Part shown: positions 1 through 64,000 of the stretch, piece after piece | Position numbering within the stretch: position 1 is the stretch's first letter | Layout of the letters: every line of letters starts with the position of its first letter | DNA from: a phage | NCBI GenBank assembly: GCA_025830695.1 | Contig: GCA_025830695.1_4111.1 | Length of the DNA stretch: 64,000 nt | Reading direction: 5' to 3' (one strand) | Position numbers and translations under genes: made by a program | Notes under the pieces: generated by a model | The model's input: the letters and a program-made list of their open reading frames with translations, nothing else | Told to the model about the DNA's origin: nothing | Databases searched by the model: none

Positions 1-1
1 G

Positions 2-475
2 TTTGCTGAAAACAATCTAATGGAAGGTAATGCTAAGATTATCCGTCTAATCTGTCGTGATGAAAACCTACACCTAGCAGCAACCCAAATGATTCTACGT
101 CTTCTGAAAAAAGAAGATCCAGATATGGTAAAAATAGCAGAAGAGTGTTATGATGAAGTACTGGAAATGTTTATGTCTGCTATCCGTCAAGAAGAAGCTT
201 GGGCAGACTTCCTCTTTAAAGATGGTTCAATCATTGGGCTGAATGCAGAAATCCTAAAACAATATGTTCGTTGGATTGGTTCTAAGCGTATGACTGCACT
301 AGGAATTAAATGTCCATATACCGTATCTAAGAGTAACCCACTACCTTGGACTGAGCATTGGGTTAGTGGTGGTTCAGTACAAGTTGCACCACAAGAAACT
401 GAAATAAGTTCTTATATCATTGGTGGTATTGTGAATGATATCCAAGTAGATACATTCACACCATTCAAACTATAA
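2..475 (+). CDS. nrdB: ribonucleotide reductase beta subunit (NrdB), C-terminal part; 5' end lies upstream of the window
   Basis: C-terminus NPLPWTEHW...VQVAPQETEISSYIIG matches the class Ia NrdB C-terminal tail; in-frame ORF runs to the window edge. Confidence 0.85.
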   Translation, partial: FAENNLMEGNAKIIRLICRDENLHLAATQMILRLLKKEDPDMVKIAEECYDEVLEMFMSAIRQEEAWADFLFKDGSIIGLNAEILKQYVRWIGSKRMTALGIKCPYTVSKSNPLPWTEHWVSGGSVQVAPQETEISSYIIGGIVNDIQVDTFTPFKL

Positions 476-650
476 ATTCTAACTAACAGGGATTCTATGA
501 ATCCCTTTTCTTATGGGTATAATATATGAAAGATATTTTTACAATAGATGCTAACGTTATATATGATTTTTATCTTACTGGTGGTGTAAAGGTAACGGGT
601 ACTGTGATTGATGTTTGTGATAATGGTATAATCTTAAGTGATGGCACTAG

Positions 651-3565
<2,915 letters not shown>

Positions 3566-3650
3566 TGTTAATCTCCAATCTTATTGTTATTTTTATAAAG
3601 TATTTACCCAATTTTACGTTTTACATAGTTTATATGGAGAAAGAAGTAAT

Positions 3651-4953
<1,303 letters not shown>

Positions 4954-4959
4954 CTTGAA

Positions 4960-6324
4960 ATGTATAAATCAGTCGAGGGAATGATGAGTAAAATTAAGCT
5001 TACGGATAAGCAACAAGAAATCTTTGATGATTTTATAGATCGTGTTTACAACTATGCAGGTAAAACAATTTCAGTTTTATCTGCACCAGCAGGAACTGGA
5101 AAAACATTCACTACTGCTGAGATTGTAAAAGCACTATGTAAAAATTATAATATTGCAGTAACTTCACCTACACATAAAGCCAATGCTGTTATTCGTAATA
5201 TGCTAATTAATAATGCTGGTCTTACTAAGGAAGATGCACAAGTCAGTACTATACACTCTTTTTTAGGATTAAAATTAGTATATGAAAAGAATCGTCAAGT
5301 ACTGAAGCATGATCCACAAAGTAAAGTTAGTAATACTAACGTTGACATTCTTATTGTTGATGAGTGTAGTATGATTTCAGATGAACTATTCCAGCACATA
5401 CAAGACCAATTGTGGCGTGTCCGTCGAGCAGTTTTATTCATTGGTGATCGTTGTCAATTGCCTCCAGTTGAGTCAGAAGGAACAATGGGCGAGACTAAAT
5501 TGTCTCCTACGTTTGATGTACCTGTTCAATATGAGTTAACTGAGGTTTTACGACAAGCATTAGATAATCCGATTCTGGCAGTTGCAACTGCTATTCGTGA
5601 GTGTATTGGAACTAGTAAAAATCCATTTGATATTATGCACCAAACATATGGTTTAAGCACTATTACACCTATTGATGATGAAGATTTGTTTTTGAATGTT
5701 TATCGTGAATTCATTATGGAAAACAAGGGGTCATCTAAAAAAATATTTGATTTCGTAAATGAAAATAAAATCTTAGCATATACTAACTATAGAGTTAATT
5801 TGGCTAATATCTACATTAGAAGTCAACTATTTGAAGTACCAGATGAATTTACTAAAGGTGAGCCAATTGTTTTTGAAAGCATAACTGAGAATAGTCCATA
5901 TGTAGTACAACAAATTATACAATGTCCTGAAGTAAAACGTGAAAGTTTCATGGGAATAGATTGTTGGCAATTCCGTTTACCTAATGGTAGTTATATTTTA
6001 GGTGTAGGACCAGAAACAAGAATTGCAATGGACGAAAAACTTGATAAACTTGTTAAGGATATTGAGAAAAAAGAAATAAATCCATTGACAAAGAAACCAT
6101 ATATGTGGCAGGATTACTATGTAATTAAGAACAAATTACATATCATCAATTATCCTTATGCAACCACTGTTCATAAATCACAAGGAAGTACTTTTGATAA
6201 CATTTGGTTTGATACTGATTTTATTGAACGTATTGGTACAAATGATACTAAGTGTAGAATTTTATACACTGCCATGACACGCCCACGCTATAGTGTTATG
6301 TTGAGGCAAAATGCACGATTCTAA
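4960..6324 (+). CDS. dda: Dda-like SF1 DNA helicase
   Basis: Walker A APAGTGKT, DECSM (Walker B) and C-terminal TVHKSQGSTF...TAMTR motifs. Confidence 0.85.
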   Translation: MYKSVEGMMSKIKLTDKQQEIFDDFIDRVYNYAGKTISVLSAPAGTGKTFTTAEIVKALCKNYNIAVTSPTHKANAVIRNMLINNAGLTKEDAQVSTIHSFLGLKLVYEKNRQVLKHDPQSKVSNTNVDILIVDECSMISDELFQHIQDQLWRVRRAVLFIGDRCQLPPVESEGTMGETKLSPTFDVPVQYELTEVLRQALDNPILAVATAIRECIGTSKNPFDIMHQTYGLSTITPIDDEDLFLNVYREFIMENKGSSKKIFDFVNENKILAYTNYRVNLANIYIRSQLFEVPDEFTKGEPIVFESITENSPYVVQQIIQCPEVKRESFMGIDCWQFRLPNGSYILGVGPETRIAMDEKLDKLVKDIEKKEINPLTKKPYMWQDYYVIKNKLHIINYPYATTVHKSQGSTFDNIWFDTDFIERIGTNDTKCRILYTAMTRPRYSVMLRQNARF

Positions 6325-6407
6325 AAGACTAAATGTTATACGTAAATATTTTTGATTTTTAATAATAAATAATCAAAAGTGTTTTGTATTATGGAGAAGA
6401 ATATACA

Positions 6408-6974
6408 ATGAACAATTTACTACAAGTATTTAAAATTGAAGTTGCAGGGACGAACCTAGATAATATCCCATATTATATGTATGGTGATTATGATTCATCT
6501 TCCCCAACAACCGCACCGACTGACCAGCAAACTATTGATAAGTCAATTGCACTTTTGCGTTACCTACAACTTTCTCGTTTGCTTTCAACTTATTCAGTAC
6601 CAGTTTATAGCAATGTTGAATTTGCTACACCAGGAACTGCAAAAACGATTCCAACTGGTGCAACAATCACCGTTGGATATATTAGTTATCAACCTTTTCT
6701 TAGTACTTTGAGTGTTGAAGAACAAGCAGCACTAACTACTGAAGATATGAAAACAGCAAAAGCTGCTGAGATTATCCAAACACTAATCAATGATTCATTG
6801 AAAGGTAATGGCACTAATGCACTAGAAAATGAAGAAATTACTGTACAAAAAACCATACAACGTATCAAGAATGCTCTTACTACGAGTACTGTTGATTTCA
6901 TTGAGTATGAGAACGTGTATCTTAATGTTCCTTCTGTTTCTGATGCATCTGTAGTATCTTACGTTAAATTATAA
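6408..6974 (+). CDS. hypothetical protein
   Basis: ORF in track (6384..6974); ATG 6408 has a GGAGAAG RBS. Confidence 0.5.
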   Translation: MNNLLQVFKIEVAGTNLDNIPYYMYGDYDSSSPTTAPTDQQTIDKSIALLRYLQLSRLLSTYSVPVYSNVEFATPGTAKTIPTGATITVGYISYQPFLSTLSVEEQAALTTEDMKTAKAAEIIQTLINDSLKGNGTNALENEEITVQKTIQRIKNALTTSTVDFIEYENVYLNVPSVSDASVVSYVKL

Positions 6975-6997
6975 TTTTATAACATGGAGTTCTTGAC

Positions 6998-7192
6998 ATG
7001 ACTGACAAAACATTTTATGATCGTATTATTGAAGACAAGGGAGTTTTTGATAAGGTAGTTTATGACCTAGAACTTATGATCAAAGACGCACCGAACCCCC
7101 GTGTGCGAACCCAAGCAGAATTTGCAAAAACTTATCTTGTTCAAGTTCAAGCAATCTGTGAAGCAATTAAAAAACACAATGATAGTGCTTGA
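6998..7192 (+). CDS. hypothetical protein
   Basis: 64-aa ORF. Confidence 0.4.
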   Translation: MTDKTFYDRIIEDKGVFDKVVYDLELMIKDAPNPRVRTQAEFAKTYLVQVQAICEAIKKHNDSA

Positions 7193-7217
7193 CAGAACTA
7201 ATGTTCTATCCTATAAT
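7189..7217 (+). promoter_or_regulatory. sigma-70-like promoter (TTGACA-17-TATAAT)
   Basis: perfect consensus hexamers with 17-nt spacer. Confidence 0.65.
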
Positions 7218-7261
7218 TACTATCGAACAAAACATTAAAATCATATTGGAGCTTTTATTAC

Positions 7262-8324
<1,063 letters not shown>

Positions 8325-8335
8325 AATATAGACTT

Positions 8336-10501
<2,166 letters not shown>

Positions 10502-10502
<1 letters not shown>

Positions 10503-11293
10503 TGCCAAGTAAGAGTAAAAGTCAGGCTAAATTCTTCGCAGCCGCCGCACACAATCCAGAATTTGCAAAGAAAGCTGGAATTTCACAAAGTGCTGCTAAA
10601 GAATGGAATGCCGCTGATGAAAAGGAAGGAAATCTTAAAAAAAGTTCTAAACTTCCTAATAAAGTAAAAGAAGCAAGTATGCGTAGTTTAGTCGATATTG
10701 TACAAGATGCAGAATTAGCTGATACAGACGACAGAACTTGTGATATAATGGATTCATGTGAAGACGACAAAGATAAGTTGGATGAAATGCCACAACGTTT
10801 CGATAGTTTTCAAGGTCAAGACCGAGACGAGTTTGTCGATAAAACTGCCGAAATGACAGGTAAGCACAACATGGTTAAGTTCGCAGAACATAAAGACTAT
10901 GATGTATATATGAACAAAAACGGTACTGGATTTATCGCTTACGATAAGTCTGGTAAACAGCTTGCTATAGTTAGTGGGCATTTATCCAATGATGCAGTAC
11001 TTGGTGTTCAAAACGTTTTTGAAATTGCCGCAACTGCTTCTAAAACTGGAACTAAAGGTATAATTTATAATATCTTTATGGATATGATATCACATGGTAT
11101 TAAAGTTCTGAGTGATAGTCTGCATACTGATGATGCGATTAAATTCTGGACCCGTTTAATTGGTTCCCATCAAGTTTATATTGTTGGTGGCGGTGAAGTA
11201 CTTGCAAAGGCGAGTCCAGATAAGGTTCATAAGTACTGGAGTGATGATGAATCAAGTCCAAGTGCCGAACTTCAACTTATGTTAGTAAAATAA
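10502..11293 (+). CDS. hypothetical protein
   Basis: 263-aa ORF; N-terminus MPSKSKSQAKFFAAAAH. Confidence 0.5.
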
Positions 11294-11296
11294 TAA

Positions 11297-11332
11297 TATA
11301 TCGGGACAAATCGTTCCGATATTTTTTTTTTT
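11297..11332 (+). terminator. rho-independent terminator
   Basis: TATCGGGAC/GTTCCGATA hairpin followed by T11. Confidence 0.7.
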
Positions 11333-11394
11333 GAGACAAACAAAACATTGGTGATACAATGTTTTATGACAAAGAGACATGATAAGGAATTCAA

Positions 11395-13359
11395 ATGGCT
11401 AAGAAAGAAAGTGCTGTTCTACAGGAACATGATGTTCAACGACTAAATGATTATCAACATGCTCGTTTGCGTACCGAGATGTATCTTGGTTCTCGTTCAG
11501 TGCATGAAAGTCAAGTACTGATTTTTGGCGAATCAGGTTATGAGGTTAAGAACGTAGAATGGGTTCCTGCAATTCTTACTGCTACACGTGAAATTATTGA
11601 TAACAGCTTAGATGAATTTAAAAAAGCTGGAACCAAAGAACCTGTTTTGAAAGTTGATTTCAATGAAGAAGAACTATCATTTGAAATTAGTGACAATGGA
11701 CGTGGTATTCCAATTGATTATGTTCCAGAGTATCAGAAAAACTTGTGTACTATGGTAATGACTGAAACAAAAACAGGCCGTAACTTTGACGATTCAAAAC
11801 GTGATGAAACGATTGGTCAGAATGGTTTAGGTGGTTCTGTTGCAATGATTGTCAGTTCTAAGGCAGAGTTAGAAATTCATCGCCAAGGTCGTCCGTATAA
11901 AACACAAAGTAGTAATGATGGTTATGATGGGTTTTATAAGTTCAATCAGAAGTTTGAGGAAGGAACTATTATGTTCCCTGAGCTTCATGTACACGAACCT
12001 ACTATTAGAAAGGTACAAACCGATAAAACTGGAACAACAATTCGTTTTACTTTGAGTAAAGAAGTTTTTCCAAACAGAAAACTACCAACCGAATTACTTT
12101 ATAGTATTCTTAAAGAAATGGCAGCAGCTAACCCAACTTATAAAATCTTTCTGAACGGGAAACGTATTGCTATTAAAGGAAACACTGAAAAAGCACTCTT
12201 CAATGCATCTAAATTAATGCAGTTGAATGTTAAAGATGATTCATTCAATTTTAACAGTACTTTTTATATTGTTCCTAATGCAGTAGCTGGCATGAACACG
12301 AATTTCCATATGCATGGGTTGGTTAACAATGCTCCTGCATTTGATGGTGGTACACATCTTGATACATTCAAGAAATTCTTCTCACTCGGTGTAGGAACTG
12401 CACTAGAGAAAGAATCTAAGAAACGTAGGATGAAACCTAATCGTTCTGATATTGAAGAAGGTTTGTTGATTTATAATGTCACAACTATGAAAGCACCTTC
12501 ATTCAACTCACAGATTAAATCTAAACTAACTAATGAAAACGTAATCCGTCCAATTCAACAAGCTATGAATACCGAATGGTTTGATGAATTAGTTAAGAAG
12601 AACAAAGAATGGGTTGATGAAATCTTCGAACGTTGTGCTGCCCGTACAAATAAGAAAGATGCAGAAGAAGATCGTCGCCTAGCAAAGAAACTTCTAAAAG
12701 GTAAAGTTGCAAAACTATTGGATAGTACTGGAACAGACCGTTCACAGTGTATTCTATTGATTGCAGAAGGTGACTCTGCAATTTCCAACATGGCTAGTGC
12801 TCGTATACCAAGTATTCATGGTATTCTACCATTGCGTGGGAAAATTATGAACGTCAGTGGTACTGAGAAAACCAAAGAATTAATGGATTCAATGGCTTTA
12901 CATGATATAATGGCTAGTATCAACTTAGTTCCAGGTGTTAAAGCAGAACGTTCTGAACTAAACTATGGCAAGCTTTACATCTGTGCTGATGAAGATGAAG
13001 ATGGGAAGAACATTGGTGCTCTAGTGTGTAACTTCTTATTTAAATTCTGGCCTGAATTGTTTCAAGACCCAGAAAATCCATTTGTGTATGTATTCAAAAC
13101 ACCATTTATCATTCTTGAGAAAGGTAAAGAATCAAAATACTACTATGGTCATAATGTGCATGAATATAACCCAGATGATTGGAAAGGCTGGAAAGCAACG
13201 CGTGCAAAAGGTTTAGGAACTTTAGAAAAAGCAAACTTCCGTGATGCATTCACTAATAGTGTTGCAGTAGCGATCACCGATGATGGCCGTCTTGGTGAAA
13301 CTCTTGATTTGATTTTCAACAAGAAACGTGCAGATGATCGTAAGAACTGGATGGAATAA
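11395..13359 (+). CDS. DNA topoisomerase II large subunit (gp39-like, GyrB-type ATPase + TOPRIM)
   Basis: GHKL ATPase N-terminus and TOPRIM motif LLIAEGDSA; 654 aa, consistent with a fused gp39/gp60. Confidence 0.85.
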   Translation: MAKKESAVLQEHDVQRLNDYQHARLRTEMYLGSRSVHESQVLIFGESGYEVKNVEWVPAILTATREIIDNSLDEFKKAGTKEPVLKVDFNEEELSFEISDNGRGIPIDYVPEYQKNLCTMVMTETKTGRNFDDSKRDETIGQNGLGGSVAMIVSSKAELEIHRQGRPYKTQSSNDGYDGFYKFNQKFEEGTIMFPELHVHEPTIRKVQTDKTGTTIRFTLSKEVFPNRKLPTELLYSILKEMAAANPTYKIFLNGKRIAIKGNTEKALFNASKLMQLNVKDDSFNFNSTFYIVPNAVAGMNTNFHMHGLVNNAPAFDGGTHLDTFKKFFSLGVGTALEKESKKRRMKPNRSDIEEGLLIYNVTTMKAPSFNSQIKSKLTNENVIRPIQQAMNTEWFDELVKKNKEWVDEIFERCAARTNKKDAEEDRRLAKKLLKGKVAKLLDSTGTDRSQCILLIAEGDSAISNMASARIPSIHGILPLRGKIMNVSGTEKTKELMDSMALHDIMASINLVPGVKAERSELNYGKLYICADEDEDGKNIGALVCNFLFKFWPELFQDPENPFVYVFKTPFIILEKGKESKYYYGHNVHEYNPDDWKGWKATRAKGLGTLEKANFRDAFTNSVAVAITDDGRLGETLDLIFNKKRADDRKNWME

Positions 13360-13370
13360 TATAGACTAAT

Positions 13371-13393
13371 GGGGAACATGGTGTTCCCCTTTT
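13371..13393 (+). terminator. rho-independent terminator
   Basis: GGGGAACA/TGTTCCCC hairpin + TTTT. Confidence 0.65.
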
Positions 13394-13409
13394 ACCAAGA
13401 GACAATGGA

Positions 13410-14822
13410 ATGGCTAAAAGTAAAAAAACAGAAAATCATAATATCGATAACCAAACACTAACTCTACTAGATTATAACAGTTCTGATTATGTGAATACAA
13501 CATCACTAGAATATTCGATGTATACACTAGACCGTGCTATTCCTGGAATTGATGGTCTAAAGAGTTCACAACGTAAAGCAATCTTCACATTATCTAAAAT
13601 TAGTGGGGAAATTAAAACAGTATCATGTGCTGGAAAAATGATTAGTGATGGTATCTATCTTCATGGGGACACGTCAGCATCGGGAACACTTCAAAATCTA
13701 GCATCTCCAGTAGCTAACAACTATCCTCTTATTGGAAAACGTGGTGGTTTTGGTACACAAGTAAACAGTACACCAGCATCTGCTCGTTACACTTATGTTA
13801 AAAAGAATAAGAGTACTGAGATGCTTGTTTTGCGTGATGCTGATATTATACCAATGAAAGAGAACTATGACGGGACAACATATGAACCTGTTCATTTCTT
13901 GCCTATTATTCCATTATCATTGTTTGGTAATGATAGTATGTCAGTTGGTTATAAGAGTACAATTCTACCACATAAAATTGAAGATATTATTGATAATTGC
14001 ATTCGTGCTATTGATAAAAAACCACTAAAAGAAATGACCCCATATTATGTTTCATGTGGTGCAAGTGATGTTGTGACTAAGCTTGATGAAAATAAGTATG
14101 AATTCTATGGTAAAGCTGAGGTTATTGATGCAAGCACTGTTAAAGTAACAGGCTTACCACCTAATTACAGTATTGAGAAATTCATCGAAAAACTAATCAA
14201 AATGAGTGATGATGGTGAGATTCGTGATTATGACAATGATAGTACTGATGTAATTGATATTACCATTAAACTTCCACGTGGAACGTCAGCTAAATGGACA
14301 GAGATGGATGTTATTGAGTATTTTGGCATTAACAAAAAAATGACTCAACATTTAACTGTTCTAGGTGAAAATGGCAAAGTGAAAGTTTACGATACTACGA
14401 TGGATTTGATTAAAGACTTCGTTGATTTCCGTTTCAAATATTACATCAAGCGTTATGAAAAGAAACTTGATGATTGTGCTGCTGAAGTTCGTTATAAAAT
14501 TCTAATTAAAGAATGTTTCGATAATGATATGATTGCTAAGGTAAAAGGATTTGCAAACCGTGCTGAAATGGTTGAATTCGTTAAATCGTTAAATACCGAA
14601 ATTGAAGCGACGGAAGAGAATATTCAAAGCATTGTAAACTTCCCTTCATATCGCTGGACGCAAGATAATTATCAATCAGTACTACAAGATATTCAAGATA
14701 ATCTTGATTTGATGGATAAGTACAATGAACTGTTATCTAATCATGACTTAATTTGGGACATTTATAAATCTGAACTAAAAGAACTAAGAAAGATTGACTT
14801 TACTCCTAAATCAGACAATTGA
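13410..14822 (+). CDS. DNA topoisomerase II medium subunit (gp52-like, GyrA-type)
   Basis: YSMYTLDRAIPGIDGLKSSQRK matches the GyrA/ParC N-terminal signature. Confidence 0.85.
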   Translation: MAKSKKTENHNIDNQTLTLLDYNSSDYVNTTSLEYSMYTLDRAIPGIDGLKSSQRKAIFTLSKISGEIKTVSCAGKMISDGIYLHGDTSASGTLQNLASPVANNYPLIGKRGGFGTQVNSTPASARYTYVKKNKSTEMLVLRDADIIPMKENYDGTTYEPVHFLPIIPLSLFGNDSMSVGYKSTILPHKIEDIIDNCIRAIDKKPLKEMTPYYVSCGASDVVTKLDENKYEFYGKAEVIDASTVKVTGLPPNYSIEKFIEKLIKMSDDGEIRDYDNDSTDVIDITIKLPRGTSAKWTEMDVIEYFGINKKMTQHLTVLGENGKVKVYDTTMDLIKDFVDFRFKYYIKRYEKKLDDCAAEVRYKILIKECFDNDMIAKVKGFANRAEMVEFVKSLNTEIEATEENIQSIVNFPSYRWTQDNYQSVLQDIQDNLDLMDKYNELLSNHDLIWDIYKSELKELRKIDFTPKSDN

Positions 14823-14832
14823 TATATTTAAT

Positions 14833-14861
14833 GGAAGACCTTATGGGTCTTCCTTGTCCTT
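14833..14861 (+). terminator. rho-independent terminator
   Basis: GGAAGACC-TTAT-GGGTCTTCC hairpin + T-rich. Confidence 0.6.
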
Positions 14862-14863
14862 TA

Positions 14864-14871
14864 TATAAATA
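14864..14871 (+). promoter_or_regulatory. T4-late-type promoter box TATAAATA
   Basis: exact TATAAATA octamer about 40 nt upstream of ATG 14910. Confidence 0.45.
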
Positions 14872-14909
14872 ATCTATAGATAATGGCAGCTTGGCTATGG
14901 AGAATTATA

Positions 14910-17303
14910 ATGACAACTTTTACCCCACGATGGGATATAAAAGCCGATGCTCGATATATACAAGAAGGACAAGACATTCTTGTGCGTTTGAGTATCAATA
15001 AAGAAAGCACAACGGATGATAGCTATGTATTAAATGAAGATGAATACTTAGAAATGATTCTTAACATACAATGCTTGGATAGTTCAGGTGCTGTATTTGA
15101 TCCAGAACCACATTATACTTTTTATGTTGGTAATGACGAAAATACTTTTGTTCCTATTTCAGATGGTACAACTGGTAATAAATTAGTAAATGGTAAGCAT
15201 AAGTGTAAAATCAGCAAAAATGAATTTAACTTATCTGCAAGTACTAATAGTGAAGATGTTTATTTTATAAAAATTCATTGTAAAAATGATGGAACCTATA
15301 ATAATACAGAAATTATAAATTTTTATTTACAAGCAGTAAATGTTATGTATTTTGGAAATATTTCACCAAGTGGTGTTCTAGGATTAACTGATACATCAAT
15401 AACATATGATAGTCAAGAAGTTTGGGTTACACCCGGAGTTGAGATTGGTGATGACAAAAAGCTTTATTGTATTGGTGATGTTGAGTATGGCTCCAACAGT
15501 ACATTGTTCGTTCAAGGATTTGGAAGAAGACGACCTTTCATTTTGGGTACTGACATGACTACTGATATTACACCTCGTGTCTTTTTTCCAGCATATCGTT
15601 TGATTGACATGGATATTTCTGAAGTTCCAGATAAACATATTACGAATGATTTCGCAGTATTCAAGCCAGCACAATCAACATGGCCTATTTCTGGTATAAA
15701 CAAAGAAGTAAAAGTTAATATTCAAAATAGAAATGGTAATTTAATTGACACTGGAATGGTGTTCAACCCAAATGGGCAATTATTGCAAACATTTTTATAT
15801 GACTCAGATGCTTGTGATGCATATTTTAAAGTTGAGATTGTTGATATATTAAGTACATACACCGAAGAAAGTGAAAGGTTTGCTATCAATCAACGATATA
15901 AAGCATATCAAATGTGGGTTTGTCCTGAAGACATAGATACTATATATTCTATTTCAGAAAAACCACTACCCAATCATTTATATCAATTAAAAGATAATGT
16001 TGTGTATCCATACGTAATTAGTGGTGAATACGATAATGGAACAATTAAGCCCGTTTATGATAGTAGTGATTGGATTGATTTAGGATATTATGACTCTACT
16101 CTTGGTGATAATATCATTGGTATGCAAAAAATGTTCAGGGTTTTGATAAACGCAGAAGAAGGTAATAATATAAACTTTATTACTGATAGTGATTTAGGAA
16201 CCATACATGTTGGTGAATATTTTGGAGACAGTATATATCCTAAAATTGAAACTGATAGCTCTAATCAAGTTTCGTATGTTTTAGATGGTGGTGATGACAT
16301 TAGAAAGTATGGGATAGATTTGACACCAGATGGATATCTTGTAGGAACTGCATATGCCAAAAGTATTGATTTTAGTGAAAATGATGATATTAAATTATCG
16401 TTTTATGTTAAAGCATTTAGTACTGAAGGTGGTGAAGCAAGAAAAATATTTAACCTTAAGATTGTAAGAGGATTCGGACAGAATTATTTGAGTGCACATG
16501 TATTACCTTCGGTTGCATTTGAGAGAGAATGGTTTAAATGTATAAGTACTTCATCATTCACTAATCAACTATTTTTCCGACAATCTGACAATAGATATGG
16601 TCTTCAGAAAATACCGAAGATGTTATTGAAAGAAAACTTCCTAAGTCAAACGTATCCATATACTAACCTTTCTGATATCAAGAAAGTATTGAGAAATAGT
16701 ATAATTAACCCAAATGGAACTACTATTCCAAATGGAAAATTTAAAATGGTAATGGGTAATTATAAAATAATATCAGCACTTGACAATCAAGGTAACTTAC
16801 AATATGATCTATTATATAGAGAGGTTTTACCTGAAGGTTCTTTAGTATCTGTATCCAAAAATCCACGTCAATATACTCAAATCGACAACGGTCAGCTTGG
16901 TGAATTATTTGGTTTACGACAAAATATTTTTCAGGCTATTGGTGAAGACACAACCAACTTAGTAAAAGACCCAACCGATTTACAAAATCGTGGTCTATAC
17001 GTTGATGCGATACCAAGTATCAGTGATGAAATGCTTGATACGGTTCCAAGATTTATGAATCACCCATACATTGAAGATGGTATACAGAAAAAATTCATGC
17101 CTATCATTCCAGTTGCATATTGTCAACCAGGCAAAGGTGAAGCATTTTTCAACACTTTACTTCAGAACAATGAACATGGTACAATGGTAGGTGTAGAGTT
17201 CGAAATCACATCGGTTGAATTCGGATACTTTTCGCATGAATCAGTGAATTATGTTTCAGATACATTTTTGATTACATTGCAAAACAATAACATAGGAGGT
17301 TAA
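14910..17303 (+). CDS. large hypothetical protein, possibly a late/virion protein
   Basis: ORF in track (14883..17303); ATG 14910 has a GGAG RBS; preceded by a late-type promoter. Confidence 0.55.
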   Translation: MTTFTPRWDIKADARYIQEGQDILVRLSINKESTTDDSYVLNEDEYLEMILNIQCLDSSGAVFDPEPHYTFYVGNDENTFVPISDGTTGNKLVNGKHKCKISKNEFNLSASTNSEDVYFIKIHCKNDGTYNNTEIINFYLQAVNVMYFGNISPSGVLGLTDTSITYDSQEVWVTPGVEIGDDKKLYCIGDVEYGSNSTLFVQGFGRRRPFILGTDMTTDITPRVFFPAYRLIDMDISEVPDKHITNDFAVFKPAQSTWPISGINKEVKVNIQNRNGNLIDTGMVFNPNGQLLQTFLYDSDACDAYFKVEIVDILSTYTEESERFAINQRYKAYQMWVCPEDIDTIYSISEKPLPNHLYQLKDNVVYPYVISGEYDNGTIKPVYDSSDWIDLGYYDSTLGDNIIGMQKMFRVLINAEEGNNINFITDSDLGTIHVGEYFGDSIYPKIETDSSNQVSYVLDGGDDIRKYGIDLTPDGYLVGTAYAKSIDFSENDDIKLSFYVKAFSTEGGEARKIFNLKIVRGFGQNYLSAHVLPSVAFEREWFKCISTSSFTNQLFFRQSDNRYGLQKIPKMLLKENFLSQTYPYTNLSDIKKVLRNSIINPNGTTIPNGKFKMVMGNYKIISALDNQGNLQYDLLYREVLPEGSLVSVSKNPRQYTQIDNGQLGELFGLRQNIFQAIGEDTTNLVKDPTDLQNRGLYVDAIPSISDEMLDTVPRFMNHPYIEDGIQKKFMPIIPVAYCQPGKGEAFFNTLLQNNEHGTMVGVEFEITSVEFGYFSHESVNYVSDTFLITLQNNNIGG

Positions 17304-17304
17304 T

Positions 17305-17616
17305 ATGTTTAATCCGTTTTTTGACCCGTCTGGAATGACGGAAAAAGAACTACAGTTAAAAATTAATGAACAGTCAATGCGTTTAACTTCTGCTCGTGCT
17401 GCTGGCCTAAGCGACATGATTATTGGTAATATGCAAACTGTCTTAAATCAATGTTATGCTGAACTAGAACTTCGCCAAGGACAAAAAGAAAAAACTGTTT
17501 ATGACGAAGAAGACCCATGTATCTTCGATATGGATTCATATCTAACTGACAACGAAGAGGCCCAGAAGAAGAAAAATGAAAGTACAAGGAAACAGATTTA
17601 TAAGTCCCAATGGTGA
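17305..17616 (+). CDS. hypothetical protein
   Basis: 103-aa ORF. Confidence 0.45.
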   Translation: MFNPFFDPSGMTEKELQLKINEQSMRLTSARAAGLSDMIIGNMQTVLNQCYAELELRQGQKEKTVYDEEDPCIFDMDSYLTDNEEAQKKKNESTRKQIYKSQW

Positions 17617-18094
17617 TGTGAAATGTAATCTTAACGCAGTTGTTTATGCAATCAATTGCGGTGCAGATATCCAGTACTTACAATTGCAGGAAATTGATGA
17701 ACCTGAAAGGTTGAAATTCAATGATAACTGTAAAAAATTTGGCTTAGAACAACGTATGCTGGATTATACAATTGAGCATGATAAAAATCATGAACTGTGG
17801 CGATATGATCCAGTATACGACAATATAAATCTGCGTGACTTTTTCTTACAAAAATGCACATCCGATGAAGCACGAAAACGTGTTGAGTATGAACTTGATT
17901 TATATGAATATTATAATATGACAAAGCTACTAAGATGTATGATATGGCTTGTTGATTATATGGAAGAAAATGAGATCTTTTGGGGTCTAGGTCGTGGAAG
18001 CTCTGTTGCATCATACTGTTTGTTTTTGATTGGACTACATATGGTAGATTCATTGAAGTACGAACTTGATGTTAACGAATTTTTGAAATGGTAG
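17576..18094 (+). CDS. DnaE (Pol III alpha)-like fragment protein
   Basis: C-terminal YELDLYEY...LLRCMIWLVDYM...GLGRGSSVASYCLFLIGLHMVDSLKYELDVNEFL parallels the DnaE segment ...FLIV.EFI.W....GPGRGSAAGSLVAY.LGITD.DPL.F.LLFERFL; the ORF stops before the catalytic aspartates. Confidence 0.5.
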   Translation: MKVQGNRFISPNGDVKCNLNAVVYAINCGADIQYLQLQEIDEPERLKFNDNCKKFGLEQRMLDYTIEHDKNHELWRYDPVYDNINLRDFFLQKCTSDEARKRVEYELDLYEYYNMTKLLRCMIWLVDYMEENEIFWGLGRGSSVASYCLFLIGLHMVDSLKYELDVNEFLKW

Positions 18095-18112
18095 AAAAAC
18101 ATGTGATATAAT
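18083..18112 (+). promoter_or_regulatory. sigma-70-like promoter (TTGAAA-18-TATAAT, TG-extended)
   Basis: TGTGATATAAT extended -10. Confidence 0.45.
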
Positions 18113-18157
18113 GTTTATTGTAGGCTTATATCACACATACAATAAAAGGATTTTGAT

Positions 18158-18502
18158 ATGTCTAAACATACAACTTATCGTGGTACAACAATTGACATGG
18201 ATATGCTCAAGTACCAAAATCAACATCAGGTAGCATTAGGTAATGCTAATTTAAACGCACGTGGTGATAAAATCGGTTCAGGTGGAACAATTATTAAAAC
18301 TCGTGAAGAGTTGATTCAAGAAAAAGAACGAGAAATGCAAATTCCTGATTATATCCCTGAACATCAACTTCATAGTACTGAACATGGTACGGATGAAGTA
18401 TGGGATGATGAGAGTTTTGAAGTTAAGCCCGAAGAACAAGAAGCTGAGGTTTCTGAAGAGAAGAAAGCACCACGTCGAGCTAGAACCAAAGATCAGGAGT
18501 AA
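18158..18502 (+). CDS. hypothetical acidic protein
   Basis: 114-aa ORF. Confidence 0.5.
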   Translation: MSKHTTYRGTTIDMDMLKYQNQHQVALGNANLNARGDKIGSGGTIIKTREELIQEKEREMQIPDYIPEHQLHSTEHGTDEVWDDESFEVKPEEQEAEVSEEKKAPRRARTKDQE

Positions 18503-18510
18503 TATATTAA

Positions 18511-18837
18511 ATGACTAATAAAGTAATGACTGCATGTAAAGGTAAAGTACTGGTAACTGAACTGGAACATGGTGAACGCAAAACAGCAGGTGGTATCGTT
18601 TTAACAAACGATGACGGTAAAATTAGAGGTATTCGTTCTCGCTGGGCAAAAGTTTATTCTGTAGGCGAAGACATTACTGATATTAAAGAAGGTCAATGGA
18701 TTTTAATTGATCATGGTCGATGGTCAAGAACTATTGAAGTTGATGGTATTGAATTAAACTTGGTTGATTATCCAGCCGCAGTTAGTTTAGTTTCAGATGA
18801 AGATCCACGAACTAAAATGCTAACCTTTGGTCGTTAA
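18511..18837 (+). CDS. co-chaperonin GroES-like (gp31 functional analogue)
   Basis: GKVLV...E.KTAGGIVLT core and overall length match Cpn10. Confidence 0.65.
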   Translation: MTNKVMTACKGKVLVTELEHGERKTAGGIVLTNDDGKIRGIRSRWAKVYSVGEDITDIKEGQWILIDHGRWSRTIEVDGIELNLVDYPAAVSLVSDEDPRTKMLTFGR

Positions 18838-18851
18838 TAAAATATAATTAA

Positions 18852-18878
18852 AGCTCGGATGAATATCTGGGCTTTTTA
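18852..18878 (+). terminator. rho-independent terminator (weak)
   Basis: imperfect hairpin + TTTTT. Confidence 0.4.
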
Positions 18879-18890
18879 TTTGGACAGATT

Positions 18891-19163
18891 TTGATGATAA
18901 CTGATGATGGAAAATTTAGTTTCAAGGATGTAACATTAGTATCTAAAAACGGAAGATTCATGTTTGAAGATAGAAAAAATACCAAATATGTATATGAAGT
19001 TTCACATGATATGTTTAAAGTTTTATTAGTTGCATCAGCCCAAGCTGAAAGTACTGGGATTAAAAATAAGGCAAATTCTTTTAATTTTTTATTAAATCAA
19101 TTGGAAATGACAGAAGAACTTTTCACGGCTTTATTATATAATTCAGCCGATTGGATTCTATAA
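18891..19163 (+). CDS. hypothetical protein
   Basis: 90-aa ORF. Confidence 0.45.
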   Translation: MMITDDGKFSFKDVTLVSKNGRFMFEDRKNTKYVYEVSHDMFKVLLVASAQAESTGIKNKANSFNFLLNQLEMTEELFTALLYNSADWIL

Positions 19164-19186
19164 CACGTACACATAAGGAAATACAA

Positions 19187-20140
19187 ATGACCACACTATG
19201 GACTGAAAAATATCGCCCACAATCAATGGAAGATTATGTATCAAAAAACGATGCACTACGCCAGAAAATGGAAGAATGGATTAAGACTGGTGACATTCCA
19301 CATATTGGGTTTTTTGGCCCAGCAGGAACTGGTAAAACATCTGCGATCAAAGTACTAATTAATGGACTAGTTCAAAATGGACACCTTGATCCAAGTGATG
19401 TGACCACGCTTAACATGTCCGATGAAGGCATTGATGCTGTTCGTGACAAAATCGATGCCGCAGCAAAGCTATCATGTTTTGGTAGATATCGTATTTTTGT
19501 TCTTGAAGAAATGGAGCAGATGAACCACAAAGCACAAGGTAGTTTGAAACGTGTAATGGAAGACTATCATGAAAATGCTCGCTTTATTTTAACAAGTAAC
19601 GAACCACATAAAATTCAAAAACCTATCATTTCTCGTGTTCAAGTTATTACAATCGAAAAGCATGATATGGAACAATTCATGACTCGAATTTATAATATTC
19701 TTCTAGCAGAAGGTGTTGATTTGAGTAGTGATGATAGTGTTGAACAAGTTCAAAAGTACATCAATGCTTCCTATCCTGATTTCCGTAAAACACTAAACGT
19801 ATTGCAAAGTTCAGTTGTTGATGGTAAGCTAGTAAAACTTGAAGATAGTATTGAAAATTCAGCAGGGTATCGTACTGCAATTGTTGAAGCATTAAAGGCA
19901 GGCAACATTCGCCAAATGCGTGAACAAATTGTACAAAATATCCCTGATGATGAGATGGATGCATTTTTCTCTTACTTGTACAGAAATGCTGAAATGTTCA
20001 GTACTGATGAAATCACACTGATGAAGATTAAAGTTAAAATTCGTGATGCAGTTGTTAAGCAAGCAACAGTATCAGACCGTGAAATGAATCTTAGTGCTTT
20101 ACTGTGTGAGATTGACCTAATTTGTTCGGGGAACATGTAA
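19187..20140 (+). CDS. sliding-clamp loader large subunit (gp44-like, RFC/AAA+)
   Basis: EKYRP...GPAGTGKTS Walker A, SRVQVITI, YPDFRKT; ORF in track (19151..20140), start moved to ATG 19187 with AAGGA RBS. Confidence 0.85.
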   Translation: MTTLWTEKYRPQSMEDYVSKNDALRQKMEEWIKTGDIPHIGFFGPAGTGKTSAIKVLINGLVQNGHLDPSDVTTLNMSDEGIDAVRDKIDAAAKLSCFGRYRIFVLEEMEQMNHKAQGSLKRVMEDYHENARFILTSNEPHKIQKPIISRVQVITIEKHDMEQFMTRIYNILLAEGVDLSSDDSVEQVQKYINASYPDFRKTLNVLQSSVVDGKLVKLEDSIENSAGYRTAIVEALKAGNIRQMREQIVQNIPDDEMDAFFSYLYRNAEMFSTDEITLMKIKVKIRDAVVKQATVSDREMNLSALLCEIDLICSGNM

Positions 20141-20766
20141 TGAAACCACGTTGTATAGTTTTTGATTGTGATGAAGTTCTATTGGACCATATGGGTATGC
20201 TTTCTGAGTTTGTAAAACAAACTTATAATATCACACCATCAACACCATACCCATTAGAATATGATTTATCAGACTGGTTGGGTGTTCCTCAACCTGAAGT
20301 TAAAAAGATTCTTGAACAGTTCAACCAACAATCATATTTGTTTGGGTTGTTAAAGCCAGTCGAACCAAATACAGTTGATATTGTACAAGAGCTACGTGAT
20401 CGTTTTCATAAAGAAAAATTCGTAGTACTCACAAAATGTGGTAAAAAAGGCTATGGTGAAGTTTTACGAAATGTAAATCTAATGCGTGAATTTGGTGAAA
20501 ACTGCTTTGATGAGATTATTATCATAGAAATGAATGAATCAAAGAAAGAAGCATTAGAGGATTTACAAACACGATATGATGTAAAACTAATGATTGATGA
20601 TTATATCAATAATATTGAAACTGCTATGGGTCTTGGTATTCCATCAGTTATGATGGGATGTTCTCATAATACTATGTATAAGAATCATAGTGGTTTTGAA
20701 TATATCGAAAACTGGACAGAACTTAGACTGAAAATTTATTCAGTACTAGGTAAATATTACAAATAA
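20140..20766 (+). CDS. HAD-superfamily hydrolase, possible 5'(3')-deoxyribonucleotidase
   Basis: N-terminal IVFDCDEVL (DxD motif) and C-terminal DD pair; TAATG overlap with the gp44 stop. Confidence 0.4.
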   Translation: MKPRCIVFDCDEVLLDHMGMLSEFVKQTYNITPSTPYPLEYDLSDWLGVPQPEVKKILEQFNQQSYLFGLLKPVEPNTVDIVQELRDRFHKEKFVVLTKCGKKGYGEVLRNVNLMREFGENCFDEIIIIEMNESKKEALEDLQTRYDVKLMIDDYINNIETAMGLGIPSVMMGCSHNTMYKNHSGFEYIENWTELRLKIYSVLGKYYK

Positions 20767-20778
20767 AACTTTTAAATT

Positions 20779-20802
20779 GGGGTTTGATTCAAACCCCTTT
20801 TG
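20779..20802 (+). terminator. rho-independent terminator
   Basis: GGGGTTTGA-TTC-AAACCCC + TTTT. Confidence 0.7.
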
Positions 20803-20862
20803 TTGTATTTTAAAAGTAGTAAATAGTATTATATGTGCTAGTTTTTAAGGATAATATAAAAT

Positions 20863-21426
20863 ATGGACGATTTAGATTATACAGATAATGCTATTCAGCA
20901 GTTGTATGATAACAGTGGTATGTTAGATATACTTCTTGCTGTAGAGAAATATTTCGATGATAATGATTTATATGCGTATAAAGGAATTATTGAGGGTGAG
21001 TTGGTAGAGGGGCCAATTGTAAGTAAGTATTGGTGTACTGTTACATTTAAATACTATCGTGAAAATTTTCCCGATCCTACCGCATTCTCTATTTTAGAGA
21101 AACATGGAACTAAAGTATATGTTAAAGCTGATTATGAAATAACTCCTATTAAAGAACCAAATCGTCAAGCTGACATGAAAAGTGTAGCGACACAATCTGG
21201 CTCTGTACGTATACCAAAAAATGAAAGAATCCCAGTACTATTGGTTAGAGTGCAGATTCCACGAAACTTGATTAATCCAGAAAGTTTTGATGAATATAAA
21301 CTAATGGCAGCAGAATTCAATAGTAATCCAATGAATTCTCCTGAGAATATTGAAGAACCTGTAACTGGTGATGATGTGGATTTGGATGTAGAAGTAACGG
21401 ATGAGACACAAGAAGGTGGAATGTAA
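20863..21426 (+). CDS. hypothetical protein
   Basis: 187-aa ORF. Confidence 0.5.
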   Translation: MDDLDYTDNAIQQLYDNSGMLDILLAVEKYFDDNDLYAYKGIIEGELVEGPIVSKYWCTVTFKYYRENFPDPTAFSILEKHGTKVYVKADYEITPIKEPNRQADMKSVATQSGSVRIPKNERIPVLLVRVQIPRNLINPESFDEYKLMAAEFNSNPMNSPENIEEPVTGDDVDLDVEVTDETQEGGM

Positions 21427-22106
21427 TGAAAAAGAAATTAAATGAACAAGGCTTACGTCCGCAAGTTCTCAAAGATTTGATTCATCCTATCATTAGTGTT
21501 GATGAATATACTCCTAAAATTGAAGATAGTAATATTGTTATTATGTTTCAGGTACTTAACAACTTTGATGCAGCATATGATTTATCTTCTTTTATTGAAA
21601 AATCACCTATTGACGTAGTTGATACTGAAGCAGCAGAAACACCAAATCTAGATGGTCGTTATCAAGTTTATGTAGAAATGGAACGAAATGCTGAATTCCC
21701 AGAAAAACTATTACGTTTAATTAAAACAATTGAAAATATTTGCCCAGACCCTGGTTGGAAAATCCAACTATATGGTGTTAATGATCCAATCGATGTTGAT
21801 TTTGAAGAAATACAGCAGAGAATTGATTTGGGTATTCCTAGTTCAATTAGTGAGTTTCTTGATTACGCTGGTGTTTCAGTAATCAAAGAAGGAAACATGT
21901 TGACATTAAAAACAGCATATGGTAAATTACATTACAGTACTGGAAGCGGTTTTGTTTCAGAAACATATGTGAAAAAGTTATTAAAGAATGATACACAATT
22001 AGACACTTCGCGTCTTAGTTCCATACTAGGGGAAAGCTATACAGTACTACGAAGTGGTGATCAATATGTAATTGGAAGAAACGGGAAATATTTGGTGTTG
22101 CGATGA
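21426..22106 (+). CDS. hypothetical protein
   Basis: 226-aa ORF, ATGA-coupled to the upstream ORF. Confidence 0.5.
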   Translation: MKKKLNEQGLRPQVLKDLIHPIISVDEYTPKIEDSNIVIMFQVLNNFDAAYDLSSFIEKSPIDVVDTEAAETPNLDGRYQVYVEMERNAEFPEKLLRLIKTIENICPDPGWKIQLYGVNDPIDVDFEEIQQRIDLGIPSSISEFLDYAGVSVIKEGNMLTLKTAYGKLHYSTGSGFVSETYVKKLLKNDTQLDTSRLSSILGESYTVLRSGDQYVIGRNGKYLVLR

Positions 22107-22921
22107 GAATTTTAAATATGCTTAAATCTCTTCACGAAACAACCAAATTACATCAGGATGAAAAGTATCGTCGCAGCCTTACTAAAGATTTAGCATGTCG
22201 TATGTATATGCGTAGATTTGAAATTTCAAGAATTGGTAAAGGCTGGGATGATGTAAATCGTGAAGACATTGATCCAGATGCAATTTTTAAAGCATACATG
22301 GCTAGAAAAGTTTTCATAAATGAAAAAACTTTTTATATTGATAGTGATAGAGAATTAGAAAATAAATTTACAAAAGGTTTATGGAAGATATGGTGTGTTG
22401 AAGTATTCGGTGAAGTATTACCTGAGCCACCTGTTCCAGAAACTTATAAAGATTTAAAAAGTATTTTTGATAATGAACATATACATTCAAATTTCTCATT
22501 ATATGATACTGTGTCAGAAGCTGTATTTTATGGTGAGTTACATGGTCATAACAAATACTTTGATAGTATGGTTAGTTTTGATTTGTTTTGTCACTTGCCT
22601 GGTGTATCAAGTTGGACATGTGACCAACACAGAGCAAGTAAGATTGATAAGCGAAAATTCTCGGCCCAAAGATTTATGCAAGTTGCTATGAGTATGTATA
22701 AACTTGATTATCTTGGTTGTCCAGAACCATATAAACATTTTTGGAAAGAAAGAGCACAAAAATGTTTAAACTATTGTATAATCCGTTTAATGGACACATA
22801 CATTCTTAAGTTTAGAAATGCAACTGTATACGACATGCCTGAACCACCAAAGAATGAAAAATATCCACCTGTCAAGACATTTGTATGGTACAAGGATAAA
22901 AGTAACAAAAGGATGCACTAA
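22103..22921 (+). CDS. hypothetical protein
   Basis: 272-aa ORF. Confidence 0.5.
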   Translation: MRILNMLKSLHETTKLHQDEKYRRSLTKDLACRMYMRRFEISRIGKGWDDVNREDIDPDAIFKAYMARKVFINEKTFYIDSDRELENKFTKGLWKIWCVEVFGEVLPEPPVPETYKDLKSIFDNEHIHSNFSLYDTVSEAVFYGELHGHNKYFDSMVSFDLFCHLPGVSSWTCDQHRASKIDKRKFSAQRFMQVAMSMYKLDYLGCPEPYKHFWKERAQKCLNYCIIRLMDTYILKFRNATVYDMPEPPKNEKYPPVKTFVWYKDKSNKRMH

Positions 22922-22937
22922 GGTGCGTCCTTTTTTC
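22911..22937 (+). terminator. rho-independent terminator
   Basis: GGATGCAC/GTGCGTCC hairpin + T6. Confidence 0.6.
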
Positions 22938-22947
22938 TTTTCAGGTG

Positions 22948-22976
22948 TTGACATGTGTAGTCGAAGTATGTACAAT
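22948..22976 (+). promoter_or_regulatory. sigma-70-like promoter (TTGACA-17-TACAAT)
   Basis: hexamers read directly. Confidence 0.6.
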
Positions 22977-23017
22977 ATCACCATAGCGTAAATTTTAATT
23001 GATTATGAGGTTTTATA

Positions 23018-24145
23018 ATGAAAGGTAAATATTTTTTCATTGAAAATGGCAAAGAAGTTGAGATTCAAGAATTTAACTATAATTATGTACTGAACTCTTT
23101 ATTGAAACAATATGACCGTTCATCAAACAAAAAATACATTTACAATGTAATTGTACGTCGCACCTATGACTCGCTGGGTAATCCGTTATTTGATGTAAAA
23201 ACTCTGTCATTAGATGAAATCTATTTTGATAATAAACGTCTGAAAGTTCTTGATTTAATGAAGGATAAAATTCATTTTAGTAATATTAGAATTGATCCTA
23301 ACATGCCAGTACCGCCATTAGAGCGTGAATATCGTGAATGGAAAGAAGGTCGTGCCAAACCACGTTTAGACTTGGTACAAACATCACCAGATGTACCTGC
23401 ACCTATTGTTCTTAAGAAAAAACCTATCAACCCAGACGATAGCAGAATTGATGACATTGAAAGATGGGTTGAATTCCCTAGTACTATTGAAAAGAATTCA
23501 GTAAAAGTACTAGACTGGTTTGTAAACTTACCAGTTTGTGCACAAGAAATTGGAACTAAGATTCAACAAATTTCAGAACGTCAATTGGATCTTAACTCAG
23601 CATTACAACAGCATAGTGATTATATTAGAATGCTTATGAATAACCTTACTGTTGCGTTGGAAACGTTGTTCCCATTGAAGCCGACCTTTACACAGAAATT
23701 GTTTGGTAAAACTGATATCAAAGTGCAACCATCAGATTTGCCAAAAGTGATGAAAGCACTAAATGAAGCAGTTAAGTATGACACTAATAAGTTTAGTGGT
23801 CTTAGTACGATGTTTTCAGAACTTAGAAACGAAGTTAATGAAATCAAAAATGAACTTGAATATGGTAAGTTGGGTTGTGAATACGCACTACGTTGTGTGG
23901 ATGATGCGTTTGAATATGAATTAACATTAGAACGTATTATGAAAATGGGAATCACCACCTCCATGACTGAAACGAGCATTATTGCAACAAGTAAGCAATA
24001 TCAAGTTGATATGAATCGTATGGTAGATATTCAAACTATTACTATTCCTTTGATTATCAATCGTTTACAATCACAGACAGGTAAAGCTGTGGATGAGAGT
24101 ACTGTAGAAATTATTCGTAATCTGGCATATGGTAACAAAGAGTAA
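23018..24145 (+). CDS. hypothetical protein
   Basis: 375-aa ORF. Confidence 0.5.
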   Translation: MKGKYFFIENGKEVEIQEFNYNYVLNSLLKQYDRSSNKKYIYNVIVRRTYDSLGNPLFDVKTLSLDEIYFDNKRLKVLDLMKDKIHFSNIRIDPNMPVPPLEREYREWKEGRAKPRLDLVQTSPDVPAPIVLKKKPINPDDSRIDDIERWVEFPSTIEKNSVKVLDWFVNLPVCAQEIGTKIQQISERQLDLNSALQQHSDYIRMLMNNLTVALETLFPLKPTFTQKLFGKTDIKVQPSDLPKVMKALNEAVKYDTNKFSGLSTMFSELRNEVNEIKNELEYGKLGCEYALRCVDDAFEYELTLERIMKMGITTSMTETSIIATSKQYQVDMNRMVDIQTITIPLIINRLQSQTGKAVDESTVEIIRNLAYGNKE

Positions 24146-24154
24146 AAAAAATAC

Positions 24155-24183
24155 TTGACTATCATACGTGCTGCCCGTATAAT
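24155..24183 (+). promoter_or_regulatory. sigma-70-like promoter (TTGACT-17-TATAAT)
   Basis: hexamers read directly. Confidence 0.6.
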
Positions 24184-24231
24184 GTTTATCACAGAGCAGC
24201 ACATCATATTAAATTAAACGAGGAATACTAA

Positions 24232-25368
24232 ATGTCCGAGAAAGAAATCAATCCTAAAAAAGCATCCACCGCAGCTAAATCAGCAAAACGCACTACTAAA
24301 ACTGCGTCTAAAGGTCATACAATTGATGCAAGTGATATTTTTAACCAAACTACAAAATCACTACCAGTACTGAAAGATGTTAAGGGAAATACTATGTCTC
24401 TAACAGTTCAAAACATCAATACTGTTGGTACAACTGCTGGTGCTGCTGTTGGGCGTTTGGCTGATGAAATTATGTCTAAAGTTAATGTAACGGATGACAA
24501 TACCGAGTTTGGTAAATCAATCACCACAATTCTTACGTTGACTCGTGCAGTTGATATTGATAGTCTTCAAGAAGATAAATCAATTGTTGGTCGTATTAAG
24601 AAATTCTTTGTTAATGCTCAACAGAAAGTAGGTGATCAGTACAAAAACAGTAAAGAGCAAATTGACGAAATTATGAAAACTCTTCAAACTGGTATTAATC
24701 GCCAGCACGGAGAATGTGAATGGCTTGATAAAGCATATAATGAAAACAAAGAATATTTGTTTGAATTACGTGATACATTAGTTGGTTTAGAAGAAGTAAC
24801 TAAAACACAAGATGCATTATTATTAGAAATGCAAGCAGACAAAAATGTAGACTCTTTTGCTATTCAAGAGCAAAAGATGATTTGTGAAGCACTTTCTAAA
24901 CAAGAAGATAAGATTCGTCGTCTTATCATGATGTGCGAGCTAAGTGGTCCACGTTTGATGAGTATGAAAAAAGTAAACTTGAACACTGTTTCTAAGTTTG
25001 AAGATTTAAAATCTGTTGTTATTCCAGCATGGAAGTCTCAATTGGCTGAACAGTTAATTTCCGAGCGTCAACGTAAGGATAATGAACTAGGCAATCTAAT
25101 TGATAATGAGACAAACCGTCTTTTGGAAACTAACTCTAAAATGGTTGCAGCAAATATGTTGGACGCAGCAAAGGCAAACAACCGTGGTATTGTGGATATT
25201 AAAACCTTGCGTAATGTACATAAAACGATGATTGACAGTATTGAAGCAGTTATTGAAGAAGAGAAAAAAGGTAAATTGGAACGTGAACGTGCTAAACAGG
25301 AAATTGCCCAACTTTCCTATGAACTGGAAGACACTCTTCGTGAAATTGCCGAAAAAGCTAACAAGTAA
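24232..25368 (+). CDS. hypothetical coiled-coil protein (possibly TelA-like; unverified)
   Basis: 378 aa, helix/coiled-coil-rich, GAGGA RBS; family assignment rests on size and character only. Confidence 0.5.
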   Translation: MSEKEINPKKASTAAKSAKRTTKTASKGHTIDASDIFNQTTKSLPVLKDVKGNTMSLTVQNINTVGTTAGAAVGRLADEIMSKVNVTDDNTEFGKSITTILTLTRAVDIDSLQEDKSIVGRIKKFFVNAQQKVGDQYKNSKEQIDEIMKTLQTGINRQHGECEWLDKAYNENKEYLFELRDTLVGLEEVTKTQDALLLEMQADKNVDSFAIQEQKMICEALSKQEDKIRRLIMMCELSGPRLMSMKKVNLNTVSKFEDLKSVVIPAWKSQLAEQLISERQRKDNELGNLIDNETNRLLETNSKMVAANMLDAAKANNRGIVDIKTLRNVHKTMIDSIEAVIEEEKKGKLERERAKQEIAQLSYELEDTLREIAEKANK

Positions 25369-25371
25369 TAG

Positions 25372-25400
25372 TTGACATATGAGTGCGTTTTTAATATAAT
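25372..25400 (+). promoter_or_regulatory. sigma-70-like promoter (TTGACA-17-TATAAT)
   Basis: hexamers read directly; overlaps the terminator hairpin. Confidence 0.55.
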
Positions 25401-25424
25401 CTTATTGAAAACGCACTCTTTTTA
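25381..25424 (+). terminator. rho-independent terminator
   Basis: GAGTGCGTTT ... AAACGCACTC stem + TTTTT. Confidence 0.55.
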
Positions 25425-25447
25425 ATGTACAGATAAGGAACTAACTT

Positions 25448-26137
25448 ATGAAACGTCGTCATATTAGTGTTGATATTGAAGCTCTTGGAACACCTGAACT
25501 TTCCGGTTATGATATTATTATCCCAAATTACGCAGCAGTAGTAGTTCCAAGTAAACCTGAAAATGACATTCGTCAGTTCTTATATATTAAATTACCATAC
25601 CAGGATCAAGTTGCTGCTGGTTTAAAATCAGACGCAGGTGCAATGGATTTTTGGATGAATACATGTCAGAAAGAATACCCTAATGCATATTCTGAAGTTG
25701 CCAGTACTATGAAACTCAAAGCACCTGAACTGTATGGACCGAATGGTCAATCACGACGATTTTTTGCATACAGTAGTATTGTTGATTTCTGGAAAGAATT
25801 ACGTTACAATGATTATGGTGAAGAAGTTCCTCATTCAGTCTGGGGCAACGGATGTAACTTCGATTGTAGTATTTTACAAGCAAACCATTTAAAACTAATG
25901 AACGCTGGTGAGTTGTGGAAGTATGATGCACCTGAAAATGCACGCACATTGAAACGTTTATTGAATGAAGAAGCTCGTATTGAAATGGATGAAATCGTTT
26001 CGGTACAGTTGGATAAATTTATCAGATATGCAAATACGTGTGGGATTAATGGGTTGGAGTTACATCACCCACTGTTTGATGCAGCACGTGAAGCAATCCA
26101 GATTTCATTCTGTCTAAACAAGCTTAAAATGGATTAA
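25448..26137 (+). CDS. dexA: DnaQ-like 3'-5' exonuclease (DexA-like)
   Basis: DEDDh motifs: VDIEALG (Exo I), GNGCNFDCSIL (Exo II), HHPLFDA (Exo III); 229 aa. Confidence 0.65.
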   Translation: MKRRHISVDIEALGTPELSGYDIIIPNYAAVVVPSKPENDIRQFLYIKLPYQDQVAAGLKSDAGAMDFWMNTCQKEYPNAYSEVASTMKLKAPELYGPNGQSRRFFAYSSIVDFWKELRYNDYGEEVPHSVWGNGCNFDCSILQANHLKLMNAGELWKYDAPENARTLKRLLNEEARIEMDEIVSVQLDKFIRYANTCGINGLELHHPLFDAAREAIQISFCLNKLKMD

Positions 26138-26140
26138 TAC

Positions 26141-27235
26141 ATGAATTTCATTATTCTGTTAATACCTGCTCTTATCGTTGTATTCGTTATGAAATACATG
26201 TACGATAAGCATATCAGTACTAAAGAACTATTGATTCATATTGGTTGTTGTCTGGTTGGTGCGGCTCTTGTTCTTGGTATTTCATACGCAATCAACTATA
26301 GCCAGCTTTATGATGTTGAGATTCTGAATGGTCAAGTAACTTCAAAATACAGCCACAAAGAATATTGCACACAATCTAGTTCATGTAAGCACTATACATG
26401 GCATGAGAAGTGCCATACGCGATATGATAGTAAAGGTAAATCACATCGTGAGTGTGAATCATATAAGGTTTTTGATTACTCATATGAAGTTGATTGGTAT
26501 GTGAAAAGTACAGTAGGTGAGTTTGAGATTGAACGTGTGAACCGTCAAGGTACAATGACACCACCACGTTGGCAGCAAGTTATGATTGGTGACTATGCCG
26601 CCGCAGAGAGTTCATATATCAACTATCTATTTGCTGATAAGAACTCATTGTTTAGTCCTGAAGAACTACACAACATGTATGATGAAAAGTATCTTAGTAC
26701 TATTCCAGAATACCCAAGTGTAGTTGATTATTACAAAACACATCACGTAATTAACACTACAAATTACAACGTTGATGGTTACGATGAATACCTTCGTAAT
26801 GAGCTAAAAACGATGGGTGCACGAAAGCAGGTAAACATCCAAGTACTAGTTTATGATTACAAAGATGTGGATTTTGTTGATGCTACCCTTGCATCGTGGC
26901 GTGGTGGTAAGAAGAATGATGTTATTATGTTCTTTGGTATTGACAATGATGGTAACGTTGTCAAATTTTACAGTACATCATTTGCACAAGGAATGAAGAA
27001 TGAAGAGTTACATGCAAAGATGCGTATTGATGCATTAAATGAAAAATTAACTCTTGACTTACTAGTTAAAGAAGTACATAATATTGACACACAGTTTGAG
27101 AGACTCTCTAATAAAGAGTTTGAGTACTTGTCAGTAAAAATGGAACCTAGAAAAGATGTTCTTATCGGTGCTTCCATTGTTTTGTTGATTCTGTCTATTT
27201 TCATTGGCCTTTATATGAGGGATAACGATTTATGA
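26141..27235 (+). CDS. membrane protein with Cys/His-rich ectodomain
   Basis: hydrophobic helices at both termini; C/H cluster CTQSSSCKHYTWHEKCH. Confidence 0.5.
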   Translation: MNFIILLIPALIVVFVMKYMYDKHISTKELLIHIGCCLVGAALVLGISYAINYSQLYDVEILNGQVTSKYSHKEYCTQSSSCKHYTWHEKCHTRYDSKGKSHRECESYKVFDYSYEVDWYVKSTVGEFEIERVNRQGTMTPPRWQQVMIGDYAAAESSYINYLFADKNSLFSPEELHNMYDEKYLSTIPEYPSVVDYYKTHHVINTTNYNVDGYDEYLRNELKTMGARKQVNIQVLVYDYKDVDFVDATLASWRGGKKNDVIMFFGIDNDGNVVKFYSTSFAQGMKNEELHAKMRIDALNEKLTLDLLVKEVHNIDTQFERLSNKEFEYLSVKMEPRKDVLIGASIVLLILSIFIGLYMRDNDL

Positions 27236-27786
27236 ATGGTAAACTCCTTGCGTTAATTGGTATTTTGGTAGTTATTGTACTAATGGTGTTTGGTTCTATT
27301 AGTATGTATGTTGGTGCACATGATCGTGCAGTTGAGTTTGAAGGAAACATTAAAAAGTACTATGATGCATCTGAAAGTCAACTTAGCAATTATACTCTTA
27401 CTATTCAAGATAAGGTTCAAGTAGCAGATAAGTACAAAAATGCGTTGAAAGAAACGATTGAGTCATACTTTAAAGGGCGTGAAGGTGTTGACCAGAAGTT
27501 TGTAATGTCACAGATTCAACAACAGGTTCCAAATCTTGATCCTAAAATTTATCAGGAATTGATGGTGACAATTGAAGCAGGACGTACAAAGTTCAACAAT
27601 CTTCAGAAAATGAAAATTGACCAGTGTACTGATTATGCTAAGTTCCGCAAAGGCTTCTGGAATTCCAAAATTCTTGATTCGAATACGTTTCCAAGTGAAA
27701 ATATTGAACACCTTTGTACAGTAGTATCTGATACACGTACCAAGAAAGCAATGGATACTGGTATTCAAGAATCAATTAAACTATAA
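27232..27786 (+). CDS. membrane-anchored protein, possibly LemA-like
   Basis: N-terminal TM then helical domain, about 184 aa; weak resemblance only. Confidence 0.45.
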   Translation: MNGKLLALIGILVVIVLMVFGSISMYVGAHDRAVEFEGNIKKYYDASESQLSNYTLTIQDKVQVADKYKNALKETIESYFKGREGVDQKFVMSQIQQQVPNLDPKIYQELMVTIEAGRTKFNNLQKMKIDQCTDYAKFRKGFWNSKILDSNTFPSENIEHLCTVVSDTRTKKAMDTGIQESIKL

Positions 27787-27795
27787 TTAAATGTT

Positions 27796-27820
27796 GGGAG
27801 TACTTTGTACTCCCCTTTTC
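27796..27820 (+). terminator. rho-independent terminator
   Basis: GGGAGTAC-TTT-GTACTCCC + CTTTT. Confidence 0.65.
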
Positions 27821-27833
27821 TATGGGGTGTACT

Positions 27834-28421
27834 ATGTTTTTAAAAAATACTTATGAATTAATTAAAATGCTTCAAAATATGAATTCCGGTGGCTTGTTTC
27901 CCTATTACTCTGAGGATGAAACTCATCGTTTAGTCCTTAAATTGGATGAAACTGGACGTATTATATCACTAAGAACAACAGTCCCCAGTGTAGAACCAGT
28001 AATTACCAAATCAACTCAAAATTCAGGAACTGCTGTTAAAACACCACAAACATACAACTCTAATTACCAACAACCACAAATGTACACGATTAGCACTCCA
28101 CCTATTAAACGAGTTGCTTGTATTGTGAATATAAAAGTATCTAAGGACTATCGCGACTTAATATCAGTTGAATGGTCAGAACTAACATCATCATTAGCAA
28201 CAAATGGATTTGTAGTAACAAATACAGGTCTAGCACAAAATGTGAAAGAAGGACAACAGATCATGAGTGCATTGTATCTTAGTAATGGTTGTGTTATCAT
28301 CAATGGTAAGTTGTATAGCGATGCCGACCCCACTGCATTCACTGAAGATTTGATTGGTGATAAAGAATACAGCATTCTAGAAATTATGAATTTGAAAAAG
28401 GTATATGAAAACCATGACTAG
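27834..28421 (+). CDS. hypothetical protein
   Basis: ORF in track (27822..28421); ATG 27834 clears the terminator. Confidence 0.45.
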   Translation: MFLKNTYELIKMLQNMNSGGLFPYYSEDETHRLVLKLDETGRIISLRTTVPSVEPVITKSTQNSGTAVKTPQTYNSNYQQPQMYTISTPPIKRVACIVNIKVSKDYRDLISVEWSELTSSLATNGFVVTNTGLAQNVKEGQQIMSALYLSNGCVIINGKLYSDADPTAFTEDLIGDKEYSILEIMNLKKVYENHD

Positions 28422-28986
28422 ATTTCATCAGGATGATTTGCCATTTATCCAAGAACTAGAAGAACTGGTGATAAGTATTATGGATGAAATTAGTACTTGG
28501 GATATAACAGTTTTTCGAAATGTATATGATAAAGTTGTGAATTTTAAAAATGTTAATATTGAAGTAAAACATAATAATTTTTACTTAACAAAACAATTCA
28601 TTCTAACTCGACCAGGATCAAAGCCAGTTAAACGTAATTTATCATTCGGACACCTGATTGGTGCAGAAAATGTACATGATGAATGGGTTGATTCAATCTA
28701 TTCGTATACAAAAGAACTTATTCCTGATATTGAGAAAAAATATTATCTTAGTATCACATTAGATGAACAAGGAAAACTAAATGCGTATTCCATAAATTCA
28801 TCAGCACACGTTCCATTACATTCAACGTCAATTGGTGATAAACAATTACTAATCGATTCATCAACATGGCACAATAGGGAAAGTTTCTCCGCTGAAACTT
28901 TTCAGTACTCGGTATCTGAACCAAAGTCTCCATTTGATTTTGTGTTTGTTAATAACATCCTTTTACGTTTTGGTGTAGGAGTCTAA
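28405..28986 (+). CDS. hypothetical protein
   Basis: 193-aa ORF. Confidence 0.5.
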   Translation: MKTMTRFHQDDLPFIQELEELVISIMDEISTWDITVFRNVYDKVVNFKNVNIEVKHNNFYLTKQFILTRPGSKPVKRNLSFGHLIGAENVHDEWVDSIYSYTKELIPDIEKKYYLSITLDEQGKLNAYSINSSAHVPLHSTSIGDKQLLIDSSTWHNRESFSAETFQYSVSEPKSPFDFVFVNNILLRFGVGV

Positions 28987-28988
28987 TT

Positions 28989-29342
28989 ATGCTAATTTAT
29001 TTGAGTGTTCTTGTTATTTCATTACTGGTATCATTAGCAGTACTGAAAGCTGTTGCCATCGGTCGTAGTAAAATTGACAGTACTGAAACGAGTTCCGTTC
29101 TAGATTTGATTATGGATCATCCTAAAGTCTGTGGTATTATTGTATTGTTTGTTATTCTGATTAATACGTATATTGTCAGGGATCATTTATATAATATGTA
29201 TGATTGTAGTGTTAGATCTATATCACAAGGTGTTGAAACTGACTATAGCTGGTACTATGAGAAATGTAGATTTAAAAATCAGCATGGTATTTGGGTTGAT
29301 TTTGACAAACTACGTGGAACTCCTTCAGGAGAAGAAGAATAA
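28989..29342 (+). CDS. membrane-anchored hypothetical protein
   Basis: 117-aa ORF with N-terminal TM. Confidence 0.5.
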   Translation: MLIYLSVLVISLLVSLAVLKAVAIGRSKIDSTETSSVLDLIMDHPKVCGIIVLFVILINTYIVRDHLYNMYDCSVRSISQGVETDYSWYYEKCRFKNQHGIWVDFDKLRGTPSGEEE

Positions 29343-29344
29343 TT

Positions 29345-29836
29345 ATGTTTGAGTTCCCAGAAGAGTCATTTGACTTTATTGACCCTACTGATGATGGATA
29401 CCGACACATTAACATTTATAGTAAAGCTAGAACTAAGTTAGGTAGAGATCTATCTAACTTTTCTTCACATAGCTTCACACTTGAGCCATATGGTTGGTTC
29501 CCTTCAGTTGAAACATTTTACTTTTGGTTTTTAACTGGGCAAAAACATGATGACCTTAGAAAAGTATCTGGTGCAGCAGCAAAAGCAGCCGCTAACAAAT
29601 ATATGCATGATCGAATTGAAATGACGGATGATTGTATTTCTATTATTCAAGATGCTATTTGTGCTAAGATAATTCAAAATCCAGAGTTAGCCGAAAGATT
29701 AAGAAAAAGCAAGTTACCTTTTTACCATTACTATGTATATGGTGGTAAAGTTGTAGATGTATCCGACGAACATGATTGGTTTGTTAAAACATTCGAATAT
29801 ATAAGAACGGTGTTAAAGGAAAACTATAATGGGTAA
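29345..29836 (+). CDS. hypothetical protein (possibly NADAR/YbiA-like; unverified)
   Basis: LSNF ... W.PSVETFYFW loosely resembles the DUF1768 signature. Confidence 0.45.
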   Translation: MFEFPEESFDFIDPTDDGYRHINIYSKARTKLGRDLSNFSSHSFTLEPYGWFPSVETFYFWFLTGQKHDDLRKVSGAAAKAAANKYMHDRIEMTDDCISIIQDAICAKIIQNPELAERLRKSKLPFYHYYVYGGKVVDVSDEHDWFVKTFEYIRTVLKENYNG

Positions 29837-30107
29837 ATGTTGGGTATGCTTCAAGGTGTTTGATGAAGAATATGAAATAATATTAGATGTATTGCCACAG
29901 CAGTACATGGTGTGTAATGAAAAATACAAATTGGACACCTACCCGACCCCCAAGTACATGGGAATATGTCCTTTGTGTGATGCAAATGGCGTGTCCAATA
30001 GTGAGATTTCATTCACTAACCAAGCCACAACTAACTGTGTATCTGGGTATATAAGAGAGAATCGAGAATATTTTATTAGGAGATTATATGAACGACAAAA
30101 TCTTTGA
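29829..30107 (+). CDS. small Cys-rich protein (putative zinc ribbon)
   Basis: CWVC ... CPLC pairs. Confidence 0.45.
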   Translation: MGKCWVCFKVFDEEYEIILDVLPQQYMVCNEKYKLDTYPTPKYMGICPLCDANGVSNSEISFTNQATTNCVSGYIRENREYFIRRLYERQNL

Positions 30108-30318
30108 TACATATGACATCGATACTTTACTAACACCATCTGATAACAGTACTGTTAAAATGGACATGTACTGGATTGTCGTTGATAAAAAAGTATTTAG
30201 ACATAAAATTACTAAAGTTTGGCAATGTAATAAAAACAAATCTATTGTTGAAGGATTGGCACAATGCATTCCTAATGCAGAGGTTTTATTTTTACCATAT
30301 GCATATACAAAGGAATAA
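30088..30318 (+). CDS. hypothetical protein
   Basis: 76-aa ORF. Confidence 0.4.
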   Translation: MNDKIFDTYDIDTLLTPSDNSTVKMDMYWIVVDKKVFRHKITKVWQCNKNKSIVEGLAQCIPNAEVLFLPYAYTKE

Positions 30319-30319
30319 A

Positions 30320-30481
30320 ATGAAAAAAACTTGGAAAATATTCACAATACCTGCTATAATGTTGTTATTGGCACTTTTCACACCGCAGAGTCATGTATTG
30401 TCTCTTAACATTGTGGAAATAATTCTTCTTGTAATTCACTGTGTCGTGTGTTATAATTATGTAAAAGGTGATAAAGAATGA
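30320..30481 (+). CDS. small membrane protein
   Basis: internal ATG of track ORF 30176..30481, with AAGGA RBS and hydrophobic core. Confidence 0.4.
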   Translation: MKKTWKIFTIPAIMLLLALFTPQSHVLSLNIVEIILLVIHCVVCYNYVKGDKE

Positions 30482-30900
30482 AGTTCTTTAAAATTCGAAT
30501 TGGTGTAAGTTCTGGTTTATCTCATTGGGTATTTTATGATTTACCTGATAGTTATACTATTGATGATGTAATTGATTTATATACCGAAGATCAACAATGG
30601 GTGTTAGATACCGAAACACATAGAATTGATTGTCAAGAGATTAGTGAAGAAGATTACAAACACGGAAAGCAAGCCATGAAGTATTTTGAAACAAATATCA
30701 AAATGCTGACTGAAAACGTATTTCCAGTAAAAGAATGGGCAATTTTACTTGCTAATCCTAAAAAACCTGTTAGAATTGGTTATCCAAATTTTCATATGGT
30801 GTATCGTATGAATGATAAGCGAGAGCTTAACTATCAATACGATTACGATTCATCTAAGTTTGGAGTTCTTAAACAATTTTTAAAGGCTTATCCAGTATGA
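30478..30900 (+). CDS. hypothetical protein
   Basis: 140-aa ORF. Confidence 0.5.
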   Translation: MKFFKIRIGVSSGLSHWVFYDLPDSYTIDDVIDLYTEDQQWVLDTETHRIDCQEISEEDYKHGKQAMKYFETNIKMLTENVFPVKEWAILLANPKKPVRIGYPNFHMVYRMNDKRELNYQYDYDSSKFGVLKQFLKAYPV

Positions 30901-31232
30901 GTGAAGATAGTAAAGAGTATATTTTACGTTGTTCTTGTGGCGATAAAATGGAGCATTGCGTTCACATTGCACAATTTGACTTGACAGAGGAATATGGAGA
31001 TGATAAACTTGGTCAATGTCTGATAAGTATGCGTTTAAATCCTTTTTTAAAATGGTATAACCGTGTATGGGTTGCAGTAAAGTATGTTTTTGGTGTAAAC
31101 GACTATCAATATGTAGAAGCAACAATTGATGTTGACATTCTAAAAGAAGTTGTGTTACAATTAGAAGATACTAGAACTGATGAGGTTAAAAAAGAACAAA
31201 GAGAAAAACGTACTGATGTGAAGGTTTTATGA
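30897..31232 (+). CDS. hypothetical protein
   Basis: 111-aa ORF. Confidence 0.45.
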   Translation: MSEDSKEYILRCSCGDKMEHCVHIAQFDLTEEYGDDKLGQCLISMRLNPFLKWYNRVWVAVKYVFGVNDYQYVEATIDVDILKEVVLQLEDTRTDEVKKEQREKRTDVKVL

Positions 31233-31423
31233 GTACTGAACTTTATGAAAAAAAGTACTGTACAAATTGCTCAACTGAGTATACAATACAAGGTATGTTG
31301 ATTTGTACAATATGTCAGTCAAAGAAATCAGCAACTTTCATCGTTGATGATAGATTTGGTGATTTGAAACAGTTTAAAGCAAACCGCAATCTTCGTATTT
31401 TTAGCAATCTAAATAAGGAATAA
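31229..31423 (+). CDS. small zinc-ribbon protein
   Basis: CTNC ... CTIC pairs. Confidence 0.45.
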   Translation: MSTELYEKKYCTNCSTEYTIQGMLICTICQSKKSATFIVDDRFGDLKQFKANRNLRIFSNLNKE

Positions 31424-31426
31424 TAT

Positions 31427-31855
31427 ATGAATATCGAACAAACTATCCGTGAACATTCTTTCTTCGCTCCAGAAACTGGTCGTGTTATTGAGAGCGTCAA
31501 AATCGAAGAACTAATGGTCAATGTTAAATACAAAGAACCAAATGATGAGATTAGCAGTACTTTTTGTGCTCTACGTGCACCATTCCGTAATGAAAAAGCT
31601 AAGAAACCAGCATATGTTCTTGCCATTGCACTGGGTTGTGTTGTAAAACTTGCAGTTGATGAAAATCTTCTGAATATTAAAGTTGCACCAAGCAATGACG
31701 ATGAAAACATTGATTTGAACTTTGATGGTTCTCTTGATGAAGATGTATTTTTCCAACAGTCACTTGTTTACGACTTCCGTACAGTGACACATTCTCACAT
31801 CAAGTTCATTAATGAAATGGTTGAGATTGTTGCTGAATACGAAGAATCTCTCTAA
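31427..31855 (+). CDS. EE-FFQ-S family small protein (paralogue 1)
   Basis: C-terminal DEDVFFQQSLVYD motif. Confidence 0.55.
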   Translation: MNIEQTIREHSFFAPETGRVIESVKIEELMVNVKYKEPNDEISSTFCALRAPFRNEKAKKPAYVLAIALGCVVKLAVDENLLNIKVAPSNDDENIDLNFDGSLDEDVFFQQSLVYDFRTVTHSHIKFINEMVEIVAEYEESL

Positions 31856-31865
31856 GTAAATACAA

Positions 31866-31889
31866 AAGCCTCCATTATGGAGGCTTTTA
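31866..31889 (+). terminator. rho-independent terminator
   Basis: AAGCCTCCA-TTA-TGGAGGCTT + TT. Confidence 0.65.
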
Positions 31890-31908
31890 TCACATAAGGA
31901 AATGAAAT

Positions 31909-32460
31909 ATGATAGACCAAATTAAAATCCTTACAAAGCAAATCACTGATTTTCTTTCTGATAAAGATGGATTTAATACAGAAGTAAAAATGCACGGTGT
32001 TAGTGTTGATGTAATTGCACCAAATGGTAATGTAACAAGTTACGACATGTATGAATTACTTCTTTATACTCTAGCAGTACGTAAACTAGGTAGTGATATT
32101 GAACTCAATATCAATACTGATGAAAGTGGGAATAAAATTTTTGCAATCAACACCAGTGCTAAATTCGATATCAGTACTGAAATTAAAAAAATAAATGAAA
32201 GTTTTATTGGCTTTAAGCATGAATCAATTCAAAGTGTTTTTATTGGAAAGCAAACTTCTAATAGTGAATGCCCATATTGTGTAATGACTTTATATAAAGA
32301 TGGAAACTGGATGCGTCAAGATTTAGTATTTGCTGAACTTCTGTATGCATTTACACATGAACTTAAAATCGAATTGGACGATAGTGTTTATTGCTTTAAG
32401 AAAATTCGAAATATAACTAAAGATATACAAACCCAACTTAAAGAATTAAATGATAAATAA
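31909..32460 (+). CDS. hypothetical protein
   Basis: 183-aa ORF. Confidence 0.5.
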   Translation: MIDQIKILTKQITDFLSDKDGFNTEVKMHGVSVDVIAPNGNVTSYDMYELLLYTLAVRKLGSDIELNINTDESGNKIFAINTSAKFDISTEIKKINESFIGFKHESIQSVFIGKQTSNSECPYCVMTLYKDGNWMRQDLVFAELLYAFTHELKIELDDSVYCFKKIRNITKDIQTQLKELNDK

Positions 32461-32576
32461 ATATACCAGAAATGGTTAACATATCATGTTACTTTCCTCC
32501 CTTACATAATAATGATGCGTTATTATATTTTCATTTTGTTCTTATTCCCCTTTTGGTACAAAATCATTTTAGTACT

Positions 32577-32599
32577 GCCCCGATCTTCGGGGCATTTTT
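32577..32599 (+). terminator. rho-independent terminator
   Basis: GCCCCGA-TCTTC-GGGGC + ATTTTT. Confidence 0.6.
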
Positions 32600-32620
32600 C
32601 TTATCTAAAATTGAGGATAT

Positions 32621-33016
32621 ATGAAGAACAATATTGGAACTTCAATAATTAAACCACTTTCTTATTACCTTGAAAAATTTAGAAGCACAAATGGTAATAA
32701 ATTTAATAATATATTTCAGTTCTCTCATAAAGAATATATTACAATTGATCATTTTTCAAAGAAACTAATGTATGTAAATGATAATAGTCATATTATTAAA
32801 TTATCATTCGATATTGAGTTAGATAAATTAACATTTACGGAATACATTAATCAAAAAACTTCTTTTTTATGTCAATACAATAGGAAAGTATATAGTAATA
32901 TTTCTATGTATCTAAATGATGAATATCACTTTCAACAATCTACAATAGAAGAAGTATTGTTCAGTACTGAAGAATTAAAAGAACTATATTACTGGTATAA
33001 TTATTTCACATCTTGA
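32621..33016 (+). CDS. EE-FFQ-S family small protein (paralogue 2)
   Basis: DEYHFQQSTIEE. Confidence 0.55.
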   Translation: MKNNIGTSIIKPLSYYLEKFRSTNGNKFNNIFQFSHKEYITIDHFSKKLMYVNDNSHIIKLSFDIELDKLTFTEYINQKTSFLCQYNRKVYSNISMYLNDEYHFQQSTIEEVLFSTEELKELYYWYNYFTS

Positions 33017-33071
33017 CATTATTGTGGGTTTATCCTACAATACATGATGATGCTGCATTGAGGATAAATTT

Positions 33072-33482
33072 ATGAGTTTAGATTTACACAATGAACTAAA
33101 ATATTTTTTAGATTTGGACATATCAGAATTGAACCACCACGTCAATCATATGACTAGTACTGTATGGTGGTCTAATGATCAAGACGACCCAATTATCCAA
33201 CTAAGTGATGAATCGTCAATTATGCGATTTTATAAGATTAATTATAAAAAGAACATCAAGATCACATATGTACCATACAAAAACATACTACTAGTCGAAA
33301 CACTTAATCCAAGTTCTTTATTAAAAATCACAGATTTAGATACATTACAAACAAGTGAATCTTTATTCCAACGTTCATTAGTTGATGATCTTGGTGGTAT
33401 TACTTTTGAAGATATATTACAATTGAAGAATATGTATAGTGAATTGTTGGAGATTAAAAACACTTTAGTAATGGGGAATTGA
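33072..33482 (+). CDS. EE-FFQ-S family small protein (paralogue 3)
   Basis: SESLFQRSLVDDLGGITFED. Confidence 0.55.
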   Translation: MSLDLHNELKYFLDLDISELNHHVNHMTSTVWWSNDQDDPIIQLSDESSIMRFYKINYKKNIKITYVPYKNILLVETLNPSSLLKITDLDTLQTSESLFQRSLVDDLGGITFEDILQLKNMYSELLEIKNTLVMGN

Positions 33483-33483
33483 T

Positions 33484-33888
33484 ATGGTAAGTTTACTAGA
33501 TATTGATAATACCAGTTTAGTGCTGGTGAAAAAAGGTTTAATTCCCAATTCTACAAAAATTGATTATGCTGTTATTGAAACAAATATTGGAAATATCTGG
33601 TACGACTCTGAAAGGGATATTGTGTTTAGCTGTGTAGACAGTGATCGATCTGAATGTTGTAGAGTCGGTCATGACGGACAATTTGTTTTTGAATTTCGTT
33701 ATTGGAAGGACGCAAAATTTCACCAAGAACTGGTTGCTTTGTCAAATGAACTATATACAGAAGAATCGTTCTTCATGGCTAGTACTATTAATGATTTTGG
33801 TTCAGTTACATTTGAGTACTATAAAAAGATATACGCACTATCCAGAGAAGTTATGAAAATTATCAGAACTGCTGAAGGTAAAGAATAA
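33484..33888 (+). CDS. EE-FFQ-S family small protein (paralogue 4)
   Basis: EESFFMASTINDFGSVTFE. Confidence 0.55.
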   Translation: MVSLLDIDNTSLVLVKKGLIPNSTKIDYAVIETNIGNIWYDSERDIVFSCVDSDRSECCRVGHDGQFVFEFRYWKDAKFHQELVALSNELYTEESFFMASTINDFGSVTFEYYKKIYALSREVMKIIRTAEGKE

Positions 33889-33889
33889 C

Positions 33890-34267
33890 ATGACTACTAT
33901 ATATGATATTTTGGGTGTTCTGAGTAGAAATATAGATGATGATTTTGTTATTGTTCAAGATACTAGAAATACATTTCAACTACCAATAGGTTCACCAGAT
34001 AGGTTAATTTTTAATAGATACTCAAATGAACTAACTTACATCCATGATGGGATTGCAATTGTATCAGTTTCTATAAACGACTATACAATACGATATGTAT
34101 ATGACTTCAACGATTATTGTACAAGAATCCACAGTATTGATATTTCCGAAGAGGAACTATTCCAATTGTCATTGATTGAGAAAAATGTAATAGGAATTAC
34201 AGAAATTGGTATTATTAAAAAAGCATTAAACTATACAAATATAAGAATTAATGGTGGGTGCAGATGA
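33890..34267 (+). CDS. EE-FFQ-S family small protein (paralogue 5)
   Basis: EEELFQLSLIEKNVIGITE. Confidence 0.55.
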   Translation: MTTIYDILGVLSRNIDDDFVIVQDTRNTFQLPIGSPDRLIFNRYSNELTYIHDGIAIVSVSINDYTIRYVYDFNDYCTRIHSIDISEEELFQLSLIEKNVIGITEIGIIKKALNYTNIRINGGCR

Positions 34268-34719
34268 ATGTTGACGAAATAAAAAATCATTTTGAAATTG
34301 CAATGTCATGTGAATTTGACACACAACGTGTTCATGACCCGAAAGAACATATACGCATTTGTTGTGAATTGTCAGATGATTGTAATATTTTTATTGGAAA
34401 AACCTATGACATGATCGATCTTTCATGTATAGATCCATTGGAAAGAAAAACAAAATATTTATATCTGTACAACACAACATCAGATACGATTGCAATACAA
34501 CTAATATCAACCACAACATCCCAAAGTTATTATAACATAACTGAGGTTAGTAGTTTAACGTTAACCGAAGAAGGATTCTTTCAACAATCGCTTATTCGTG
34601 AAATTGGTGTTAGTTATGATGAGTTAAATGTATTAGTAGATTGTTTCGAAAAATTGAGTACTTTTGTATTATCCCTTTTTAATATACAGTCGCAAAATCC
34701 AATGGTGGTGAAATGCTAA
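34258..34719 (+). CDS. EE-FFQ-S family small protein (paralogue 6)
   Basis: EEGFFQQSLIREIGVSYDE. Confidence 0.55.
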   Translation: MQMNVDEIKNHFEIAMSCEFDTQRVHDPKEHIRICCELSDDCNIFIGKTYDMIDLSCIDPLERKTKYLYLYNTTSDTIAIQLISTTTSQSYYNITEVSSLTLTEEGFFQQSLIREIGVSYDELNVLVDCFEKLSTFVLSLFNIQSQNPMVVKC

Positions 34720-35153
34720 ATCCAAGTAAATTTCTCCACTTACTTTCGATAACATCAATACCGGATCTTACCAGTGAAACTAATGAATATCGTGAAGCTG
34801 GGGTGGTGTCTATGGAACTCGATACATTTGACCACAAATGCTATGTGACATATGACCCACCGCGTTATGGTAAAGAACATTCTTCTTTTATTTTTGTATT
34901 CGTATACACTGTATATGATAATACAACACTTGATGATGTTTGTATTGACACTTACGAAATTTGTGATAATATCATAACTGATGACAACAATAACTCATTT
35001 GATATGTCACTATATAACACAGAAGAATCGTTGTTTCAACTTAGTACTGTTATTGATGCACCATCATTAGAAGATATAAAACAATTTCAAGAACATCTTG
35101 ACGCAGTTCGTGAGATGTTCTATAATCATTATCCAGAAGTAGAGTTCAATTAA
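34713..35153 (+). CDS. EE-FFQ-S family small protein (paralogue 7)
   Basis: EESLFQLSTVIDAPSLED. Confidence 0.55.
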   Translation: MLNPSKFLHLLSITSIPDLTSETNEYREAGVVSMELDTFDHKCYVTYDPPRYGKEHSSFIFVFVYTVYDNTTLDDVCIDTYEICDNIITDDNNNSFDMSLYNTEESLFQLSTVIDAPSLEDIKQFQEHLDAVREMFYNHYPEVEFN

Positions 35154-35167
35154 CTAAAGGTAATAAG

Positions 35168-35428
35168 ATGACTAAAGTAGTTCGTAAACGCCACATGATG
35201 AACATGGATGAATTTCGCACATTTGACAAATATCGTACTATGTTTCGTATGCTTTCACAGGGCCGTCCAATCGTCATTGTAACAGAGAATTACATGTCAC
35301 CTGAGATTATGTTTGGTAATTATGAAAAGGTCTTCATGTTGTACGTGAAGCGTGGATTACTTACAATCAAGACATTAGCTGAAGCAACTGATGAAGATAT
35401 GGATGGTGATAATACCTTTACCATGTGA
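35168..35428 (+). CDS. hypothetical protein
   Basis: 86-aa ORF. Confidence 0.45.
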   Translation: MTKVVRKRHMMNMDEFRTFDKYRTMFRMLSQGRPIVIVTENYMSPEIMFGNYEKVFMLYVKRGLLTIKTLAEATDEDMDGDNTFTM

Positions 35429-35467
35429 GGAAATATATGTCTGAAAAGCCAAAAGAACCATTAGATC

Positions 35468-35758
35468 GTGATGATGATTTTTATGACGAACGATATGGAG
35501 ATGATGATGAGTGAACATAGTGCTGTGCTTAAAAAGATTTTAAAGGAACTTGATGGTGAGTTTAATGTCACAGAAGAAGACTATCAGCATTGGAAGAAAG
35601 GTTTTGAACAACTAACCGAGTATGATAAAGTGTTCAATATGATTGGCGTAATTAGCCAGTACTTACTCGGTGGAGGACGTGCAAGTGCTTCAATTCTGGC
35701 ATCTGCAATCATCTGTACATCACGATGGTGTGATGAAAAAAGTTTGGAAGATTTCTAA
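35468..35758 (+). CDS. hypothetical protein (start uncertain)
   Basis: 96-aa ORF with several in-frame Met. Confidence 0.4.
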   Translation: MMMIFMTNDMEMMMSEHSAVLKKILKELDGEFNVTEEDYQHWKKGFEQLTEYDKVFNMIGVISQYLLGGGRASASILASAIICTSRWCDEKSLEDF

Positions 35759-35810
35759 ATAAGATGCTATAATATATTATAGTACCTTAACAATATAAAA
35801 AGGATTTTAT

Positions 35811-36671
35811 ATGAAACCTATCCGAGTACTTTCTCTTTTTAATGGAATGAGTGTGGGATATATGGCATTGCAAGATGCTGGTATCCCAGTTGAAAAATAT
35901 TATTCATCCGAAATTGATAAGTACGCAATAGCTGAATCTCAATCTAACTTTCCTGATATTATCCAATTGGGTGATGTAACTAAGTGGAGAGAATGGGATA
36001 TTGAGTGGGACAAAATAGATTTATTAATGGGTGGTTTCCCATGCCAAGCCTGGTCAGTTGCAGGTAAACAGGGTGGTTTAAATGATATACGTGGGCAGTT
36101 ATTTTTAGTAATGGTTGAAATTTTTGATCATATCAAAAGTCTCAATCCTAACTTGAAATTTCTGTTTGAAAATGTTAAAATGAAGGAAGATTTCAAAGAA
36201 TACATTAATAGTATTTTAGGAATCACGCCAGTACTGATAAACTCCCAGCATTATACGCCTCACTTCAGGCAGAGATATTACTGGTACAGTACTGATAAGC
36301 TTTTTATACCACCTGCATTATCCAATGCACCTAAACTTCAAGATATTATTGAAGATGGTTGGTACACTGACAGAACCGCTTCGTACTGTATAGATGCTAA
36401 CTATTTTAAAGGTGGTGATTGTAACCAGTACTTTAATAAATCCAGACGACAATTGGTGTTTCGTGACCCAGTGATCAGTCGTCAATATCTATTAGAGAAT
36501 GGCAAAAGAAATATTGACTATAGACACTTAAGTGTAGTAGAATGTTGTAAATTACAGGGTGTTCCTGAAGATTTCTTTAAAGTGTCTAGTAAGACACAAG
36601 CATACAAAATGCTTGGGAATGGATGGACTATGCCAGTTATATCACATTTACTAAGAGAGATATTCTTTTGA
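35811..36671 (+). CDS. DNA (cytosine-5)-methyltransferase
   Basis: motif I LFNGMSVG, motif IV GGFPCQAWS (catalytic Cys), motif VI ENV; 286 aa. Confidence 0.8.
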   Translation: MKPIRVLSLFNGMSVGYMALQDAGIPVEKYYSSEIDKYAIAESQSNFPDIIQLGDVTKWREWDIEWDKIDLLMGGFPCQAWSVAGKQGGLNDIRGQLFLVMVEIFDHIKSLNPNLKFLFENVKMKEDFKEYINSILGITPVLINSQHYTPHFRQRYYWYSTDKLFIPPALSNAPKLQDIIEDGWYTDRTASYCIDANYFKGGDCNQYFNKSRRQLVFRDPVISRQYLLENGKRNIDYRHLSVVECCKLQGVPEDFFKVSSKTQAYKMLGNGWTMPVISHLLREIFF

Positions 36672-37153
36672 ACATAAACAAATACCAAACTTATATAAAA
36701 CGTACAGAAAGTTTCAAACGGCTGGCTGTAAAATCTGAATTAGAATTTAATTTGTATTATCCTAATATTGGTGATGAGGTATTTTATTGCTCTCATTCAA
36801 AGAATGGAACTTTACTTAAATCGGGTAAAGGAACTATTGTTGATATGACCGCAAATTTCAGAGGTAAACTTAATGTAATGTACAAAGTACAAGATTCAAG
36901 TACTGAGTGTATTCATGAAGTGATGCATAACATACCTGCATATCCAAAAGATTTTGTTCAGCTAATATCTCGAAGGGAGAAACCTATGTTTTATTGTGGT
37001 TACGATAAATTAACCAAACAAATTATTCCTAATACTATGGGAAAATTTAAAAGTGATGTGAAATCTGAACTTGAAAAGAAATTTGGCACGTCATGGGAAA
37101 CTGAAAACGAGTTTATCGAAATTCGTTTAATTGAAATTACTATACTTGAATAA
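36623..37153 (+). CDS. hypothetical protein (start uncertain, possibly TTG 36668)
   Basis: ORF overlaps the methyltransferase 3' end. Confidence 0.4.
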   Translation: MDYASYITFTKRDILLNINKYQTYIKRTESFKRLAVKSELEFNLYYPNIGDEVFYCSHSKNGTLLKSGKGTIVDMTANFRGKLNVMYKVQDSSTECIHEVMHNIPAYPKDFVQLISRREKPMFYCGYDKLTKQIIPNTMGKFKSDVKSELEKKFGTSWETENEFIEIRLIEITILE

Positions 37154-37157
37154 TTAC

Positions 37158-37182
37158 AAATCCACGCATTGCGTGGATTTTT
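37158..37182 (+). terminator. rho-independent terminator
   Basis: ATCCACGC-ATT-GCGTGGAT + TTTTC. Confidence 0.65.
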
Positions 37183-37195
37183 CATAGGTGCATAT

Positions 37196-37711
37196 ATGCC
37201 AATTCCTTATGTTAAAATTATTAATAATATTCTCGATTCATGGGAAGATGTTATTACTGGTAAAAAGAAACCATCACCAGTACATGCTTTATCTGGGAAA
37301 CTTCAATTCAGAATGTCAAACCAAACTGAAACATTTAATAATCATGATATTTGCATTACATTAAAAACACCTGTTAGTATTGTAATTAAAAAAAATAAAG
37401 ATGATGAATTGACATTATCTATTGGTCGTGATAAAATCATTTTAAGTAATTTGTCTGAAGAAGAATTCTTTCAAAGAAGTACTATTATCGATATGAAAGA
37501 TTTCACATATGAATCATTGGTTGAACTCAATACACGTTTTAACGATATTCAGGAACGATTGCGACCAATTCTTCGTATCGAAGAAGAAGCCTGGATTGAA
37601 AGTATTAGGAAGATGCAAGAAATGTTGAAAGAAAATATTAACAATCTGGGTAAAGCTACAATGGAATTTGGTAAAACTTTTAAACTGAACTTTTCAAAGG
37701 ATCGTAAATGA
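37196..37711 (+). CDS. EE-FFQ-S family small protein (paralogue 8)
   Basis: SEEEFFQRSTIIDMKDFTYE; ORF in track (37169..37711), start moved to ATG 37196 past the terminator. Confidence 0.55.
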   Translation: MPIPYVKIINNILDSWEDVITGKKKPSPVHALSGKLQFRMSNQTETFNNHDICITLKTPVSIVIKKNKDDELTLSIGRDKIILSNLSEEEFFQRSTIIDMKDFTYESLVELNTRFNDIQERLRPILRIEEEAWIESIRKMQEMLKENINNLGKATMEFGKTFKLNFSKDRK

Positions 37712-38163
37712 AAATTGATAATTTGATTCATGTTTTAGGATCTTTACATAAAATATTATCACATCTACATGAGATAAAGAAACTGGGATTTAACATCTCA
37801 AATTCAATTGAAACTACATTTAAATATCAATCAATTACTGGTGATGGTTATTACATAATCGAATATACTTATGAAACCGATCCAGACTTCTATCCTCTTA
37901 CGTTGAGAATTTATCCAACAAATCCGAGAGGAATTCACGACATATCATCAATTTCACTTGATCCAGATGGTGAAACGAGTATTGAATACAATAATGATTC
38001 AAAACCAGAATTTTACATTGATGATATTAAAATGATGTTCAACGATGAATATGTTTTCCAACAAAGTACTGTGCATGATGTTGGAAGTACTAATGGACAA
38101 TTTTGGAATACATGTTATTATCATATGATTGAAATTTGTAAATTACTAAAAGGTGATGAATAA
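37708..38163 (+). CDS. EE-FFQ-S family small protein (paralogue 9)
   Basis: NDEYVFQQSTVHDVGST. Confidence 0.55.
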   Translation: MKIDNLIHVLGSLHKILSHLHEIKKLGFNISNSIETTFKYQSITGDGYYIIEYTYETDPDFYPLTLRIYPTNPRGIHDISSISLDPDGETSIEYNNDSKPEFYIDDIKMMFNDEYVFQQSTVHDVGSTNGQFWNTCYYHMIEICKLLKGDE

Positions 38164-38546
38164 TGAAATACTGCATTGAAGTACATTACACTACAGGGGA
38201 CACTGAAACTGAAGATTCAGTTACCAATACATTGGATGTTCAATGGGAATCAAAGGATGAGGCAGTTGTAGCATTACAGTCTTTGAAAGAGCATTGGGTA
38301 TTCTTTAAGAAACTCGATGATGCATATAGTAACGAACGTGCTACAATAATCGATGAAGCCAAACATAAAGAATGGTTTGATCCAATGTCATGTGAATTCT
38401 CTTTCTTTGTAAAAATTGGAGATGAAAAAATCCCAGTACGTACACCGTGGAACGGCTACTTTGAAACTCTTCATAATGCACGAGTTGTCGCTGTTGATAA
38501 TCCTGAACAAATCGATTTCGATTCATTGGACTGGAAAAAACTATGA
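38163..38546 (+). CDS. hypothetical protein
   Basis: 127-aa ORF. Confidence 0.5.
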   Translation: MKYCIEVHYTTGDTETEDSVTNTLDVQWESKDEAVVALQSLKEHWVFFKKLDDAYSNERATIIDEAKHKEWFDPMSCEFSFFVKIGDEKIPVRTPWNGYFETLHNARVVAVDNPEQIDFDSLDWKKL

Positions 38547-38986
38547 CAGTACTGCACCAATTGAAGAAGGTTAAGCATCCAGTTGTATATGAGGACTGGA
38601 AACGTCAGAAGCTGATGGGTGATTTTTATTTCCCAAAATCTAAAGTACTAGCAACGTCAAAAGCTATATACTTGAAATATAAGGATGAAGATTGTTTGTG
38701 TATTCAAATGGGATTCCATCCTAAAGTTGGTTTGTTTACAACAAATCAAACATTTTATAAATTTAGAATTCAAAAAGATACATTTAGTATTCATATCGAA
38801 AAACATGATGTACAAGATACAATTTATCGTGTGGAAAGTGAGCCTTTGAATCTTGTTGAGATCCCGTACAATAATTTAGAAGAAATGTACTTTCAGCAGT
38901 TGACAATACAAGAAGACTTTGGTATGATAGGACTTCAAGAGTTAGAGATGATTAAACAAATTCGTGATATCTACTTTAAGGAGTAA
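38543..38986 (+). CDS. EE-FFQ-S family small protein (paralogue 10, divergent)
   Basis: LEEMYFQQLTIQEDFGMIGLQE. Confidence 0.5.
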   Translation: MTVLHQLKKVKHPVVYEDWKRQKLMGDFYFPKSKVLATSKAIYLKYKDEDCLCIQMGFHPKVGLFTTNQTFYKFRIQKDTFSIHIEKHDVQDTIYRVESEPLNLVEIPYNNLEEMYFQQLTIQEDFGMIGLQELEMIKQIRDIYFKE

Positions 38987-39146
38987 CTATGCCAGTACGT
39001 AACAGTACTTCACGCTTTACGCTTCAACAGAAAGCAGATCTTTTGAATATGGCAAACAAAGATTCTAATTTTCACTATCTAGTGCTCGGTGGGTCAGTAG
39101 AAAAGATTGACCTACGTGAGTGTATGAAATAACAAAAGGGGCTAAA

Positions 39147-39317
39147 ATGAGTCTACGTGAATCATGGGAACAATTTAAAGAAGAGATTGGTTATCGTGGT
39201 GTTAAGATTGAACCAATCAATCGTACTGAAAGCATCAAAGCTAGTACTAATGGTACTACCTATGATCGTTATGATGAAAAGTATGGTTTACATTCTAAAC
39301 CAAAGGATACTGAGTAA
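39147..39317 (+). CDS. hypothetical small protein
   Basis: internal ATG of track ORF 39120..39317 with AAGGGG RBS. Confidence 0.4.
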   Translation: MSLRESWEQFKEEIGYRGVKIEPINRTESIKASTNGTTYDRYDEKYGLHSKPKDTE

Positions 39318-39456
39318 TGGTGTATACTAATATTTTTACTGGTATTATGCGTAAATTTATTAATGGTACTGGATACGTATCTAATGATAACGGTAGTACA
39401 TGGGTAAAAAATAATACGTCTGAATCTTTAGTAAAAAGTCTTCCGTATTATAAAGC

Positions 39457-39485
39457 TTGACACATGAAAATGGAGTATATATAAT
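39457..39485 (+). promoter_or_regulatory. sigma-70-like promoter (TTGACA-17-TATAAT)
   Basis: hexamers read directly. Confidence 0.6.
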
Positions 39486-39517
39486 ACTCCTATATTAATT
39501 AAACGAGGATATACGAA

Positions 39518-40090
39518 ATGGCTGGTGTTGATAAAATTTGTGAATTCAGTTCAGATTATGAAGGTTACGAGATGTACAAGTCCAAGCGTAATCACATTCA
39601 AGTACTGTCAAAGTACCGTAAAGAATTCAGAGGCCACAAAGCAACATTGTATGTTTTTGAGAATGGATATTCTGAAGTTTTTACAAGTGGTGGGTACAGT
39701 ACAGCTAACATGGCACATATCAACCCAAACCCAACTGAAGATGATTGGAATAGTGGTAACGCTTTTCGTATTTCAATTTTGAATAAAATGAATCGTTACG
39801 ACCGTTATTGTACATTCTTTGAAAATATTTCAGAATACAAGCAAGCATTAAAGAAATATAATCAACGCTTACTAATGAATTATGATTACATTCTTCATGT
39901 GCCAACTGTTCCAGGTCAGGTTAATGGTCTGTATACGAATAGTACACATGATTTAACTGCGGTGAAGCGTCGCCTCAAACGTATGTTGGGTTGTCGTAAT
40001 TTAACAATCAAGGTTGTGCGTAATGAATCAATGTATAACTTTTTAGATGTACTACACTACACATTGAAGGATAATAATGGAAACGATTAA
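39518..40090 (+). CDS. hypothetical protein
   Basis: 190-aa ORF with GAGGA RBS. Confidence 0.5.
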   Translation: MAGVDKICEFSSDYEGYEMYKSKRNHIQVLSKYRKEFRGHKATLYVFENGYSEVFTSGGYSTANMAHINPNPTEDDWNSGNAFRISILNKMNRYDRYCTFFENISEYKQALKKYNQRLLMNYDYILHVPTVPGQVNGLYTNSTHDLTAVKRRLKRMLGCRNLTIKVVRNESMYNFLDVLHYTLKDNNGND

Positions 40091-40274
40091 GTTTATGTTT
40101 GAGGTGTTTGTTGCATTCATCTTATGTGCTGTGTCTATTACTATTGCTTTAATCCCAGTAATCGTTTACCAAGTTAATGGTGGGACAGATCCAACAATTG
40201 ATATTTTACTTCGTTGTTTCGGGTTTTTTATATGGTTGGCGATGTTTATGTACTACATGCATCTTGAGGATTGA
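40077..40274 (+). CDS. small membrane protein
   Basis: 65-aa hydrophobic ORF. Confidence 0.45.
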   Translation: METIKFMFEVFVAFILCAVSITIALIPVIVYQVNGGTDPTIDILLRCFGFFIWLAMFMYYMHLED

Positions 40275-41107
40275 TTATGTCATTAGAAAAAATAATCATT
40301 TCTGAATTCCGAAAGTATATCATGGATTGTGATAGAGATGTACAGCGTAAGTTCAATGAGTACCTTGACAAATATCCGTATTTGATGTTTAATCCGTTTG
40401 AAACTGATGATGATTTATATCTTGGTTTTTACATAGGATTTACTCAACGAATTCTTCATAAAGATGAAATGAAACAATCTGAGATTTGGGTAGAAACTGA
40501 CTCATCCGAGTCTAATGTTTTTTATCTTTATACATATTATGCCGAAATTGTTAGAGATACGACACCTGATGGTTGTCTATTTGTACAATCTTCTGATATT
40601 GAAAGAATATATATCGAACCTGTATCTTTAGATATGGTTGCACAGCTTCCAACTATCCAACAGTTAGGTGCAGACGAATTAACTTATTCTGTATTTGAAT
40701 ATCTAGGTAGAGATGATTTGACTCAAGAAATTGATAAAATGGTTTCTAAATATACTTCATCACTTATTTCGAATGGTAAACTTAAATTAGAATTAATTTT
40801 TGAAGATACTAGTATTAATCCAGTAAGAGGGGTTACAATTGGAAAAGTTACCATACGTGTTGTTTACGATAATGAAGTACTAGGATATATTTCAAAACGT
40901 GGACATGATTTATGTATAATTAGTACATTCGTTATTTCTCGTAAAAAATGGAATGATTTAATGCAAAAAATCGTGGACGGCAGTAAAATTCGTGATATAA
41001 TATGTAATGACATGGTAATTATGAATCCTGATGTTGACTGTGATGTATATTTTCCAGTTCCTGGATTTACACGAGAAAACTTTAGTAAATTGAAGGATAC
41101 GAAATGA
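40271..41107 (+). CDS. hypothetical protein
   Basis: 278-aa ORF. Confidence 0.5.
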   Translation: MIMSLEKIIISEFRKYIMDCDRDVQRKFNEYLDKYPYLMFNPFETDDDLYLGFYIGFTQRILHKDEMKQSEIWVETDSSESNVFYLYTYYAEIVRDTTPDGCLFVQSSDIERIYIEPVSLDMVAQLPTIQQLGADELTYSVFEYLGRDDLTQEIDKMVSKYTSSLISNGKLKLELIFEDTSINPVRGVTIGKVTIRVVYDNEVLGYISKRGHDLCIISTFVISRKKWNDLMQKIVDGSKIRDIICNDMVIMNPDVDCDVYFPVPGFTRENFSKLKDTK

Positions 41108-41394
41108 AAATTTTAGAAGTCTTGCTAGAAAAAGATGCATCTGGTACTCTTTATGTTGGTAATGAGTTCAGTCCAGATCCAATTGATATGTTACAGAGAA
41201 TCCAAACACTGACTCAAAACATCTCGGTTAAAAAACCGTTTCAGAAAGAATTGGAAATCTTTTGTGATAAAGATATTGAACAGCATGATAATGTGATTTC
41301 AGATATTAAAAGTCTATTGACAAAAAATGGTTATGTAGAGTATAATCCTCCTATCGTAATCGTTATTCCAGACTTCATGAAAGGAACAATCTAA
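41104..41394 (+). CDS. hypothetical protein Confidence 0.45.
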   Translation: MKILEVLLEKDASGTLYVGNEFSPDPIDMLQRIQTLTQNISVKKPFQKELEIFCDKDIEQHDNVISDIKSLLTKNGYVEYNPPIVIVIPDFMKGTI

Positions 41395-41663
41395 TGACTA
41401 AAGACGAAATGAAATCTCGCTTAAGCGAACTGAAGAAAGAACGTAAACTAGTACGTTTAGACTGGGATATCCTTAACAGGAAAGATGAGCAATCATATGC
41501 TAACTGGAGTTCTGATAAAGTACGAAATGACCGTTCTAAAGAAGATGCAAAGCAATTCATGGCATTATCGAAGCGACTATCATCTTTGAACAGTGAAATT
41601 ACTGGCCTTCAGAAAGAGATCATTTCCATTCTTAAAGCGGAGATTGAATCACTCTATGAATAA
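41394..41663 (+). CDS. hypothetical protein Confidence 0.45.
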   Translation: MTKDEMKSRLSELKKERKLVRLDWDILNRKDEQSYANWSSDKVRNDRSKEDAKQFMALSKRLSSLNSEITGLQKEIISILKAEIESLYE

Positions 41664-41952
41664 ACATGAAGTAATTCATTTTGATGATAAGATCTATATT
41701 CCAAATATTGATAGTACTGAAACATATTACCTAATCAATAAGATTATGGCTGAAACAAATACGTGTTGTCGTCAACAGCCAGGAAAATATGAGTTCAGTC
41801 AGACTATTGGTTATTACCGATATGATATGTTAGAATCATTTACAATTGATAAGTCTAAAGTTATTGACATTCTTGTACAGAATGGATATAATGAACAACG
41901 TGTAAATGATACAGATTTACCAGTTTCAAAAATTGTTCTTTCTAATAATTAA
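41656..41952 (+). CDS. hypothetical protein
   Basis: internal ATG of track ORF 41593..41952. Confidence 0.4.
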   Translation: MNKHEVIHFDDKIYIPNIDSTETYYLINKIMAETNTCCRQQPGKYEFSQTIGYYRYDMLESFTIDKSKVIDILVQNGYNEQRVNDTDLPVSKIVLSNN

Positions 41953-41955
41953 AAA

Positions 41956-41984
41956 TTGGACAAGAACAGATATTGTGATATAAT
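41956..41984 (+). promoter_or_regulatory. sigma-70-like promoter (TTGGAC-17-TATAAT) Confidence 0.45.
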
Positions 41985-42067
41985 GTTTGTTATCGGCAGA
42001 TATTAAAATGCAAACCATTCCTCAATGATGAGGGTTTTTCATAAAAAAGAAATAAAAGGGTATTAAA

Positions 42068-42277
42068 ATGGCTAAAGAAACTAACGCACAAGTACTAGAT
42101 ATCACCGACTTCGACCGCACTGTGAACTACATTCAATTCCAGATTCATCAAGCAGAAGAAGCTCTAGCAGTATTCCACGGTACTGGTGCAAGGCCAATCC
42201 GTTTTGCTCACTTGATTGCATGGAAGAAAAGTCTTCAAGAAGAACTATCTGAACTGCGTAAAGCAAATCGTAAGTAA
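42068..42277 (+). CDS. hypothetical protein Confidence 0.45.
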   Translation: MAKETNAQVLDITDFDRTVNYIQFQIHQAEEALAVFHGTGARPIRFAHLIAWKKSLQEELSELRKANRK

Positions 42278-42287
42278 TTTATCTTAC

Positions 42288-42315
42288 CGCCTCATCATTT
42301 TTGATGGGGCATTTT
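42288..42315 (+). terminator. rho-independent terminator (imperfect stem) Confidence 0.4.
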
Positions 42316-42342
42316 AATCATATAAAGTAAGAGGATTTATAA

Positions 42343-42849
42343 ATGAGTGTTGAATATTGGTTTTTATTTGTGTGTATTGGTACACTTGCATTAATCACCA
42401 TTGGATTGATTTTCAATACCATGATTAGTGGAAGTAAGTACTTTAAGACATTCCAACTTTTAATGTCTGCTATGCCATATAGTGCTGATGCCGAAAAAAC
42501 AATTTCTCTAATTTTAGATAAGTTCGATGCAAATCTTTTGGTGGCTAAAATTTCAGCATGTGATACAAATATTTCATTCTACTCGGTAGACACGGATCTA
42601 GATGGAATTGATACACAATACTCAAATCCAGTAGTTGCTGAAATTTTCATTGGTTCAAAATATTATGCATATGGATATGTAAGAAAATATTATTCAGAAG
42701 CAAAAGCTGAGTTGACGAAGAAGCGACCATCAATAAAAACTTTAAAACGCATCATTGCGTTGGAAAAATCACTTCGTGGTCAAACAAGCGTTAATGAGCC
42801 ACCATCAGTGATTAAATCCAAAAAAAGTAATGTTGTGGAGTTGGAGTAA
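42343..42849 (+). CDS. membrane-anchored hypothetical protein
   Basis: N-terminal TM helix. Confidence 0.5.
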   Translation: MSVEYWFLFVCIGTLALITIGLIFNTMISGSKYFKTFQLLMSAMPYSADAEKTISLILDKFDANLLVAKISACDTNISFYSVDTDLDGIDTQYSNPVVAEIFIGSKYYAYGYVRKYYSEAKAELTKKRPSIKTLKRIIALEKSLRGQTSVNEPPSVIKSKKSNVVELE

Positions 42850-43139
42850 TGGAACCAGAAAAATCAAGAAAAATTCTTATTGATGTCCAAACTAAATTAC
42901 TAGATATTATGGAAATCATCAATGAGTTACCACAGGGTTATCAGTACAAAGTTCGTGAAATGTTATCTTGTGCCGAAACCGTTGTTTCTATGTACGATGA
43001 TATTCAACATGGTATTATCCCTGATATTCTCAAAGATGACGTAAATATTAACACTGAGGTAAAAGAAACTAAATTAGAATCAGAAACAGTATCTAATAAA
43101 AAAGTTCTAGACCTTAGTGGTATAAAAATTAATATCTAA
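42849..43139 (+). CDS. hypothetical protein Confidence 0.45.
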   Translation: MEPEKSRKILIDVQTKLLDIMEIINELPQGYQYKVREMLSCAETVVSMYDDIQHGIIPDILKDDVNINTEVKETKLESETVSNKKVLDLSGIKINI

Positions 43140-43161
43140 AAAACATCCAATAGGAGAAGTA

Positions 43162-43311
43162 ATGAGTAATCAAAAAATCGACTTAGTAGTAAAACTTCAA
43201 GAGATTCAAGCACTAGCTAAAGACCTTGATAACACACGTGCATCAGTAGTTGATTCACTATGTGCAACAATCCTGACTGTTTTTACAGATTACGAAAAGA
43301 AATCTGATTAA
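43162..43311 (+). CDS. small hypothetical protein (49 aa)
   Basis: not in track (below size cut-off); ATG with AGGAGAAG RBS, followed by a terminator. Confidence 0.4.
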   Translation: MSNQKIDLVVKLQEIQALAKDLDNTRASVVDSLCATILTVFTDYEKKSD

Positions 43312-43325
43312 ACGTTACTTTGTAA

Positions 43326-43352
43326 ATACCCAGTCAAGTACTGGGTATTTTT
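43326..43352 (+). terminator. rho-independent terminator
   Basis: ATACCCAGT-CAAGT-ACTGGGTAT + T7. Confidence 0.7.
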
Positions 43353-43365
43353 TTAAGGAAATAAA

Positions 43366-43758
43366 ATGACTGAATCAGAACTACACGAAATGATAGATTT
43401 CATTTATGAAATGGTACAAGATAAAAATAACATCAATACAATTGCATCAGGCCCAAGACAAATTGGTAACCAAATAACATATTCTTTGTCCTTATGGTTA
43501 CACCCGTGCATTAAGGTTGATTGTTTGTATTTCCGTCCTGATATTGATGCTTATTATTTTGTCAATCATGATGCATTAATGAAACCACATAATCGTCCAG
43601 TTGATGATACCTTTGTGACACACCCATTTTACCTGGCTGATTCCGAAGAAGATGAGTTTCAAAAGAACACAACGTTAAGCCCAGGTGAAATTTGCATCCC
43701 TTACGTACTTAAAGATAAAATGAATCACATCACAGAAGTTATGAAAACATGCTGGTAG
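43366..43758 (+). CDS. EE-FFQ-S family small protein (paralogue 11, divergent)
   Basis: SEEDEFQKNTTL. Confidence 0.45.
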   Translation: MTESELHEMIDFIYEMVQDKNNINTIASGPRQIGNQITYSLSLWLHPCIKVDCLYFRPDIDAYYFVNHDALMKPHNRPVDDTFVTHPFYLADSEEDEFQKNTTLSPGEICIPYVLKDKMNHITEVMKTCW

Positions 43759-43806
43759 ATGCAATGAAACTCTGATATAATACAAATAATGATAATAGGA
43801 GGATAT

Positions 43807-44025
43807 ATGAAATTTATTGATTTTGATATTTCTAAGGCCAAAGAATTATTTGTAAGAAATGAAGTTTATGATATCATGTTACATAACGGCACTGTACAAG
43901 AAGATGTTGTGTTGTTTTCGTTTGATGGTGAAAATCTCGAAACTATATATAAATTCAGCAACTTAGATGGTGACTTTTGGGAAACCAGTGCTGTTAAAAT
44001 GTATAGAATTAAAAAGGAGCATTAA
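43807..44025 (+). CDS. hypothetical protein
   Basis: internal ATG of track ORF 43789..44025 with AGGAGG RBS. Confidence 0.45.
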   Translation: MKFIDFDISKAKELFVRNEVYDIMLHNGTVQEDVVLFSFDGENLETIYKFSNLDGDFWETSAVKMYRIKKEH

Positions 44026-44026
44026 C

Positions 44027-44515
44027 ATGCCAATTCGTGGTGTACCAGAACCATTAATGGAAGTTATTAAGCATGTTCGCATTGGAGATCGAGAAGTTAA
44101 TCTTCGCCGTAATAACATTTATTACTTTAAAACTTCAGAAATGAGTTCTGTACAGATTGTCATTGGTACATCTATTAAGATTACTCGTGTACTTGATGGT
44201 AGTACTGACTTCGTTGAATATAATGTACTTACTAATAAAGTAACGCATATATATAAATGGAGTGGGTATAAAACTATTAAGTATGAATTTGACTTAGCTA
44301 GAACTGAAGAAGAACGATTTATGCTGAGTACTATCAATCCAGCAAACTATCCCGATCTTGATGCATTTTTGCTAATTTTAAAATTGTATAATGAAGCAAA
44401 TCAGAAAGCTAAAGAGTATGATAGAATCATGTATGAACGCCGAAAAGAACGTGCACAAAAAAGTTATGATCTGTATGATAGCCCATACGTGAAATATAGT
44501 AAGGGGTCGAAATGA
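44027..44515 (+). CDS. EE-FFQ-S family small protein (paralogue 12, divergent)
   Basis: TEEERFMLSTINP; internal ATG of track ORF 43967..44515 with AGGAG RBS. Confidence 0.45.
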   Translation: MPIRGVPEPLMEVIKHVRIGDREVNLRRNNIYYFKTSEMSSVQIVIGTSIKITRVLDGSTDFVEYNVLTNKVTHIYKWSGYKTIKYEFDLARTEEERFMLSTINPANYPDLDAFLLILKLYNEANQKAKEYDRIMYERRKERAQKSYDLYDSPYVKYSKGSK

Positions 44516-44916
44516 ATAAAGAAGTTCAAATTATCATAACTCCACCTATACAAAGTCTGGATGTATCCATTAGTGATTTTTTGGAAAAATACTATGAATG
44601 GTTTAATGAAGATTCAGTAATTTATAACCATTCATTACCAGATGGTTTCGTGGAGCTTATCGAATTAAATTCAAAATCACTATACTTCTGTGTTGAATAC
44701 AATGATTATATGACAGATGAAGCTTATCGCTTTCGTTGTACATTGTATCCGAATTATTTTTCAATAGGTTATAAAGATTACCAGTACTGTACCACTAACT
44801 ATAGTGTTGAGGAAGAATTTCAGTACAATTTACTTTATCCTGATTTAGATTATACGATTGCAGTACTGTTGACTAAAATCATGGATTTTTATAAAGATAA
44901 ATATAATGCAGCCTAA
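44512..44916 (+). CDS. EE-FFQ-S family small protein (paralogue 13, divergent)
   Basis: VEEEFQYNLLYPDLD. Confidence 0.4.
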   Translation: MNKEVQIIITPPIQSLDVSISDFLEKYYEWFNEDSVIYNHSLPDGFVELIELNSKSLYFCVEYNDYMTDEAYRFRCTLYPNYFSIGYKDYQYCTTNYSVEEEFQYNLLYPDLDYTIAVLLTKIMDFYKDKYNAA

Positions 44917-45091
44917 GACATTTGATGAGTGGTTTAATCTACACTATAATATAAATGCAGCAGATATATACTATTTTAAGCTTGAATTGTATATATCATT
45001 GCGTAACCCAATTGAGTACTATAACAACATTATCAATTGTGATGATTTTGGTACATATTTTAGTATAGCCGTTATGGATATTAAGAGATGA
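44906..45091 (+). CDS. hypothetical protein Confidence 0.4.
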   Translation: MQPKTFDEWFNLHYNINAADIYYFKLELYISLRNPIEYYNNIINCDDFGTYFSIAVMDIKR

Positions 45092-45267
45092 CACATGAAG
45101 AATGGATGGCAATGATGAAAAAACGTTATGACCAGTTTGGAAATGGATTTATTGATGGTCATTTCGATATTTTACGAGACAAATATAAGTTCGAATCATA
45201 TGTACTAGATGAGAATGGAAATCGTTGGTTCATCTATGAGCTTGCGGTTAGAGACAAAAAAATATAA
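45088..45267 (+). CDS. MTHEEW-family small protein (copy A)
   Basis: not in track; MTHEEWMAMMKKRYDQFGNG...; ATGA overlap with upstream stop. Confidence 0.45.
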   Translation: MTHEEWMAMMKKRYDQFGNGFIDGHFDILRDKYKFESYVLDENGNRWFIYELAVRDKKI

Positions 45268-45279
45268 TAACCTTTTCCA

Positions 45280-45345
45280 TTGTCCATTGCAATGCTTTCT
45301 TTACAGAAGAATAAATGAAACACTTAATTGAACTGGATACATAAA
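45280..45345 (+). pseudogene. decayed 3' remnant of a 45648..45863-like gene
   Basis: about 60 nt closely similar to the 3' end of ORF 45648..45863, with an in-frame stop. Confidence 0.45.
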
Positions 45346-45522
45346 ATGACACATGAAGAATGGATAGAGTCACTAAAATATAAACATGATCATTTTGGAT
45401 TTGGTATACGCCAAGGCCATTATGATGTTTTGAACGATAAAAAAACGTTCGAATCATTGGTTTTGGACGAAGATTCCAACCACTGGTTCATCTACGAGCT
45501 TGCTATTAGAGATAAAAAATAG
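45346..45522 (+). CDS. MTHEEW-family small protein (copy B)
   Basis: internal ATG of track ORF 45328..45522. Confidence 0.5.
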   Translation: MTHEEWIESLKYKHDHFGFGIRQGHYDVLNDKKTFESLVLDEDSNHWFIYELAIRDKK

Positions 45523-45527
45523 TAAGA

Positions 45528-45863
<336 letters not shown>

Positions 45864-45864
45864 A

Positions 45865-46047
45865 ATGACACACGAAGAATGGATGTCCAAACAGCATAAA
45901 GAACATGACTGCTTTGGGAATGGCATTCGTCAGGTACATTATGATATATTAAGAGATGAAAATCTTTTCAGGTCATATGTTTTGGATACCAGAAAACCCT
46001 GGTTTATATGCGAACTGGCATTTAGAAAGTCAAATAATCAAAACTAA
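45865..46047 (+). CDS. MTHEEW-family small protein (copy C)
   Basis: internal ATG of track ORF 45847..46047. Confidence 0.5.
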   Translation: MTHEEWMSKQHKEHDCFGNGIRQVHYDILRDENLFRSYVLDTRKPWFICELAFRKSNNQN

Positions 46048-46063
46048 ACAAGGAATACAAAAA

Positions 46064-46282
46064 ATGGAAACAACTTTATTTGAAGTTATTCAATCATTAA
46101 AACCTGAAGATGAGGTTCAAGTACTACTACATGGTTATCGTGTAAAAGGTACTGTGGTTTTAGTCAATGATACAACATTGGTTATTACAGAAACAAACCC
46201 ATATGATAGTAATCAACTTGCCAATATCCATATCGATATCACTGGAATTATTGGTGTCGGTGTATCTAAAACACTTGCATAA
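46064..46282 (+). CDS. hypothetical protein
   Basis: internal ATG of track ORF 45956..46282 with AAGGAAT RBS. Confidence 0.45.
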   Translation: METTLFEVIQSLKPEDEVQVLLHGYRVKGTVVLVNDTTLVITETNPYDSNQLANIHIDITGIIGVGVSKTLA

Positions 46283-46335
46283 ATCATTAATTCATTATAT
46301 AATGATTATCACTGGTTCTAGATGAGGATAATATT

Positions 46336-46608
46336 ATGCATTTTGAAAAATTCAACGTAAATCGTAACACACGCATTGAAGTTCTTTATGAAACTCAAGA
46401 CACCATTAGTATTCGTACAAGTAGTGGGGATGTATATCATGACTGTACGATTGGCTGGGAACAGGGAAGGACGCGTAGTGCAGTATTTGATAATTATCGC
46501 TTTTATCAAGGAGACACTACGATTTGGCCTGAATACGTAGAAGATATTGCGTTTGAAGATGAACATAAAGATGAATTTATCAAATTTAATCCTCAAACTG
46601 AATCATAA
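46336..46608 (+). CDS. hypothetical protein Confidence 0.45.
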   Translation: MHFEKFNVNRNTRIEVLYETQDTISIRTSSGDVYHDCTIGWEQGRTRSAVFDNYRFYQGDTTIWPEYVEDIAFEDEHKDEFIKFNPQTES

Positions 46609-46612
46609 ATAA

Positions 46613-46742
<130 letters not shown>

Positions 46743-46745
46743 AAT

Positions 46746-46846
<101 letters not shown>

Positions 46847-46848
46847 CA

Positions 46849-47009
<161 letters not shown>

Positions 47010-47013
<4 letters not shown>

Positions 47014-47170
47014 CACATGAAGAATGGATGAATGACATTAATTTTAGATATTCGGGTATCGGTAAATGGCTAAAGTATCATTGGGAATTCATTTCAGAGC
47101 CACATCTGTATGATAAACTTATCAACGATCCAGCATATGAAATGTACTTAATTGAACTACTGGTACGATT

Positions 47171-47174
<4 letters not shown>
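47010..47174 (+). CDS. MTHEEW-family small protein (copy E)
   Basis: near-identical to copy D over the first third; ATGA-coupled. Confidence 0.45.
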
Positions 47175-47336
<162 letters not shown>

Positions 47337-47344
47337 AAAAAAAG

Positions 47345-47758
<414 letters not shown>

Positions 47759-47815
47759 CTAAATAATTCAGTACTGAGGATATTAATATGTTTAAAGATG
47801 AACGTCCAGATTTGT

Positions 47816-47853
<38 letters not shown>

Positions 47854-47857
47854 GAAT

Positions 47858-48201
47858 TCCACAATCAGACGTATATGGTGTAAGTTACGTCGATGCAATC
47901 CAGAACAAGATCTCTGGTACTCTAGGAAGTGGTGAATGTTAACCTAGACGGGTTTGATAATTGGACGATAGGCAATTATTACTTGACTAGCAGGTTTAAA
48001 CTAGAGGTGACTATCCTTCACCAAACTGGAAAACCGGATGGACTTTTATTTAAAAGGGTAAGGCGTGGAAATATGTTTACAGAAGTTGCTTTTAGTAGCC
48101 TGTACGCCCCACGTCAAGGTAGCCGAAAGGCAAGTTAAGACGGGTGGTTATAAAGCTGAATTAACAGCGGCGTTTAAAAGCGTCACCATCCATTTTTTTT
48201 T
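47858..48201 (+). ncRNA. candidate structured non-coding RNA
   Basis: ORF-poor, GC-richer stretch between a promoter and a hairpin + T-run; long-range complementarity (GGTGAA...TTCACC), GAAA tetraloop CCGAAAGG. Confidence 0.35.
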
Positions 48202-48217
48202 AATTAAAGTTGGTGAT

Positions 48218-49027
<810 letters not shown>

Positions 49028-49051
49028 ACGAAATTACAATAGGAAATTAAA

Positions 49052-49237
49052 ATGCAACTTTTAATTCTTTCAATATTGTATATTATTATAATGGTTCCGA
49101 TATCAATACGTTTAATTACACTTGAACGATTTTTATCGAAACATGGAAATAGATCTATGATCTTAGTACCAATCGGGCTTATATTGTTTGGTATTTTTGC
49201 ATTTATAATGGGAATTAACGCTACATTCATTTCATAG
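49052..49237 (+). CDS. small membrane protein
   Basis: 61-aa two-helix hydrophobic ORF. Confidence 0.45.
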   Translation: MQLLILSILYIIIMVPISIRLITLERFLSKHGNRSMILVPIGLILFGIFAFIMGINATFIS

Positions 49238-49246
49238 GAAACAAAT

Positions 49247-49504
<258 letters not shown>

Positions 49505-49512
49505 GAATTTAA

Positions 49513-49914
49513 ATGAAAAAGAATGACTTGATCAAAATGCTTCAAGAAATTGACGGCAATCCAGAGATTGTTATTTGGAATGGATACGTCGATGATTATA
49601 TGAACATCGAAAAAGGCTTGACTAAAATCACTCTAGTCAAAGAAACCGAACAGTTTCTTCAGGGTGCATTAGAGCACGAATGGTGTGAACGTAACAATAC
49701 ATTCGACATTCCAGAAGACCAACGAACCAAGATTGCAGAACGTGCTAAAGAACTGCATAAGAAACGTGAATACGATTTCCAGAACCCATATGTCACTGAA
49801 GACGAATTCAATCGCTGGTACGGTAAAAAGAAATTGATAAAGTATGTCCTTTCACCTAAACTACGTGGTAAGACTTCACTTGGTGTATTCAACGCCGCAG
49901 ACTTAAACTACTAA
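49513..49914 (+). CDS. hypothetical protein Confidence 0.5.
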   Translation: MKKNDLIKMLQEIDGNPEIVIWNGYVDDYMNIEKGLTKITLVKETEQFLQGALEHEWCERNNTFDIPEDQRTKIAERAKELHKKREYDFQNPYVTEDEFNRWYGKKKLIKYVLSPKLRGKTSLGVFNAADLNY

Positions 49915-49926
49915 GAGAGTATTTAA

Positions 49927-50694
<768 letters not shown>

Positions 50695-50696
50695 TA

Positions 50697-50753
<57 letters not shown>

Positions 50754-50838
50754 AGTAAGAGTAAAAATGAAAGTAAGTAAAAAAACTACCAAGCAGCTTG
50801 AAGAACTTTGTAGTGCTGCACCTATGCCGACTCTTGGC

Positions 50839-50939
<101 letters not shown>

Positions 50940-50951
50940 TATCTTACTTCT

Positions 50952-51041
<90 letters not shown>

Positions 51042-51047
51042 TACACT

Positions 51048-51473
51048 ATGAAATACAACATTGTTAAAATGGTGAACTATATATTAAAAAACAACGCATG
51101 GTCACTGCATGATGTACAATTAGAAGATATTGGTGAAGTTAGAGTATTTTGCTATGATCCAGATTTGAATCAAACCACAGATTTGAGTAAATGTTTTAAT
51201 ATTTTTCTTGGTTATGAATTCAATAATCATTTTTATTCATTTGATGTGTATTTTGAAAAAGTTATATTCAGAAGTTATGAATGTGATAATGAAGATTATG
51301 ATTATGATGATGAATCAATTGAATTGAATGTTAACGATATTGATACTGAAGAAAAATTCTTCCAGTACTGCCTCCTTAACGACACATTAGGATTAACATT
51401 TGAGGACATTAAAGCTATACTTAAAGTTCAAAAGTTGATTCCAGAAGAGGTTCTAAATCCATTAAATGACTAG
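51048..51473 (+). CDS. EE-FFQ-S family small protein (paralogue 16)
   Basis: TEEKFFQYCLLNDTLGLTFED. Confidence 0.55.
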   Translation: MKYNIVKMVNYILKNNAWSLHDVQLEDIGEVRVFCYDPDLNQTTDLSKCFNIFLGYEFNNHFYSFDVYFEKVIFRSYECDNEDYDYDDESIELNVNDIDTEEKFFQYCLLNDTLGLTFEDIKAILKVQKLIPEEVLNPLND

Positions 51474-51831
51474 TCTAATAGTACGTATAATGCAAGATGT
51501 TTGTAATAACCTTTATACAGGCAATTTTGACGATCCGAACATAAAAATATTATGTTATGATGGTTTTACAATGGTACATCCATCCTATTCAAATAATATC
51601 TACGTAGCATATACAGGTGAAAATCTATTATATCAATTTGATATATATAGTACAATGACAAAGATAATTTTGGATGCCTCTAAACCAGCAATCTTTATTG
51701 CTTCTCATGATTACCATTACACTGAAGAATCACTATTTCAGTACTCAATGATTAATGACATTGGTGGGTTGACATTGGATGAGGTTAATGCTATACTAGC
51801 TGTCTCACGTTTGGTTAAAACCCACAATTAG
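51466..51831 (+). CDS. EE-FFQ-S family small protein (paralogue 17)
   Basis: TEESLFQYSMINDIGGLTLDE. Confidence 0.55.
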   Translation: MTSLIVRIMQDVCNNLYTGNFDDPNIKILCYDGFTMVHPSYSNNIYVAYTGENLLYQFDIYSTMTKIILDASKPAIFIASHDYHYTEESLFQYSMINDIGGLTLDEVNAILAVSRLVKTHN

Positions 51832-51840
51832 GAGATTCAT

Positions 51841-52032
51841 ATGTTCTGGAATTTATTATGCTTGTTTGGTCGTACATTGGTTCTTGCTATTATTCATACA
51901 CCTGGTATTCGTAATTATGTTTCTTATGAATTTAAGAAAAATTATCACAACAATACTGAAGTTCGTACAACTAAGATGTGCAAAGACTTCAAGGTAGATG
52001 TTCCACCATTCAAGAAGTACGAGGATGAATAA
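51841..52032 (+). CDS. small hypothetical protein with hydrophobic N-terminus Confidence 0.45.
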   Translation: MFWNLLCLFGRTLVLAIIHTPGIRNYVSYEFKKNYHNNTEVRTTKMCKDFKVDVPPFKKYEDE

Positions 52033-52316
52033 TGGAATTCATTGTTGCACCTGATGAACTTAAAACATTCACGTTCAGAGATAATAACAATTATCCTTAT
52101 ACAAATCATTCATTGAATTCATTACATGTTATTGCAATCATTGCATCTGAATACAGGGATAATCCATGTATTGATTTTAAAACCACTGATGGCGAATATA
52201 CATGGGTGATCCCAAAAGATAAATATAGTTATCAAGGGGCAGTAGAAATTCGTGACTCGATTCTAAAACAAATCGAAGATGGAAATACTCATCCTAAACT
52301 AAACACTCAGTACTGA
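52032..52316 (+). CDS. hypothetical protein Confidence 0.5.
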   Translation: MEFIVAPDELKTFTFRDNNNYPYTNHSLNSLHVIAIIASEYRDNPCIDFKTTDGEYTWVIPKDKYSYQGAVEIRDSILKQIEDGNTHPKLNTQY

Positions 52317-52329
52317 AATCGTTTAACCC

Positions 52330-52385
52330 GATAGCTTCTAGTCAGTACTGATTCCTCCTTATGTATAGAAGCTATCACTTTTTTA
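52330..52385 (+). terminator. rho-independent terminator (long-loop hairpin)
   Basis: GATAGCTTCTA ... TAGAAGCTATC 11-bp stem + T-run. Confidence 0.45.
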
Positions 52386-52504
52386 CGTATAATGATATTA
52401 CCCTCAAATTCATTATATTCGTTACCCTCTAACAGTATCTTTTTATTCCTCTTGGATGCTGTAATTTAGAAGTTGACTTTTTAACTTCTACTGTGTTATA
52501 CTTA

Positions 52505-52533
52505 AGGCTGATTCGATGAATCGGCCTTTTTTC
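52505..52533 (+). terminator. rho-independent terminator
   Basis: GGCTGATTC-GAT-GAATCGGCC + T6. Confidence 0.6.
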
Positions 52534-52541
52534 TTATATAG

Positions 52542-52970
52542 GTGAATGCAATGAGTTATTTGTTTACTTTAATTGATAAGTATGTTGACATTGTATACCG
52601 TCAAGTTTGTAGTGATACGTTTGAAACAAAAAACCCAATTAGAGATGGCATTTTTGATGTTGTCGTTGGATCATTTTTGAATGGATACACCGAGACATTA
52701 TACAACAGTAATAATATTTTTATTTCAGTTCAATCCAGACATACATCAGACTATGCTGTTAGCATTGATATTTGGGAAAATAATATAGAAATAGATATAA
52801 CGGAACATACTAACATTCATGTTGATGATACATTTAATCAATTAACTGAAGAAATGTACTTGCAGTTGAATTTTGTACATGATCTTACAAATATCAGTTA
52901 TGATACATTAAGGAAAATATGTTTTCTTAGTGGGGCGATCCGTAGTAATATGAGTAAGGATGGGAAGTGA
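52542..52970 (+). CDS. EE-FFQ-S family small protein (paralogue 18, divergent)
   Basis: TEEMYLQLNFVHDLTNISYD. Confidence 0.45.
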   Translation: MNAMSYLFTLIDKYVDIVYRQVCSDTFETKNPIRDGIFDVVVGSFLNGYTETLYNSNNIFISVQSRHTSDYAVSIDIWENNIEIDITEHTNIHVDDTFNQLTEEMYLQLNFVHDLTNISYDTLRKICFLSGAIRSNMSKDGK

Positions 52971-52971
52971 A

Positions 52972-53388
52972 ATGTTAAAAATTCCACCTAAGTCGTTAAC
53001 ACATCTTATTGAATGTGGTGTAATATTTTCCGAAGGTGATACCTCATCATACACATTGGTCGATGAACCTTATAATTTTTCATACCAATCTTATAAAAAT
53101 AATTCTAAAATTTCTTGTAGAGATGCTGAAAACATATTAATAGATGTTTCGTTACATAATGTTCCGAAATTTTACATTGATATCTTTGGTGATTCTTTGA
53201 CAATTCGAACATATGATTATTTTATTAATAACGACCTCTTGAGTCTTCCAATTGAACATGATACTATAGATTCAGAGATGTTCTTTCAACTATCAACAGT
53301 TTACGATTTACAGGGTTTAACTGTTGAGCAGTTGAATGGAATATTTGAGATTTCACGAAACATACGAAGCAGGAATAAAAATGTCTAA
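52972..53388 (+). CDS. EE-FFQ-S family small protein (paralogue 19)
   Basis: DSEMFFQLSTVYDLQGLTVE; internal ATG of track ORF 52960..53388. Confidence 0.55.
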   Translation: MLKIPPKSLTHLIECGVIFSEGDTSSYTLVDEPYNFSYQSYKNNSKISCRDAENILIDVSLHNVPKFYIDIFGDSLTIRTYDYFINNDLLSLPIEHDTIDSEMFFQLSTVYDLQGLTVEQLNGIFEISRNIRSRNKNV

Positions 53389-53797
53389 TATTTTAAATGA
53401 AAAAACAGTTGATGTTGTTATTGGTGTTCTTAACACCGCAACTTCATTTCAGAAGAAACACAGTACTGTATACTTCGGTGACGATTGTTGGCTGAACTAT
53501 ACATCTGATAATTCGTTTATAATTCGTGTTGAGAAGGGTGATATTGGATTAACGATACATGCTTCCCACACTAAAACTGATAAGAAAATCACTGTTATTG
53601 CAAACAAGCCAAGTGTCTCAGATTTCTGGGATAGAATTGATGATTGCGACCATTTCATGTCAACATTCTATAAAACAGAAGAAGAACATTTCATGGATAG
53701 TACGGTCAAAGAATTAGCTATTCCATTTAAACTTATGAAAGCAGTAAGAGATTTTATTTTAAAATACAAAAAAATAGGAGTTACTAATGCAATTTAA
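53381..53797 (+). CDS. EE-FFQ-S family small protein (paralogue 20, divergent)
   Basis: TEEEHFMDSTVKE; internal ATG of track ORF 53336..53797 with AGGAAT RBS. Confidence 0.45.
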   Translation: MSNILNEKTVDVVIGVLNTATSFQKKHSTVYFGDDCWLNYTSDNSFIIRVEKGDIGLTIHASHTKTDKKITVIANKPSVSDFWDRIDDCDHFMSTFYKTEEEHFMDSTVKELAIPFKLMKAVRDFILKYKKIGVTNAI

Positions 53798-54233
53798 TGG
53801 TAAAGTTTCCAAAGTAGGTTTGGTTTTTGAAAACTGTGAATTTGTTGATATTGATGTAAAGAATGTTTTATGGATGCATATTGCTGATGAGAAGACTCTT
53901 TGTAGCCGTTTTTCAAACGGACTGACAATTAGTACTGTTATCGGTGAGTTCGGTATTGCATTACGCAGCAATACACCATCGGATTTCATGGACAACTCTA
54001 CACTGTTAGACCGTTTAAAAATGCGTGACGTTACACATGTTTATCTATATGATACTAACGGTGTTGAACAGCGTTATGTAGTTGAATGGGCTAATTATAA
54101 CCTTAGTGATCAATATTCAGTAAACCAGCGTGTTCAACTCACCCCTGGTGGTAATATTGTGTTTGTTAGTTCAACTGGTAAATTAATCAGTGTAGATGAT
54201 AAAAACATTGACCTATTCACCGCATATAACTAA
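53787..54233 (+). CDS. hypothetical protein Confidence 0.5.
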   Translation: MQFNGKVSKVGLVFENCEFVDIDVKNVLWMHIADEKTLCSRFSNGLTISTVIGEFGIALRSNTPSDFMDNSTLLDRLKMRDVTHVYLYDTNGVEQRYVVEWANYNLSDQYSVNQRVQLTPGGNIVFVSSTGKLISVDDKNIDLFTAYN

Positions 54234-54244
54234 TACGAGCTTCC

Positions 54245-54664
54245 ATGAAAACAATCCAAATTCATTTCAAAGACACTTGGACAGAAGTAAGTACTGGTAA
54301 TATTCAGGATATTTTATATAGTACTGAAACTATTCATGTTTATGATGAAGAGACTGCTTCCGAGCAGTTAAAAGTTTTGCATCGTAGTGTTGGTGTGCAC
54401 ACTGAATATGGCATTAAACATACTCGTGAATTACTTAATACTAATCACATTGAAACCCGTAAAGCAAACTTATCAAAAGAAGAAATGTTCGATTTCATCC
54501 TGAACCATAAAGTTCATATTGAGCCTGATGGGTCTATATGGGAGAACACTGCTGGACAAAAAGTGCTGAAAAAATATCATGTTTCAATTGATAATGTAAA
54601 AATGTCAGGGTATGATTTGGAAGATGCAATTAATGAATATGTATCTAGGCAGAGGGCAAATTGA
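54245..54664 (+). CDS. hypothetical protein Confidence 0.5.
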   Translation: MKTIQIHFKDTWTEVSTGNIQDILYSTETIHVYDEETASEQLKVLHRSVGVHTEYGIKHTRELLNTNHIETRKANLSKEEMFDFILNHKVHIEPDGSIWENTAGQKVLKKYHVSIDNVKMSGYDLEDAINEYVSRQRAN

Positions 54665-55035
54665 TGAGCTTGATAACATTTACAATTATTTGTTGCATTA
54701 CTATTGTACTTTGTCGCCTGATTCATGTATACTCATATCATAAAGCGTTGCGAATCGAACAAGAGATTTACAACGAAAACCGAGAACCAGAACCAGTCAA
54801 GAAGCCACCATCACCTTATGGGTTGAAACGTGAGATGCATTCTCAAAGTAAAAAGTGGGGTTATGCAATTACTAAAAATGGCTACATCTATACTGCAAGT
54901 AATGGTTATTTTCAAATTCACCACGAATTAGAAGTGGCAGTTCAAATTTTGTGGGAGATGGAGGACATTGGTGGTTATGAGCGTACTAAGTTTGAATTCA
55001 TATCAAATGATCCAGGAACTTCACGAGAAACATGA
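54661..55035 (+). CDS. membrane-anchored hypothetical protein
   Basis: N-terminal TM. Confidence 0.5.
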   Translation: MMSLITFTIICCITIVLCRLIHVYSYHKALRIEQEIYNENREPEPVKKPPSPYGLKREMHSQSKKWGYAITKNGYIYTASNGYFQIHHELEVAVQILWEMEDIGGYERTKFEFISNDPGTSRET

Positions 55036-55180
55036 TATAATTGTTGATGTGGAGAAGAAGGAAGTCGTTATGAAAAAGCAAGCATATAGAATTTTAGAAG
55101 ACTTCCATCTAAAAGCATTTATAATGAAGTTCTGTACAGATGAACATCTTACCGGACGAGTAATACGTAAGGAGTTGTAA

Positions 55181-55522
55181 ATGAACTTAAGTTCAACAAT
55201 TCAGTACTTGAGCAGTAACTTCGAGAAAATTATTTCTCGCGGTGGGATGATTGTACACCCAGAAACAGAGGAAATGTACATCATTGGATTTGATAAAAAT
55301 TCTTATGATCAAGTACTTGTAATTTCCAAGTTAGAAAGTTATAATGAAGTTGTTCAGTTTTGCTGTACCGAATTTGGTATCTATATTAAAGACGCTGAAA
55401 CTAATACAATTTCGCATTATTTTTACCACACACTGATGGGTACTAAAGACTTCGGCTTGAAGTTCGATGATTTAGTACAATGTCACTATATGTTTAAAAC
55501 CTTCCCAGCTAGTGGGCATTAA
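55181..55522 (+). CDS. hypothetical protein Confidence 0.5.
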   Translation: MNLSSTIQYLSSNFEKIISRGGMIVHPETEEMYIIGFDKNSYDQVLVISKLESYNEVVQFCCTEFGIYIKDAETNTISHYFYHTLMGTKDFGLKFDDLVQCHYMFKTFPASGH

Positions 55523-55535
55523 GGAGTATATCAAT

Positions 55536-56324
55536 ATGAGCAACATTTTCTTCAAAACTATTTCTTTCAAAAAAGCATCTTACTCCTACGCCTACGTTGA
55601 TGGTAAAGTGCTTAATATTGTACTGGATGGTGTTGACGTACCAGTTGAATTTAAAACACATGAAGAAGCAGTTGAAGGTGCTAAAGAATTGAATTCAATT
55701 CTTAATGGTGAAGTAAGTCAAAAACAACATGTAAAATCTGATTTAGATGTACTTTTGGAAAAAATCAAAACTGGTGAAGTATTAGAAATTTTAGACAACT
55801 GTAATGAAAAACTTCGTAATGTAGTTAATAATGTTCGTGACCAGATTCAAGAAAAAGCACTAGAGCAAGCATTCAAACATGTATCCAAGAATGCTGAATC
55901 TCGTATTGACGGTATGGTTAAAAATCTTGATGATGTACTATCTCATCTCTTTACTAAAGAATACGAACAAGAAGTTGAAGAAGAACCAGTAAAAGAAACT
56001 AAAAAAGAAAAACGTAGCTTTGGCTCAGGTGATGATGTGTTTGGTTTTACGAATGTCCGAACAAGTGCAGATGAACCAAAAGAAATTAGTGAGATGCTCA
56101 TTGGTGACATGACAACTAAGCAGCTTCGTAATGAAATTGACAAGTTTGTAACTAGTTGTATCAAATCAGAACGTGCACAAAGTATGTTTAAAAGCATTAG
56201 TGAGAACTTTGGTCCAGAAGCAACTGAGCAGGCACTAACTGCATTTAAAGAATTGATTTATAATGTAGCCATTAGCAATCCAGATAAAACACTTGAAGAA
56301 GTTCTACGTGACAATTTCAAATAA
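55536..56324 (+). CDS. hypothetical acidic protein
   Basis: internal ATG of track ORF 55512..56324 with AAGGAG RBS. Confidence 0.5.
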   Translation: MSNIFFKTISFKKASYSYAYVDGKVLNIVLDGVDVPVEFKTHEEAVEGAKELNSILNGEVSQKQHVKSDLDVLLEKIKTGEVLEILDNCNEKLRNVVNNVRDQIQEKALEQAFKHVSKNAESRIDGMVKNLDDVLSHLFTKEYEQEVEEEPVKETKKEKRSFGSGDDVFGFTNVRTSADEPKEISEMLIGDMTTKQLRNEIDKFVTSCIKSERAQSMFKSISENFGPEATEQALTAFKELIYNVAISNPDKTLEEVLRDNFK

Positions 56325-56338
56325 TTAGATAAAATTAA

Positions 56339-56367
56339 AGCCACTACAATGTAGTGGCTTTTTTTAT
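56339..56367. terminator. bidirectional rho-independent terminator
   Basis: GCCACTACA-ATG-TAGTGGC flanked by A/T runs, between convergent genes. Confidence 0.7.
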
Positions 56368-57521
56368 TATGCGTTGTAACCAACTATTACGACTGAGCAG
56401 TCAAGCGGTTCTACTACTTTAAGAATTACATTATCATCTTCATCCACTTGTATTTCACTATGAACTACATGATTGTCTGAAGAATATAATTGAACTTGTG
56501 GTAGTGCTTTACCATGTTCAGTTACTGGAACTGAGATAGAGTACATAGAGTCTTCACCGAGAACCCACTCACTTAAAGTATATTCTTTATGGAAAGGAGT
56601 AGTATGCAGTGTTTTTCCGATTATACTCAAAGAAACAGGTAAATTGTCAGTTTGATACACAGTAATATTACCTTCTGCGTCTACAGAAAGATCTACACCA
56701 ACTTGATATAAGTCACCACTGTATGCTTGAAGTGCTAAGTACTGTCCACGATCATGAACATCAAATGGAACAACCGCAGAAAATACACCTTCCGAAACAG
56801 GTTCAAATTGGGATAGAAGAACTGATGTAACAAAATCAATATCCTCACCACTTTCAAGAACATCAAATTCCACCACTTTAGTGTTATAATATGGAGAAGT
56901 GAGTGTAGCAGTACCTTTTCCTGATTGTGTGATAACATCAACTGGAATTGTAAATGCATCATTAACAAATTGGGTAGTAAAGTATTCTGTTCCGTCTGGT
57001 AATACGATTGTTATTACCATACCGTTAGTATCAATTTCTGAACCAGTATTGAATAATTTACCACTAATTGAGTCATTACCAACAAATACTGGTGAAATGA
57101 GAATATTATCTATATCACGATCTATAATACCACATTCAGGTGTATACATATGATACAAGGTTTGTGAACTACCTAAAATTGTTCTATGTAGCATGAATTT
57201 ATATACAAATCCAGTATCAGTTTCTTGTGGCTCTTCAGAATATCCACGAACAAAGAAACAATTTTTATTAATTTCACTTAATAGTTGGTCATTAGTTTTA
57301 TTGTAATTTAATAGATAACCTTTATTATCTTTAGTTGTTATTTGTACTTTACGATATATTATATTAGTTCTTGGATCAACTAAATCATATAATCTATGGC
57401 TTCTTTGGCGATAGATTCTAATATTTTTTAGTCTAGTTCCATCATTGAGGATTGCACCATCAACAACATAACCACATTCACCAAACTTATAGCGTCCAGC
57501 CGCAGCAATTGACCTTGACAT
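56367..57521 (-). CDS. hypothetical protein (the only sizeable minus-strand gene in this stretch; possibly structural)
   Basis: 384-aa ORF; ATG with GGAGGG RBS on the minus strand. Confidence 0.6.
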   Translation of the reverse strand: MSRSIAAAGRYKFGECGYVVDGAILNDGTRLKNIRIYRQRSHRLYDLVDPRTNIIYRKVQITTKDNKGYLLNYNKTNDQLLSEINKNCFFVRGYSEEPQETDTGFVYKFMLHRTILGSSQTLYHMYTPECGIIDRDIDNILISPVFVGNDSISGKLFNTGSEIDTNGMVITIVLPDGTEYFTTQFVNDAFTIPVDVITQSGKGTATLTSPYYNTKVVEFDVLESGEDIDFVTSVLLSQFEPVSEGVFSAVVPFDVHDRGQYLALQAYSGDLYQVGVDLSVDAEGNITVYQTDNLPVSLSIIGKTLHTTPFHKEYTLSEWVLGEDSMYSISVPVTEHGKALPQVQLYSSDNHVVHSEIQVDEDDNVILKVVEPLDCSVVIVGYNA

Positions 57522-57581
57522 TTATCCCTCCATTGGTATAATTATTATAACGTATTTATTATGCATATCCAAAAAATGAGC

Positions 57582-57610
57582 TTGACTGGTGTATGATTTG
57601 GTGTTATCAT
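57582..57610 (+). promoter_or_regulatory. sigma-70-like promoter (TTGACT-17-TATCAT) Confidence 0.4.
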
Positions 57611-57637
57611 GTAGTGAATGAATAATGAGGTGTTTTT

Positions 57638-58222
57638 ATGAATGTTATTGATAATAGATTAGTACTGAAAAATGGAAAAATGACTGTTAAGTTATATAAA
57701 GATGAAGCTGATTCTTTTATGGCAAAAGCGATTGAAAAATCAGAACGATATAAACTTTTGGCTCCAGCAAGTAAATCGCCATATGGTTTTAATCATGCAC
57801 ATAGTCATTTTGTTGGTATGGTGTGTGAGCACGCATCTTTAGTACTTTTTAATGAAATTGAAAACAATACTGGTATTAAACTTAATATCGATCCAGCATT
57901 CCAAAATGAAGCACGTGACGGTGAATGTGATATTAAGGTAAACAACCTTCGTATTGAAGTAAAAGGTATCAAGTATAAATCATGGACTGACTTTGGACCA
58001 TGTGTTAGTACTCGACAGTTAAAAAATATCCAGAAAAAAGCTGACGTAATACTATGGGTATTGTATAATGAGAAAAAACAAGAGTTCACGTTTGAGGGAT
58101 TCAACTATGTAAAAGATATTAGTTCTATCCCAGTTATCCTCACTGGTGTACCAGGGCGACCAATGATTGAAAATCACCCAGTACTCGGTATTATGAAACC
58201 ACTACAGGAGTTACCATTGTGA
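57638..58222 (+). CDS. hypothetical protein with possible PD-(D/E)xK nuclease motif
   Basis: DGECD-x8-EVK pattern. Confidence 0.5.
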   Translation: MNVIDNRLVLKNGKMTVKLYKDEADSFMAKAIEKSERYKLLAPASKSPYGFNHAHSHFVGMVCEHASLVLFNEIENNTGIKLNIDPAFQNEARDGECDIKVNNLRIEVKGIKYKSWTDFGPCVSTRQLKNIQKKADVILWVLYNEKKQEFTFEGFNYVKDISSIPVILTGVPGRPMIENHPVLGIMKPLQELPL

Positions 58223-58446
58223 TTACTGCAACTGTATATCAAGATATCAATGAAGAATTTCATTCTAAAATTGCGTTCTTATCATTTCCTGTACTCCCAG
58301 CAGTTGGGTCAACGTTGAATCTTACCATTTGTGGTTTTGAGAAATATTATAAAGTACTAGATATTGAGTACTGTGCTGATGTATATTCATGTAATAGTGA
58401 AATTGCAATTCCAGTATCAATCGATATTATTGTAAAAGAGGTTTGA
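58219..58446 (+). CDS. hypothetical protein Confidence 0.45.
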   Translation: MITATVYQDINEEFHSKIAFLSFPVLPAVGSTLNLTICGFEKYYKVLDIEYCADVYSCNSEIAIPVSIDIIVKEV

Positions 58447-58448
58447 TT

Positions 58449-58904
58449 ATGTTTAAGAATTTTATGGTTATCGTAGCAGTACTGTTTGGTACATCATGTT
58501 TCATTTCCCCAGTACACGCAGAAGAACAACGTCAAACTATTAAAACTATTGGGACTGGTAAAACTCCCCCTAAACGTACTGCTGAAGAATACATGCCTGA
58601 AATGCGTGAACGTTATCGTCAGACATACAGGGAAAAACATGCTAATGATAAACCCATCAAGAAGCATAAATGGGAAGTTGTTAAATCTCCTTCATTTTGT
58701 GCTGGATATGCTAAAGTAAAGATTGAGCAGCACAAAAACCAGTACTATAAAGATATGTATTCCTTCTATGACTCCAGAATTTCTGACACAGATATGATGG
58801 CAGGGAAGGTTGATAAAGAAGAATTTCTACAAGGCTATGATATGATGGACGATGACAAAATCATGGAATGCGTTGAAGTGTATGAAAAATACAGAGGCTT
58901 CTGA
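58449..58904 (+). CDS. secreted/periplasmic hypothetical protein
   Basis: N-terminal signal-peptide-like segment MFKNFMVIVAVLFGTSCFISPVHA. Confidence 0.5.
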   Translation: MFKNFMVIVAVLFGTSCFISPVHAEEQRQTIKTIGTGKTPPKRTAEEYMPEMRERYRQTYREKHANDKPIKKHKWEVVKSPSFCAGYAKVKIEQHKNQYYKDMYSFYDSRISDTDMMAGKVDKEEFLQGYDMMDDDKIMECVEVYEKYRGF

Positions 58905-59380
58905 TGTTAACAATAGTGTTGTTGGTAAGTCCATTTGTGTATTTTGTGCTGTATAATATTTTTAGTAATGCTAATCATTTTAAATATGCACAAACAATTG
59001 CAAAGCATGAAGGTTTTTGGAATTTTTTCCCAGCATTACTATGCTCATATCTATACCATGAACGCTATTTCATTTTTCCTGAATATAAAAATTATGGTTA
59101 TGATTCTAAAGTAAATGGTATAATTGAGTACTGTATAAGAAATTATCTTAATAATAATGATAACGTCCAAGTAAGAATAGGAAATGGTAATATATCAAGA
59201 ATAGTTTTCATACCTGATATACAAGATCCAATATACTTATATCCATATGATTATAGTATTAGTGTAGGTTGTTCGATACATGGTAGTAAATCTATGTACG
59301 ATTACTTTATCTTACCACCAACACAAATTAGATTAATAGAAAAATATTTGAGGGAAAAGTTTGACAACAAAGATTCTTAG
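58904..59380 (+). CDS. membrane-anchored hypothetical protein Confidence 0.5.
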   Translation: MLTIVLLVSPFVYFVLYNIFSNANHFKYAQTIAKHEGFWNFFPALLCSYLYHERYFIFPEYKNYGYDSKVNGIIEYCIRNYLNNNDNVQVRIGNGNISRIVFIPDIQDPIYLYPYDYSISVGCSIHGSKSMYDYFILPPTQIRLIEKYLREKFDNKDS

Positions 59381-59421
59381 TATTATAATTAACACACCAA
59401 GTAACCCAAGGGGGGTGGAAA

Positions 59422-59880
59422 ATGGATGTATTAGCTACAAATTTCAAACGTAATGTTGAAGAGCGTGAAGGTTATTTTAGTATTAGTGAAGTTGTCGATG
59501 ACAATTTTAAACAATACATTTTTAATAGTGCAATTAAATTAAAATGCACAAAAGATTCACCTGATCGTAGCTTTACTAAATGGATTGCGTATTGGGAAGA
59601 TTCACCAGTTGCAATTGAAATGACTGTGATTACAACAGTACTTGAAACTGGTTACATCAAAGCCATTATAGTTGATAAGAAAGTCCGTACTCTTGATGAA
59701 ATTAATCCATATCCAGCCCGAAATTCTAAAGTTTTTGGTGTGTTGGTTGATGGTAAATTTATGATAGAAAAAGATGCAAAGGAATATGTAATTAATAAAC
59801 TTCAAACTACATCAGAAAAAAAGGAAGTAGTGGACCAAAACTCTGTTGATGCAATCAAAAAAGCATGGGGACTAAAGTAA
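59422..59880 (+). CDS. hypothetical protein Confidence 0.5.
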   Translation: MDVLATNFKRNVEEREGYFSISEVVDDNFKQYIFNSAIKLKCTKDSPDRSFTKWIAYWEDSPVAIEMTVITTVLETGYIKAIIVDKKVRTLDEINPYPARNSKVFGVLVDGKFMIEKDAKEYVINKLQTTSEKKEVVDQNSVDAIKKAWGLK

Positions 59881-59881
59881 T

Positions 59882-60304
59882 ATGTTCACACTAAGTAATG
59901 CAAAATATCTTTTTCTTATTAGTATTATTGGTTGGGTTATGGCTCCAGTGCTAAATGCACTGGGGTTTTCCGATGAACATAAACTTTTAAATGTTTCAGG
60001 TTTAATTCAGGGTATTTCATGGTATACATTAATTACATTTTCAGTGTGCATCAATACATTTGCCCGTGATTATCGACGTTTGTTATATCTGAAAGTATTT
60101 GGAACTACACGATATAGTTTTGTTTACACTTTCATTTTAGTACCGTGTATGTTATATGCATTTGTATTTGATTACTATACATATCTATGGGTATGTGGAA
60201 CTATGTTTGTTATGTTGGAATACATCAGAACTGTTCAAAACTCATATGCCGATGAGTTTCATGATCTAGAAGTTAAACGAAAATTAACGGAGCTAAACAA
60301 ATGA
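59882..60304 (+). CDS. multi-pass membrane protein Confidence 0.5.
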   Translation: MFTLSNAKYLFLISIIGWVMAPVLNALGFSDEHKLLNVSGLIQGISWYTLITFSVCINTFARDYRRLLYLKVFGTTRYSFVYTFILVPCMLYAFVFDYYTYLWVCGTMFVMLEYIRTVQNSYADEFHDLEVKRKLTELNK

Positions 60305-60726
60305 GAGGCTATAATAAGATTTGTATTTTTGTATTTTTAGTTTGTGCATTCAATTCGTTTGGTTACTACTGTACAGAAAATAATATTTCATATGGTTTAA
60401 ATCCTTTGTGGTTTACAATTTCCAATGTAGCACAAATTGGTATTGCTCTTATGTCTGCACTTATGTTCTGTCCAATTGTCACTATGGATACTGATCATGA
60501 AAGGCTTGGATTTCTCCGTGATACTGGAGACGAACCTTACAGTAGATTGATTGTGTTGTATCCATTTATTGTTATTTTAGGTACTAACATCCAACTTGGG
60601 TCATTATCTAATAGTGTTACATCAGCAGCTATTGCTATATTTGCATTCACATTTTTTATGGTACACAAATCAGTACTTAATTGGTATATCACAAAAATGG
60701 CAGAAGAAGGTACTAAAAATACTTGA
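60301..60726 (+). CDS. multi-pass membrane protein Confidence 0.5.
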   Translation: MRGYNKICIFVFLVCAFNSFGYYCTENNISYGLNPLWFTISNVAQIGIALMSALMFCPIVTMDTDHERLGFLRDTGDEPYSRLIVLYPFIVILGTNIQLGSLSNSVTSAAIAIFAFTFFMVHKSVLNWYITKMAEEGTKNT

Positions 60727-60751
60727 CATAATTTAGTATGTTATATATAAT
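60723..60751 (+). promoter_or_regulatory. sigma-70-like promoter (TTGACA-17-TATAAT) Confidence 0.6.
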
Positions 60752-60785
60752 TATTTTGTTAAAAACAAATTAGAGTAAGGAACTT

Positions 60786-61037
60786 ATGAACATCGATAAG
60801 GTCAAAGAACTTAGTGCTGCACTAATTAAGAATGAAGAAGTTTGTGAAGAACTTCGCAGTACTATCAAAGTTGAGTACGCACGACTCCAAGGTATGCTTC
60901 AAGAATCAGAATGGGTAGTAACTAAATCTATCGAAGCAATCTATAAGGATATCGAATCCCTTTTCAACAAGAAAAGTAAGATTGAATCTGATTCATATAA
61001 CAAACGTAAAGAGTTATCTACTGCACTTGGTATCTAA
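60786..61037 (+). CDS. hypothetical protein Confidence 0.5.
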   Translation: MNIDKVKELSAALIKNEEVCEELRSTIKVEYARLQGMLQESEWVVTKSIEAIYKDIESLFNKKSKIESDSYNKRKELSTALGI

Positions 61038-61043
61038 AAGTAT

Positions 61044-61072
61044 TTGACATAACAAATAATATGGAGTACAAT
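61044..61072 (+). promoter_or_regulatory. sigma-70-like promoter (TTGACA-17-TACAAT) Confidence 0.55.
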
Positions 61073-61111
61073 GTGCTCCTAATTTAATTATCAGCTAGAA
61101 AGGAAAACATT

Positions 61112-61372
61112 ATGAAATCTATTCTCGTTGCAGTTAACTTGGTTGCTTCCCCATCTTTCAACTTCAAACAAGTTGTTGCTGATAATCTGAAGAAGATCTG
61201 TCCAAACGCTGAATTAACTTTCTGTGTGTTTGATTCAGAAAAAGTAACTAAAGTTGATCTAAACTATCTTTTGAACGAAGTAAAAAGCGTTTCTGGTGAA
61301 AGTAACTTAAAAGTTCTTCATGATATTGCTGATGATTATGATGATACACTTGTAATTTCGGAGAAATTCTAA
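61112..61372 (+). CDS. hypothetical protein Confidence 0.5.
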   Translation: MKSILVAVNLVASPSFNFKQVVADNLKKICPNAELTFCVFDSEKVTKVDLNYLLNEVKSVSGESNLKVLHDIADDYDDTLVISEKF

Positions 61373-61377
61373 ATAAA

Positions 61378-61797
61378 ATGTTTAGATTTCTTCAGTACTT
61401 AATCATTAAGTTCTTTGGTTATCATACGATTGAAGGAAAAGCTACACTTGCACATAAAATCTTTGTAGCATTATGTACGGGTGATTATGACGTATTGAAT
61501 AAGTACTGTAAATCGCAAGCATGTATTGATATAATGGCACTTCGTATCTATGAGTGCCAGTTCAATAGATATAATTTTTACCAGTACAGATTTGATAAAG
61601 AAGAATTTGATAGCATCAAAATGCTAAAGAATTTATGTAACAATAAAAAGAATATGCATATATCAGAATTTGTTGCTTTGTATTTTTATTTAAAAAGTTC
61701 ATTGTATATGAACACGATGCAAAGATTCGATACTAGAATTAATGTATTCACCGATAAAGAATTTTATATATACGATAAATTCTTAGATAAGGTTTAA
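61378..61797 (+). CDS. hypothetical protein Confidence 0.5.
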   Translation: MFRFLQYLIIKFFGYHTIEGKATLAHKIFVALCTGDYDVLNKYCKSQACIDIMALRIYECQFNRYNFYQYRFDKEEFDSIKMLKNLCNNKKNMHISEFVALYFYLKSSLYMNTMQRFDTRINVFTDKEFYIYDKFLDKV

Positions 61798-61798
61798 T

Positions 61799-62296
61799 AT
61801 GACAACTGTTTATATTGATAAACGATTAAATTTATTGATTACCGATTCTAGAGTTACGTCAACTATACCACGAAACTTATTTGGTTTTTTCCCACTAAGA
61901 CCAAAATATCAATATGGAGTTGTTAATCAAAAAACTTTATATGTACATGACCGTTTATTCAGTGCTAGTGGGGTAGTAAGTGAAATTGATAAAGTACTGG
62001 ATTGGTTAATTAATAAAGTACCAGTTATACCTGACAGAAAGTTAAGTTGCCATTGTGTGCTTCTTTCTAAAGATTATGTTATTCATATGATTTTAACTAA
62101 AGGAAAGTTTATTAAAAAACTTGAATATCTACATGAAGACTACACTTTCTTTATGGGAAGTGGTGGAGAATACATGCTAGATGCTGCTATTCATGAAGAA
62201 CATACAACTTTATATGATAAAGTGTTTAGTACTTTCATGGATGTGCACAACCATGATTGCTTCACAGATGATAATATTAATGTATATCGATTTTGA
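61799..62296 (+). CDS. hypothetical protein Confidence 0.5.
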   Translation: MTTVYIDKRLNLLITDSRVTSTIPRNLFGFFPLRPKYQYGVVNQKTLYVHDRLFSASGVVSEIDKVLDWLINKVPVIPDRKLSCHCVLLSKDYVIHMILTKGKFIKKLEYLHEDYTFFMGSGGEYMLDAAIHEEHTTLYDKVFSTFMDVHNHDCFTDDNINVYRF

Positions 62297-62317
62297 TTTC
62301 GTCATTAGGAGATGTAA

Positions 62318-63283
62318 GTGAAAAAGCTTGATTTAAATACAATTGCCGAAGAAGTTCTGGATGAATGTTTTGCTAATGAAGAAGTCAACACACTAGAAGC
62401 CTTAGATTTCGTTGAAGATAAAGATGATAATGAAGGTAAAGTACAAAGCAGTTTCAAATATAATATTACACTTAAGCGACCACCAAATGTTTCCAATGAA
62501 GATCTAATTCGTGATATTCAAGCTGGTATCAATGTAAAGAAAAACACTGAACTGTTAGTTCGTTACAATTATGGACTGATTATTGATGTAGCAAGTAAAT
62601 GTACTTGTTATATCCCATTTGAAGATAAGATTTCATATGGTGTTGAGGGGTTCATGAGAGCACTAAAAACCTTTGATCTTAATAAGAATGTTAAGTTCAT
62701 TACCTATGCTTCTTCTAGTATTTACATGACAGTCTATAACGAAAGTTCTGACGCTAACTATATGGTACACTTCCCACGTTATATGAGTGTTCATAAGATC
62801 AAAGTAAAAAGATTCTGCCAGGAATATATGCGTAAACATGGTGTTCGCCCAACACCTGAAATAATCTCAGAGGGTACTGGGATTGAGATTCAGCATGTTA
62901 ATAATTGTTTATTATTTCAAAGCGAATACACTTCACTGGATGCACCATTAGACGGTGTTACAGATGGTACATTAGGTGACATTATTCATTCACCTGCTTC
63001 TGATTTTAACCTCAATGTTGATAGTATCCGTGCACCTTTACGTTATGCTATCAATGAACTAACTAACGAATTGAGTACTAAAGAACGTGAGATTATCCAG
63101 CGTGTTCATGGTCTAGGTGAATATGAACCTGAAACGCTTCGTGAGATTGCTGATAATGGTTTTGTTGATGATAATGGAAAATATGTTAAATCCCGTTCAT
63201 CAATACACCGAAAGTACAGTGAAGCTATGCAAAAGCTTAAGAAGTTAGTACTTGCAAAAGGGTACGAATACGAAGATTTCTAA
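62318..63283 (+). CDS. sigma-70-family RNA polymerase sigma factor
   Basis: region 2 (VEGFMRALKTFD...KFITYASSSIY) and region 4 HTH (LSTKEREIIQRVHGLGEYEPETLREIA...HRKYSEAMQKLKK); GTG start 6 nt after an AGGAG RBS. Confidence 0.75.
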   Translation: MKKLDLNTIAEEVLDECFANEEVNTLEALDFVEDKDDNEGKVQSSFKYNITLKRPPNVSNEDLIRDIQAGINVKKNTELLVRYNYGLIIDVASKCTCYIPFEDKISYGVEGFMRALKTFDLNKNVKFITYASSSIYMTVYNESSDANYMVHFPRYMSVHKIKVKRFCQEYMRKHGVRPTPEIISEGTGIEIQHVNNCLLFQSEYTSLDAPLDGVTDGTLGDIIHSPASDFNLNVDSIRAPLRYAINELTNELSTKEREIIQRVHGLGEYEPETLREIADNGFVDDNGKYVKSRSSIHRKYSEAMQKLKKLVLAKGYEYEDF

Positions 63284-63290
63284 AGAACAA

Positions 63291-63317
63291 GGGTTGGCTT
63301 ATGCCAACCTTTTTTTA
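63291..63317 (+). terminator. rho-independent terminator
   Basis: GGGTTGGC-TTAT-GCCAACC + T7. Confidence 0.7.
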
Positions 63318-63319
63318 TG

Positions 63320-63933
63320 GGATGAAGTAAAAGTTTGTGATATAATTATCTTGTACAATTCTGTTGGCATGATATTCATGTACCTGATCCACTCGAAAAC
63401 GTAGAGGGCAGTTGAGCAGTCCGACAGTGCGAACAGCAAAAGAAACCCGTTAGATGTGGGCATAGTTTGAACCCCTCACGGCAATGCGGCTGTATAAAGA
63501 ACCACGTTAGGATAGCTGGTGGTTCCTTGATAGACATATAAGGATAACACCTTACGAATTATCTAAGGGAGAGTTATCGAATTTTGTACAGGAAAGTTGC
63601 GTCCAAAATTTGAGTACTCACATTAAGTATTTGATTGCATAGATACTTAATGAAGATACACTATGTTTAAAAGTGTAGACCGTCATATGAAACTGAAGTA
63701 GAGAGAAACAGGATGACCCGCTTTCGCACTCGTTATGAGTAATCTTCAATGCAATAGCTCTGATACCATCAGCGTCAAATTTCCCTCCTTGTGGGGGGAA
63801 GAAAAATCCCTTCCTCAAATCCCGTCAATATTAAAAGTCCTTGACAGTTATTAATCATTCGCGTAGAATACGTAGTATTAGAAGCGAACAGACATCTCGA
63901 AGAGATGGATGATTAACCATTAAGGAATATCCA
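63320..63933 (+). ncRNA. long ORF-free, GC-richer region; candidate structured RNA or long leader
   Basis: about 600 nt with no plus-strand ORF of 60 aa or more, in an otherwise tightly packed genome; visibly higher GC; TG-extended -10 at its 5' end; internal hairpins. Confidence 0.35.
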
Positions 63934-64000
63934 ATGAATTCAGTAATCTTTTTAGTAATAGCTTTTTCTGTTAATTCCGGTGTACAAATAACCCCAATGA
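63934..64000 (+). CDS. hypothetical membrane protein, 5' part (continues beyond the window)
   Basis: ATG with AAGGAAT RBS; hydrophobic N-terminus. Confidence 0.4.
   Translation, partial: MNSVIFLVIAFSVNSGVQITPM

What the first reader, a model, noticed from the sequence alone, without database searches (positions are those of the whole stretch)
45280..45345. Deletion scar: decayed 3' remnant of a neighbouring gene
About 60 nt upstream of MTHEEW copy B closely match the 3' end of ORF 45648..45863 including its last codons (...LIELDT-stop versus ...LIVLDT-stop) but with an in-frame stop and no upstream coding sequence. The repeat unit was therefore originally gene X plus MTHEEW, and one copy of gene X has been deleted, which shows ongoing duplication and decay at this locus.
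Basis: seen in the sequence. Interest (0 to 1): 0.45.

Follow-up and report, generated by a model that had tools for sequence, protein, structure and literature searches.

The report
Truncated gene remnant in phage tRNA island
A 75-base dead fragment of a small phage gene of unknown function sits in front of a neighbouring gene in a PBECO4-like jumbo coliphage; it is a real but ordinary recombination and deletion scar in a region that is constantly reshuffled.

Summary
Window 45270-45344 matches the last 24 codons plus stop of ORF X (45789-45863) at 61 of 75 bases, ungapped and in frame. The next best match anywhere in the window is 40 of 75. The match runs on into the first 20 bases of the following MTHEEW gene, giving a 91-nt direct repeat at 87% identity. 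The fragment has an in-frame TAA (45312-45314) and begins 2 nt after the stop of MTHEEW copy A, so it is a pseudogene fragment.

The window is an Asteriusvirus (PBECO4-like jumbo phage). The same scar, 98.5-100% identical, is present in about 20 PBECO4-like genomes. It is absent from 121Q, UE-S1, A4, Turkey3, WPEC5 and ph0011. In Turkey3, WPEC5 and ph0011 an A-type MTHEEW gene is followed directly by a full-length X homologue, so deletion within an A-X module is the best reading.

The scar is old and fixed, not a recent event. It is 19% diverged from the resident X and keeps ancestral codons. No genome carries two complete X copies. A and B belong to different old paralogue groups.

The wider locus evolves by recombination within the conserved ends of MTHEEW genes. 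The finding is ordinary and of low interest.

The parts
45270..45344 (+). dX: 5'-truncated pseudogene remnant of an X-family gene (phrog_25670), corresponding to codons 48-71 plus the stop
   Evidence: 61/75 ungapped identity to 45789-45863 in the same frame. tblastn E=1e-5. 91-nt repeat D3 at 87%.
45312..45314 (+). In-frame TAA replacing a GAG (Glu) codon that is the same in the window, 121Q, UE-S1 and A4 X genes (GAA, also Glu, in the more distant homologues)
   Evidence: two substitutions, both derived on the dX branch.
45315..45344 (+). Residual 9-codon mini-ORF (MKHLIELDT) starting at the conserved Met62 of X and stopping 1 nt before the ATG of copy B. It reproduces the X-stop/M-start geometry TAAAATG.
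   Evidence: Read directly. Any role in translational coupling is inference only.
45346..45365 (+). 5' end of MTHEEW copy B (ATGACACATGAAGAATGGAT), included in the repeat with the X-C junction
45088..45267 (+). MTHEEW copy A (A-type, phrog_10970). Its stop codon lies 2 nt before the remnant, marking the left deletion or recombination junction at about 45266-45270.
45346..45522 (+). MTHEEW copy B (B-type). In outgroup phages this type directly follows g3.
45550..45622 (+). tRNA-Gly(UCC), part of the resident B-tRNA-X-C module
45648..45863 (+). Intact gene X (71 aa, phrog_25670, unknown function). Its last 75 nt (45789-45863) are the counterpart of the remnant.
45865..46047 (+). MTHEEW copy C (C-type), joined to X by TAA-A-ATG

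Best explanation
**What it is.** Window 45270-45344 is a non-functional 3' fragment (last 24 codons) of a second X-family gene.

**How it most likely arose (inferred).**
- Two cassettes were brought side by side: [A-type MTHEEW + X] and [B-type MTHEEW + tRNA-Gly + X + C-type MTHEEW].
- The joining was by homologous recombination within the conserved ends of the paralogous MTHEEW genes. These ends are the 5' ATGACACAYGAAGAATGG and the 3' TGGTTCATCTAYGAGCTTGC.
- The X next to copy A then lost its start and first ~47 codons. This was a deletion of roughly 150 nt, if the ancestral A-to-X spacing was like that in Turkey3. Its left end lies at or within the last codons of A.
- The order of events could also be reversed, with X truncated first and an intact X cassette re-acquired later.
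- The last 75 nt survived because they abut, and probably supply, the translation start region of copy B.
- The fragment has since decayed (stop codon, radical replacements). It was fixed in the ancestor of the PBECO4-like phages.

**Shown versus inferred.** Homology, truncation, the stop codon, the distribution among genomes and recombination at MTHEEW genes elsewhere in the locus are shown. The former existence of a complete X at this position and the order of events are inferred.
For: **Homology and truncation.**
- 61/75 identity in frame, against a chance maximum of 40/75.
- A 91-nt repeat at 87% identity.
- The remnant starts 2 nt after the stop of A, and there is no ORF in its frame.

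**Decay.**
- With A4 and UE-S1 as outgroups, 10 changes fall on the dX branch and 4 on the X branch. Eight of the 10 are non-synonymous and include Glu-to-stop.
- The changes hit residues (G, D, S, E, V) that are the same in the window, 121Q, UE-S1 and A4 X proteins.

**Module evidence.** In Turkey3, WPEC5 and ph0011 an A-type MTHEEW gene (75-78% aa identity to A) is followed after 10 nt by a full-length X homologue.

**Lineage.**
- dX shares 5 derived bases with the resident X against both outgroups, so it belongs to the same X sub-lineage.
- It lacks the 3 changes common to the PBECO4 and 121Q alleles, so it split off earlier.

**Recombination at MTHEEW genes elsewhere in the locus.**
- 121Q and the window are 99% identical over 45476-45947 (5 mismatches), inside 75-85% identical flanks. 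The boundaries lie inside B and C.
- fEgEco12 and BF17 carry a B-type/A-type hybrid MTHEEW gene that has lost orf168.
- 121Q has a foreign insert bounded by a duplicated g3-3'-end/MTHEEW-5' junction.
- The D/E/F array varies between 2 and 3 copies.
- Metagenome contig L017 has A-dX joined directly to C, with the crossover inside the 22-nt identical stretch ACTGGATACATAAAATGACACA.

**Distribution.** The scar is 98.5-100% identical in about 20 PBECO4-like genomes and absent from other Asteriusvirus lineages.
Against: - No genome with a complete X between A and B was found, so the complete ancestor is hypothetical.
- The full-length X that follows A-type genes in Turkey3-type phages is a divergent allele. 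It matches the remnant at only 39/69, so it is not the direct ancestor.
- The branch-length excess on dX is not statistically significant with so few sites (10 vs 4, binomial p=0.18).
- The exact breakpoints cannot be fixed. Only a 4-nt ATAA microhomology is visible.
Confidence: 0.7

Rival explanations
1. Partial copy, never a complete gene. Only the tail of X plus the MTHEEW 5' end (~95 nt) was copied in front of B. This could have happened by an illegitimate or short-patch gene-conversion event from an X-MTHEEW junction, or the left crossover of the joining event fell inside X. In either case no second complete X ever sat next to A.
For: - No genome has two complete X copies.
- Identity is higher near the junction (23/25 in the last 25 nt, 38/50 further upstream), as expected for a conversion tract anchored on the MTHEEW 5' motif.
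- 121Q shows a similar short remnant of the g3 3' end in front of B.
Against: - A-type MTHEEW followed directly by a complete X homologue is a conserved module in three other phages.
- The remnant carries ancestral states absent from the resident X, so it is not a recent conversion from it.
- The left end coincides with the end of A to within 2 nt. This fits a deletion inside an A-X module.
Confidence: 0.2
2. Exapted element. The remnant is retained because it functions as the leader of copy B. It would supply the weak GGA ribosome-binding context and a 9-codon mini-ORF (45315-45344). The stop of that mini-ORF lies 1 nt before the B start codon, which would allow termination-reinitiation coupling, as X may do for C. 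This is compatible with either origin above.
For: - The junction geometry TAAAATG is identical for X-C and for mini-ORF-B.
- Other MTHEEW genes overlap the upstream stop codon as ATGA: g3-A, D-E and E-F.
- The last 25 nt are the best conserved part of the remnant.
Against: - There is no convincing Shine-Dalgarno sequence before the mini-ORF ATG.
- All genomes carrying the remnant are 97-98% identical overall, so conservation says nothing about function.
- No promoter-like or terminator-like site above the shuffle expectation was found in the region.
- B-type genes in outgroups work with a different upstream gene, g3.
Confidence: 0.1
3. Chance similarity, or merely the shared untranslated leader of MTHEEW genes.
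For: None beyond the AT-rich composition of the region.
Against: - The match is more than 10 sd above the window-wide distribution.
- It extends 75 nt into X coding sequence in frame.
- It is absent upstream of copies A, D, E and F.
Confidence: 0.01

Closest known systems
Gene remnants (truncated pseudogenes) left by deletion in the non-essential, hyperplastic regions of large lytic phages
   Same: Homology to an intact neighbouring gene, loss of start and 5' part, a disabling stop, relaxed constraint, and no annotation as a CDS in any of the related genomes inspected.
   Different: Nothing essential. The one particular point is that the remnant is kept exactly up to the start codon of the next gene.
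PeSL-mediated modular shuffling in T4-type phages (Arbiol et al. 2010, PMC2839356; Comeau et al. 2014, PMC4122927)
   Same: Small non-essential ORFs, here together with tRNA genes, are inserted, deleted and swapped between close relatives by recombination between short repeated sequences that flank cassettes.
   Different: Here the repeated joints are the conserved 5' and 3' ends of a paralogous protein-coding family (phrog_10970), not promoter plus stem-loop cassettes. No promoter-like or terminator-like site above chance lies at this junction. A separate promoter-like repeat family does occur nearby but is not at the scar.
Unequal crossing-over in tandem paralogue arrays
   Same: Direct repeats, hybrid genes (fEgEco12/BF17), copy-number variation (D/E/F), and a candidate deletion product between the two X-tail/MTHEEW-start repeats (L017).
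   Different: The A-dX and B-tRNA-X units are not recent tandem duplicates of each other. A and B are old, distinct paralogues.

Membership tests
Pseudogene / gene remnant of X (phrog_25670) | Sequence homology to a functional gene beyond chance | tested here: met
   61/75 identity against a chance maximum of 40/75. tblastn E=1e-5. The intact X matches phrog_25670 at 3.6e-47.
Pseudogene / gene remnant of X (phrog_25670) | Truncated relative to all full-length homologues, with no start codon or upstream coding sequence | tested here: met
   Only codons 48-71 are present. Homology ends 2 nt after the stop of A. All other homologues are 68-71 aa.
Pseudogene / gene remnant of X (phrog_25670) | Disabling mutation | tested here: met
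   TAA at 45312-45314 replaces a Glu codon that is GAG in the window, 121Q, UE-S1 and A4 X genes.
Pseudogene / gene remnant of X (phrog_25670) | Relaxed constraint on its branch | tested here: inconclusive
   10 changes against 4, with 8 of the 10 non-synonymous at residues that are the same in the four closest X proteins, but p=0.18 on 14 sites.
Recent in-situ tandem duplication of an [X + MTHEEW] unit | Both units complete in some relative, or the flanking paralogues are each other's closest relatives | tested here: not met
   No record has two full X copies. A, B and C fall into three separate orthologue groups shared with outgroup phages. dX lacks the derived changes of the resident X.
Recent in-situ tandem duplication of an [X + MTHEEW] unit | Direct orientation and an identical junction | tested here: met
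   Same strand and the same TAA-A-ATG junction.
PeSL-type regulatory cassette shuffling | Strong sigma70-like promoter plus stem-loop terminator at the recombination joint | tested here: not met
   The promoter/terminator scan of 44800-46400 is at the shuffle expectation and finds nothing at the joint on the + strand.
PeSL-type regulatory cassette shuffling | Indels and replacements between close relatives bounded by short repeated sequences | tested here: met
   The boundaries lie in the conserved ends of MTHEEW genes.
MTHEEW family = phrog_10970 | Full-length match to the PHROG profile | tested here: met
   A, B, C and D match at 1e-25 to 1e-29 over 1-56/56. There is no Pfam family.

The most novel reading that the evidence does not exclude
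The conserved ends of the MTHEEW genes (phrog_10970) may not just be passively recombinogenic paralogues. They may serve as dedicated cassette joints of the Asteriusvirus tRNA island, a protein-coding analogue of T4-type PeSLs that moves tRNA genes and small ORFs between co-infecting phages. On this reading the X tail is retained because its 9-codon mini-ORF couples translation into copy B.
Probability: 0.12. Interest if true: 0.4.

Novelty: new member of a known kind. Interest (0 to 1): 0.15.

Why it matters
It matters little on its own. The scar is one small, fixed pseudogene fragment of a gene of unknown function.

Its value is as a marker in three ways:
- It defines the PBECO4-like clade within Asteriusvirus.
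- Together with the hybrid genes and the 99% identical patch shared with 121Q, it documents that the tRNA island of these jumbo phages is rebuilt by recombination inside a small paralogous gene family.
- It warns annotators that 45268-45345 is not intergenic 'spacer' of independent origin.

Tried and rejected
- **Searches for a complete second X.** I looked for a relative with a complete X between A and B. tblastn of X against 50,697 phage records, IMG/VR scans with the A and X proteins and with a DNA pattern, and one metagenome scan found none. IMG/VR contains only 121Q itself.
- **Left unit with its own tRNA-Gly.** I considered that the left unit once carried a tRNA-Gly, because 'ATATAATA' after A resembles the spacer before tRNA-Gly downstream of B. 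Eight bases in AT-rich DNA is not evidence, and Turkey3-type phages show A directly followed by X, so I dropped the idea.
- **fEgEco12/BF17 arrangement.** I first read it as g3-A-X. tblastn shows that the gene is a B-type/A-type hybrid.
- **13-nt identity with copy E.** The remnant and the 3' end of copy E share ACTTAATTGAACT. I treated this as chance, because the rest of the remnant aligns only to X.
- **Function of X and MTHEEW.** Pfam gave nothing and PHROGs gave only 'unknown function'.
- **Promoter/terminator scan.** Nothing above the shuffle expectation.
- **Polymorphism among PBECO4-like genomes.** Too sparse to compare rates: 1 variable site in the remnant, against 1 in A, 6 in B and 4 in X.
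- **Literature search.** No description of this locus was found.

Full report
**Context.** A 4-kb stretch around the finding is 97-98% identical to PBECO4-like jumbo coliphages (genus Asteriusvirus) and about 90% identical to 121Q. The finding lies in the phage's tRNA island, a run of small + strand ORFs and tRNA genes.

The local map in window coordinates is:

| Feature | Coordinates |
|---|---|
| g1 | 43967-44515 |
| g2 | 44512-44916 |
| g3 | 44906-45091 |
| MTHEEW copy A | 45088-45267 |
| Remnant dX | 45270-45344 |
| MTHEEW copy B | 45346-45522 |
| tRNA-Gly(UCC) | 45550-45622 |
| X | 45648-45863 |
| MTHEEW copy C | 45865-46047 |
| g4 | 46064-46282 |
| g5 | 46336-46608 |
| tRNA-Ser | 46652-46741 |
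| MTHEEW copies D, E, F | 46849-47335 |
| g6 | 47405-47758 |

The MTHEEW proteins match phrog_10970 and X matches phrog_25670. Both are of unknown function, and neither has a Pfam family.

**Checking the observation.**
- The 75 nt at 45270-45344 align without gaps to the last 75 nt of X (45789-45863) at 61/75 identities in the same frame. The translations are TFSIVHCNAFFTEE*MKHLIELDT* and TGSIVHDSAFFTKEEMQHLIVLDT*.
- Over both strands of the window the same query averages 20.7 matches (sd 3.9), and the best unrelated position scores 40.
- The 50 nt furthest from the MTHEEW start still score 38/50, against an unrelated maximum of 31. The identity is therefore not just a shared leader.
- The identity continues through TAA-A-ATG into the first 20 nt of the MTHEEW gene. 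The repeat finder reports this as a 91-nt direct repeat at 87% identity.
- Homology stops about 2 nt after the stop codon of A. The fragment has an in-frame TAA at 45312-45314 and no start codon.

**It is a decaying pseudogene fragment.**
- I polarised the 14 differences with the X genes of A4 and UE-S1 as outgroups. Ten fall on the remnant's branch and four on the resident X branch.
- Of the ten, eight are non-synonymous. They change G, D, S, E (to stop) and V residues that are the same in the window, 121Q, UE-S1 and A4 X proteins.
- The numbers are too small for significance (p=0.18), but the pattern is that of relaxed constraint.
- None of the related genomes inspected annotates a CDS there.

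**Distribution.**
- The scar is present, 98.5-100% identical, in about 20 PBECO4-like genomes, including isolates from Bangladesh, South Africa and Malaysia, and in one 179-kb metagenome contig.
- It is absent from 121Q, UE-S1, A4, Turkey3, WPEC5 and ph0011.
- It was therefore fixed in the ancestor of the PBECO4-like clade.
- No record anywhere has two complete X genes. Every 'second place' is this remnant.

**What the relatives say about origin.** The MTHEEW copies fall into three orthologue groups:
- B-type always follows g3 in the outgroups.
- C-type follows X.
- A-type is followed, after a 10-nt spacer, by a complete X homologue in Turkey3, WPEC5 and ph0011.

Locus arrangements across the genus:

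| Phage(s) | Arrangement |
|---|---|
| UE-S1 | g3, B, tRNA-Gly, X, C |
| Turkey3 type (Turkey3, WPEC5, ph0011) | g3, B, orf168, A, X', ... |
| Window | g3, A, dX, B, tRNA-Gly, X, C |

An [A + X] module sitting in front of a [B + tRNA-Gly + X + C] module, with the first X reduced to its tail, is therefore the simplest reading.

The remnant shares five derived bases with the resident X against both outgroups. It lacks the three changes common to the PBECO4 and 121Q X alleles. It thus belongs to the same X sub-lineage but split off before the present resident allele arose. Together with the old A/B split, this argues against a recent in-situ tandem duplication. It favours two modules joined by recombination, followed or preceded by truncation of one X.

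**Recombination at MTHEEW genes is directly visible elsewhere in the locus.**
1. 121Q and the window are 99% identical from 45476 to 45947 (5 mismatches), inside flanks of 75-85% identity. The boundaries lie inside B and inside C. This indicates a recent exchange of the tRNA-Gly-X cassette.
2. fEgEco12 and BF17 have a hybrid MTHEEW gene, B-type for residues 1-55 with the A-type 3' end. It is fused to X', which equals the Turkey3 arrangement minus orf168.
3. 121Q has a truncated 20-aa MTHEEW ORF and a foreign insert, followed by a second copy of the g3 3' end (aagatggatattaagag) in front of B. This is a second scar of the same kind.
4. The D/E/F array has two or three copies in different relatives.
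5. The 2.5-kb metagenome contig L017 has g3-A-dX joined directly to C. B, tRNA-Gly and X are missing, and the switch lies inside the 22-nt identical stretch ACTGGATACATAAAATGACACA. This is either a genuine recombinant between the two 91-nt repeats or an assembly chimera. I cannot tell which.

**Why the tail survived.** This part is inference. X ends 1 nt before the ATG of C (TAAAATG), and the remnant reproduces this geometry in front of B. The other MTHEEW genes overlap the preceding stop codon as ATGA. A deletion reaching further would have removed B's translation start region. The remnant also leaves a 9-codon mini-ORF (45315-45344) that begins at the conserved Met62 of X. A role in translational coupling is possible but untested, and it has no convincing Shine-Dalgarno sequence. 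The promoter/terminator scan shows nothing above shuffle expectation.

**Comparison with known systems.** The closest described phenomenon is modular shuffling in the hyperplastic regions of T4-type phages. There, short repeated promoter/stem-loop cassettes (PeSLs) bound insertions, deletions and replacements between close relatives (PMC2839356, PMC4122927). The outcome here is the same, but the joints are the conserved ends of a paralogous coding family. The defining promoter-plus-terminator feature is not present at this junction, so the locus is not a PeSL. Otherwise this is a standard gene remnant.

**Verdict.** It is a deletion or recombination scar of an X-family gene. It is an old, fixed one, and it is not evidence for a recent or ongoing duplication of the resident X. 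The finding is ordinary, with interest 0.15.

Noticed in passing
L017 (OEQM01001048.1) 2090-2260, corresponding to window 45230-45400 and 45865 onward: A metagenome contig has g3-A-dX joined directly to MTHEEW copy C. B, tRNA-Gly and X are missing, and the switch lies inside a 22-nt identical stretch. It is either a real deletion between the two 91-nt repeats or an assembly chimera.
   Followed up: partly
window 45476-45947 vs L004 (121Q) about 3060-3530: A patch 99% identical to 121Q (5 mismatches over B 3' end, tRNA-Gly, X and the 5' half of C) sits inside flanks of 75-85% identity. This indicates a recent exchange of the tRNA-Gly-X cassette, with crossovers inside MTHEEW genes.
   Followed up: yes
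L004 (121Q) 2566-2930: 121Q has a 20-aa truncated MTHEEW ORF and two small foreign ORFs, followed by a ~17-nt remnant of the g3 3' end directly in front of copy B. This is a second scar of the same type. The remnant matches the PBECO4-type g3 end better than 121Q's own g3 end.
   Followed up: partly
L021 (fEgEco12) 2066-2236; L022 (BF17) 2089-2259: A hybrid MTHEEW gene, B-type for residues 1-55 with the A-type 3' end, is fused to X'. This equals the Turkey3 arrangement after unequal recombination that removed orf168.
   Followed up: yes
window 46849-47335: Three tandem MTHEEW genes (D, E, F) have overlapping ATGA junctions. Relatives carry two or three copies and apparent hybrids, so copy number varies by unequal crossing-over.
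   Followed up: partly
window 46746-46824: A tRNA-like sequence scores 32.6 bits with Rfam (gathering score 29) but is not called by ARAGORN. The identical sequence is annotated as tRNA-Leu(taa) in 121Q, and slurp01 has an unrelated tRNA-Arg(tct) at the same site.
   Followed up: partly
L007 (Turkey3) 2719-2790; also after the A-type gene in L006 (A4) about 3820-3900: A tRNA-Gly(UCC)-like sequence with an acceptor stem and T arm, but an odd anticodon arm. Neither ARAGORN nor Rfam calls it. It is possibly a decayed tRNA gene.
   Followed up: no
window 46263-46308, 47334-47379, 47743-47788, 47813-47858, 48574-48619: A family of promoter-like repeats (CTTGACTAAATAGTTCAGTACTGATATAAT). Each has TTGACT and TATAAT hexamers and a palindromic spacer, TCAGTACTGA. 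They lie upstream of small ORFs and tRNA genes. They may be phage early promoters with an operator-like spacer.
   Followed up: no
L003 (slurp01) 2824-2840, corresponding to window 45354-45355: Copy B in slurp01 reads MTHKEW instead of MTHEEW, the state seen in B-type genes of outgroup phages. This suggests patchy conversion at the 5' motif.
   Followed up: no

What the first reader, a model, noticed from the sequence alone, without database searches (positions are those of the whole stretch)
47858..48201. Promoter-to-terminator unit without a convincing ORF inside the tRNA/paralogue region
A consensus promoter (47825..47853) is followed by about 340 nt that the ORF track covers only with an N-terminal extension lacking an RBS. 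The region has long-range complementarity, a GAAA tetraloop and a terminal hairpin with a T9 run, after which a family gene starts with its own ATG at 48218. T4 is known to make small stable RNAs from its tRNA region, so a comparable RNA is plausible.
Basis: partly seen in the sequence, partly recalled or inferred. Interest (0 to 1): 0.55.

Follow-up and report, generated by a model that had tools for sequence, protein, structure and literature searches.

The report
Two small phage RNA genes, fused
The stretch encodes no protein: it holds two small structured RNA genes of a giant E. coli phage, and the first belongs to an undescribed RNA family with two pseudoknots that sits among transfer-RNA genes in at least seven unrelated phage lineages and whose function is unknown.

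Summary
A sigma-70-type promoter (47825-47853) is followed by about 345 nt with no conserved ORF, ending in a structured element and a T9 run (48193-48201). The next protein starts at ATG 48218.

The unit is two RNA genes, not one. In Klebsiella relatives a 42-nt insert with its own promoter separates them. Other relatives carry only one of the two.

RNA A (47855-~48044, ~190 nt) is well supported as a structured RNA. It has 19 homologues in about 7 phage lineages. In these, 91% of proposed pairs form, against 26-41% when partners are slid. 31 of 46 pairs show compensatory changes, and there are two covarying pseudoknots. In T4-like, T5-like and other phages it lies 0-10 nt from flanking tRNA genes, so tRNA processing probably excises it. 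It matches no Rfam family and is not detectably related to T4 RNAC/RNAD, its positional analogues.

RNA B (48058-48201) is a conserved hairpin, a GAAA hairpin, and a branched 50-nt 3' element. That element recurs after tRNA genes and resembles the composite promoter-terminator cassettes (PeSLs) of T4-type phages.

The function of A and B is unknown. My leading guess is stable trans-acting RNAs linked to tRNA or translation biology, or to counter-defence.

The parts
47755..47784 (+). Degenerate upstream copy of the promoter cassette (TTGACTAAATAATTCAGTACTG...GATATT)
   Evidence: (9/12 match). In phage JNE01 the equivalent cassette directly drives RNA B.
47825..47853 (+). Sigma-70-type early promoter of the A-B unit (TTGACT, 17 nt, TATAAT, extended -10 TG)
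   Evidence: 11/12. The same cassette is at 47346 and a related consensus promoter lies before tRNA-Ser at 48586. Relatives keep a promoter at this position. Transcription start is not mapped; it is inferred near 47860.
47855..48044 (+). RNA A: ~190-nt structured RNA, member of a phage tRNA-array RNA family
   Evidence: Covariance model hit 47855-48047, 216 bits. Covariation shown. 84-93% identical to inter-tRNA gaps in Bragavirus and Novosibvirus phages.
47864..47894 (+). A helix P2 (AUC-GACGUA / UACGUC-GAU); loop carries a conserved GGYG
   Evidence: Compensatory changes include Mm5 AGCGUA/UACGCU. Alignment of distant lineages is weak here (78% paired).
47900..47917 (+). A helix P3, a hairpin of variable length (CCAG/CUGG)
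   Evidence: CCG/CGG in SdyM006 and Proteus phage 1; longer in L007; reduced in L022/L030.
47921..47948 (+). A helix P4 (UCUAGG/CCUAGA); the loop starts with a conserved AAGUG
   Evidence: 100% paired, and all 6 pairs have compensatory changes. One search gives the invariant A73 G75 T76.
47949..47980 (+). Junction CGGGUUUG and helix P5 (AUAAUUG/CAAUUAU) with the conserved GACGAUA loop
   Evidence: P5 is 90% paired and 6 of 7 pairs have compensatory changes.
47981..48004 (+). Knotted core. AC (47981-47982) pairs with GU (47994-47995) inside the loop of P6 (CUAG 47987-47990 / CUAG 48001-48004). UUGA, CAG and AAA are invariant.
   Evidence: Pseudoknot a is seen as AC/GU, CA/UG, AG/CU and CC/GG (97% paired). 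P6 is 100% paired.
48006..48043 (+). Helix P7 (GGUGA/UCACC), helix P8 (CUGG/CCGG), and pseudoknot b between the P7 loop (48013-48016) and the 3' tail (48040-48043)
   Evidence: P7 is 100% paired. Pseudoknot b is 98.6% paired, with 3 of 4 pairs covarying, including a transversion pair in L022/L030.
48044..48057 (+). A/U spacer hairpin between A and B. This is where Klebsiella relatives carry a 42-nt insert with a separate promoter for B.
   Evidence: TTGAAC-17-TATAAT insert in K64-1; L018, L019. The hairpin is weak: -2 kcal/mol, z -0.93.
48058..48120 (+). RNA B core: a long hairpin. GGCGUGG (48062-48068) can close with either ACGCC (48104-48108) or CCACGUC (48109-48115). Inner stem 48078-48104.
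   Evidence: -18.7 kcal/mol, z -2.62. Both closings keep pairing through double changes in L018 and Kuravirus XT18. Only 7 sequences are available.
48122..48131 (+). GCC-GAAA-GGC tetraloop hairpin
   Evidence: It is nearly invariant, so covariation says nothing. It also precedes the Y element after tRNA-Ser in phage EJP2.
48142..48201 (+). Y-shaped 3' element plus A and T9. It consists of a 7-bp closing stem (GGGUGGU/ACCAUCC) and two inner hairpins. Probable terminator and PeSL-like composite cassette (TTAACA-17-CACCAT reads as a weak promoter).
   Evidence: 13 copies across the window and loci, including after tRNA genes. (94.8% paired vs 32-61% when slid). (z -4.18). (L044: same element with TTGACA-17-TATTAT before SD+ATG). 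PeSL description from PMC2839356.
48218..48595 (+). Downstream protein gene (125 aa, phrog_38341). It is not part of the RNA unit; it marks the unit's end.

Best explanation
The unit is a tandem of two phage small-RNA genes read from one early sigma-70 promoter.

RNA A (~190 nt) folds into three 5' hairpins followed by a compact 3' domain. That domain is locked by two pseudoknots, one of which ties down the 3' end. The same RNA sits directly between tRNA genes in T4-like, T5-like and other phages. I infer that there it is released as a discrete stable species by the host tRNA-maturation enzymes: RNase P cutting at the 5' end of the downstream tRNA, and tRNA 3'-end processing upstream. I also infer that the 3' pseudoknot stops exonuclease trimming. 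In the giant RaK2/121Q-type phages it has become a free-standing, promoter-driven gene.

RNA B (~145 nt) is a conserved long hairpin plus a GAAA hairpin. It ends in a branched 50-nt cassette followed by a U-run. This cassette most likely terminates or attenuates transcription. Like the PeSL cassettes of T4-type phages, it probably also carries a weak promoter for the next gene.

In this phage lineage a 42-nt deletion removed B's own promoter and fused A and B.

What is shown: non-coding status, the fold of A, the distribution of the family, tRNA adjacency, and the modular make-up. What is inferred: expression, processing and stability. What is a guess: that A acts in trans as a protein- or RNA-binding RNA tied to tRNA or translation biology, or to defence against tRNA-targeting host systems.
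For: Identity of the window: a RaK2/121Q-type jumbo phage.

Two modules:
- K64-1 has a promoter-bearing insert between A and B.
- In L018, A, another RNA, a tRNA and B each have their own promoter.
- JNE01 has B only and EJP2 has A only.

Structure of A:
- 18-sequence alignment: 90.2% paired vs 28-40% when slid, 25/44 pairs with double changes.
- Covariance-model alignment of 19 sequences with both pseudoknots: 91.0% vs 26-41%, 31/46 pairs with double changes, and no shuffle of 500 reaches the observed values for pairing, double changes or covariation score.
- The pseudoknots were not in the model, so they are independent of the alignment procedure.

tRNA adjacency, with gaps of 0-10 nt: PM2, SdyM006, Proteus phage 1, avDM6, KP13-16, Pm5461, Mm5, L030, L037.

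Not coding.

No known RNA family.

Phage-only distribution: no match in 5,426 E. coli genomes; pattern scans of viral, metagenome and genome collections gave only phage-like contigs.

Strand: frequent G-U pairs on the + strand, same strand as the tRNAs.

Y element: recurrence and covariation, stability, and a promoter-like reading with SD+ATG downstream. This matches the published PeSL description (PMC2839356, PMC4122927).
Against: - No expression data exist. The transcription start, the 3' ends and any processing are inferred.
- The single-sequence fold of A alone is unremarkable (z -0.79). The case for A rests on comparative evidence from 19 sequences in about 7 lineages, and several of these are close relatives.
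- The 5' domain aligns poorly in distant lineages (helices P2 and P3 are 68-78% paired).
- B's hairpin rests on 7 sequences and four informative changes.
- The Y element's -10-like hexamer in the window (CACCAT) is below the promoter scan's threshold. Its U-run is not conserved in Klebsiella relatives (AAAUUUUAAUUU). Both its terminator and promoter roles are therefore unproven.
- Nothing here shows what A or B does.
Confidence: 0.8

Rival explanations
1. A is a cis-acting spacer of tRNA precursors: a processing or stability element that helps mature the neighbouring tRNAs, with no function of its own once released.
For: It lies 0-10 nt from tRNA genes in most lineages. Spacer-derived fragments of bacterial tRNA operons are known (general knowledge).
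Against: In the window, K64-1, L018 and L019 it is a stand-alone promoter-driven gene with no tRNA in the same unit. The flanking tRNAs differ between lineages (Gly/Asp, Leu/Ser, Pro/Thr, ?/Asn), whereas A keeps invariant loops and junctions. That pattern fits a self-contained function.
Confidence: 0.1
2. A is a self-cleaving ribozyme that frees itself or the upstream tRNA, as the HDV-like theta ribozymes downstream of phage tRNAs do.
For: It starts immediately after a tRNA 3' end, has two pseudoknots, and has highly conserved unpaired nucleotides. Precedent: PMC10879173.
Against: No Rfam ribozyme model matches, even at E up to 10. The covariation-supported fold is a row of hairpins with two local pseudoknots, not the nested P1/P1.1/P2/P3/P4 fold. 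The first ~9 nt are unpaired and do not start with the G of an HDV-like P1. The promoter-driven copies would have nothing upstream to cleave off.
Confidence: 0.05
3. The A-B unit, or B alone, is a long regulatory leader (an attenuator or riboswitch-like switch) controlling the downstream gene at 48218 through the terminator.
For: B is always followed within ~25 nt by an ORF. B's 5' strand has two mutually exclusive partners, and both covary. No strong promoter lies between the T-run and the ATG.
Against: The genes downstream of B are unrelated in the window, K64-1 and L018. The same Y element follows tRNA genes, and the B core also occurs in a Kuravirus non-coding region. A has no consistent downstream gene at all.
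Confidence: 0.1
4. The region encodes a small protein: the 69-aa GTG ORF 47929-48138, annotated as a hypothetical protein in 121Q and relatives.
For: Several GenBank records annotate a hypothetical protein here.
Against: Homologues have stops in all frames and no codon-position bias. Indels are not multiples of three. The ORF matches no PHROG. Many records leave the region unannotated. Double compensatory changes fit RNA pairing.
Confidence: 0.02

Closest known systems
T4 small stable RNAs RNAC (species 1) and RNAD (species 2)
   Same: They are non-coding RNAs of 119-139 nt encoded inside a phage tRNA gene cluster, directly after a tRNA. Their function is still unknown (PMC3014915, PMC9697503). 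A occupies the same kind of position in T4-like Bragavirus phages.
   Different: No sequence or structure similarity was detected: the HMM and the covariance model of A find nothing in the T4 tRNA region. T4 RNAC has a tRNA-like T-arm (GGTTCGAATCC), which A lacks. A has two pseudoknots and crosses phage families.
PeSLs, composite promoter-terminator cassettes of T4-type phages (PMC2839356, PMC4122927)
   Same: The Y element has an A/T-rich stretch, a TTGACA-like -35, a stem-loop in the spacer and over the -10, then SD+ATG. It is repeated within a variable region. The indels that distinguish relatives (loss of A, loss of B, loss of B's promoter) lie at promoter cassettes.
   Different: It is found in RaK2-type jumbo phages and flanks RNA genes as well as ORFs. 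The structure is a conserved three-way junction rather than a simple G/C stem-loop. Neither promoter nor terminator activity has been tested. No sequence comparison with published PeSLs was made.
Large or ornate phage-associated RNAs near tRNAs (GOLLD, ROOL, Drum)
   Same: They are structured RNAs of unknown function that tend to lie next to tRNA genes in phages (PMC12286853; the Drum association is from my own knowledge).
   Different: No Rfam hit to any of them. A is much smaller (~190 nt) and occurs in phages of Enterobacterales and Aeromonas.
HDV-like theta ribozymes next to phage tRNAs (PMC10879173)
   Same: They lie immediately downstream of phage tRNA genes and contain pseudoknots.
   Different: The fold and the conserved nucleotides differ, and no model matches. 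Cleavage activity has not been tested.

Membership tests
T4 RNAC/RNAD-type small stable RNAs | Encoded within a phage tRNA gene cluster on the tRNA strand, adjacent to tRNA genes | tested here: met
   The window unit lies between tRNA-Ser 46652 and tRNA-Ser 48621. Homologues of A abut tRNAs with gaps of 0-10 nt.
T4 RNAC/RNAD-type small stable RNAs | Sequence or structure homology to T4 rnaC or rnaD | tested here: not met
   nhmmer and cmsearch with model R1 find nothing in the T4 tRNA region, L012.
T4 RNAC/RNAD-type small stable RNAs | Accumulates as a discrete stable RNA processed from a tRNA precursor | not testable with these tools
   Needs a Northern blot or RNA-seq of infected cells.
Any Rfam 15 family (including tmRNA, RNase P, 6S, Drum, ROOL, GOLLD, HDV-like, twister, pistol, hatchet) | Covariance-model score at or above the gathering threshold | tested here: not met
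   In the window only tRNAs pass. Nothing relevant appears at E up to 10 in 47600-48400. In 13 related loci only tRNAs and one group I intron pass.
HDV-like / theta ribozymes | Nested double pseudoknot with P1 starting at the first nucleotide, and self-cleavage at the 5' end | tested here: not met
   The covariation-supported fold is different and the 5' ~9 nt are unpaired. Cleavage itself is not testable here.
PeSL composite promoter-terminator cassette (for 48142-48201) | Sigma-70-like -35 and -10 with an A/T-rich upstream stretch | tested here: inconclusive
   The window has TTATAAA, TTAACA, 17 nt, CACCAT; the -10 matches only 3/6 and is below the scan threshold. Other copies are better: TTGACA-17-TATTAT in K64-1 and L044.
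PeSL composite promoter-terminator cassette (for 48142-48201) | Stable stem-loop between -35 and -10 or over the -10 | tested here: met
   The inner hairpin lies in the spacer and the closing stem covers the -10. Pairing is 94.8% with covariation, and z is -4.18.
PeSL composite promoter-terminator cassette (for 48142-48201) | Followed by a Shine-Dalgarno sequence and a start codon; repeated in a variable region | tested here: met
   GGTGAT then ATG at 48218. There are 3 copies in K64-1 and RaK2 and copies after tRNAs. The window has only one copy.
PeSL composite promoter-terminator cassette (for 48142-48201) | Demonstrated promoter and terminator activity | not testable with these tools
   Needs reporter fusions, as in PMC2839356.
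Intrinsic (Rho-independent) terminator | G+C-rich hairpin immediately followed by a U-run | tested here: inconclusive
   A 7-bp closing stem, one A, then U9 in the window. However, the stem encloses a 36-nt branched interior. The simple scan does not call it, and the U-run is interrupted in the Klebsiella phages.
Protein-coding gene | Open frame conserved among homologues, with a codon-position bias in substitutions | tested here: not met
   stops in all frames; substitutions 149/133/133; no PHROG match.

The most novel reading that the evidence does not exclude
RNA A is a new class of functional RNA that moves horizontally with phage tRNA arrays. Its knotted, highly conserved 3' domain would be either a catalytic core or a high-affinity decoy or mimic. 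As a decoy it would bind a host factor of tRNA metabolism or a tRNA-targeting defence nuclease, making it an RNA-based counter-defence or translation-takeover tool shared by T4-like, T5-like and jumbo phages.
Probability: 0.2. Interest if true: 0.85.

Novelty: new variant of a known kind. Interest (0 to 1): 0.62.

Why it matters
Phage tRNA clusters have been known for fifty years to carry small stable RNAs (T4 RNAC and RNAD), and their role is still unknown. This is a second, unrelated family in the same niche. It has a well-defined fold with two pseudoknots and invariant unpaired nucleotides. It is 84-93% identical across phage families that share little else, which points to recent horizontal spread and selection.

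That gives a concrete, testable object: deletion in tractable T4-like or T5-like Proteus and Shigella phages, pull-downs, and structure determination. These could address what non-tRNA passengers of phage tRNA arrays do.

The work also corrects 'hypothetical protein' annotations in many jumbo-phage records. It extends PeSL-like promoter-terminator cassettes to RNA genes of RaK2-type jumbo phages.

Tried and rejected
- Known RNA families. Rfam at gathering thresholds and at E up to 10 found nothing. ARAGORN finds no tRNA or tmRNA here.
- RNase P-like reading. I noticed 'ACAGAA-GUUGCUU' in B and 'AAGCAAU' in A, which could mimic helix P4. I rejected it because A occurs without B in most lineages, B's GUUGCU is paired locally with its own covariation, and L018 changes it without a matching change in A.
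- tmRNA, SRP, 6S, preQ1-I and CsrB-like GGA sponge. These were checked by eye only. The motifs either do not match or are not conserved across lineages.
- Host origin. No match in E. coli genomes.
- Homology to T4 RNAC/RNAD or to the Kuravirus non-coding region for A. No HMM or covariance-model hit.
- A closing helix P1 between the 5' CC and the CGGG junction. RNAfold suggests it in some lineages, but Aeromonas phages do not keep it, so I left it out.
- Paralogues of A or B elsewhere in the window. None found.
- Wider homologue hunts by pattern. These added only a few phage contigs, and the many other hits were chance matches.
- Literature. Searches by sequence words and by topic found no description of either RNA. 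One paper's supplements and one preprint were not held.
- Column-pair scan for further tertiary contacts. Apart from pseudoknot a, it mostly returned lineage-correlated noise.

Full report
WHAT THE WINDOW IS

BLAST places the region in the RaK2/121Q group of jumbo phages. It is 97-99% identical to Escherichia phages E9.1, 121Q, PBECO4 and relatives. The block 47856-48204 is 81% identical to an unannotated stretch of Klebsiella phages K64-1 and RaK2. The finding lies in a tRNA-rich part of the window, with six tRNA genes on the + strand between 45550 and 51031.

THE OBSERVATION

The promoter is real as a sequence: TTGACT, 17 nt, TATAAT, with TG before the -10, at 47825-47853 (11/12). Promoter-like sites as such are no more frequent here than in shuffled sequence (42 found, 41.9 expected). 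What makes this one credible is that the same long cassette recurs at 47346 and, degenerate, at 47755, with a related consensus promoter before tRNA-Ser at 48586. Relatives also keep a -35/-10 pair at the same place in front of the RNA.

The ORFs inside are 27 aa, a 69-aa GTG ORF, and a GTG-started extension of the next gene. The downstream protein matches phrog_38341 over 1-123 of 123 positions, counted from the ATG at 48218. The 69-aa ORF matches nothing.

The GAAA tetraloop (48125-48128), the long-range complementarities and the T9 run (48193-48201) are all present. The whole unit folds better than 98 of 100 shuffles (z -2.23).

TWO GENES, NOT ONE

Three results split the unit.
- The first 186 nt (RNA A) are 84-93% identical to unannotated gaps between tRNA genes in T4-like Bragavirus phages (PM2, Pm5461, vB_Mm5, SdyM006) and T5-like Novosibvirus phages. 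The rest of the unit has no match there.
- In K64-1 and the metagenomic relative L019, a 42-nt insert carrying TTGAAC-17-TATAAT sits exactly between the two halves. In L018, A, a further unknown RNA, a tRNA and B each have their own promoter.
- JNE01 has the promoter joined directly to B with no A, and EJP2 has A without B.

So the window's lineage carries a derived fusion in which B lost its own promoter.

RNA A (47855-~48044)

I collected homologues by BLAST and by pattern scans of viral, metagenome and genome collections. Only phage or phage-like contigs carry it. They fall into about seven lineages:
- RaK2/121Q-type jumbo phages
- Bragavirus
- Novosibvirus
- Aeromonas Ishigurovirus (phage 65, avDM6, ZPAH1, L037)
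- Klebsiella KP13-16 and L029
- a 120-kb viral contig (L007)
- a 349-kb metagenomic contig (L030, L022)

There is no match in 5,426 E. coli genomes and no credible hit in 185,579 species genomes.

The fold I derived has hairpins P2, P3 (variable length) and P4. Then comes a junction CGGGUUUG and P5 with a GACGAUA loop. Next is a core UUGA-P6-CAG..AAA, then P7 and P8.

On an 18-sequence MAFFT alignment, 90.2% of cells pair, against 28-40% when partners are slid. 25 of 44 pairs show changes on both sides.

I built a covariance model. It finds the 19 true copies at 109-216 bits and nothing else of note.

On the model-based alignment, with two pseudoknots added by me (they were not part of the model), 91.0% of cells pair against 26-41% when slid. 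31 of 46 pairs have double changes. No shuffle of 500 reaches the observed pairing, double-change or covariation values.

Pseudoknot a joins the two nucleotides just 5' of UUGA (47981-47982) to the first two variable nucleotides of the P6 loop (47994-47995). It occurs as AC/GU, CA/UG, AG/CU and CC/GG.

Pseudoknot b joins the P7 loop (48013-48016) to the 3' tail (48040-48043). It covaries at three of four positions, including a transversion pair in L022/L030.

G-U pairs fix the strand as +.

Caveats: several sequences are close relatives. The shuffle control ignores phylogeny. The 5' domain aligns poorly in distant lineages (P2 78%, P3 68%), although each lineage folds into three hairpins on its own in most cases.

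CONTEXT OF A

In PM2, Pm5461, SdyM006, Proteus phage 1, avDM6, KP13-16 and L037, A begins 0-3 nt after the CCA end of a tRNA gene. In PM2, Pm5461, SdyM006, Proteus phage 1, Mm5 and L030 it ends 2-10 nt before the next tRNA. The flanking tRNAs differ between lineages: Gly/Asp, Leu/Ser, Pro/Thr, ?/Asn, ?/Glu.

I infer that in those phages A is liberated by the enzymes that mature the tRNAs, and that the 3' pseudoknot limits exonucleolytic trimming. This is inference from position, not data.

A IS NOT CODING AND NOT A KNOWN FAMILY

All homologues have stops in all three frames. Substitutions are evenly spread over codon positions (149/133/133). Indels in P3 are not multiples of three.

Rfam gives only tRNAs. 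T4 RNAC and RNAD occupy the same kind of position and still have no known role (PMC3014915, PMC9697503). They are not detectably related to A by HMM or covariance model. T4 RNAC carries a tRNA-like T-arm that A lacks.

RNA B (48058-48201)

B has three parts.

1. A 58-nt hairpin (z -2.62). This part is also 83% identical to a stretch of an 800-nt non-coding region in Kuravirus phages. Its 5' strand GGCGUGG can pair with either ACGCC or CCACGUC. In both L018 and Kuravirus XT18 the changes in the 5' strand are matched in both partners. This is curious, but it rests on seven sequences.

2. An almost invariant GCC-GAAA-GGC hairpin.

3. A 50-nt Y-shaped element. It has a 7-bp closing stem (GGGUGGU/ACCAUCC), a UAUAAA linker and two small hairpins, followed by A and U9. 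This element recurs at constant length. It appears at the end of B in all relatives, after tRNA genes in K64-1, L019 and EJP2, upstream of A in K64-1, three times in RaK2, and in an unrelated 44-kb viral contig. Across nine distinct copies, 94.8% of cells pair, against 32-61% when slid. It folds at -19.1 kcal/mol with z -4.18.

At the DNA level the same 50 nt read as an A/T-rich stretch, TTGACA or TTAACA, 17 nt, then yAyyAT, followed by SD and ATG. In K64-1 upstream of A, and in L044, the -10 is TATTAT. That is the published description of PeSLs: composite early-promoter/stem-loop cassettes of T4-type phages that terminate upstream transcription, start downstream transcription and mediate modular shuffling (PMC2839356, PMC4122927).

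I therefore read 48142-48201 as a PeSL-like cassette. It acts as terminator or attenuator for the A-B transcript and, weakly (CACCAT in the window), as promoter for the gene at 48218, which has no other promoter between the T-run and its ATG. Neither activity has been tested.

The indels that separate relatives (loss of A in JNE01, loss of B's promoter here, the duplicated promoter at 47755/47825) lie at such cassettes. This fits recombination between them.

FUNCTION

Nothing here shows what A or B does. The pattern for A is invariant unpaired nucleotides in a knotted core, free-standing promoter-driven copies, changing tRNA neighbours, and near-identity across unrelated phage families. This argues for a self-contained trans-acting RNA rather than a passive spacer.

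I consider a protein- or RNA-binding role connected to tRNA or translation biology, or to tRNA-targeting host defences, the most likely. I give it modest probability. Ribozyme, leader and coding readings are less likely, for the reasons given under rivals.

VERDICT

RNA A is a previously undescribed, well-supported structured RNA family of phage tRNA arrays. RNA B and its cassette are less certain. Interest is moderate to high for RNA and phage biologists. The kind of element (small RNAs of unknown role in phage tRNA clusters) is known, but the family and its fold are new.

Noticed in passing
L018 (metagenome contig JACCDR011713278.1), minus strand, between RNA A and the tRNA-Arg upstream of RNA B: A further promoter-driven, ORF-less stretch of about 170 nt (GAATTTTATCAACGGTGAGTAACATTGCAC...CTCACCATTGATAAAAT). 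Its long terminal complementarity suggests a third small RNA gene in this jumbo-phage RNA island. It is absent from the window.
   Followed up: no
L005 2013-2803 (Escherichia phage vB-EcoP-XT18, Kuravirus): An 800-nt stretch without annotated genes contains a copy of the RNA B core hairpin (2501-2554) and several other hairpins. No Rfam family matches it at E up to 5.
   Followed up: partly
window 46849-47335 (also 45847-46047): Three tandem 54-aa ORFs all begin MTHEEWM (phrog_10970, unknown function). A fourth copy of the motif lies inside the ORF at 45847. This is a small paralogous gene family interleaved with the tRNA genes.
   Followed up: partly
window 47755-47853: The promoter cassette is duplicated 70 nt apart. 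A 9-codon remnant ORF (ATGTTTAAAGATGAACGTCCAGATTTGTAA) lies between the copies. JNE01 has a single copy joined to RNA B. This fits recombination between promoter cassettes.
   Followed up: partly
L015 (Morganella phage vB_Mm5, PP397179.1): The GenBank record annotates the tRNA genes on the strand opposite to the one ARAGORN finds (the same strand as the neighbouring CDSs). This is probably an annotation error.
   Followed up: yes
L019 2460-2692 (metagenome contig OGVK01001386.1, K64-1-like): A group I intron (Rfam RF00028, 104 bits) lies about 1.6 kb downstream of RNA B in this relative.
   Followed up: no
L011 2834-2944 (K64-1) and L043 1493-1533 (EJP2): Short conserved sequences with GAAA-type hairpins (for example CCCCGAAAGACCCGAAAC, GGTAGCCGAAAGGCAAG) precede the Y element after tRNA genes. 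The 'GAAA hairpin plus Y element' may therefore be one larger 3' module.
   Followed up: partly
L004 2118-2443 (Aeromonas phage 65): Two small annotated CDSs (ST65p134, ST65p135) lie upstream of RNA A, and the second overlaps its 5' end (A spans 2390-2583). In the relative avDM6 a tRNA-Pro directly abuts the RNA. The CDS calls in phage 65 may be spurious.
   Followed up: no

What the first reader, a model, noticed from the sequence alone, without database searches (positions are those of the whole stretch)
62318..63283. Sigma-70-family sigma factor with regions 2 and 4
The 321-aa protein carries a recognisable region 2 and a region 4 helix-turn-helix. This is a conventional sigma-70-family architecture rather than the minimal, highly diverged late sigma typical of T4. 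It uses a GTG start after a strong RBS and is followed by a terminator and then a roughly 600-nt ORF-free region.
Basis: partly seen in the sequence, partly recalled or inferred. Interest (0 to 1): 0.7.

Follow-up and report, generated by a model that had tools for sequence, protein, structure and literature searches.

The report
Jumbo-phage RpoD-like sigma factor gene
The ORF is a real but already annotated sigma factor of 121Q/PBECO4-type jumbo coliphages, with untested promoter specificity (probably a conserved "middle" promoter class), and the "empty" DNA after it encodes an apparently undescribed, highly structured ~480-nt RNA.

Summary
Window 62318-63283 (+) is a 321-aa GTG-start ORF with an AGGAG RBS and a strong terminator, as described. 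Profiles, PDB sequence search and an AlphaFold model all identify a sigma-70-family protein with sigma2, sigma3 and sigma4.

The window is an Asteriusvirus jumbo coliphage (99.9% to SHEFM2K). [quoted passage not shown] So the finding is correct but known.

It is not fully conventional. It has no region 1.1/1.2, the Trp dyad is Ser-Ser, and region 4.2 carries a conserved beta-hairpin insertion (RERIRQ becomes RSSIHR). Relatives also encode a separate gp55-like late sigma.

Genome-wide I find three promoter classes:
- sigma70-consensus early promoters, which drive the sigma operon;
- T4-like TAAATA late promoters;
- a middle class, G-R-R-A-C-R-N13-TGnTATAAT, before replication genes, tRNAs and the late-sigma gene.

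My best but unproven inference is that this sigma reads the middle class.

The ~650-nt ORF-free stretch holds such a promoter followed by a 476-nt pseudoknotted RNA (63352-63827). It occurs 4-5 times per genome and in one Citrobacter integrated element. 44 base pairs show compensatory changes. It has no Rfam match.

The parts
60723..60751 (+). Early promoter with sigma70 consensus (TTGACA-17-TATAAT, 12/12) at the head of the gene block that ends with the sigma gene
   Evidence: same class genome-wide
61044..61072 (+). Second sigma70-type early promoter (TTGACA-17-TACAAT, 11/12) upstream of the four-gene run 61112-63283
62307..62311 (+). Shine-Dalgarno AGGAG, 6 nt before the GTG start
   Evidence: sequence read directly
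62318..63283 (+). Sigma-70-family sigma factor gene, 321 aa (= 121Q gp167, phAPEC6 gp066c, G17_00146)
62318..62464 (+). N-terminal acidic region (aa 1-49), predicted disordered, with the clade-conserved motif KKL(D/N)L..I..E(V/I)L(D/N)ECF. There is no region 1.1/1.2 profile hit.
62543..62767 (+). sigma2 domain (aa ~76-150). It keeps the equivalents of sigma70 N383, L386, D403, F419, K426, F427, T429 and Y430. W433/W434 are Ser-Ser, Q437 is Met and T440 is Tyr.
62780..62995 (+). sigma3 domain (aa ~155-226). The sigma70 H455/E458 equivalents (the extended -10 TG readers) are Tyr and Val.
63020..63262 (+). sigma4 domain (aa ~235-315) with the HTH
63155..63190 (+). Clade-specific insertion (aa 280-291, NGFVDDNGKYVK) inside the region 4.2 HTH, modelled as a beta-hairpin. 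It is followed by the recognition helix SRSSIHRKY (sigma70: TRERIRQIE).
63289..63312 (+). Intrinsic terminator of the sigma operon (10-bp stem, then a T-run to ~63319)
   Evidence: also annotated in G17
63319..63346 (+). Middle-class (M) promoter GGGATG-N13-TGATATAAT pointing into the ORF-free region
63352..63827 (+). Structured non-coding RNA gene, copy 1 of a family with 4-5 copies per genome. Its ends are inferred from the promoter and from family conservation, not mapped.
63841..63869 (+). sigma70-type early promoter (TTGACA-17-TAGAAT) for the next gene, which starts at 63935

Best explanation
The ORF encodes the RpoD-like sigma factor of Rak2-like ('group 2') jumbo phages. It has sigma2, sigma3 and sigma4 domains and no region 1.1.

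Shown: its identity, its domain set, its conservation across five genera, and its position at the end of an operon headed by perfect host-sigma70 promoters and closed by a terminator.

Inferred: it is made early by host holoenzyme, binds host core RNA polymerase (these phages encode no polymerase of their own), and redirects it to the clade-conserved middle promoters G-R-R-A-C-R-N13-TGnTATAAT. On this reading, the retained A-11 and T-7 pocket residues read a TATAAT-type -10 element, and the remodelled, insertion-bearing region 4.2 reads GRRACR instead of TTGACA.

Those promoters precede replication and nucleotide-metabolism genes, tRNAs, the structured RNA next door, and the gene for the gp55-like late sigma. 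That gives a cascade: host sigma70, then this sigma, then the gp55-like sigma acting on TAAATA late promoters.

My confidence in the identity is about 0.97. My confidence in the promoter assignment is about 0.45.
For: Identity: Pfam r2, r3 and r4 hits; TIGR02393 6e-25 and TIGR02937 above its cut-off; PHROG 351 1.9e-60; PDB phmmer finds RpoD, SigA and RpoS down to 7e-17; the AF2 model has confident sigma2/3/4 domains and all top Foldseek matches are sigma chains, the best being 5ipl_F at 2.8e-11.

Conservation: orthologues at 99% to 31% identity in Asteriusvirus, RaK2, Munch, GAP32/CBB and XbC2 share the same idiosyncrasies.

Early expression: consensus sigma70 promoters at 60723 and 61044 and a terminator at 63289. 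The CBB paper also places its orthologue in the early block.

Third promoter class: the strict pattern occurs 17 times, all on the transcribed strand, against 0 in shuffles. The relaxed pattern occurs 31 times on the transcribed strand and once on the other, against 5.5 in shuffles. These promoters sit before the topoisomerase, helicase, SSB, DNA polymerase, ClpP/ClpX-like and late-sigma gp237c genes, and before tRNAs (with 23-27).

Conserved footprint: the consensus GRRACR-N13-TG(G/A)TATAAT holds over 31 distinct promoters from many genera. It equals the 'TGAAACG...TATA' class reported for CBB and GAP32.

Late genes instead carry TAAATA 31-50 nt before the start codon, and a gp55-like sigma exists. 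That makes three promoter classes for three sigmas.

Residue logic: the sigma70 -10 pocket residues are kept, while region 4.2 changes from RERIRQ to RSSIHR with R584 kept. This fits the same -10 paired with a different -35.

No T4 AsiA or MotA homologue is detectable.
Against: No experiment links this sigma to any promoter.

TGnTATAAT is the classic extended -10 element, which host sigma70 can use without a -35 element (established knowledge). This sigma lacks the sigma70 residues that read TG (H455, E458), the -12 position (Q437, T440) and the W433 wedge.

An M-class promoter also drives the RNA copy in a Citrobacter integrated element where no such sigma is known, though only 8 kb of that element was seen.

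The co-occurrence of the sigma and M promoters is confined to one clade, so it is not independent evidence.

The AsiA/MotA negative result comes from tblastn only and is weak.
Confidence: 0.55

Rival explanations
1. It is a genuine sigma factor, but the M promoters are read by host sigma70 through their extended -10 element, with the GRRACR box bound by an unidentified phage activator or by nothing. The phage sigma then serves another promoter set that my motif search did not resolve.
For: M promoters carry a perfect TGnTATAAT. The phage sigma lacks the sigma70 TG and -12 readers. An M-type promoter is present in a Citrobacter integrated element. GAP32, XbC2 and CBB have an HTH regulator two genes upstream of the sigma gene.
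Against: The dyad and k-mer searches of all intergenic regions found only three promoter classes. That leaves no orphan motif for this sigma. GRRACR is conserved at a fixed N13 spacing, as a sigma-read -35 element would be. No AsiA or MotA homologue was found.
Confidence: 0.28
2. The sigma is a replacement housekeeping factor. After host sigma70 is inactivated, it keeps the phage's own sigma70-like early promoters (TTGACA/TTGCAA-N16-17-TATAAT) running. It does not open a new promoter class.
For: The best profile and structure matches are group 1/2 sigmas. The -10 pocket residues are retained. Early promoters are very numerous: 62 strict matches on the transcribed strand.
Against: The region 4.2 recognition residues that read TTGACA (E585, R588, Q589) are all changed and the HTH is interrupted. 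No mechanism for inactivating sigma70 was identified.
Confidence: 0.12
3. It is a decaying or non-functional acquired host gene, or a sigma-like protein that sequesters core RNAP or an anti-sigma factor without directing initiation.
For: Pfam r2 and r4 fall just below their gathering scores. Core-binding region 2.2 residues Q406, E407 and N409 are changed.
Against: The ORF is intact and syntenic across five genera from 99% to 31% identity, with clade-specific motifs under conservation. All three domains fold confidently.
Confidence: 0.05

Closest known systems
121Q gp167 / PBECO4 / phAPEC6 gp066c / G17_00146 'RNA polymerase sigma factor' (Asteriusvirus)
   Same: The same gene: 99.1-99.7% amino-acid identity, the same start, and the same neighbours and terminator.
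   Different: Nothing of substance differs. These are annotations only, with no functional data.
CBB_513 / GAP32_490 / RaK2_244 / Munch_487 RpoD-like sigmas of Rak2-like jumbo phages
   Same: Orthologues at 31-46% identity. They share the missing Trp dyad, the region 4.2 hairpin insertion and the N-terminal motif. The CBB orthologue lies in the early gene block, and the CBB and GAP32 genomes have a 'TGAAACG + TATA' promoter class before DNA-synthesis genes and a gp55-like late sigma.
   Different: The recognition helix differs (SRSSIHRKY here, SKATLSRRY in GAP32). The box differs in parallel (GGGACA/GAGACA here, GGAACR/GAAACR there). This is suggestive co-variation, not proof.
E. coli sigmaS / sigma70 and other group 1-2 sigmas (closest solved structures: 5ipl_F, 7ye1_F, 4jk1_X)
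   Same: The sigma2-sigma3-sigma4 architecture and fold, with the -10 A-11/T-7 pocket residues retained.
   Different: About 25% identity. It has no region 1.1/1.2 or non-conserved region. W433/W434, Q437, T440, H455, E458, E585, R588 and Q589 are replaced. There is an insertion in the HTH. It scores 88 bits against the 354-bit TIGR02393 cut-off.
Bacillus phage SPO1 gp28 and gp33/34 sigma cascade (from my own knowledge)
   Same: It would work the same way: phage-encoded sigma-70-family factors made from host-type early promoters replace the host sigma on host core RNAP, to switch on middle and then late genes.
   Different: No homology was tested here. SPO1 uses two sigma-70-type steps, whereas here the late step uses a T4 gp55-type factor.
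T4 middle (AsiA/MotA) and late (gp55/gp33/gp45) transcription
   Same: Three temporal promoter classes. Middle promoters combine a good or extended -10 element with a non-sigma70 upstream box. Late promoters are TATAAATA-like and are read by a gp55-type sigma.
   Different: T4 remodels host sigma70 rather than replacing it. No AsiA or MotA homologue was found in phAPEC6.
For the neighbouring RNA: large ornate phage-associated RNAs (ROOL, GOLLD), and primer transcripts of origins (ColE1 RNA II; T4 oriF/oriG middle-promoter R-loops)
   Same: Size of about 480-570 nt, many covarying helices with conserved loops, phage association, and proximity to stable-RNA genes. Like the T4 origins, it is driven by a middle-type promoter and occurs several times per genome.
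   Different: It matches no Rfam 15 family, including ROOL, GOLLD and RNase P. No function was tested.

Membership tests
Sigma-70 family (Pfam Sigma70_r2/r3/r4; NCBIfam TIGR02937) | Region 2 (core binding and -10 recognition) | tested here: met
   PF04542 E 7e-5, aa 80-140 (23.0 bits, just under the gathering score of 24). It is covered by TIGR02393 aa 79-283 at 6e-25. The fold is confident.
Sigma-70 family (Pfam Sigma70_r2/r3/r4; NCBIfam TIGR02937) | Region 3 | tested here: met
   PF04539 scores 37.8 bits against a cut-off of 25.3, aa 162-226.
Sigma-70 family (Pfam Sigma70_r2/r3/r4; NCBIfam TIGR02937) | Region 4 helix-turn-helix | tested here: met
   PF04545 E 3e-5 (23.8 bits against 24.1), but only profile positions 4-28. 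The AF2 model shows helix 274-279, a beta-hairpin insertion, then the recognition helix 293-314. Foldseek aligns through sigma4.
Sigma-70 family (Pfam Sigma70_r2/r3/r4; NCBIfam TIGR02937) | Whole-protein curated cut-off | tested here: met
   TIGR02937 scores 44.7 bits against a cut-off of 42.9.
Sigma-70 family (Pfam Sigma70_r2/r3/r4; NCBIfam TIGR02937) | Binds core RNAP and confers promoter-specific initiation | not testable with these tools
   This needs biochemistry.
Group 1 primary sigma (RpoD equivalog) | Regions 1.1 and 1.2 present; equivalog score reached | tested here: not met
   There is no PF03979 or PF00140 hit. Residues 1-49 are disordered. TIGR02393 scores 88 bits against 354, and NF004208 scores 64 against 555.
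Group 1 primary sigma (RpoD equivalog) | Promoter-reading residues W433/W434, Q437, T440, H455/E458, R584/E585/R588/Q589 | tested here: not met
   They are SS, M, Y, Y/V and R/S/H/R respectively; only R584 is kept.
T4 gp55-type late sigma | Minimal region-2-only protein related to gp55 | tested here: not met
   It has full sigma2-4 domains, and all profile and fold matches are to sigma-70 regions 2-4. A separate gp55-like gene (phAPEC6 gp237c) exists outside the window.
Rak2-like jumbo-phage RpoD-like sigma clade (PHROG 351 subset) | Orthology with 121Q gp167, CBB_513, GAP32_490 and RaK2_244, with shared clade motifs | tested here: met
   PHROG 351 at 1.9e-60. Identity runs from 99% to 31% with full-length coverage. 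All orthologues lack the Trp dyad, carry the G[FY]xDx[KN]G[KR] insertion and share the N-terminal motif.
Neighbouring RNA: any Rfam 15 family (including RNase P, ROOL, GOLLD, 6S, tmRNA) | Covariance-model match | tested here: not met
   There is no relevant hit at gathering scores or at E<=10. ARAGORN finds no tmRNA. The family HMM does not hit E. coli rnpB.

The most novel reading that the evidence does not exclude
This sigma, through its insertion-bearing region 4.2, is the dedicated reader of the clade-wide GRRACR-N13-TGnTATAAT promoters. It forms the middle step of a three-sigma cascade: host sigma70, then the phage RpoD-like sigma, then the gp55-like sigma. One of its main outputs is a previously undescribed, multi-copy, pseudoknotted RNA of about 500 nt. 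That RNA is shared with an integrated Citrobacter element and may be a replication-origin primer or a self-assembling 'ornate' RNA.
Probability: 0.3. Interest if true: 0.7.

Novelty: already known. Interest (0 to 1): 0.35.

Why it matters
The sigma gene itself adds nothing new. It is annotated in dozens of genomes and is cited as the hallmark of RNAP-less 'group 2' jumbo phages. What is still missing in the literature I could read is its promoter specificity.

The three-class promoter map derived here gives a directly testable assignment, and it names concrete templates in this window: E at 60723, M at 63319.

The larger return is next door. The 'ORF-free' region is a gene for a large, covariation-supported RNA family that Rfam lacks and that some annotators currently cover with spurious small ORFs. 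It is transcribed from the same promoter class as the phage tRNAs and replication genes. If it proves to be a replication primer or an RNA-only assembly, it would bear on how 350-kb phage genomes replicate or defend themselves.

Tried and rejected
1. RNase P RNA idea for the downstream element. By eye, and in a MAFFT alignment with E. coli rnpB, several blocks resembled CR-I, CR-IV and CR-V. I rejected this. The Rfam RNase P models give nothing at E<=10. The 'CR-I-like' GAAAAYGUA is the loop of a covarying hairpin (helix 1). The family HMM does not hit rnpB.

2. Homology to the RNA-seq-defined ncRNA001/002 of the relative PA5oct. nhmmer finds nothing. ncRNA003 and ncRNA004 were not fetched.

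3. Exact CBB motifs in phAPEC6. TGAAACG is not enriched and TATAAATA is rare, at 15 sites. The classes exist, but as GRGACA and as nTAAATA.

4. T4 AsiA and MotA homologues. tblastn gives a best E of 0.14 for AsiA and nothing for MotA. This is a weak negative.

5. Operon partners of the sigma. There are no Pfam domains. PHROGs are of unknown function, apart from a weak HslV-family hit for the upstream ORF.

6. PADLOC on the Citrobacter locus proteins found nothing meaningful.

7. Pattern-scan false positives were discarded after inspection or nhmmer: L033, L035-L038, L048 and L049.

8. RNAalifold's pairing of columns 318-320 with 458-460 was replaced by the covarying pseudoknot helix 457-461/492-496.

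9. A long-range pairing of GAUGA with UCAUC near the 3' end was inconsistent across copies and is not claimed.

Full report
OBSERVATION. The ORF at 62318-63283 (+) is real. It encodes 321 aa, GTG is the first start codon after the upstream stop, and AGGAG lies 6 nt upstream. A strong intrinsic terminator follows at 63289-63312. The next 650 nt hold only ORFs of 66 aa or fewer on either strand. GenBank records of near-identical phages use the same start. The N-terminus is conserved in orthologues down to 31% identity.

WHAT IT IS. Pfam finds Sigma70_r3 above threshold. It finds r4 (23.8 bits against 24.1) and r2 (23.0 bits against 24) just below threshold. NCBIfam aligns aa 79-283 to RpoD_Cterm at 6e-25, and the sigma-70 superfamily model TIGR02937 passes its cut-off. 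PHROG 351 'RNA polymerase sigma factor' scores 1.9e-60. phmmer against the PDB returns only sigma factors, the best being RpoD 7ye1_F at 7e-17. An AlphaFold2 model has mean pLDDT 70.9 with domain values of 75-90. It shows a disordered acidic N-terminus (aa 1-49) followed by confident sigma2, sigma3 and sigma4 domains. Every top Foldseek match in the PDB is a sigmaS, SigA or sigma70 chain.

WHERE IT COMES FROM, AND PRIOR KNOWLEDGE. The window is 98-99.9% identical to Asteriusvirus jumbo coliphages: SHEFM2K, SP27, PBECO4, 121Q and phAPEC6. The protein is 99.1-99.7% identical to their annotated 'RNA polymerase sigma factor', which is 121Q gp167, phAPEC6 gp066c and G17_00146. Orthologues at 31-46% identity exist in RaK2, Munch, GAP32, CBB, BF, fHe-Yen9 and XbC2.

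The literature already describes this class:
- CBB_513 has regions 2, 3 and 4 and lies in the early block. The CBB and GAP32 genomes also have a gp55-like late sigma and a second promoter type, 'TGAAACG + TATA', before DNA-synthesis genes (PMC5259590).
- Iyer et al. make phage sigmas, both a minimal version and an RpoD-like version, the defining trait of RNAP-less 'group 2' jumbo phages (PMC7824862).
- Genome reports repeat the annotation without experiments.

The finding is therefore correct and already known.

HOW IT DEPARTS FROM A CONVENTIONAL SIGMA. I aligned it with E. coli sigma70 and sigmaS, with 11 close relatives, and with RaK2, Munch, GAP32 and XbC2. The clade shows five features.
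(i) It has no region 1.1/1.2. Instead it has a conserved motif KKL(D/N)L..I..E(V/I)L(D/N)ECF in a disordered acidic tail.
(ii) It keeps the equivalents of sigma70 N383, L386, D403, F419, K426, F427, T429 and Y430. From established structural work, these are residues of the A-11 and T-7 pockets.
(iii) It replaces W433/W434 with Ser, Thr or Ala residues, Q437 with Met and T440 with Tyr. It also replaces the extended -10 readers H455 and E458 with Tyr and Val.
(iv) It changes region 2.2 residues Q406, E407 and N409.
(v) It carries an insertion of about 8-11 residues, G[FY]xDx[KN]G[KR], between the two HTH helices of region 4.2. The insertion is modelled as a beta-hairpin. The recognition helix reads RSSIHR instead of RERIRQ, and only R584 is retained.

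This explains why Pfam r4 matches only half its profile. The protein fails every RpoD, RpoS and FliA equivalog cut-off. It belongs to the sigma-70 family but not to any cellular group.

PROMOTER LANDSCAPE. I fetched the whole phAPEC6 genome and searched its intergenic regions for enriched k-mers and dyads. Three classes emerge.

E class (early): sigma70 consensus, either UP-rich (AGTAC)TTGCAA or TTGACA-N16/17-TATAAT. Some are terminator-promoter hairpin modules, GGGTTGACTTCGGTCAGCCC-T5-TATAAT. There are 62 strict matches on the transcribed strand against 15 in shuffles. Two of them, at window 60723 (12/12) and 61044 (11/12), head the block that ends with the sigma gene.

L class (late): nTAAATA at a fixed 31-50 nt before the start codons of head, portal, baseplate and sheath genes. 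This is the T4 type. phAPEC6 gp237c is the gp55-like sigma.

M class (middle): G(G/A)GACA-N13-TGnTATAAT. There are 17 strict matches, all on the transcribed strand, and 0 in shuffles. The relaxed pattern gives 31 matches on the transcribed strand and 1 on the other, against 5.5 in shuffles. These promoters lie before the topoisomerase/gyrase-like, Dda-like helicase, DnaB-domain, SSB, DNA polymerase, Clp and Nudix/glutaredoxin genes, and before the gp55-like sigma gene itself at 156042 (with 23-27). In the window they occur at 4616, 11333, 40974, 41957, 46614, 48404, 48586 and 63319. Those at 46614 and 48586 end 7-11 nt before tRNA-Ser genes.

A footprint over 31 distinct promoters of the RNA family described below, drawn from many genera, gives G-R-R-A-C-R-N13-TG(G/A)TATAAT. 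This is the published CBB/GAP32 'TGAAACG' class.

MECHANISM. Three promoter classes match three available sigmas: host sigma70, this protein, and the gp55-like protein. The most economical reading is a cascade in which this early-made sigma reads the M class. It is consistent with the retained -10 pocket residues, which fit the same TATAAT, and with the rebuilt region 4.2, which fits GRRACR instead of TTGACA. It is also consistent with parallel differences between Asteriusvirus (SRSSIHRKY with GGGACA) and GAP32-type phages (SKATLSRRY with GGAACR). No AsiA or MotA homologue is detectable.

The link is inferred, not shown. TGnTATAAT can be used by sigma70 alone, and this sigma lacks the known TG readers. 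An M-type promoter also drives the RNA in a Citrobacter element where no such sigma is known. I therefore put the promoter assignment at about 0.45. The rival in which sigma70 plus an unknown factor reads M promoters gets about 0.28. The rival in which this sigma is a replacement housekeeping factor on E promoters gets about 0.12.

THE 'ORF-FREE' REGION. A blastn search showed that window ~63383-63830 is conserved at about 70% DNA identity in genera whose sigma protein is only about 35% identical, with 3-5 places per genome. GC content rises to 0.45-0.49 from about 0.31.

phAPEC6 has four copies, at 40.7, 151.3, 230.1 and 285.8 kb. All are on the same strand, in ORF-free gaps, and each lies behind an M promoter. 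Pattern scans of IMG/VR, metagenomes and GTDB genomes added more than 40 copies, confirmed by nhmmer at E<=1e-56.

An alignment of 20 distinct copies (A6) gives an RNAalifold structure of 74 pairs, 41 of them with compensatory changes. I then added a pseudoknot helix that I had seen by eye (GUUGC/GCAAC), which crosses two other helices. With it, 76 pairs in 16 helices are 97.4% paired. The shuffle control gives 83.5% and the slid controls give 41-46%. 44 pairs change on both sides (24 in the shuffles; 0 of 500 shuffles reach 44). The covariation score is 0.401, against 0.141 for shuffles and 0.04-0.08 for slid controls.

Predicted transcripts are 476-570 nt long. In the window the RNA spans about 63352-63827. 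Most copies carry an internal terminator hairpin plus U-run, which is absent from the window copy. Downstream of that, all copies keep a conserved UUCAUUCCCCUGCGGGGGGAUGAA hairpin and a CAAAUCYCGUCA motif.

No Rfam 15 family matches. My first impression of RNase P similarity was tested and rejected. The PA5oct ncRNA001/002 region is not homologous. I found no description of this RNA in the searchable literature. Its function is unknown. The candidates are an ornate RNA of the ROOL/GOLLD kind, or an origin primer transcript analogous to ColE1 RNA II or the T4 middle-promoter origins. Several GenBank records place 4-5 'hypothetical proteins' on this stretch, and these are most likely spurious.

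One full-length copy (E 2e-103) lies in the Citrobacter amalonaticus P55 chromosome. It sits between a large serine recombinase gene and a CI-like repressor gene, next to the ppdD pilin gene. That is an integrated temperate element or satellite.

VERDICT. Interest in the finding as stated is low to moderate. The value added here has three parts: the residue-level description of how the clade departs from cellular sigmas, a testable promoter assignment, and the discovery that the neighbouring 'empty' DNA is a gene for a new large structured RNA.

Noticed in passing
window 63352-63827 (+), with its promoter at 63319-63346; paralogues in phAPEC6 at L005:801-1298, L006:29529-30072 and L007:35209-35711 (all minus strand): A previously undescribed family of large (476-570 nt) pseudoknotted RNAs, with 4-5 copies per Rak2-like jumbo-phage genome. 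76 pairs are 97.4% paired and 44 pairs show compensatory changes. It has no Rfam match. Some GenBank records annotate small 'hypothetical proteins' over it.
   Followed up: yes
window 4616, 11333, 40974, 41957, 46614, 48404, 48586 and 63319 (+): Middle-class promoters G-R-G-A-C-R-N13-TGnTATAAT. Those at 46614 and 48586 end 7-11 nt before the tRNA-Ser genes at 46652 and 48621, so the phage tRNAs and the structured RNA share one promoter class with the replication genes.
   Followed up: yes
L047:3519-4111 (Citrobacter amalonaticus P55, NZ_JBALIF010000001.1): A full-length copy of the RNA family in a bacterial chromosome. It lies inside an integrated element, between a large serine recombinase gene (1845-3407) and a CI-like S24 repressor gene (5047-5730), next to the ppdD/hofB pilus genes. 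It has an M-type promoter (GAAACA-N13-TGGTATAAT) and the same AGTACT excess as the jumbo phages. It may be a temperate relative or a satellite.
   Followed up: partly
whole window (133 sites) and the whole phAPEC6 genome (L002-L009): The palindrome AGTACT occurs 918 times against about 120 expected, and CAGTACTG 198 times against 3.5. It is found in all reading frames and in intergenic DNA. It often abuts the -35 and -10 hexamers of early promoters and lies in terminator stems. The 5-10-fold excess is shared by GAP32, CBB, BF, fHe-Yen9-04 and metagenomic relatives, but not by the PA5oct or T4 loci. I have no explanation.
   Followed up: partly
L002:18695-32239 (phAPEC6 18.7-32.2 kb, minus strand; outside the window): Eight or more near-identical terminator-promoter modules. 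The hairpin GGGTTGAC-TTCG-GTCAGCCC plus its T-run doubles as a TTGACT -35 element 18 nt before TATAAT, so each early gene cassette ends and restarts transcription within about 45 nt.
   Followed up: no
window 61799-62296 (+): The ORF immediately upstream of the sigma gene (165 aa) begins MTTV... and has a weak PHROG 1040 'peptidase HslV family' match (9e-6) but no Pfam hit. It may be an Ntn-hydrolase-type peptidase co-transcribed with the sigma.
   Followed up: no
window 45275-47900 (+): Repeats are clustered around the tRNA genes. There is a 161-nt tandem duplication (46830-47151, 77% identity), a 91-nt repeat (45275 and 45794, 87% identity), and three copies of a promoter-like CTTGACTAAATAGTTCAGTACTG (47332, 47741, 47811).
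   Followed up: no
phAPEC6 155118-155957 (L005:5118-5957, minus strand; outside the window): The gp55-like late sigma gene (gp237c) is preceded by an M-class promoter (GGGACA-N13-TGCTATAAT at 156042). This places late-sigma synthesis under the middle class.
   Followed up: partly

What the first reader, a model, noticed from the sequence alone, without database searches (positions are those of the whole stretch)
63320..63933. Roughly 600-nt ORF-free, GC-richer region: candidate structured RNA
In a genome where genes are packed with overlaps, this stretch has no plus-strand ORF of 60 aa or more and a visibly different composition. It starts after a terminator with a TG-extended -10 element (63337..63346), contains stable hairpins (for example TTCCCTCC-TTGT-GGGGGGAA), and ends at the RBS of the next gene. 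It could be a long structured leader, riboswitch-like element, sRNA or ribozyme.
Basis: seen in the sequence. Interest (0 to 1): 0.6.

Follow-up and report, generated by a model that had tools for sequence, protein, structure and literature searches.

The report
New large pseudoknotted phage RNA gene
The ORF-free stretch is a gene for a roughly 480-nt, intricately folded non-coding RNA that matches no catalogued RNA family, is kept in 3-5 copies in a whole clade of giant phages and in single copy next to the integrase of some enterobacterial mobile elements, and has no known function.

Summary
Window 63320-63933 has no plus-strand ORF of 60 aa or more, is 41% G+C against 33% for the window, and follows a terminator and a perfect TGnTATAAT promoter element.

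The window is Escherichia jumbo phage phAPEC6 (Asteriusvirus). The stretch is one of four diverged paralogues in that genome (about 70-80% identical). Homologues occur at 3-5 places in 62-70 RaK2-like jumbo phages. They also occur once per element beside the integrase of integrated elements in Serratia, Citrobacter, Enterobacter and E. coli.

On 64 non-redundant copies, a model of 17 helices, three of them pseudoknots, is 92% paired, against 36-44% when partners are slid. 79 of 97 pairs change on both sides. Two further tertiary helices also covary.

No Rfam 15 family matches, no conserved ORF exists, and the papers I could search do not describe it.

Copies with convergent downstream genes, and unrelated downstream genes elsewhere, argue against a riboswitch or leader. 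The best reading is a self-contained, early-transcribed structured RNA of a new class. Its molecular function and its 3' end are unresolved.

The parts
63289..63316 (+). Intrinsic terminator of the upstream sigma-70-family gene (62318-63283). It marks the start of the intergenic unit.
   Evidence: 10-bp stem 63289-63312 followed by a T run. Sigma70_r2/r3/r4 domains in the upstream ORF.
63318..63346 (+). Promoter of the RNA gene: -35-like TGGGAT (63318-63323), 17-nt spacer including TG (63338-63339), then TATAAT (63341-63346). The inferred start is near 63353.
   Evidence: Searches give the sequence; in the 64-copy alignment T9 is invariant and G10, T12, A13, T14, A15 are at least 90% conserved, giving TGnTATA(A/C)T; 84 TGnTATAAT sites lie on the coding strand of the phage genome against 20 on the other strand. 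The start site is inferred, not mapped.
63361..63430 (+). 5' domain. P1 (63361-63367 / 63421-63427) encloses hairpin P2 (63368-63372 / 63376-63380) and P3 (63384-63394 / 63404-63411), whose conserved 9-nt loop is GAAAAYGUA. A 3-bp pseudoknot PKa (63416-63418 / 63428-63430) stacks on P1.
   Evidence: P1 is 90.5% paired with 7 of 8 pairs covarying; P3 is 93% paired with 7 of 8; PKa is 100% paired with 2 of 3. P2 is 85.7% paired with 4 of 4 covarying; all arms are fully complementary in the window copy.
63433..63493 (+). Domain P5-P7: P5 (63433-63437 / 63489-63493), P6 (63447-63450 / 63478-63481), and the variable insert P7 (63458-63460 / 63472-63474). The near-invariant junction CAAUGCG lies at 63482-63488.
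   Evidence: P5 and P6 are 100% paired, with 3 of 5 and 1 of 4 pairs covarying. P7 exists in two or more alternative modules and is only 55% paired on this alignment..
63484..63564 (+). Central region. Hairpin P8 (63499-63505 / 63519-63525) and hairpin P9 (63539-63543 / 63550-63554). Tertiary helix PK4 joins AUG (63484-63486) to CAU (63535-63537) inside GAUAGACAUAU. Tertiary helix PK3 joins the P8 loop (63510-63513) to 63561-63564, just 5' of the invariant UAAGGGAG (63564-63571).
   Evidence: P8 is 90% paired with 7 of 7 pairs covarying and up to 4 pair types; P9 is 78% paired. PK4 is 100% paired, with G-C changing to A-U in 13 sequences; PK3 is 77.5% paired with 4 of 4 covarying..
63571..63619 (+). 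P10 (63571-63574 / 63616-63619 and 63577-63586 / 63604-63613). It carries an optional module, UUUUGUACA..GUUGCGUCCAAAAUUU, which in other copies is absent or sits inside P15 instead.
   Evidence: Searches show the module at two alternative positions; the closing pairs of P10 are 100% paired with 3 of 3 covarying; inverted repeat I1..
63621..63755 (+). 3' domain. P11 (63621-63630 / 63643-63652) has a 12-nt loop that forms the 7-bp pseudoknot PK1 (63634-63640 / 63749-63755). Also P12 (63657-63661 / 63673-63677), pseudoknot PK2 (63682-63686 / 63713-63717), P13 (63694-63698 / 63744-63748), P14 (63701-63705 / 63721-63725) and P15 (63728-63732 / 63736-63740).
   Evidence: PK1 is 99.3% paired with all 7 pairs covarying; P11 94% (10 of 10 pairs covarying); P12 93%; PK2 100%; P13 98.8% (5 of 5 covarying); P14 99.7%; P15 88%; inverted repeats I5 and I8..
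63760..63828 (+). 3' tail. Hairpin P16 (63760-63764 / 63768-63772) runs into motif 1, AUCAGCGUCAA (63768-63778). Motif 2 is CAAAUCCCGUCAA (63816-63828). The 3' end of the RNA is not defined in this copy.
   Evidence: P17 is 84% paired, the G run is invariant, and the pyrimidine arm switches C to U, giving G-U wobbles; the two CGUCA motifs change in parallel (UU 44, CC 20); 32 of 64 copies carry a terminator-like hairpin plus U run between motif 1 and P17. The window copy has only a 12-nt linker and no terminator.
63841..63936 (+). Not part of the RNA core. Separate promoter for the next gene (TTGACA 63841-63846, TAGAAT 63864-63869), GAA-loop hairpin 63893-63907, RBS 63922-63927, and ATG 63934 of a 69-aa hydrophobic protein (gp065c).
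   Evidence: promoter with 11 of 12 matches.; the GAA-loop hairpin recurs with compensatory changes in other copies (CAUUC/GAAUG, CAUAC/GUAUG, CAAUC/GAUUG).

Best explanation
Shown:
- Window 63353 to about 63828, plus strand, is one of four paralogous genes of phage phAPEC6 for a non-coding RNA of about 480 nt.
- The RNA has about 17 helices and at least five long-range or pseudoknot helices.
- It belongs to a family with no match in Rfam 15.
- The family is conserved across RaK2-like jumbo phages of Escherichia, Salmonella, Erwinia, Yersinia, Serratia, Cronobacter, Pectobacterium, Klebsiella and Xanthomonas.
- It also occurs in integrase-adjacent modules of integrated mobile elements in Enterobacterales.

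Inferred from sequence signals:
- Host RNA polymerase transcribes it from its own extended -10 (TGnTATAAT) promoter, probably early in infection.
- In about half of the family the transcript ends at an intrinsic terminator after the motif CAUCAKCGUCAR.
- The window copy lacks that terminator. Its transcript must therefore run on or be processed.

Inferred mechanism (weakest step):
- The RNA is a self-contained functional molecule, not a regulator of the gene that follows it.
- It folds into a compact tertiary structure, with near-invariant junctions held by pseudoknots and a peripheral module that can swap positions.
- It acts in trans on a factor common to Enterobacterales-type hosts, by binding or sequestering a protein or RNA, or by acting as a scaffold.
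- Such a role would help both a lytic jumbo phage and a resident mobile element in host take-over or inter-element conflict.

I put the claim that this is a gene for a conserved structured RNA at 0.95 or higher. The trans-acting binder or scaffold mechanism is about 0.5, and that is the confidence given.
For: Identity and copy number:
- The region is 100% identical to phAPEC6, and 62 phage records match at 3-5 places each.
- The phAPEC6 genome holds exactly four copies, all on one strand.
- Each paralogue's closest relative lies in another phage genus (84-98% identity), against 68-85% within a genome. The paralogues are therefore ancient and separately maintained.

Structure:
- 97 modelled pairs on 64 non-redundant sequences are 92.3% paired, against 36-44% for slid partners.
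- 79 pairs change on both sides. 1087 cells carry double changes, against 121-170 in the slid controls.
- The covariation score is 0.495, against 0.10 or less. None of 500 shuffles reaches the observed values.
- Three further helices (hairpin P2 and the tertiary helices PK3 and PK4) are 86.9% paired together.
- All 25 RNA helix segments checked are perfectly complementary in the window copy.

Strand:
- The promoter lies upstream and terminators lie downstream on the plus strand.
- There are 335 G-U cells against 160 A-C cells.

Not coding:
- The longest stop-free stretches fall in different places and frames in different copies.

Not a cis element:
- Copy B lies between genes on the opposite strand.
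- Prophage copies face a convergent cI-like repressor gene.
- Downstream co-directional genes are unrelated to one another.
- The window copy is followed by an independent strong promoter.

No known family:
- Rfam gathering and E-value scans of the window copy and of six other members found nothing.
Against: - No transcript data exist for this phage. The phAPEC6 paper has no RNA-seq. Expression, 5' end and 3' end are all inferred.
- Half of the copies, including the window copy, have no terminator between the RNA and the next co-directional gene.
- At least 27 of 64 copies are followed within 76-190 nt by a co-directional ORF. A cis role on downstream expression is therefore not excluded.
- P17 and motif 2 are conserved even where they lie beyond a terminator. 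This fits a simple 'ends at the terminator' model poorly.
- No partner molecule has been identified.
- The G-U over A-C asymmetry is only about two-fold.
- The single-sequence folding energy is not exceptional.
Confidence: 0.5

Rival explanations
1. Cis-acting leader. The RNA modifies the polymerase that transcribes it, or the transcript itself, so that transcription reads through the terminator that follows. The effect would be processive antitermination in the manner of HK022 put or EAR RNAs, or stabilisation or control of the variable genes downstream.
For: - The common architecture in jumbo-phage copies is promoter, RNA, terminator-like hairpin, conserved P17 and motif 2, a conserved spacer, then a co-directional gene.
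- Sequence beyond the terminator is conserved.
- The window copy has no terminator before gp065c.
Against: - Copy B and several prophage copies have no co-directional downstream gene.
- Downstream genes are unrelated.
- A separate strong promoter sits between the RNA and the next gene in the window.
- Twenty-eight of 64 copies have no terminator to overcome.
- At about 480 nt with five tertiary helices, the RNA is several-fold larger than known antitermination RNAs (my own knowledge).
- Only 4 of many transcription units in the genome carry it.
Confidence: 0.2
2. Ribozyme. The conserved junctions and pseudoknots form an active site for self-processing or for a reaction on another RNA. The duplicated CGUCA motifs could be substrate or processing sites.
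For: - The RNA's size, the number of pseudoknots and the near-invariant unpaired junctions (AUGAG, CAAUGCG, AUAAAG, GAUAGA, UAAGGGAG, CGACCGUU, GAAAC, AACCCGC) are features typical of large ribozymes (my own knowledge).
- Copies without a terminator need some way to form a 3' end.
Against: - No match to any ribozyme family in Rfam.
- No chemistry can be inferred from sequence.
- Equally ornate RNAs such as ROOL, GOLLD and OLE have no demonstrated catalysis (PMC12286853).
Confidence: 0.15
3. Replication-origin transcript. Each copy is an origin at which the structured RNA forms a persistent R-loop and primes DNA synthesis, as ColE1 RNA II does. The invariant G run would act as the hybrid anchor.
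For: - Several dispersed copies lie in one orientation, each with a promoter.
- An invariant GGGGGG run lies next to the 3' end.
- The phage carries T4-like replication and recombination genes, including a UvsW-type RNA-DNA helicase.
Against: - Cumulative GC skew shows no inflection at any copy and simply follows gene orientation.
- The position between integrase and repressor in temperate elements is not where their replication modules lie.
- No plasmid carries the element.
- The extent of tertiary-structure conservation exceeds what a primer needs.
Confidence: 0.05
4. A DNA-level repeat, such as a recombination hotspot, a protein-binding array or a miniature mobile element, with no RNA function.
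For: - The element is multi-copy with variable flanking cargo genes.
- Two direct-repeat motifs change in parallel.
Against: - Compensatory changes maintain 17 helices, three of them pseudoknots, plus three further helices (P2, PK3, PK4), including pairs more than 100 nt apart.
- G-U wobbles are tolerated on one strand.
- A promoter is conserved in nearly all copies.
- There are no terminal inverted repeats.
Confidence: 0.02
5. A degraded or frameshifted protein-coding gene, or several small ORFs as annotated in some GenBank records.
For: - Some depositors annotate up to five 'hypothetical proteins' under the match.
- Minus-strand stop-free stretches are slightly longer than in shuffles: median 78 aa against 65 aa.
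Against: - Those stretches lie at different positions and frames in different copies and give unrelated peptides.
- Insertions and deletions fall in helices and loops, not in multiples of three.
- Careful annotations (121Q, G17, phAPEC6) leave the region empty.
Confidence: 0.01

Closest known systems
ROOL and GOLLD RNAs (large 'ornate' RNAs of phages and prophages, function unknown)
   Same: - Several hundred nucleotides long, with many helices and pseudoknots.
- Found in phages and prophages rather than in core genomes.
- Stand-alone genes with no obligatory protein partner.
- No known function. Cryo-EM shows that ROOL and GOLLD form RNA-only homo-oligomers (PMC12286853).
   Different: - No sequence or structure homology: Rfam covariance models for all families give no hit even at E up to 10.
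- Different hosts. As I recall it, not from a paper read here, ROOL and GOLLD come largely from Lactobacillales, rumen and lake metagenome sequences. This family is in Enterobacterales and Xanthomonas phages and elements.
- Kept as 3-5 ancient paralogues per jumbo-phage genome.
- Not adjacent to tRNA genes in the window. The tRNAs lie at 45.5-51 kb.
- Oligomerisation is untested.
PA5oct ncRNA001-004 (RNA-seq-defined non-coding RNAs of a distantly related jumbo phage)
   Same: - PA5oct is related to the 121Q, PBECO4 and RaK2 group.
- It expresses four ORF-free transcripts, one of them 451 nt long and making up 1-5% of phage reads (PMC7318152).
- This is a precedent for abundant long ncRNAs in this kind of phage.
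   Different: - The profile HMM search that covered locus L106, which holds ncRNA001 and ncRNA002, listed no match in it.
- ncRNA003 and ncRNA004 were not tested.
- No structure or conservation was reported for the PA5oct RNAs.
HK022 put and EAR-type processive antitermination RNAs
   Same: - A promoter-proximal structured RNA is followed by a terminator and then genes.
   Different: - Known examples are roughly 65-120 nt with simple stem-loops (my own knowledge). This RNA is about 480 nt.
- Many copies lack either the terminator or a downstream co-directional gene.
ColE1 RNA II (structured replication primer)
   Same: - About 500 nt, promoter-driven and structured, with a G-rich segment near the 3' end (my own knowledge).
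   Different: - No skew or context evidence for origins at the copies.
- Absent from plasmids.
- Far more tertiary pairing than a primer needs.
HEARO / IscB omega-RNA (large mobile-element RNA later shown to be a guide RNA)
   Same: - A large pseudoknotted RNA carried by mobile elements, which stood as an orphan class before its protein partner was recognised (my own knowledge).
   Different: - HEARO is always adjacent to its nuclease gene.
- Here the only recurrent neighbour is an integrase, of either the serine or the tyrosine type, and only in bacterial elements. Jumbo-phage copies have no recurrent neighbour.
- No Rfam hit.

Membership tests
Any Rfam 15 family (including GOLLD, ROOL, HEARO, OLE, raiA, tmRNA, RNase P, group I and II introns, 6S, riboswitches) | Score at or above the family's gathering threshold with its covariance model | tested here: not met
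   the whole window at gathering thresholds gives only 5 tRNAs; 63200-64000 at E up to 10 gives only terminator-like chance hits of 20 bits or less; six other family members at E up to 1 give no hit inside the element.
Riboswitch or cis-regulatory 5' leader | Consistently placed upstream of a co-directional gene or gene class that it regulates | tested here: not met
   Copy B lies between opposite-strand genes. Prophage copies face a convergent cI-like gene. Downstream ORFs elsewhere are unrelated: ADP-ribosylglycohydrolase-like, methyltransferase-like, HNH-like and unknowns.
Riboswitch or cis-regulatory 5' leader | Expression platform: alternative terminator/antiterminator pairing or RBS sequestration | tested here: inconclusive
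   A terminator-like hairpin follows the core in 32 of 64 copies. Its stem sequence varies freely and I saw no conserved competing pairing. No systematic search for alternative pairings was run. In the window copy the RBS lies behind a separate promoter.
Stand-alone bacterial or phage ncRNA gene | Own promoter | tested here: met
   TGnTATA(A/C)T is conserved in nearly all of the 64 copies. It is perfect in the window at 63338-63346. The same promoter type is enriched on the coding strand genome-wide, 84 against 20. It is a sequence signal only and has not been mapped.
Stand-alone bacterial or phage ncRNA gene | Own terminator or defined 3' end | tested here: not met
   This applies to the window copy. 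No terminator-like site lies between 63778 and the next gene. The feature is met in 32 of 64 other copies.
Structured RNA (general) | Compensatory base changes that maintain helices beyond what phylogeny alone gives | tested here: met
   92.3% paired against 36-44% slid; 79 of 97 pairs with double changes; covariation score 0.495 against 0.10 or less; 0 of 500 shuffles reach the observed values. One search gives similar results for three further helices (P2, PK3, PK4). An R-scape-type per-pair significance test was not available.
Large ornate phage-associated RNAs (ROOL/GOLLD kind; resemblance in kind, not homology) | More than 400 nt, several pseudoknots, phage or prophage distribution, no fixed protein partner | tested here: met
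Large ornate phage-associated RNAs (ROOL/GOLLD kind) | RNA-only homo-oligomeric assembly | not testable with these tools
   Needs native gels, SEC-MALS or cryo-EM of in vitro transcripts.
Processive antitermination RNA (put/EAR type) | Acts in cis on the transcribing polymerase and is followed by terminators and a long operon | tested here: inconclusive
   The architecture fits in about half of the copies. It fails in copies without a terminator or without a downstream co-directional gene. Activity is not testable here.
Replication-origin primer RNA (ColE1 RNA II type) | Coincides with a replication origin | tested here: inconclusive
   Cumulative GC skew over the reassembled 352,598-bp genome shows no turning point at the four copies. 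Skew in this phage tracks transcription and is a weak test. No plasmid homologue exists.
Protein-coding gene | Conserved reading frame | tested here: not met
Miniature transposable element or DNA repeat | Terminal inverted repeats or target-site duplication at the element ends | tested here: not met
   the only inverted repeats correspond to the sigma-gene terminator or internal RNA helices (P8, P10, P11, PK1) or look like chance pairs. None brackets the element.
PA5oct ncRNAs | Sequence homology | tested here: not met
   the nhmmer run that covered L106 (ncRNA001 and ncRNA002) listed no match at E up to 1e-3. ncRNA003 and ncRNA004 were not fetched.

The most novel reading that the evidence does not exclude
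This is an undescribed class of large, ornate, multi-pseudoknotted RNA. It has about 17 helices and at least five tertiary helices. It is shared by RaK2-like jumbo phages, which maintain 3-5 ancient paralogues each, and by a family of integrase-plus-cI-type mobile elements in Enterobacterales. It acts on its own, as a ribozyme, an RNA-only assembly, or a decoy or scaffold used in phage-host or element-element conflict.
Probability: 0.6. Interest if true: 0.85.

Novelty: categorically new. Interest (0 to 1): 0.78.

Why it matters
Large RNAs with this degree of conserved tertiary architecture are rare in bacteria and phages. Earlier examples proved to be ribozymes, guide RNAs (HEARO/omega-RNA) or self-assembling RNA cages (ROOL, GOLLD).

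This family has several practical advantages for study.
- It lies in cultivable E. coli phages (phAPEC6, 121Q, PBECO4, G17, Sharanji and others) and in a few E. coli, Citrobacter and Serratia chromosomes, so genetics and biochemistry are immediately possible.
- It already has enough natural variation for a detailed covariation model.
- It offers a natural comparison between four diverged paralogues in one genome.

Its presence both in strictly lytic giant phages and beside the integrase of temperate elements points to a function that is portable between mobile elements. That is the pattern seen for defence and counter-defence genes.

It also corrects annotation. Several GenBank records carry up to five spurious 'hypothetical proteins' over these loci.

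Tried and rejected
- Rfam at gathering and at permissive E-values, on the window copy and on six other members: nothing.
- ARAGORN: no tRNA or tmRNA in the region.
- Single-sequence folding energy: not distinctive on either strand, so I did not use it as evidence.
- RNAalifold on a first MAFFT alignment: only a partial, partly wrong structure. A raw all-against-all compatible-pair list was swamped by phylogenetic noise. I replaced both with a stacked-helix search and hand-checked helices.
- A loose DNA pattern (GACCGT..TAGAGAGAAAC): returned about 46 extra viral loci (L061-L105). None passed the profile HMM, so I treated them as chance matches.
- PA5oct ncRNA001 and ncRNA002: tested as possible homologues, no HMM match.
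- A recurrent protein partner downstream: none. PHROGs and Pfam on neighbours of the bacterial copies showed only integrase, a cI/cro-type switch and ParB-like genes.
- GC skew as an origin test: uninformative or negative.
- Plasmid collection: no copy.
- Terminal inverted repeats: none.
- My first terminator-counting script had a faulty motif pattern. I redid it on alignment columns.
- Literature: ten full-text searches found no description of this RNA. One 2026 preprint on ncRNA mining (10.64898/2026.09.22.753630) could not be opened. Term counts show it never mentions jumbo phages or integrases.
- Covariance models: I did not build any, because the family exceeds the size limit for one model and only sequence already held could have been searched.
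Full report
THE OBSERVATION
- The sigma-70-family gene at 62318-63283 (Sigma70_r2/r3/r4) ends in an intrinsic terminator, 63289-63312 plus a T run.
- No plus-strand ORF of 60 aa or more follows until the ATG at 63934.
- G+C rises to 0.38-0.41 from 0.25-0.37 upstream. The core is 41.1% against 33.0% for the window.
- A perfect extended -10, TG-A-TATAAT, lies at 63338-63346. The quoted hairpin lies at 63780-63801.
- The predicted folding energy of this sequence is ordinary: z = -1.26 on the plus strand and -1.18 on the minus strand.
The case for structure therefore rests on comparison, not on energy.

WHERE THE WINDOW COMES FROM
The region is 100% identical to Escherichia phage vB_EcoM_phAPEC6 (MK817115, Asteriusvirus, 352.6 kb). 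The window's plus strand is the record's minus strand.
- Careful annotations (phAPEC6, 121Q, G17) leave the interval empty.
- Other records place up to five 'hypothetical proteins' on it.
- The phAPEC6 paper has no transcriptome and does not mention the region.

THE ELEMENT IS MULTI-COPY AND WIDESPREAD
- BLAST reported about four matching places per phage record.
- I fetched the rest of the genome and reassembled it. A profile HMM finds exactly four copies, all on the same strand: record 40146-40655 (the window copy, A), 150792-151328 (B), 229515-230113 (C) and 285201-285760 (D).
- The copies are only about 70-80% identical to each other.
- Pattern scans of IMG/VR, a GTDB genome set and JGI/ENA metagenomes, filtered with the HMM, gave about 140 copies.
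- In the GenBank phage collection only RaK2-like jumbo phages carry it. That is 62-70 records, infecting Escherichia, Salmonella, Erwinia, Klebsiella, Yersinia, Serratia, Cronobacter, Pectobacterium and Xanthomonas, with 3-5 places in most (the weakest Klebsiella matches have one).
- Each paralogue's best match lies in another phage genus (84-98%), not in its own genome (68-85%). The duplication is therefore old and every paralogue has been kept.
- No plasmid carries it.

STRUCTURE
Alignments show blocks of near-invariant sequence separated by hairpins whose sequences differ but stay complementary. I derived helices from stacked compatible columns. I then tested a hand-built model on the tool's own MAFFT alignment of 64 copies less than 94% identical (A2).

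For 97 pairs in 17 helices:
- 92.3% of cells are standard pairs, against 36-44% when the 3' partners are slid by 1-3 columns.
- 79 pairs change on both sides.
- 1087 cells carry double changes, against 121-170 in the slid controls.
- The covariation score is 0.495, against 0.10 or less.
- None of 500 shuffles reaches any observed value.

Three of these helices are pseudoknots:
- PK1 is the loop of P11 pairing with the strand just 3' of P13. It has 7 bp, is 99.3% paired, and all seven pairs covary with up to four pair types.
- PK2 is GUUGC pairing with GCAAC in the P14 loop. It is 100% paired.
- PKa is a 3-bp helix stacked on P1. It is 100% paired.

A mutual-information scan of the unpaired columns revealed more:
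- PK3: the P8 loop pairs with the four nucleotides that end at the first U of the invariant UAAGGGAG.
- PK4: AUG of CAAUGCG pairs with CAU of GAUAGACAUAU.
- Hairpin P2, flagged earlier by the helix search, reappeared in this scan.
- Together these three are 86.9% paired, against 25-46% slid.

Every one of the 25 RNA helix segments checked is perfectly complementary in the window copy.

Peripheral parts are modular.
- P7 exists in at least two alternative forms.
- A roughly 35-nt module (UUUUGUACAAUAUAGAUCCGUCCAAAAUUU) sits in P10 in some copies, including the window copy. It sits in P15 in others and is absent in others.
This behaviour is typical of tertiary-contact elements in large RNAs.

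STRAND AND TRANSCRIPTION SIGNALS
- Nearly all of the 64 copies have TGnTATA(A/C)T about 15-60 nt upstream of P1. Many also have a TGRRAC element 17 nt further upstream.
- This promoter type is used genome-wide: 84 TGnTATAAT sites on the coding strand against 20 on the other.
- G-U wobbles outnumber A-C oppositions by 335 to 160. In P17 the G run is invariant while the opposite arm switches between C and U.
- Thirty-two of 64 copies have a terminator-like hairpin plus U run directly after the motif CAUCAKCGUCAR. The window copy and 27 others have only a 12-22-nt linker there (four more carry a longer insert that the scan did not call).
- Beyond that point, hairpin P17 and a second motif (CAAAUCYCGUCAR) are conserved as strongly as the core.
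- The two CGUCA motifs change in parallel, not in complement (UU in 44 sequences, CC in 20). This suggests one partner recognising both.
- The 3' end is therefore unresolved. In the window copy the transcript must either be processed or continue into the next unit, which has its own strong promoter at 63841-63869.

NOT CODING AND NOT A DNA REPEAT
- Stop-free stretches differ in place, frame and peptide from copy to copy.
- No terminal inverted repeats bracket the element.
- Pairs more than 100 nt apart covary.

CIS OR TRANS
- Copy B lies between genes on the opposite strand.
- Where a co-directional ORF follows within 76-190 nt, as it does for at least 27 of 64 copies, its product differs: ADP-ribosylglycohydrolase-like, methyltransferase-like, HNH-like or unknown.
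- This argues against a riboswitch or dedicated leader.
- It does not fully exclude a generic cis effect such as antitermination, which I keep as the main rival.

BACTERIAL COPIES
Ten hits in bacterial assemblies are all genuine (E of 1e-47 or lower). They include complete chromosomes of Serratia fonticola and Serratia sp. L9, and contigs of Citrobacter amalonaticus, Enterobacter chinensis, Silvania and Buttiauxella.
- In seven of the ten an integrase gene lies upstream on the same strand: directly upstream in six, and two ParB/RepB-like genes away in the S. fonticola locus.
- The integrase is a large serine recombinase in five loci and a tyrosine integrase in two.
- A convergent cI-like repressor (HTH_3 plus Peptidase_S24) lies downstream in five.
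- In S. fonticola the RNA sits at the island edge next to rof and tilS, after a serine recombinase and two ParB/RepB-like genes.
- Only 2 of 5,426 complete E. coli genomes have it, in a small island next to ffs, and it is unannotated there.
The RNA is thus cargo of mobile elements, in the position where lysogen-expressed accessory genes usually lie (the last point is my own knowledge).

COMPARISON WITH KNOWN RNAS
- No Rfam 15 family matches the window copy or six other members, even at permissive thresholds.
- The closest in kind are ROOL and GOLLD. These are large, ornate, phage- or prophage-borne RNAs of unknown function that form RNA-only assemblies (PMC12286853). There is no homology to them.
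- The related jumbo phage PA5oct expresses four long ncRNAs at up to 5% of phage reads (PMC7318152). The two I fetched are not homologous.
- Ten literature searches found no description of this family.

MECHANISM
- Shown: this is a conserved, multi-pseudoknotted RNA gene family with its own promoter, ancient paralogy and a distribution among mobile elements.
- Inferred: transcription is early and uses host polymerase, and the RNA is functionally self-contained.
- Speculative: it acts in trans through its tertiary fold on a host or competitor factor as a decoy, scaffold or enzyme. Such a role would serve both a lytic jumbo phage and a resident element.
- My estimates: about 0.5 for a trans-acting binder or scaffold, 0.2 for a cis leader or antiterminator, 0.15 for a ribozyme, 0.05 for an origin primer, and very little for a DNA repeat or a coding gene.

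LIMITS
- There are no expression data.
- The 3' end is undefined.
- Helices P7, P9, P16 and PK3 are less well supported on the MAFFT alignment (55-78% paired or not counted). Part of this is misalignment; for example, the window row itself is shifted by 10 columns at P1.
- The covariation controls available are not a phylogeny-aware significance test.
- One possibly relevant 2026 preprint could not be read.

Noticed in passing
window 62318-63283 (+): The gene directly upstream encodes a 321-aa sigma-70-family protein with regions 2, 3 and 4, annotated RpoD-like in phAPEC6. The genome also has a separate late sigma factor (gp237c). Only paralogue A of the RNA lies next to a sigma gene.
   Followed up: partly
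window 63841-63907 (+): Between the RNA and the next gene lies a near-consensus sigma-70 promoter (TTGACA-17-TAGAAT). It is followed by a GAA-loop hairpin (CAUCUC-GAA-GAGAUG) that recurs downstream of other copies with compensatory changes (CAUUC/GAAUG, CAUAC/GUAUG, CAAUC/GAUUG). This could be a second small conserved RNA element in the 5' UTR of the downstream genes.
   Followed up: partly
alignment A2 columns about 750-763 and 845-857 (window 63768-63778 and 63816-63828): The two 3' motifs, A[U/C]CAnCGUCA and AAA[U/C]CnCGUCA, change in parallel across the family (UU in 44 sequences, CC in 20). They do not change in complement, as if both were read by one partner. No partner was found.
   Followed up: partly
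L008:32100-32165 (-) (phAPEC6 copy D) and its orthologues L029, L032, L039, L042, L048, L049: In this paralogue group a terminator-like hairpin plus U run lies immediately after the TATAAT box. The inferred start site falls inside the 5' arm of the hairpin. This arrangement would stop read-through from upstream but not the RNA's own transcripts.
   Followed up: no
several copies, e.g. window 63577-63613; L007 (copy C) has it twice: A module of about 35 nt (UUUUGUACAAUAUAGAUCCGUCCAAAAUUU) occurs at two alternative positions in the RNA, P10 or P15, or at both, or is missing. It behaves like a transposable structural module.
   Followed up: partly
window 45550-51031 (+): There is a cluster of six tRNA genes: Gly-TCC, Ser-TGA, Ser-GCT, Met-CAT, Asn-GTT and Thr-TGT. 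It lies about 12 kb from the RNA gene and is not adjacent to it.
   Followed up: no
L191 (E. coli LR-29-1, NZ_AP027515) 4791-15685: The E. coli copy lies in a roughly 10-kb island inserted beside ffs (4.5S RNA). The island holds an IS3-disrupted tyrosine integrase, DUF4326, DUF488 and dual-OB proteins, and a small serine recombinase. This gene set looks like a defence island.
   Followed up: no
L114 61-4248 (Serratia fonticola GTA-SR07 chromosome): A large serine recombinase is followed by two tandem ParB/RepB-like genes and then the RNA at the island edge next to rof-rof-tilS. The rof gene is duplicated at the junction.
   Followed up: no
GenBank records OR699282, PQ390715, PP886230, PQ330092 and others: Several jumbo-phage records annotate four or five 'hypothetical proteins' across this RNA locus. 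These are almost certainly spurious calls.
   Followed up: partly
L106 (PA5oct MK797984) 14952-15402: PA5oct ncRNA002 is 451 nt and abundant in RNA-seq. It is a G+C-rich ORF-free transcript ending in a terminator and shows no similarity to the family studied here. Its structure and conservation appear to be unstudied.
   Followed up: partly
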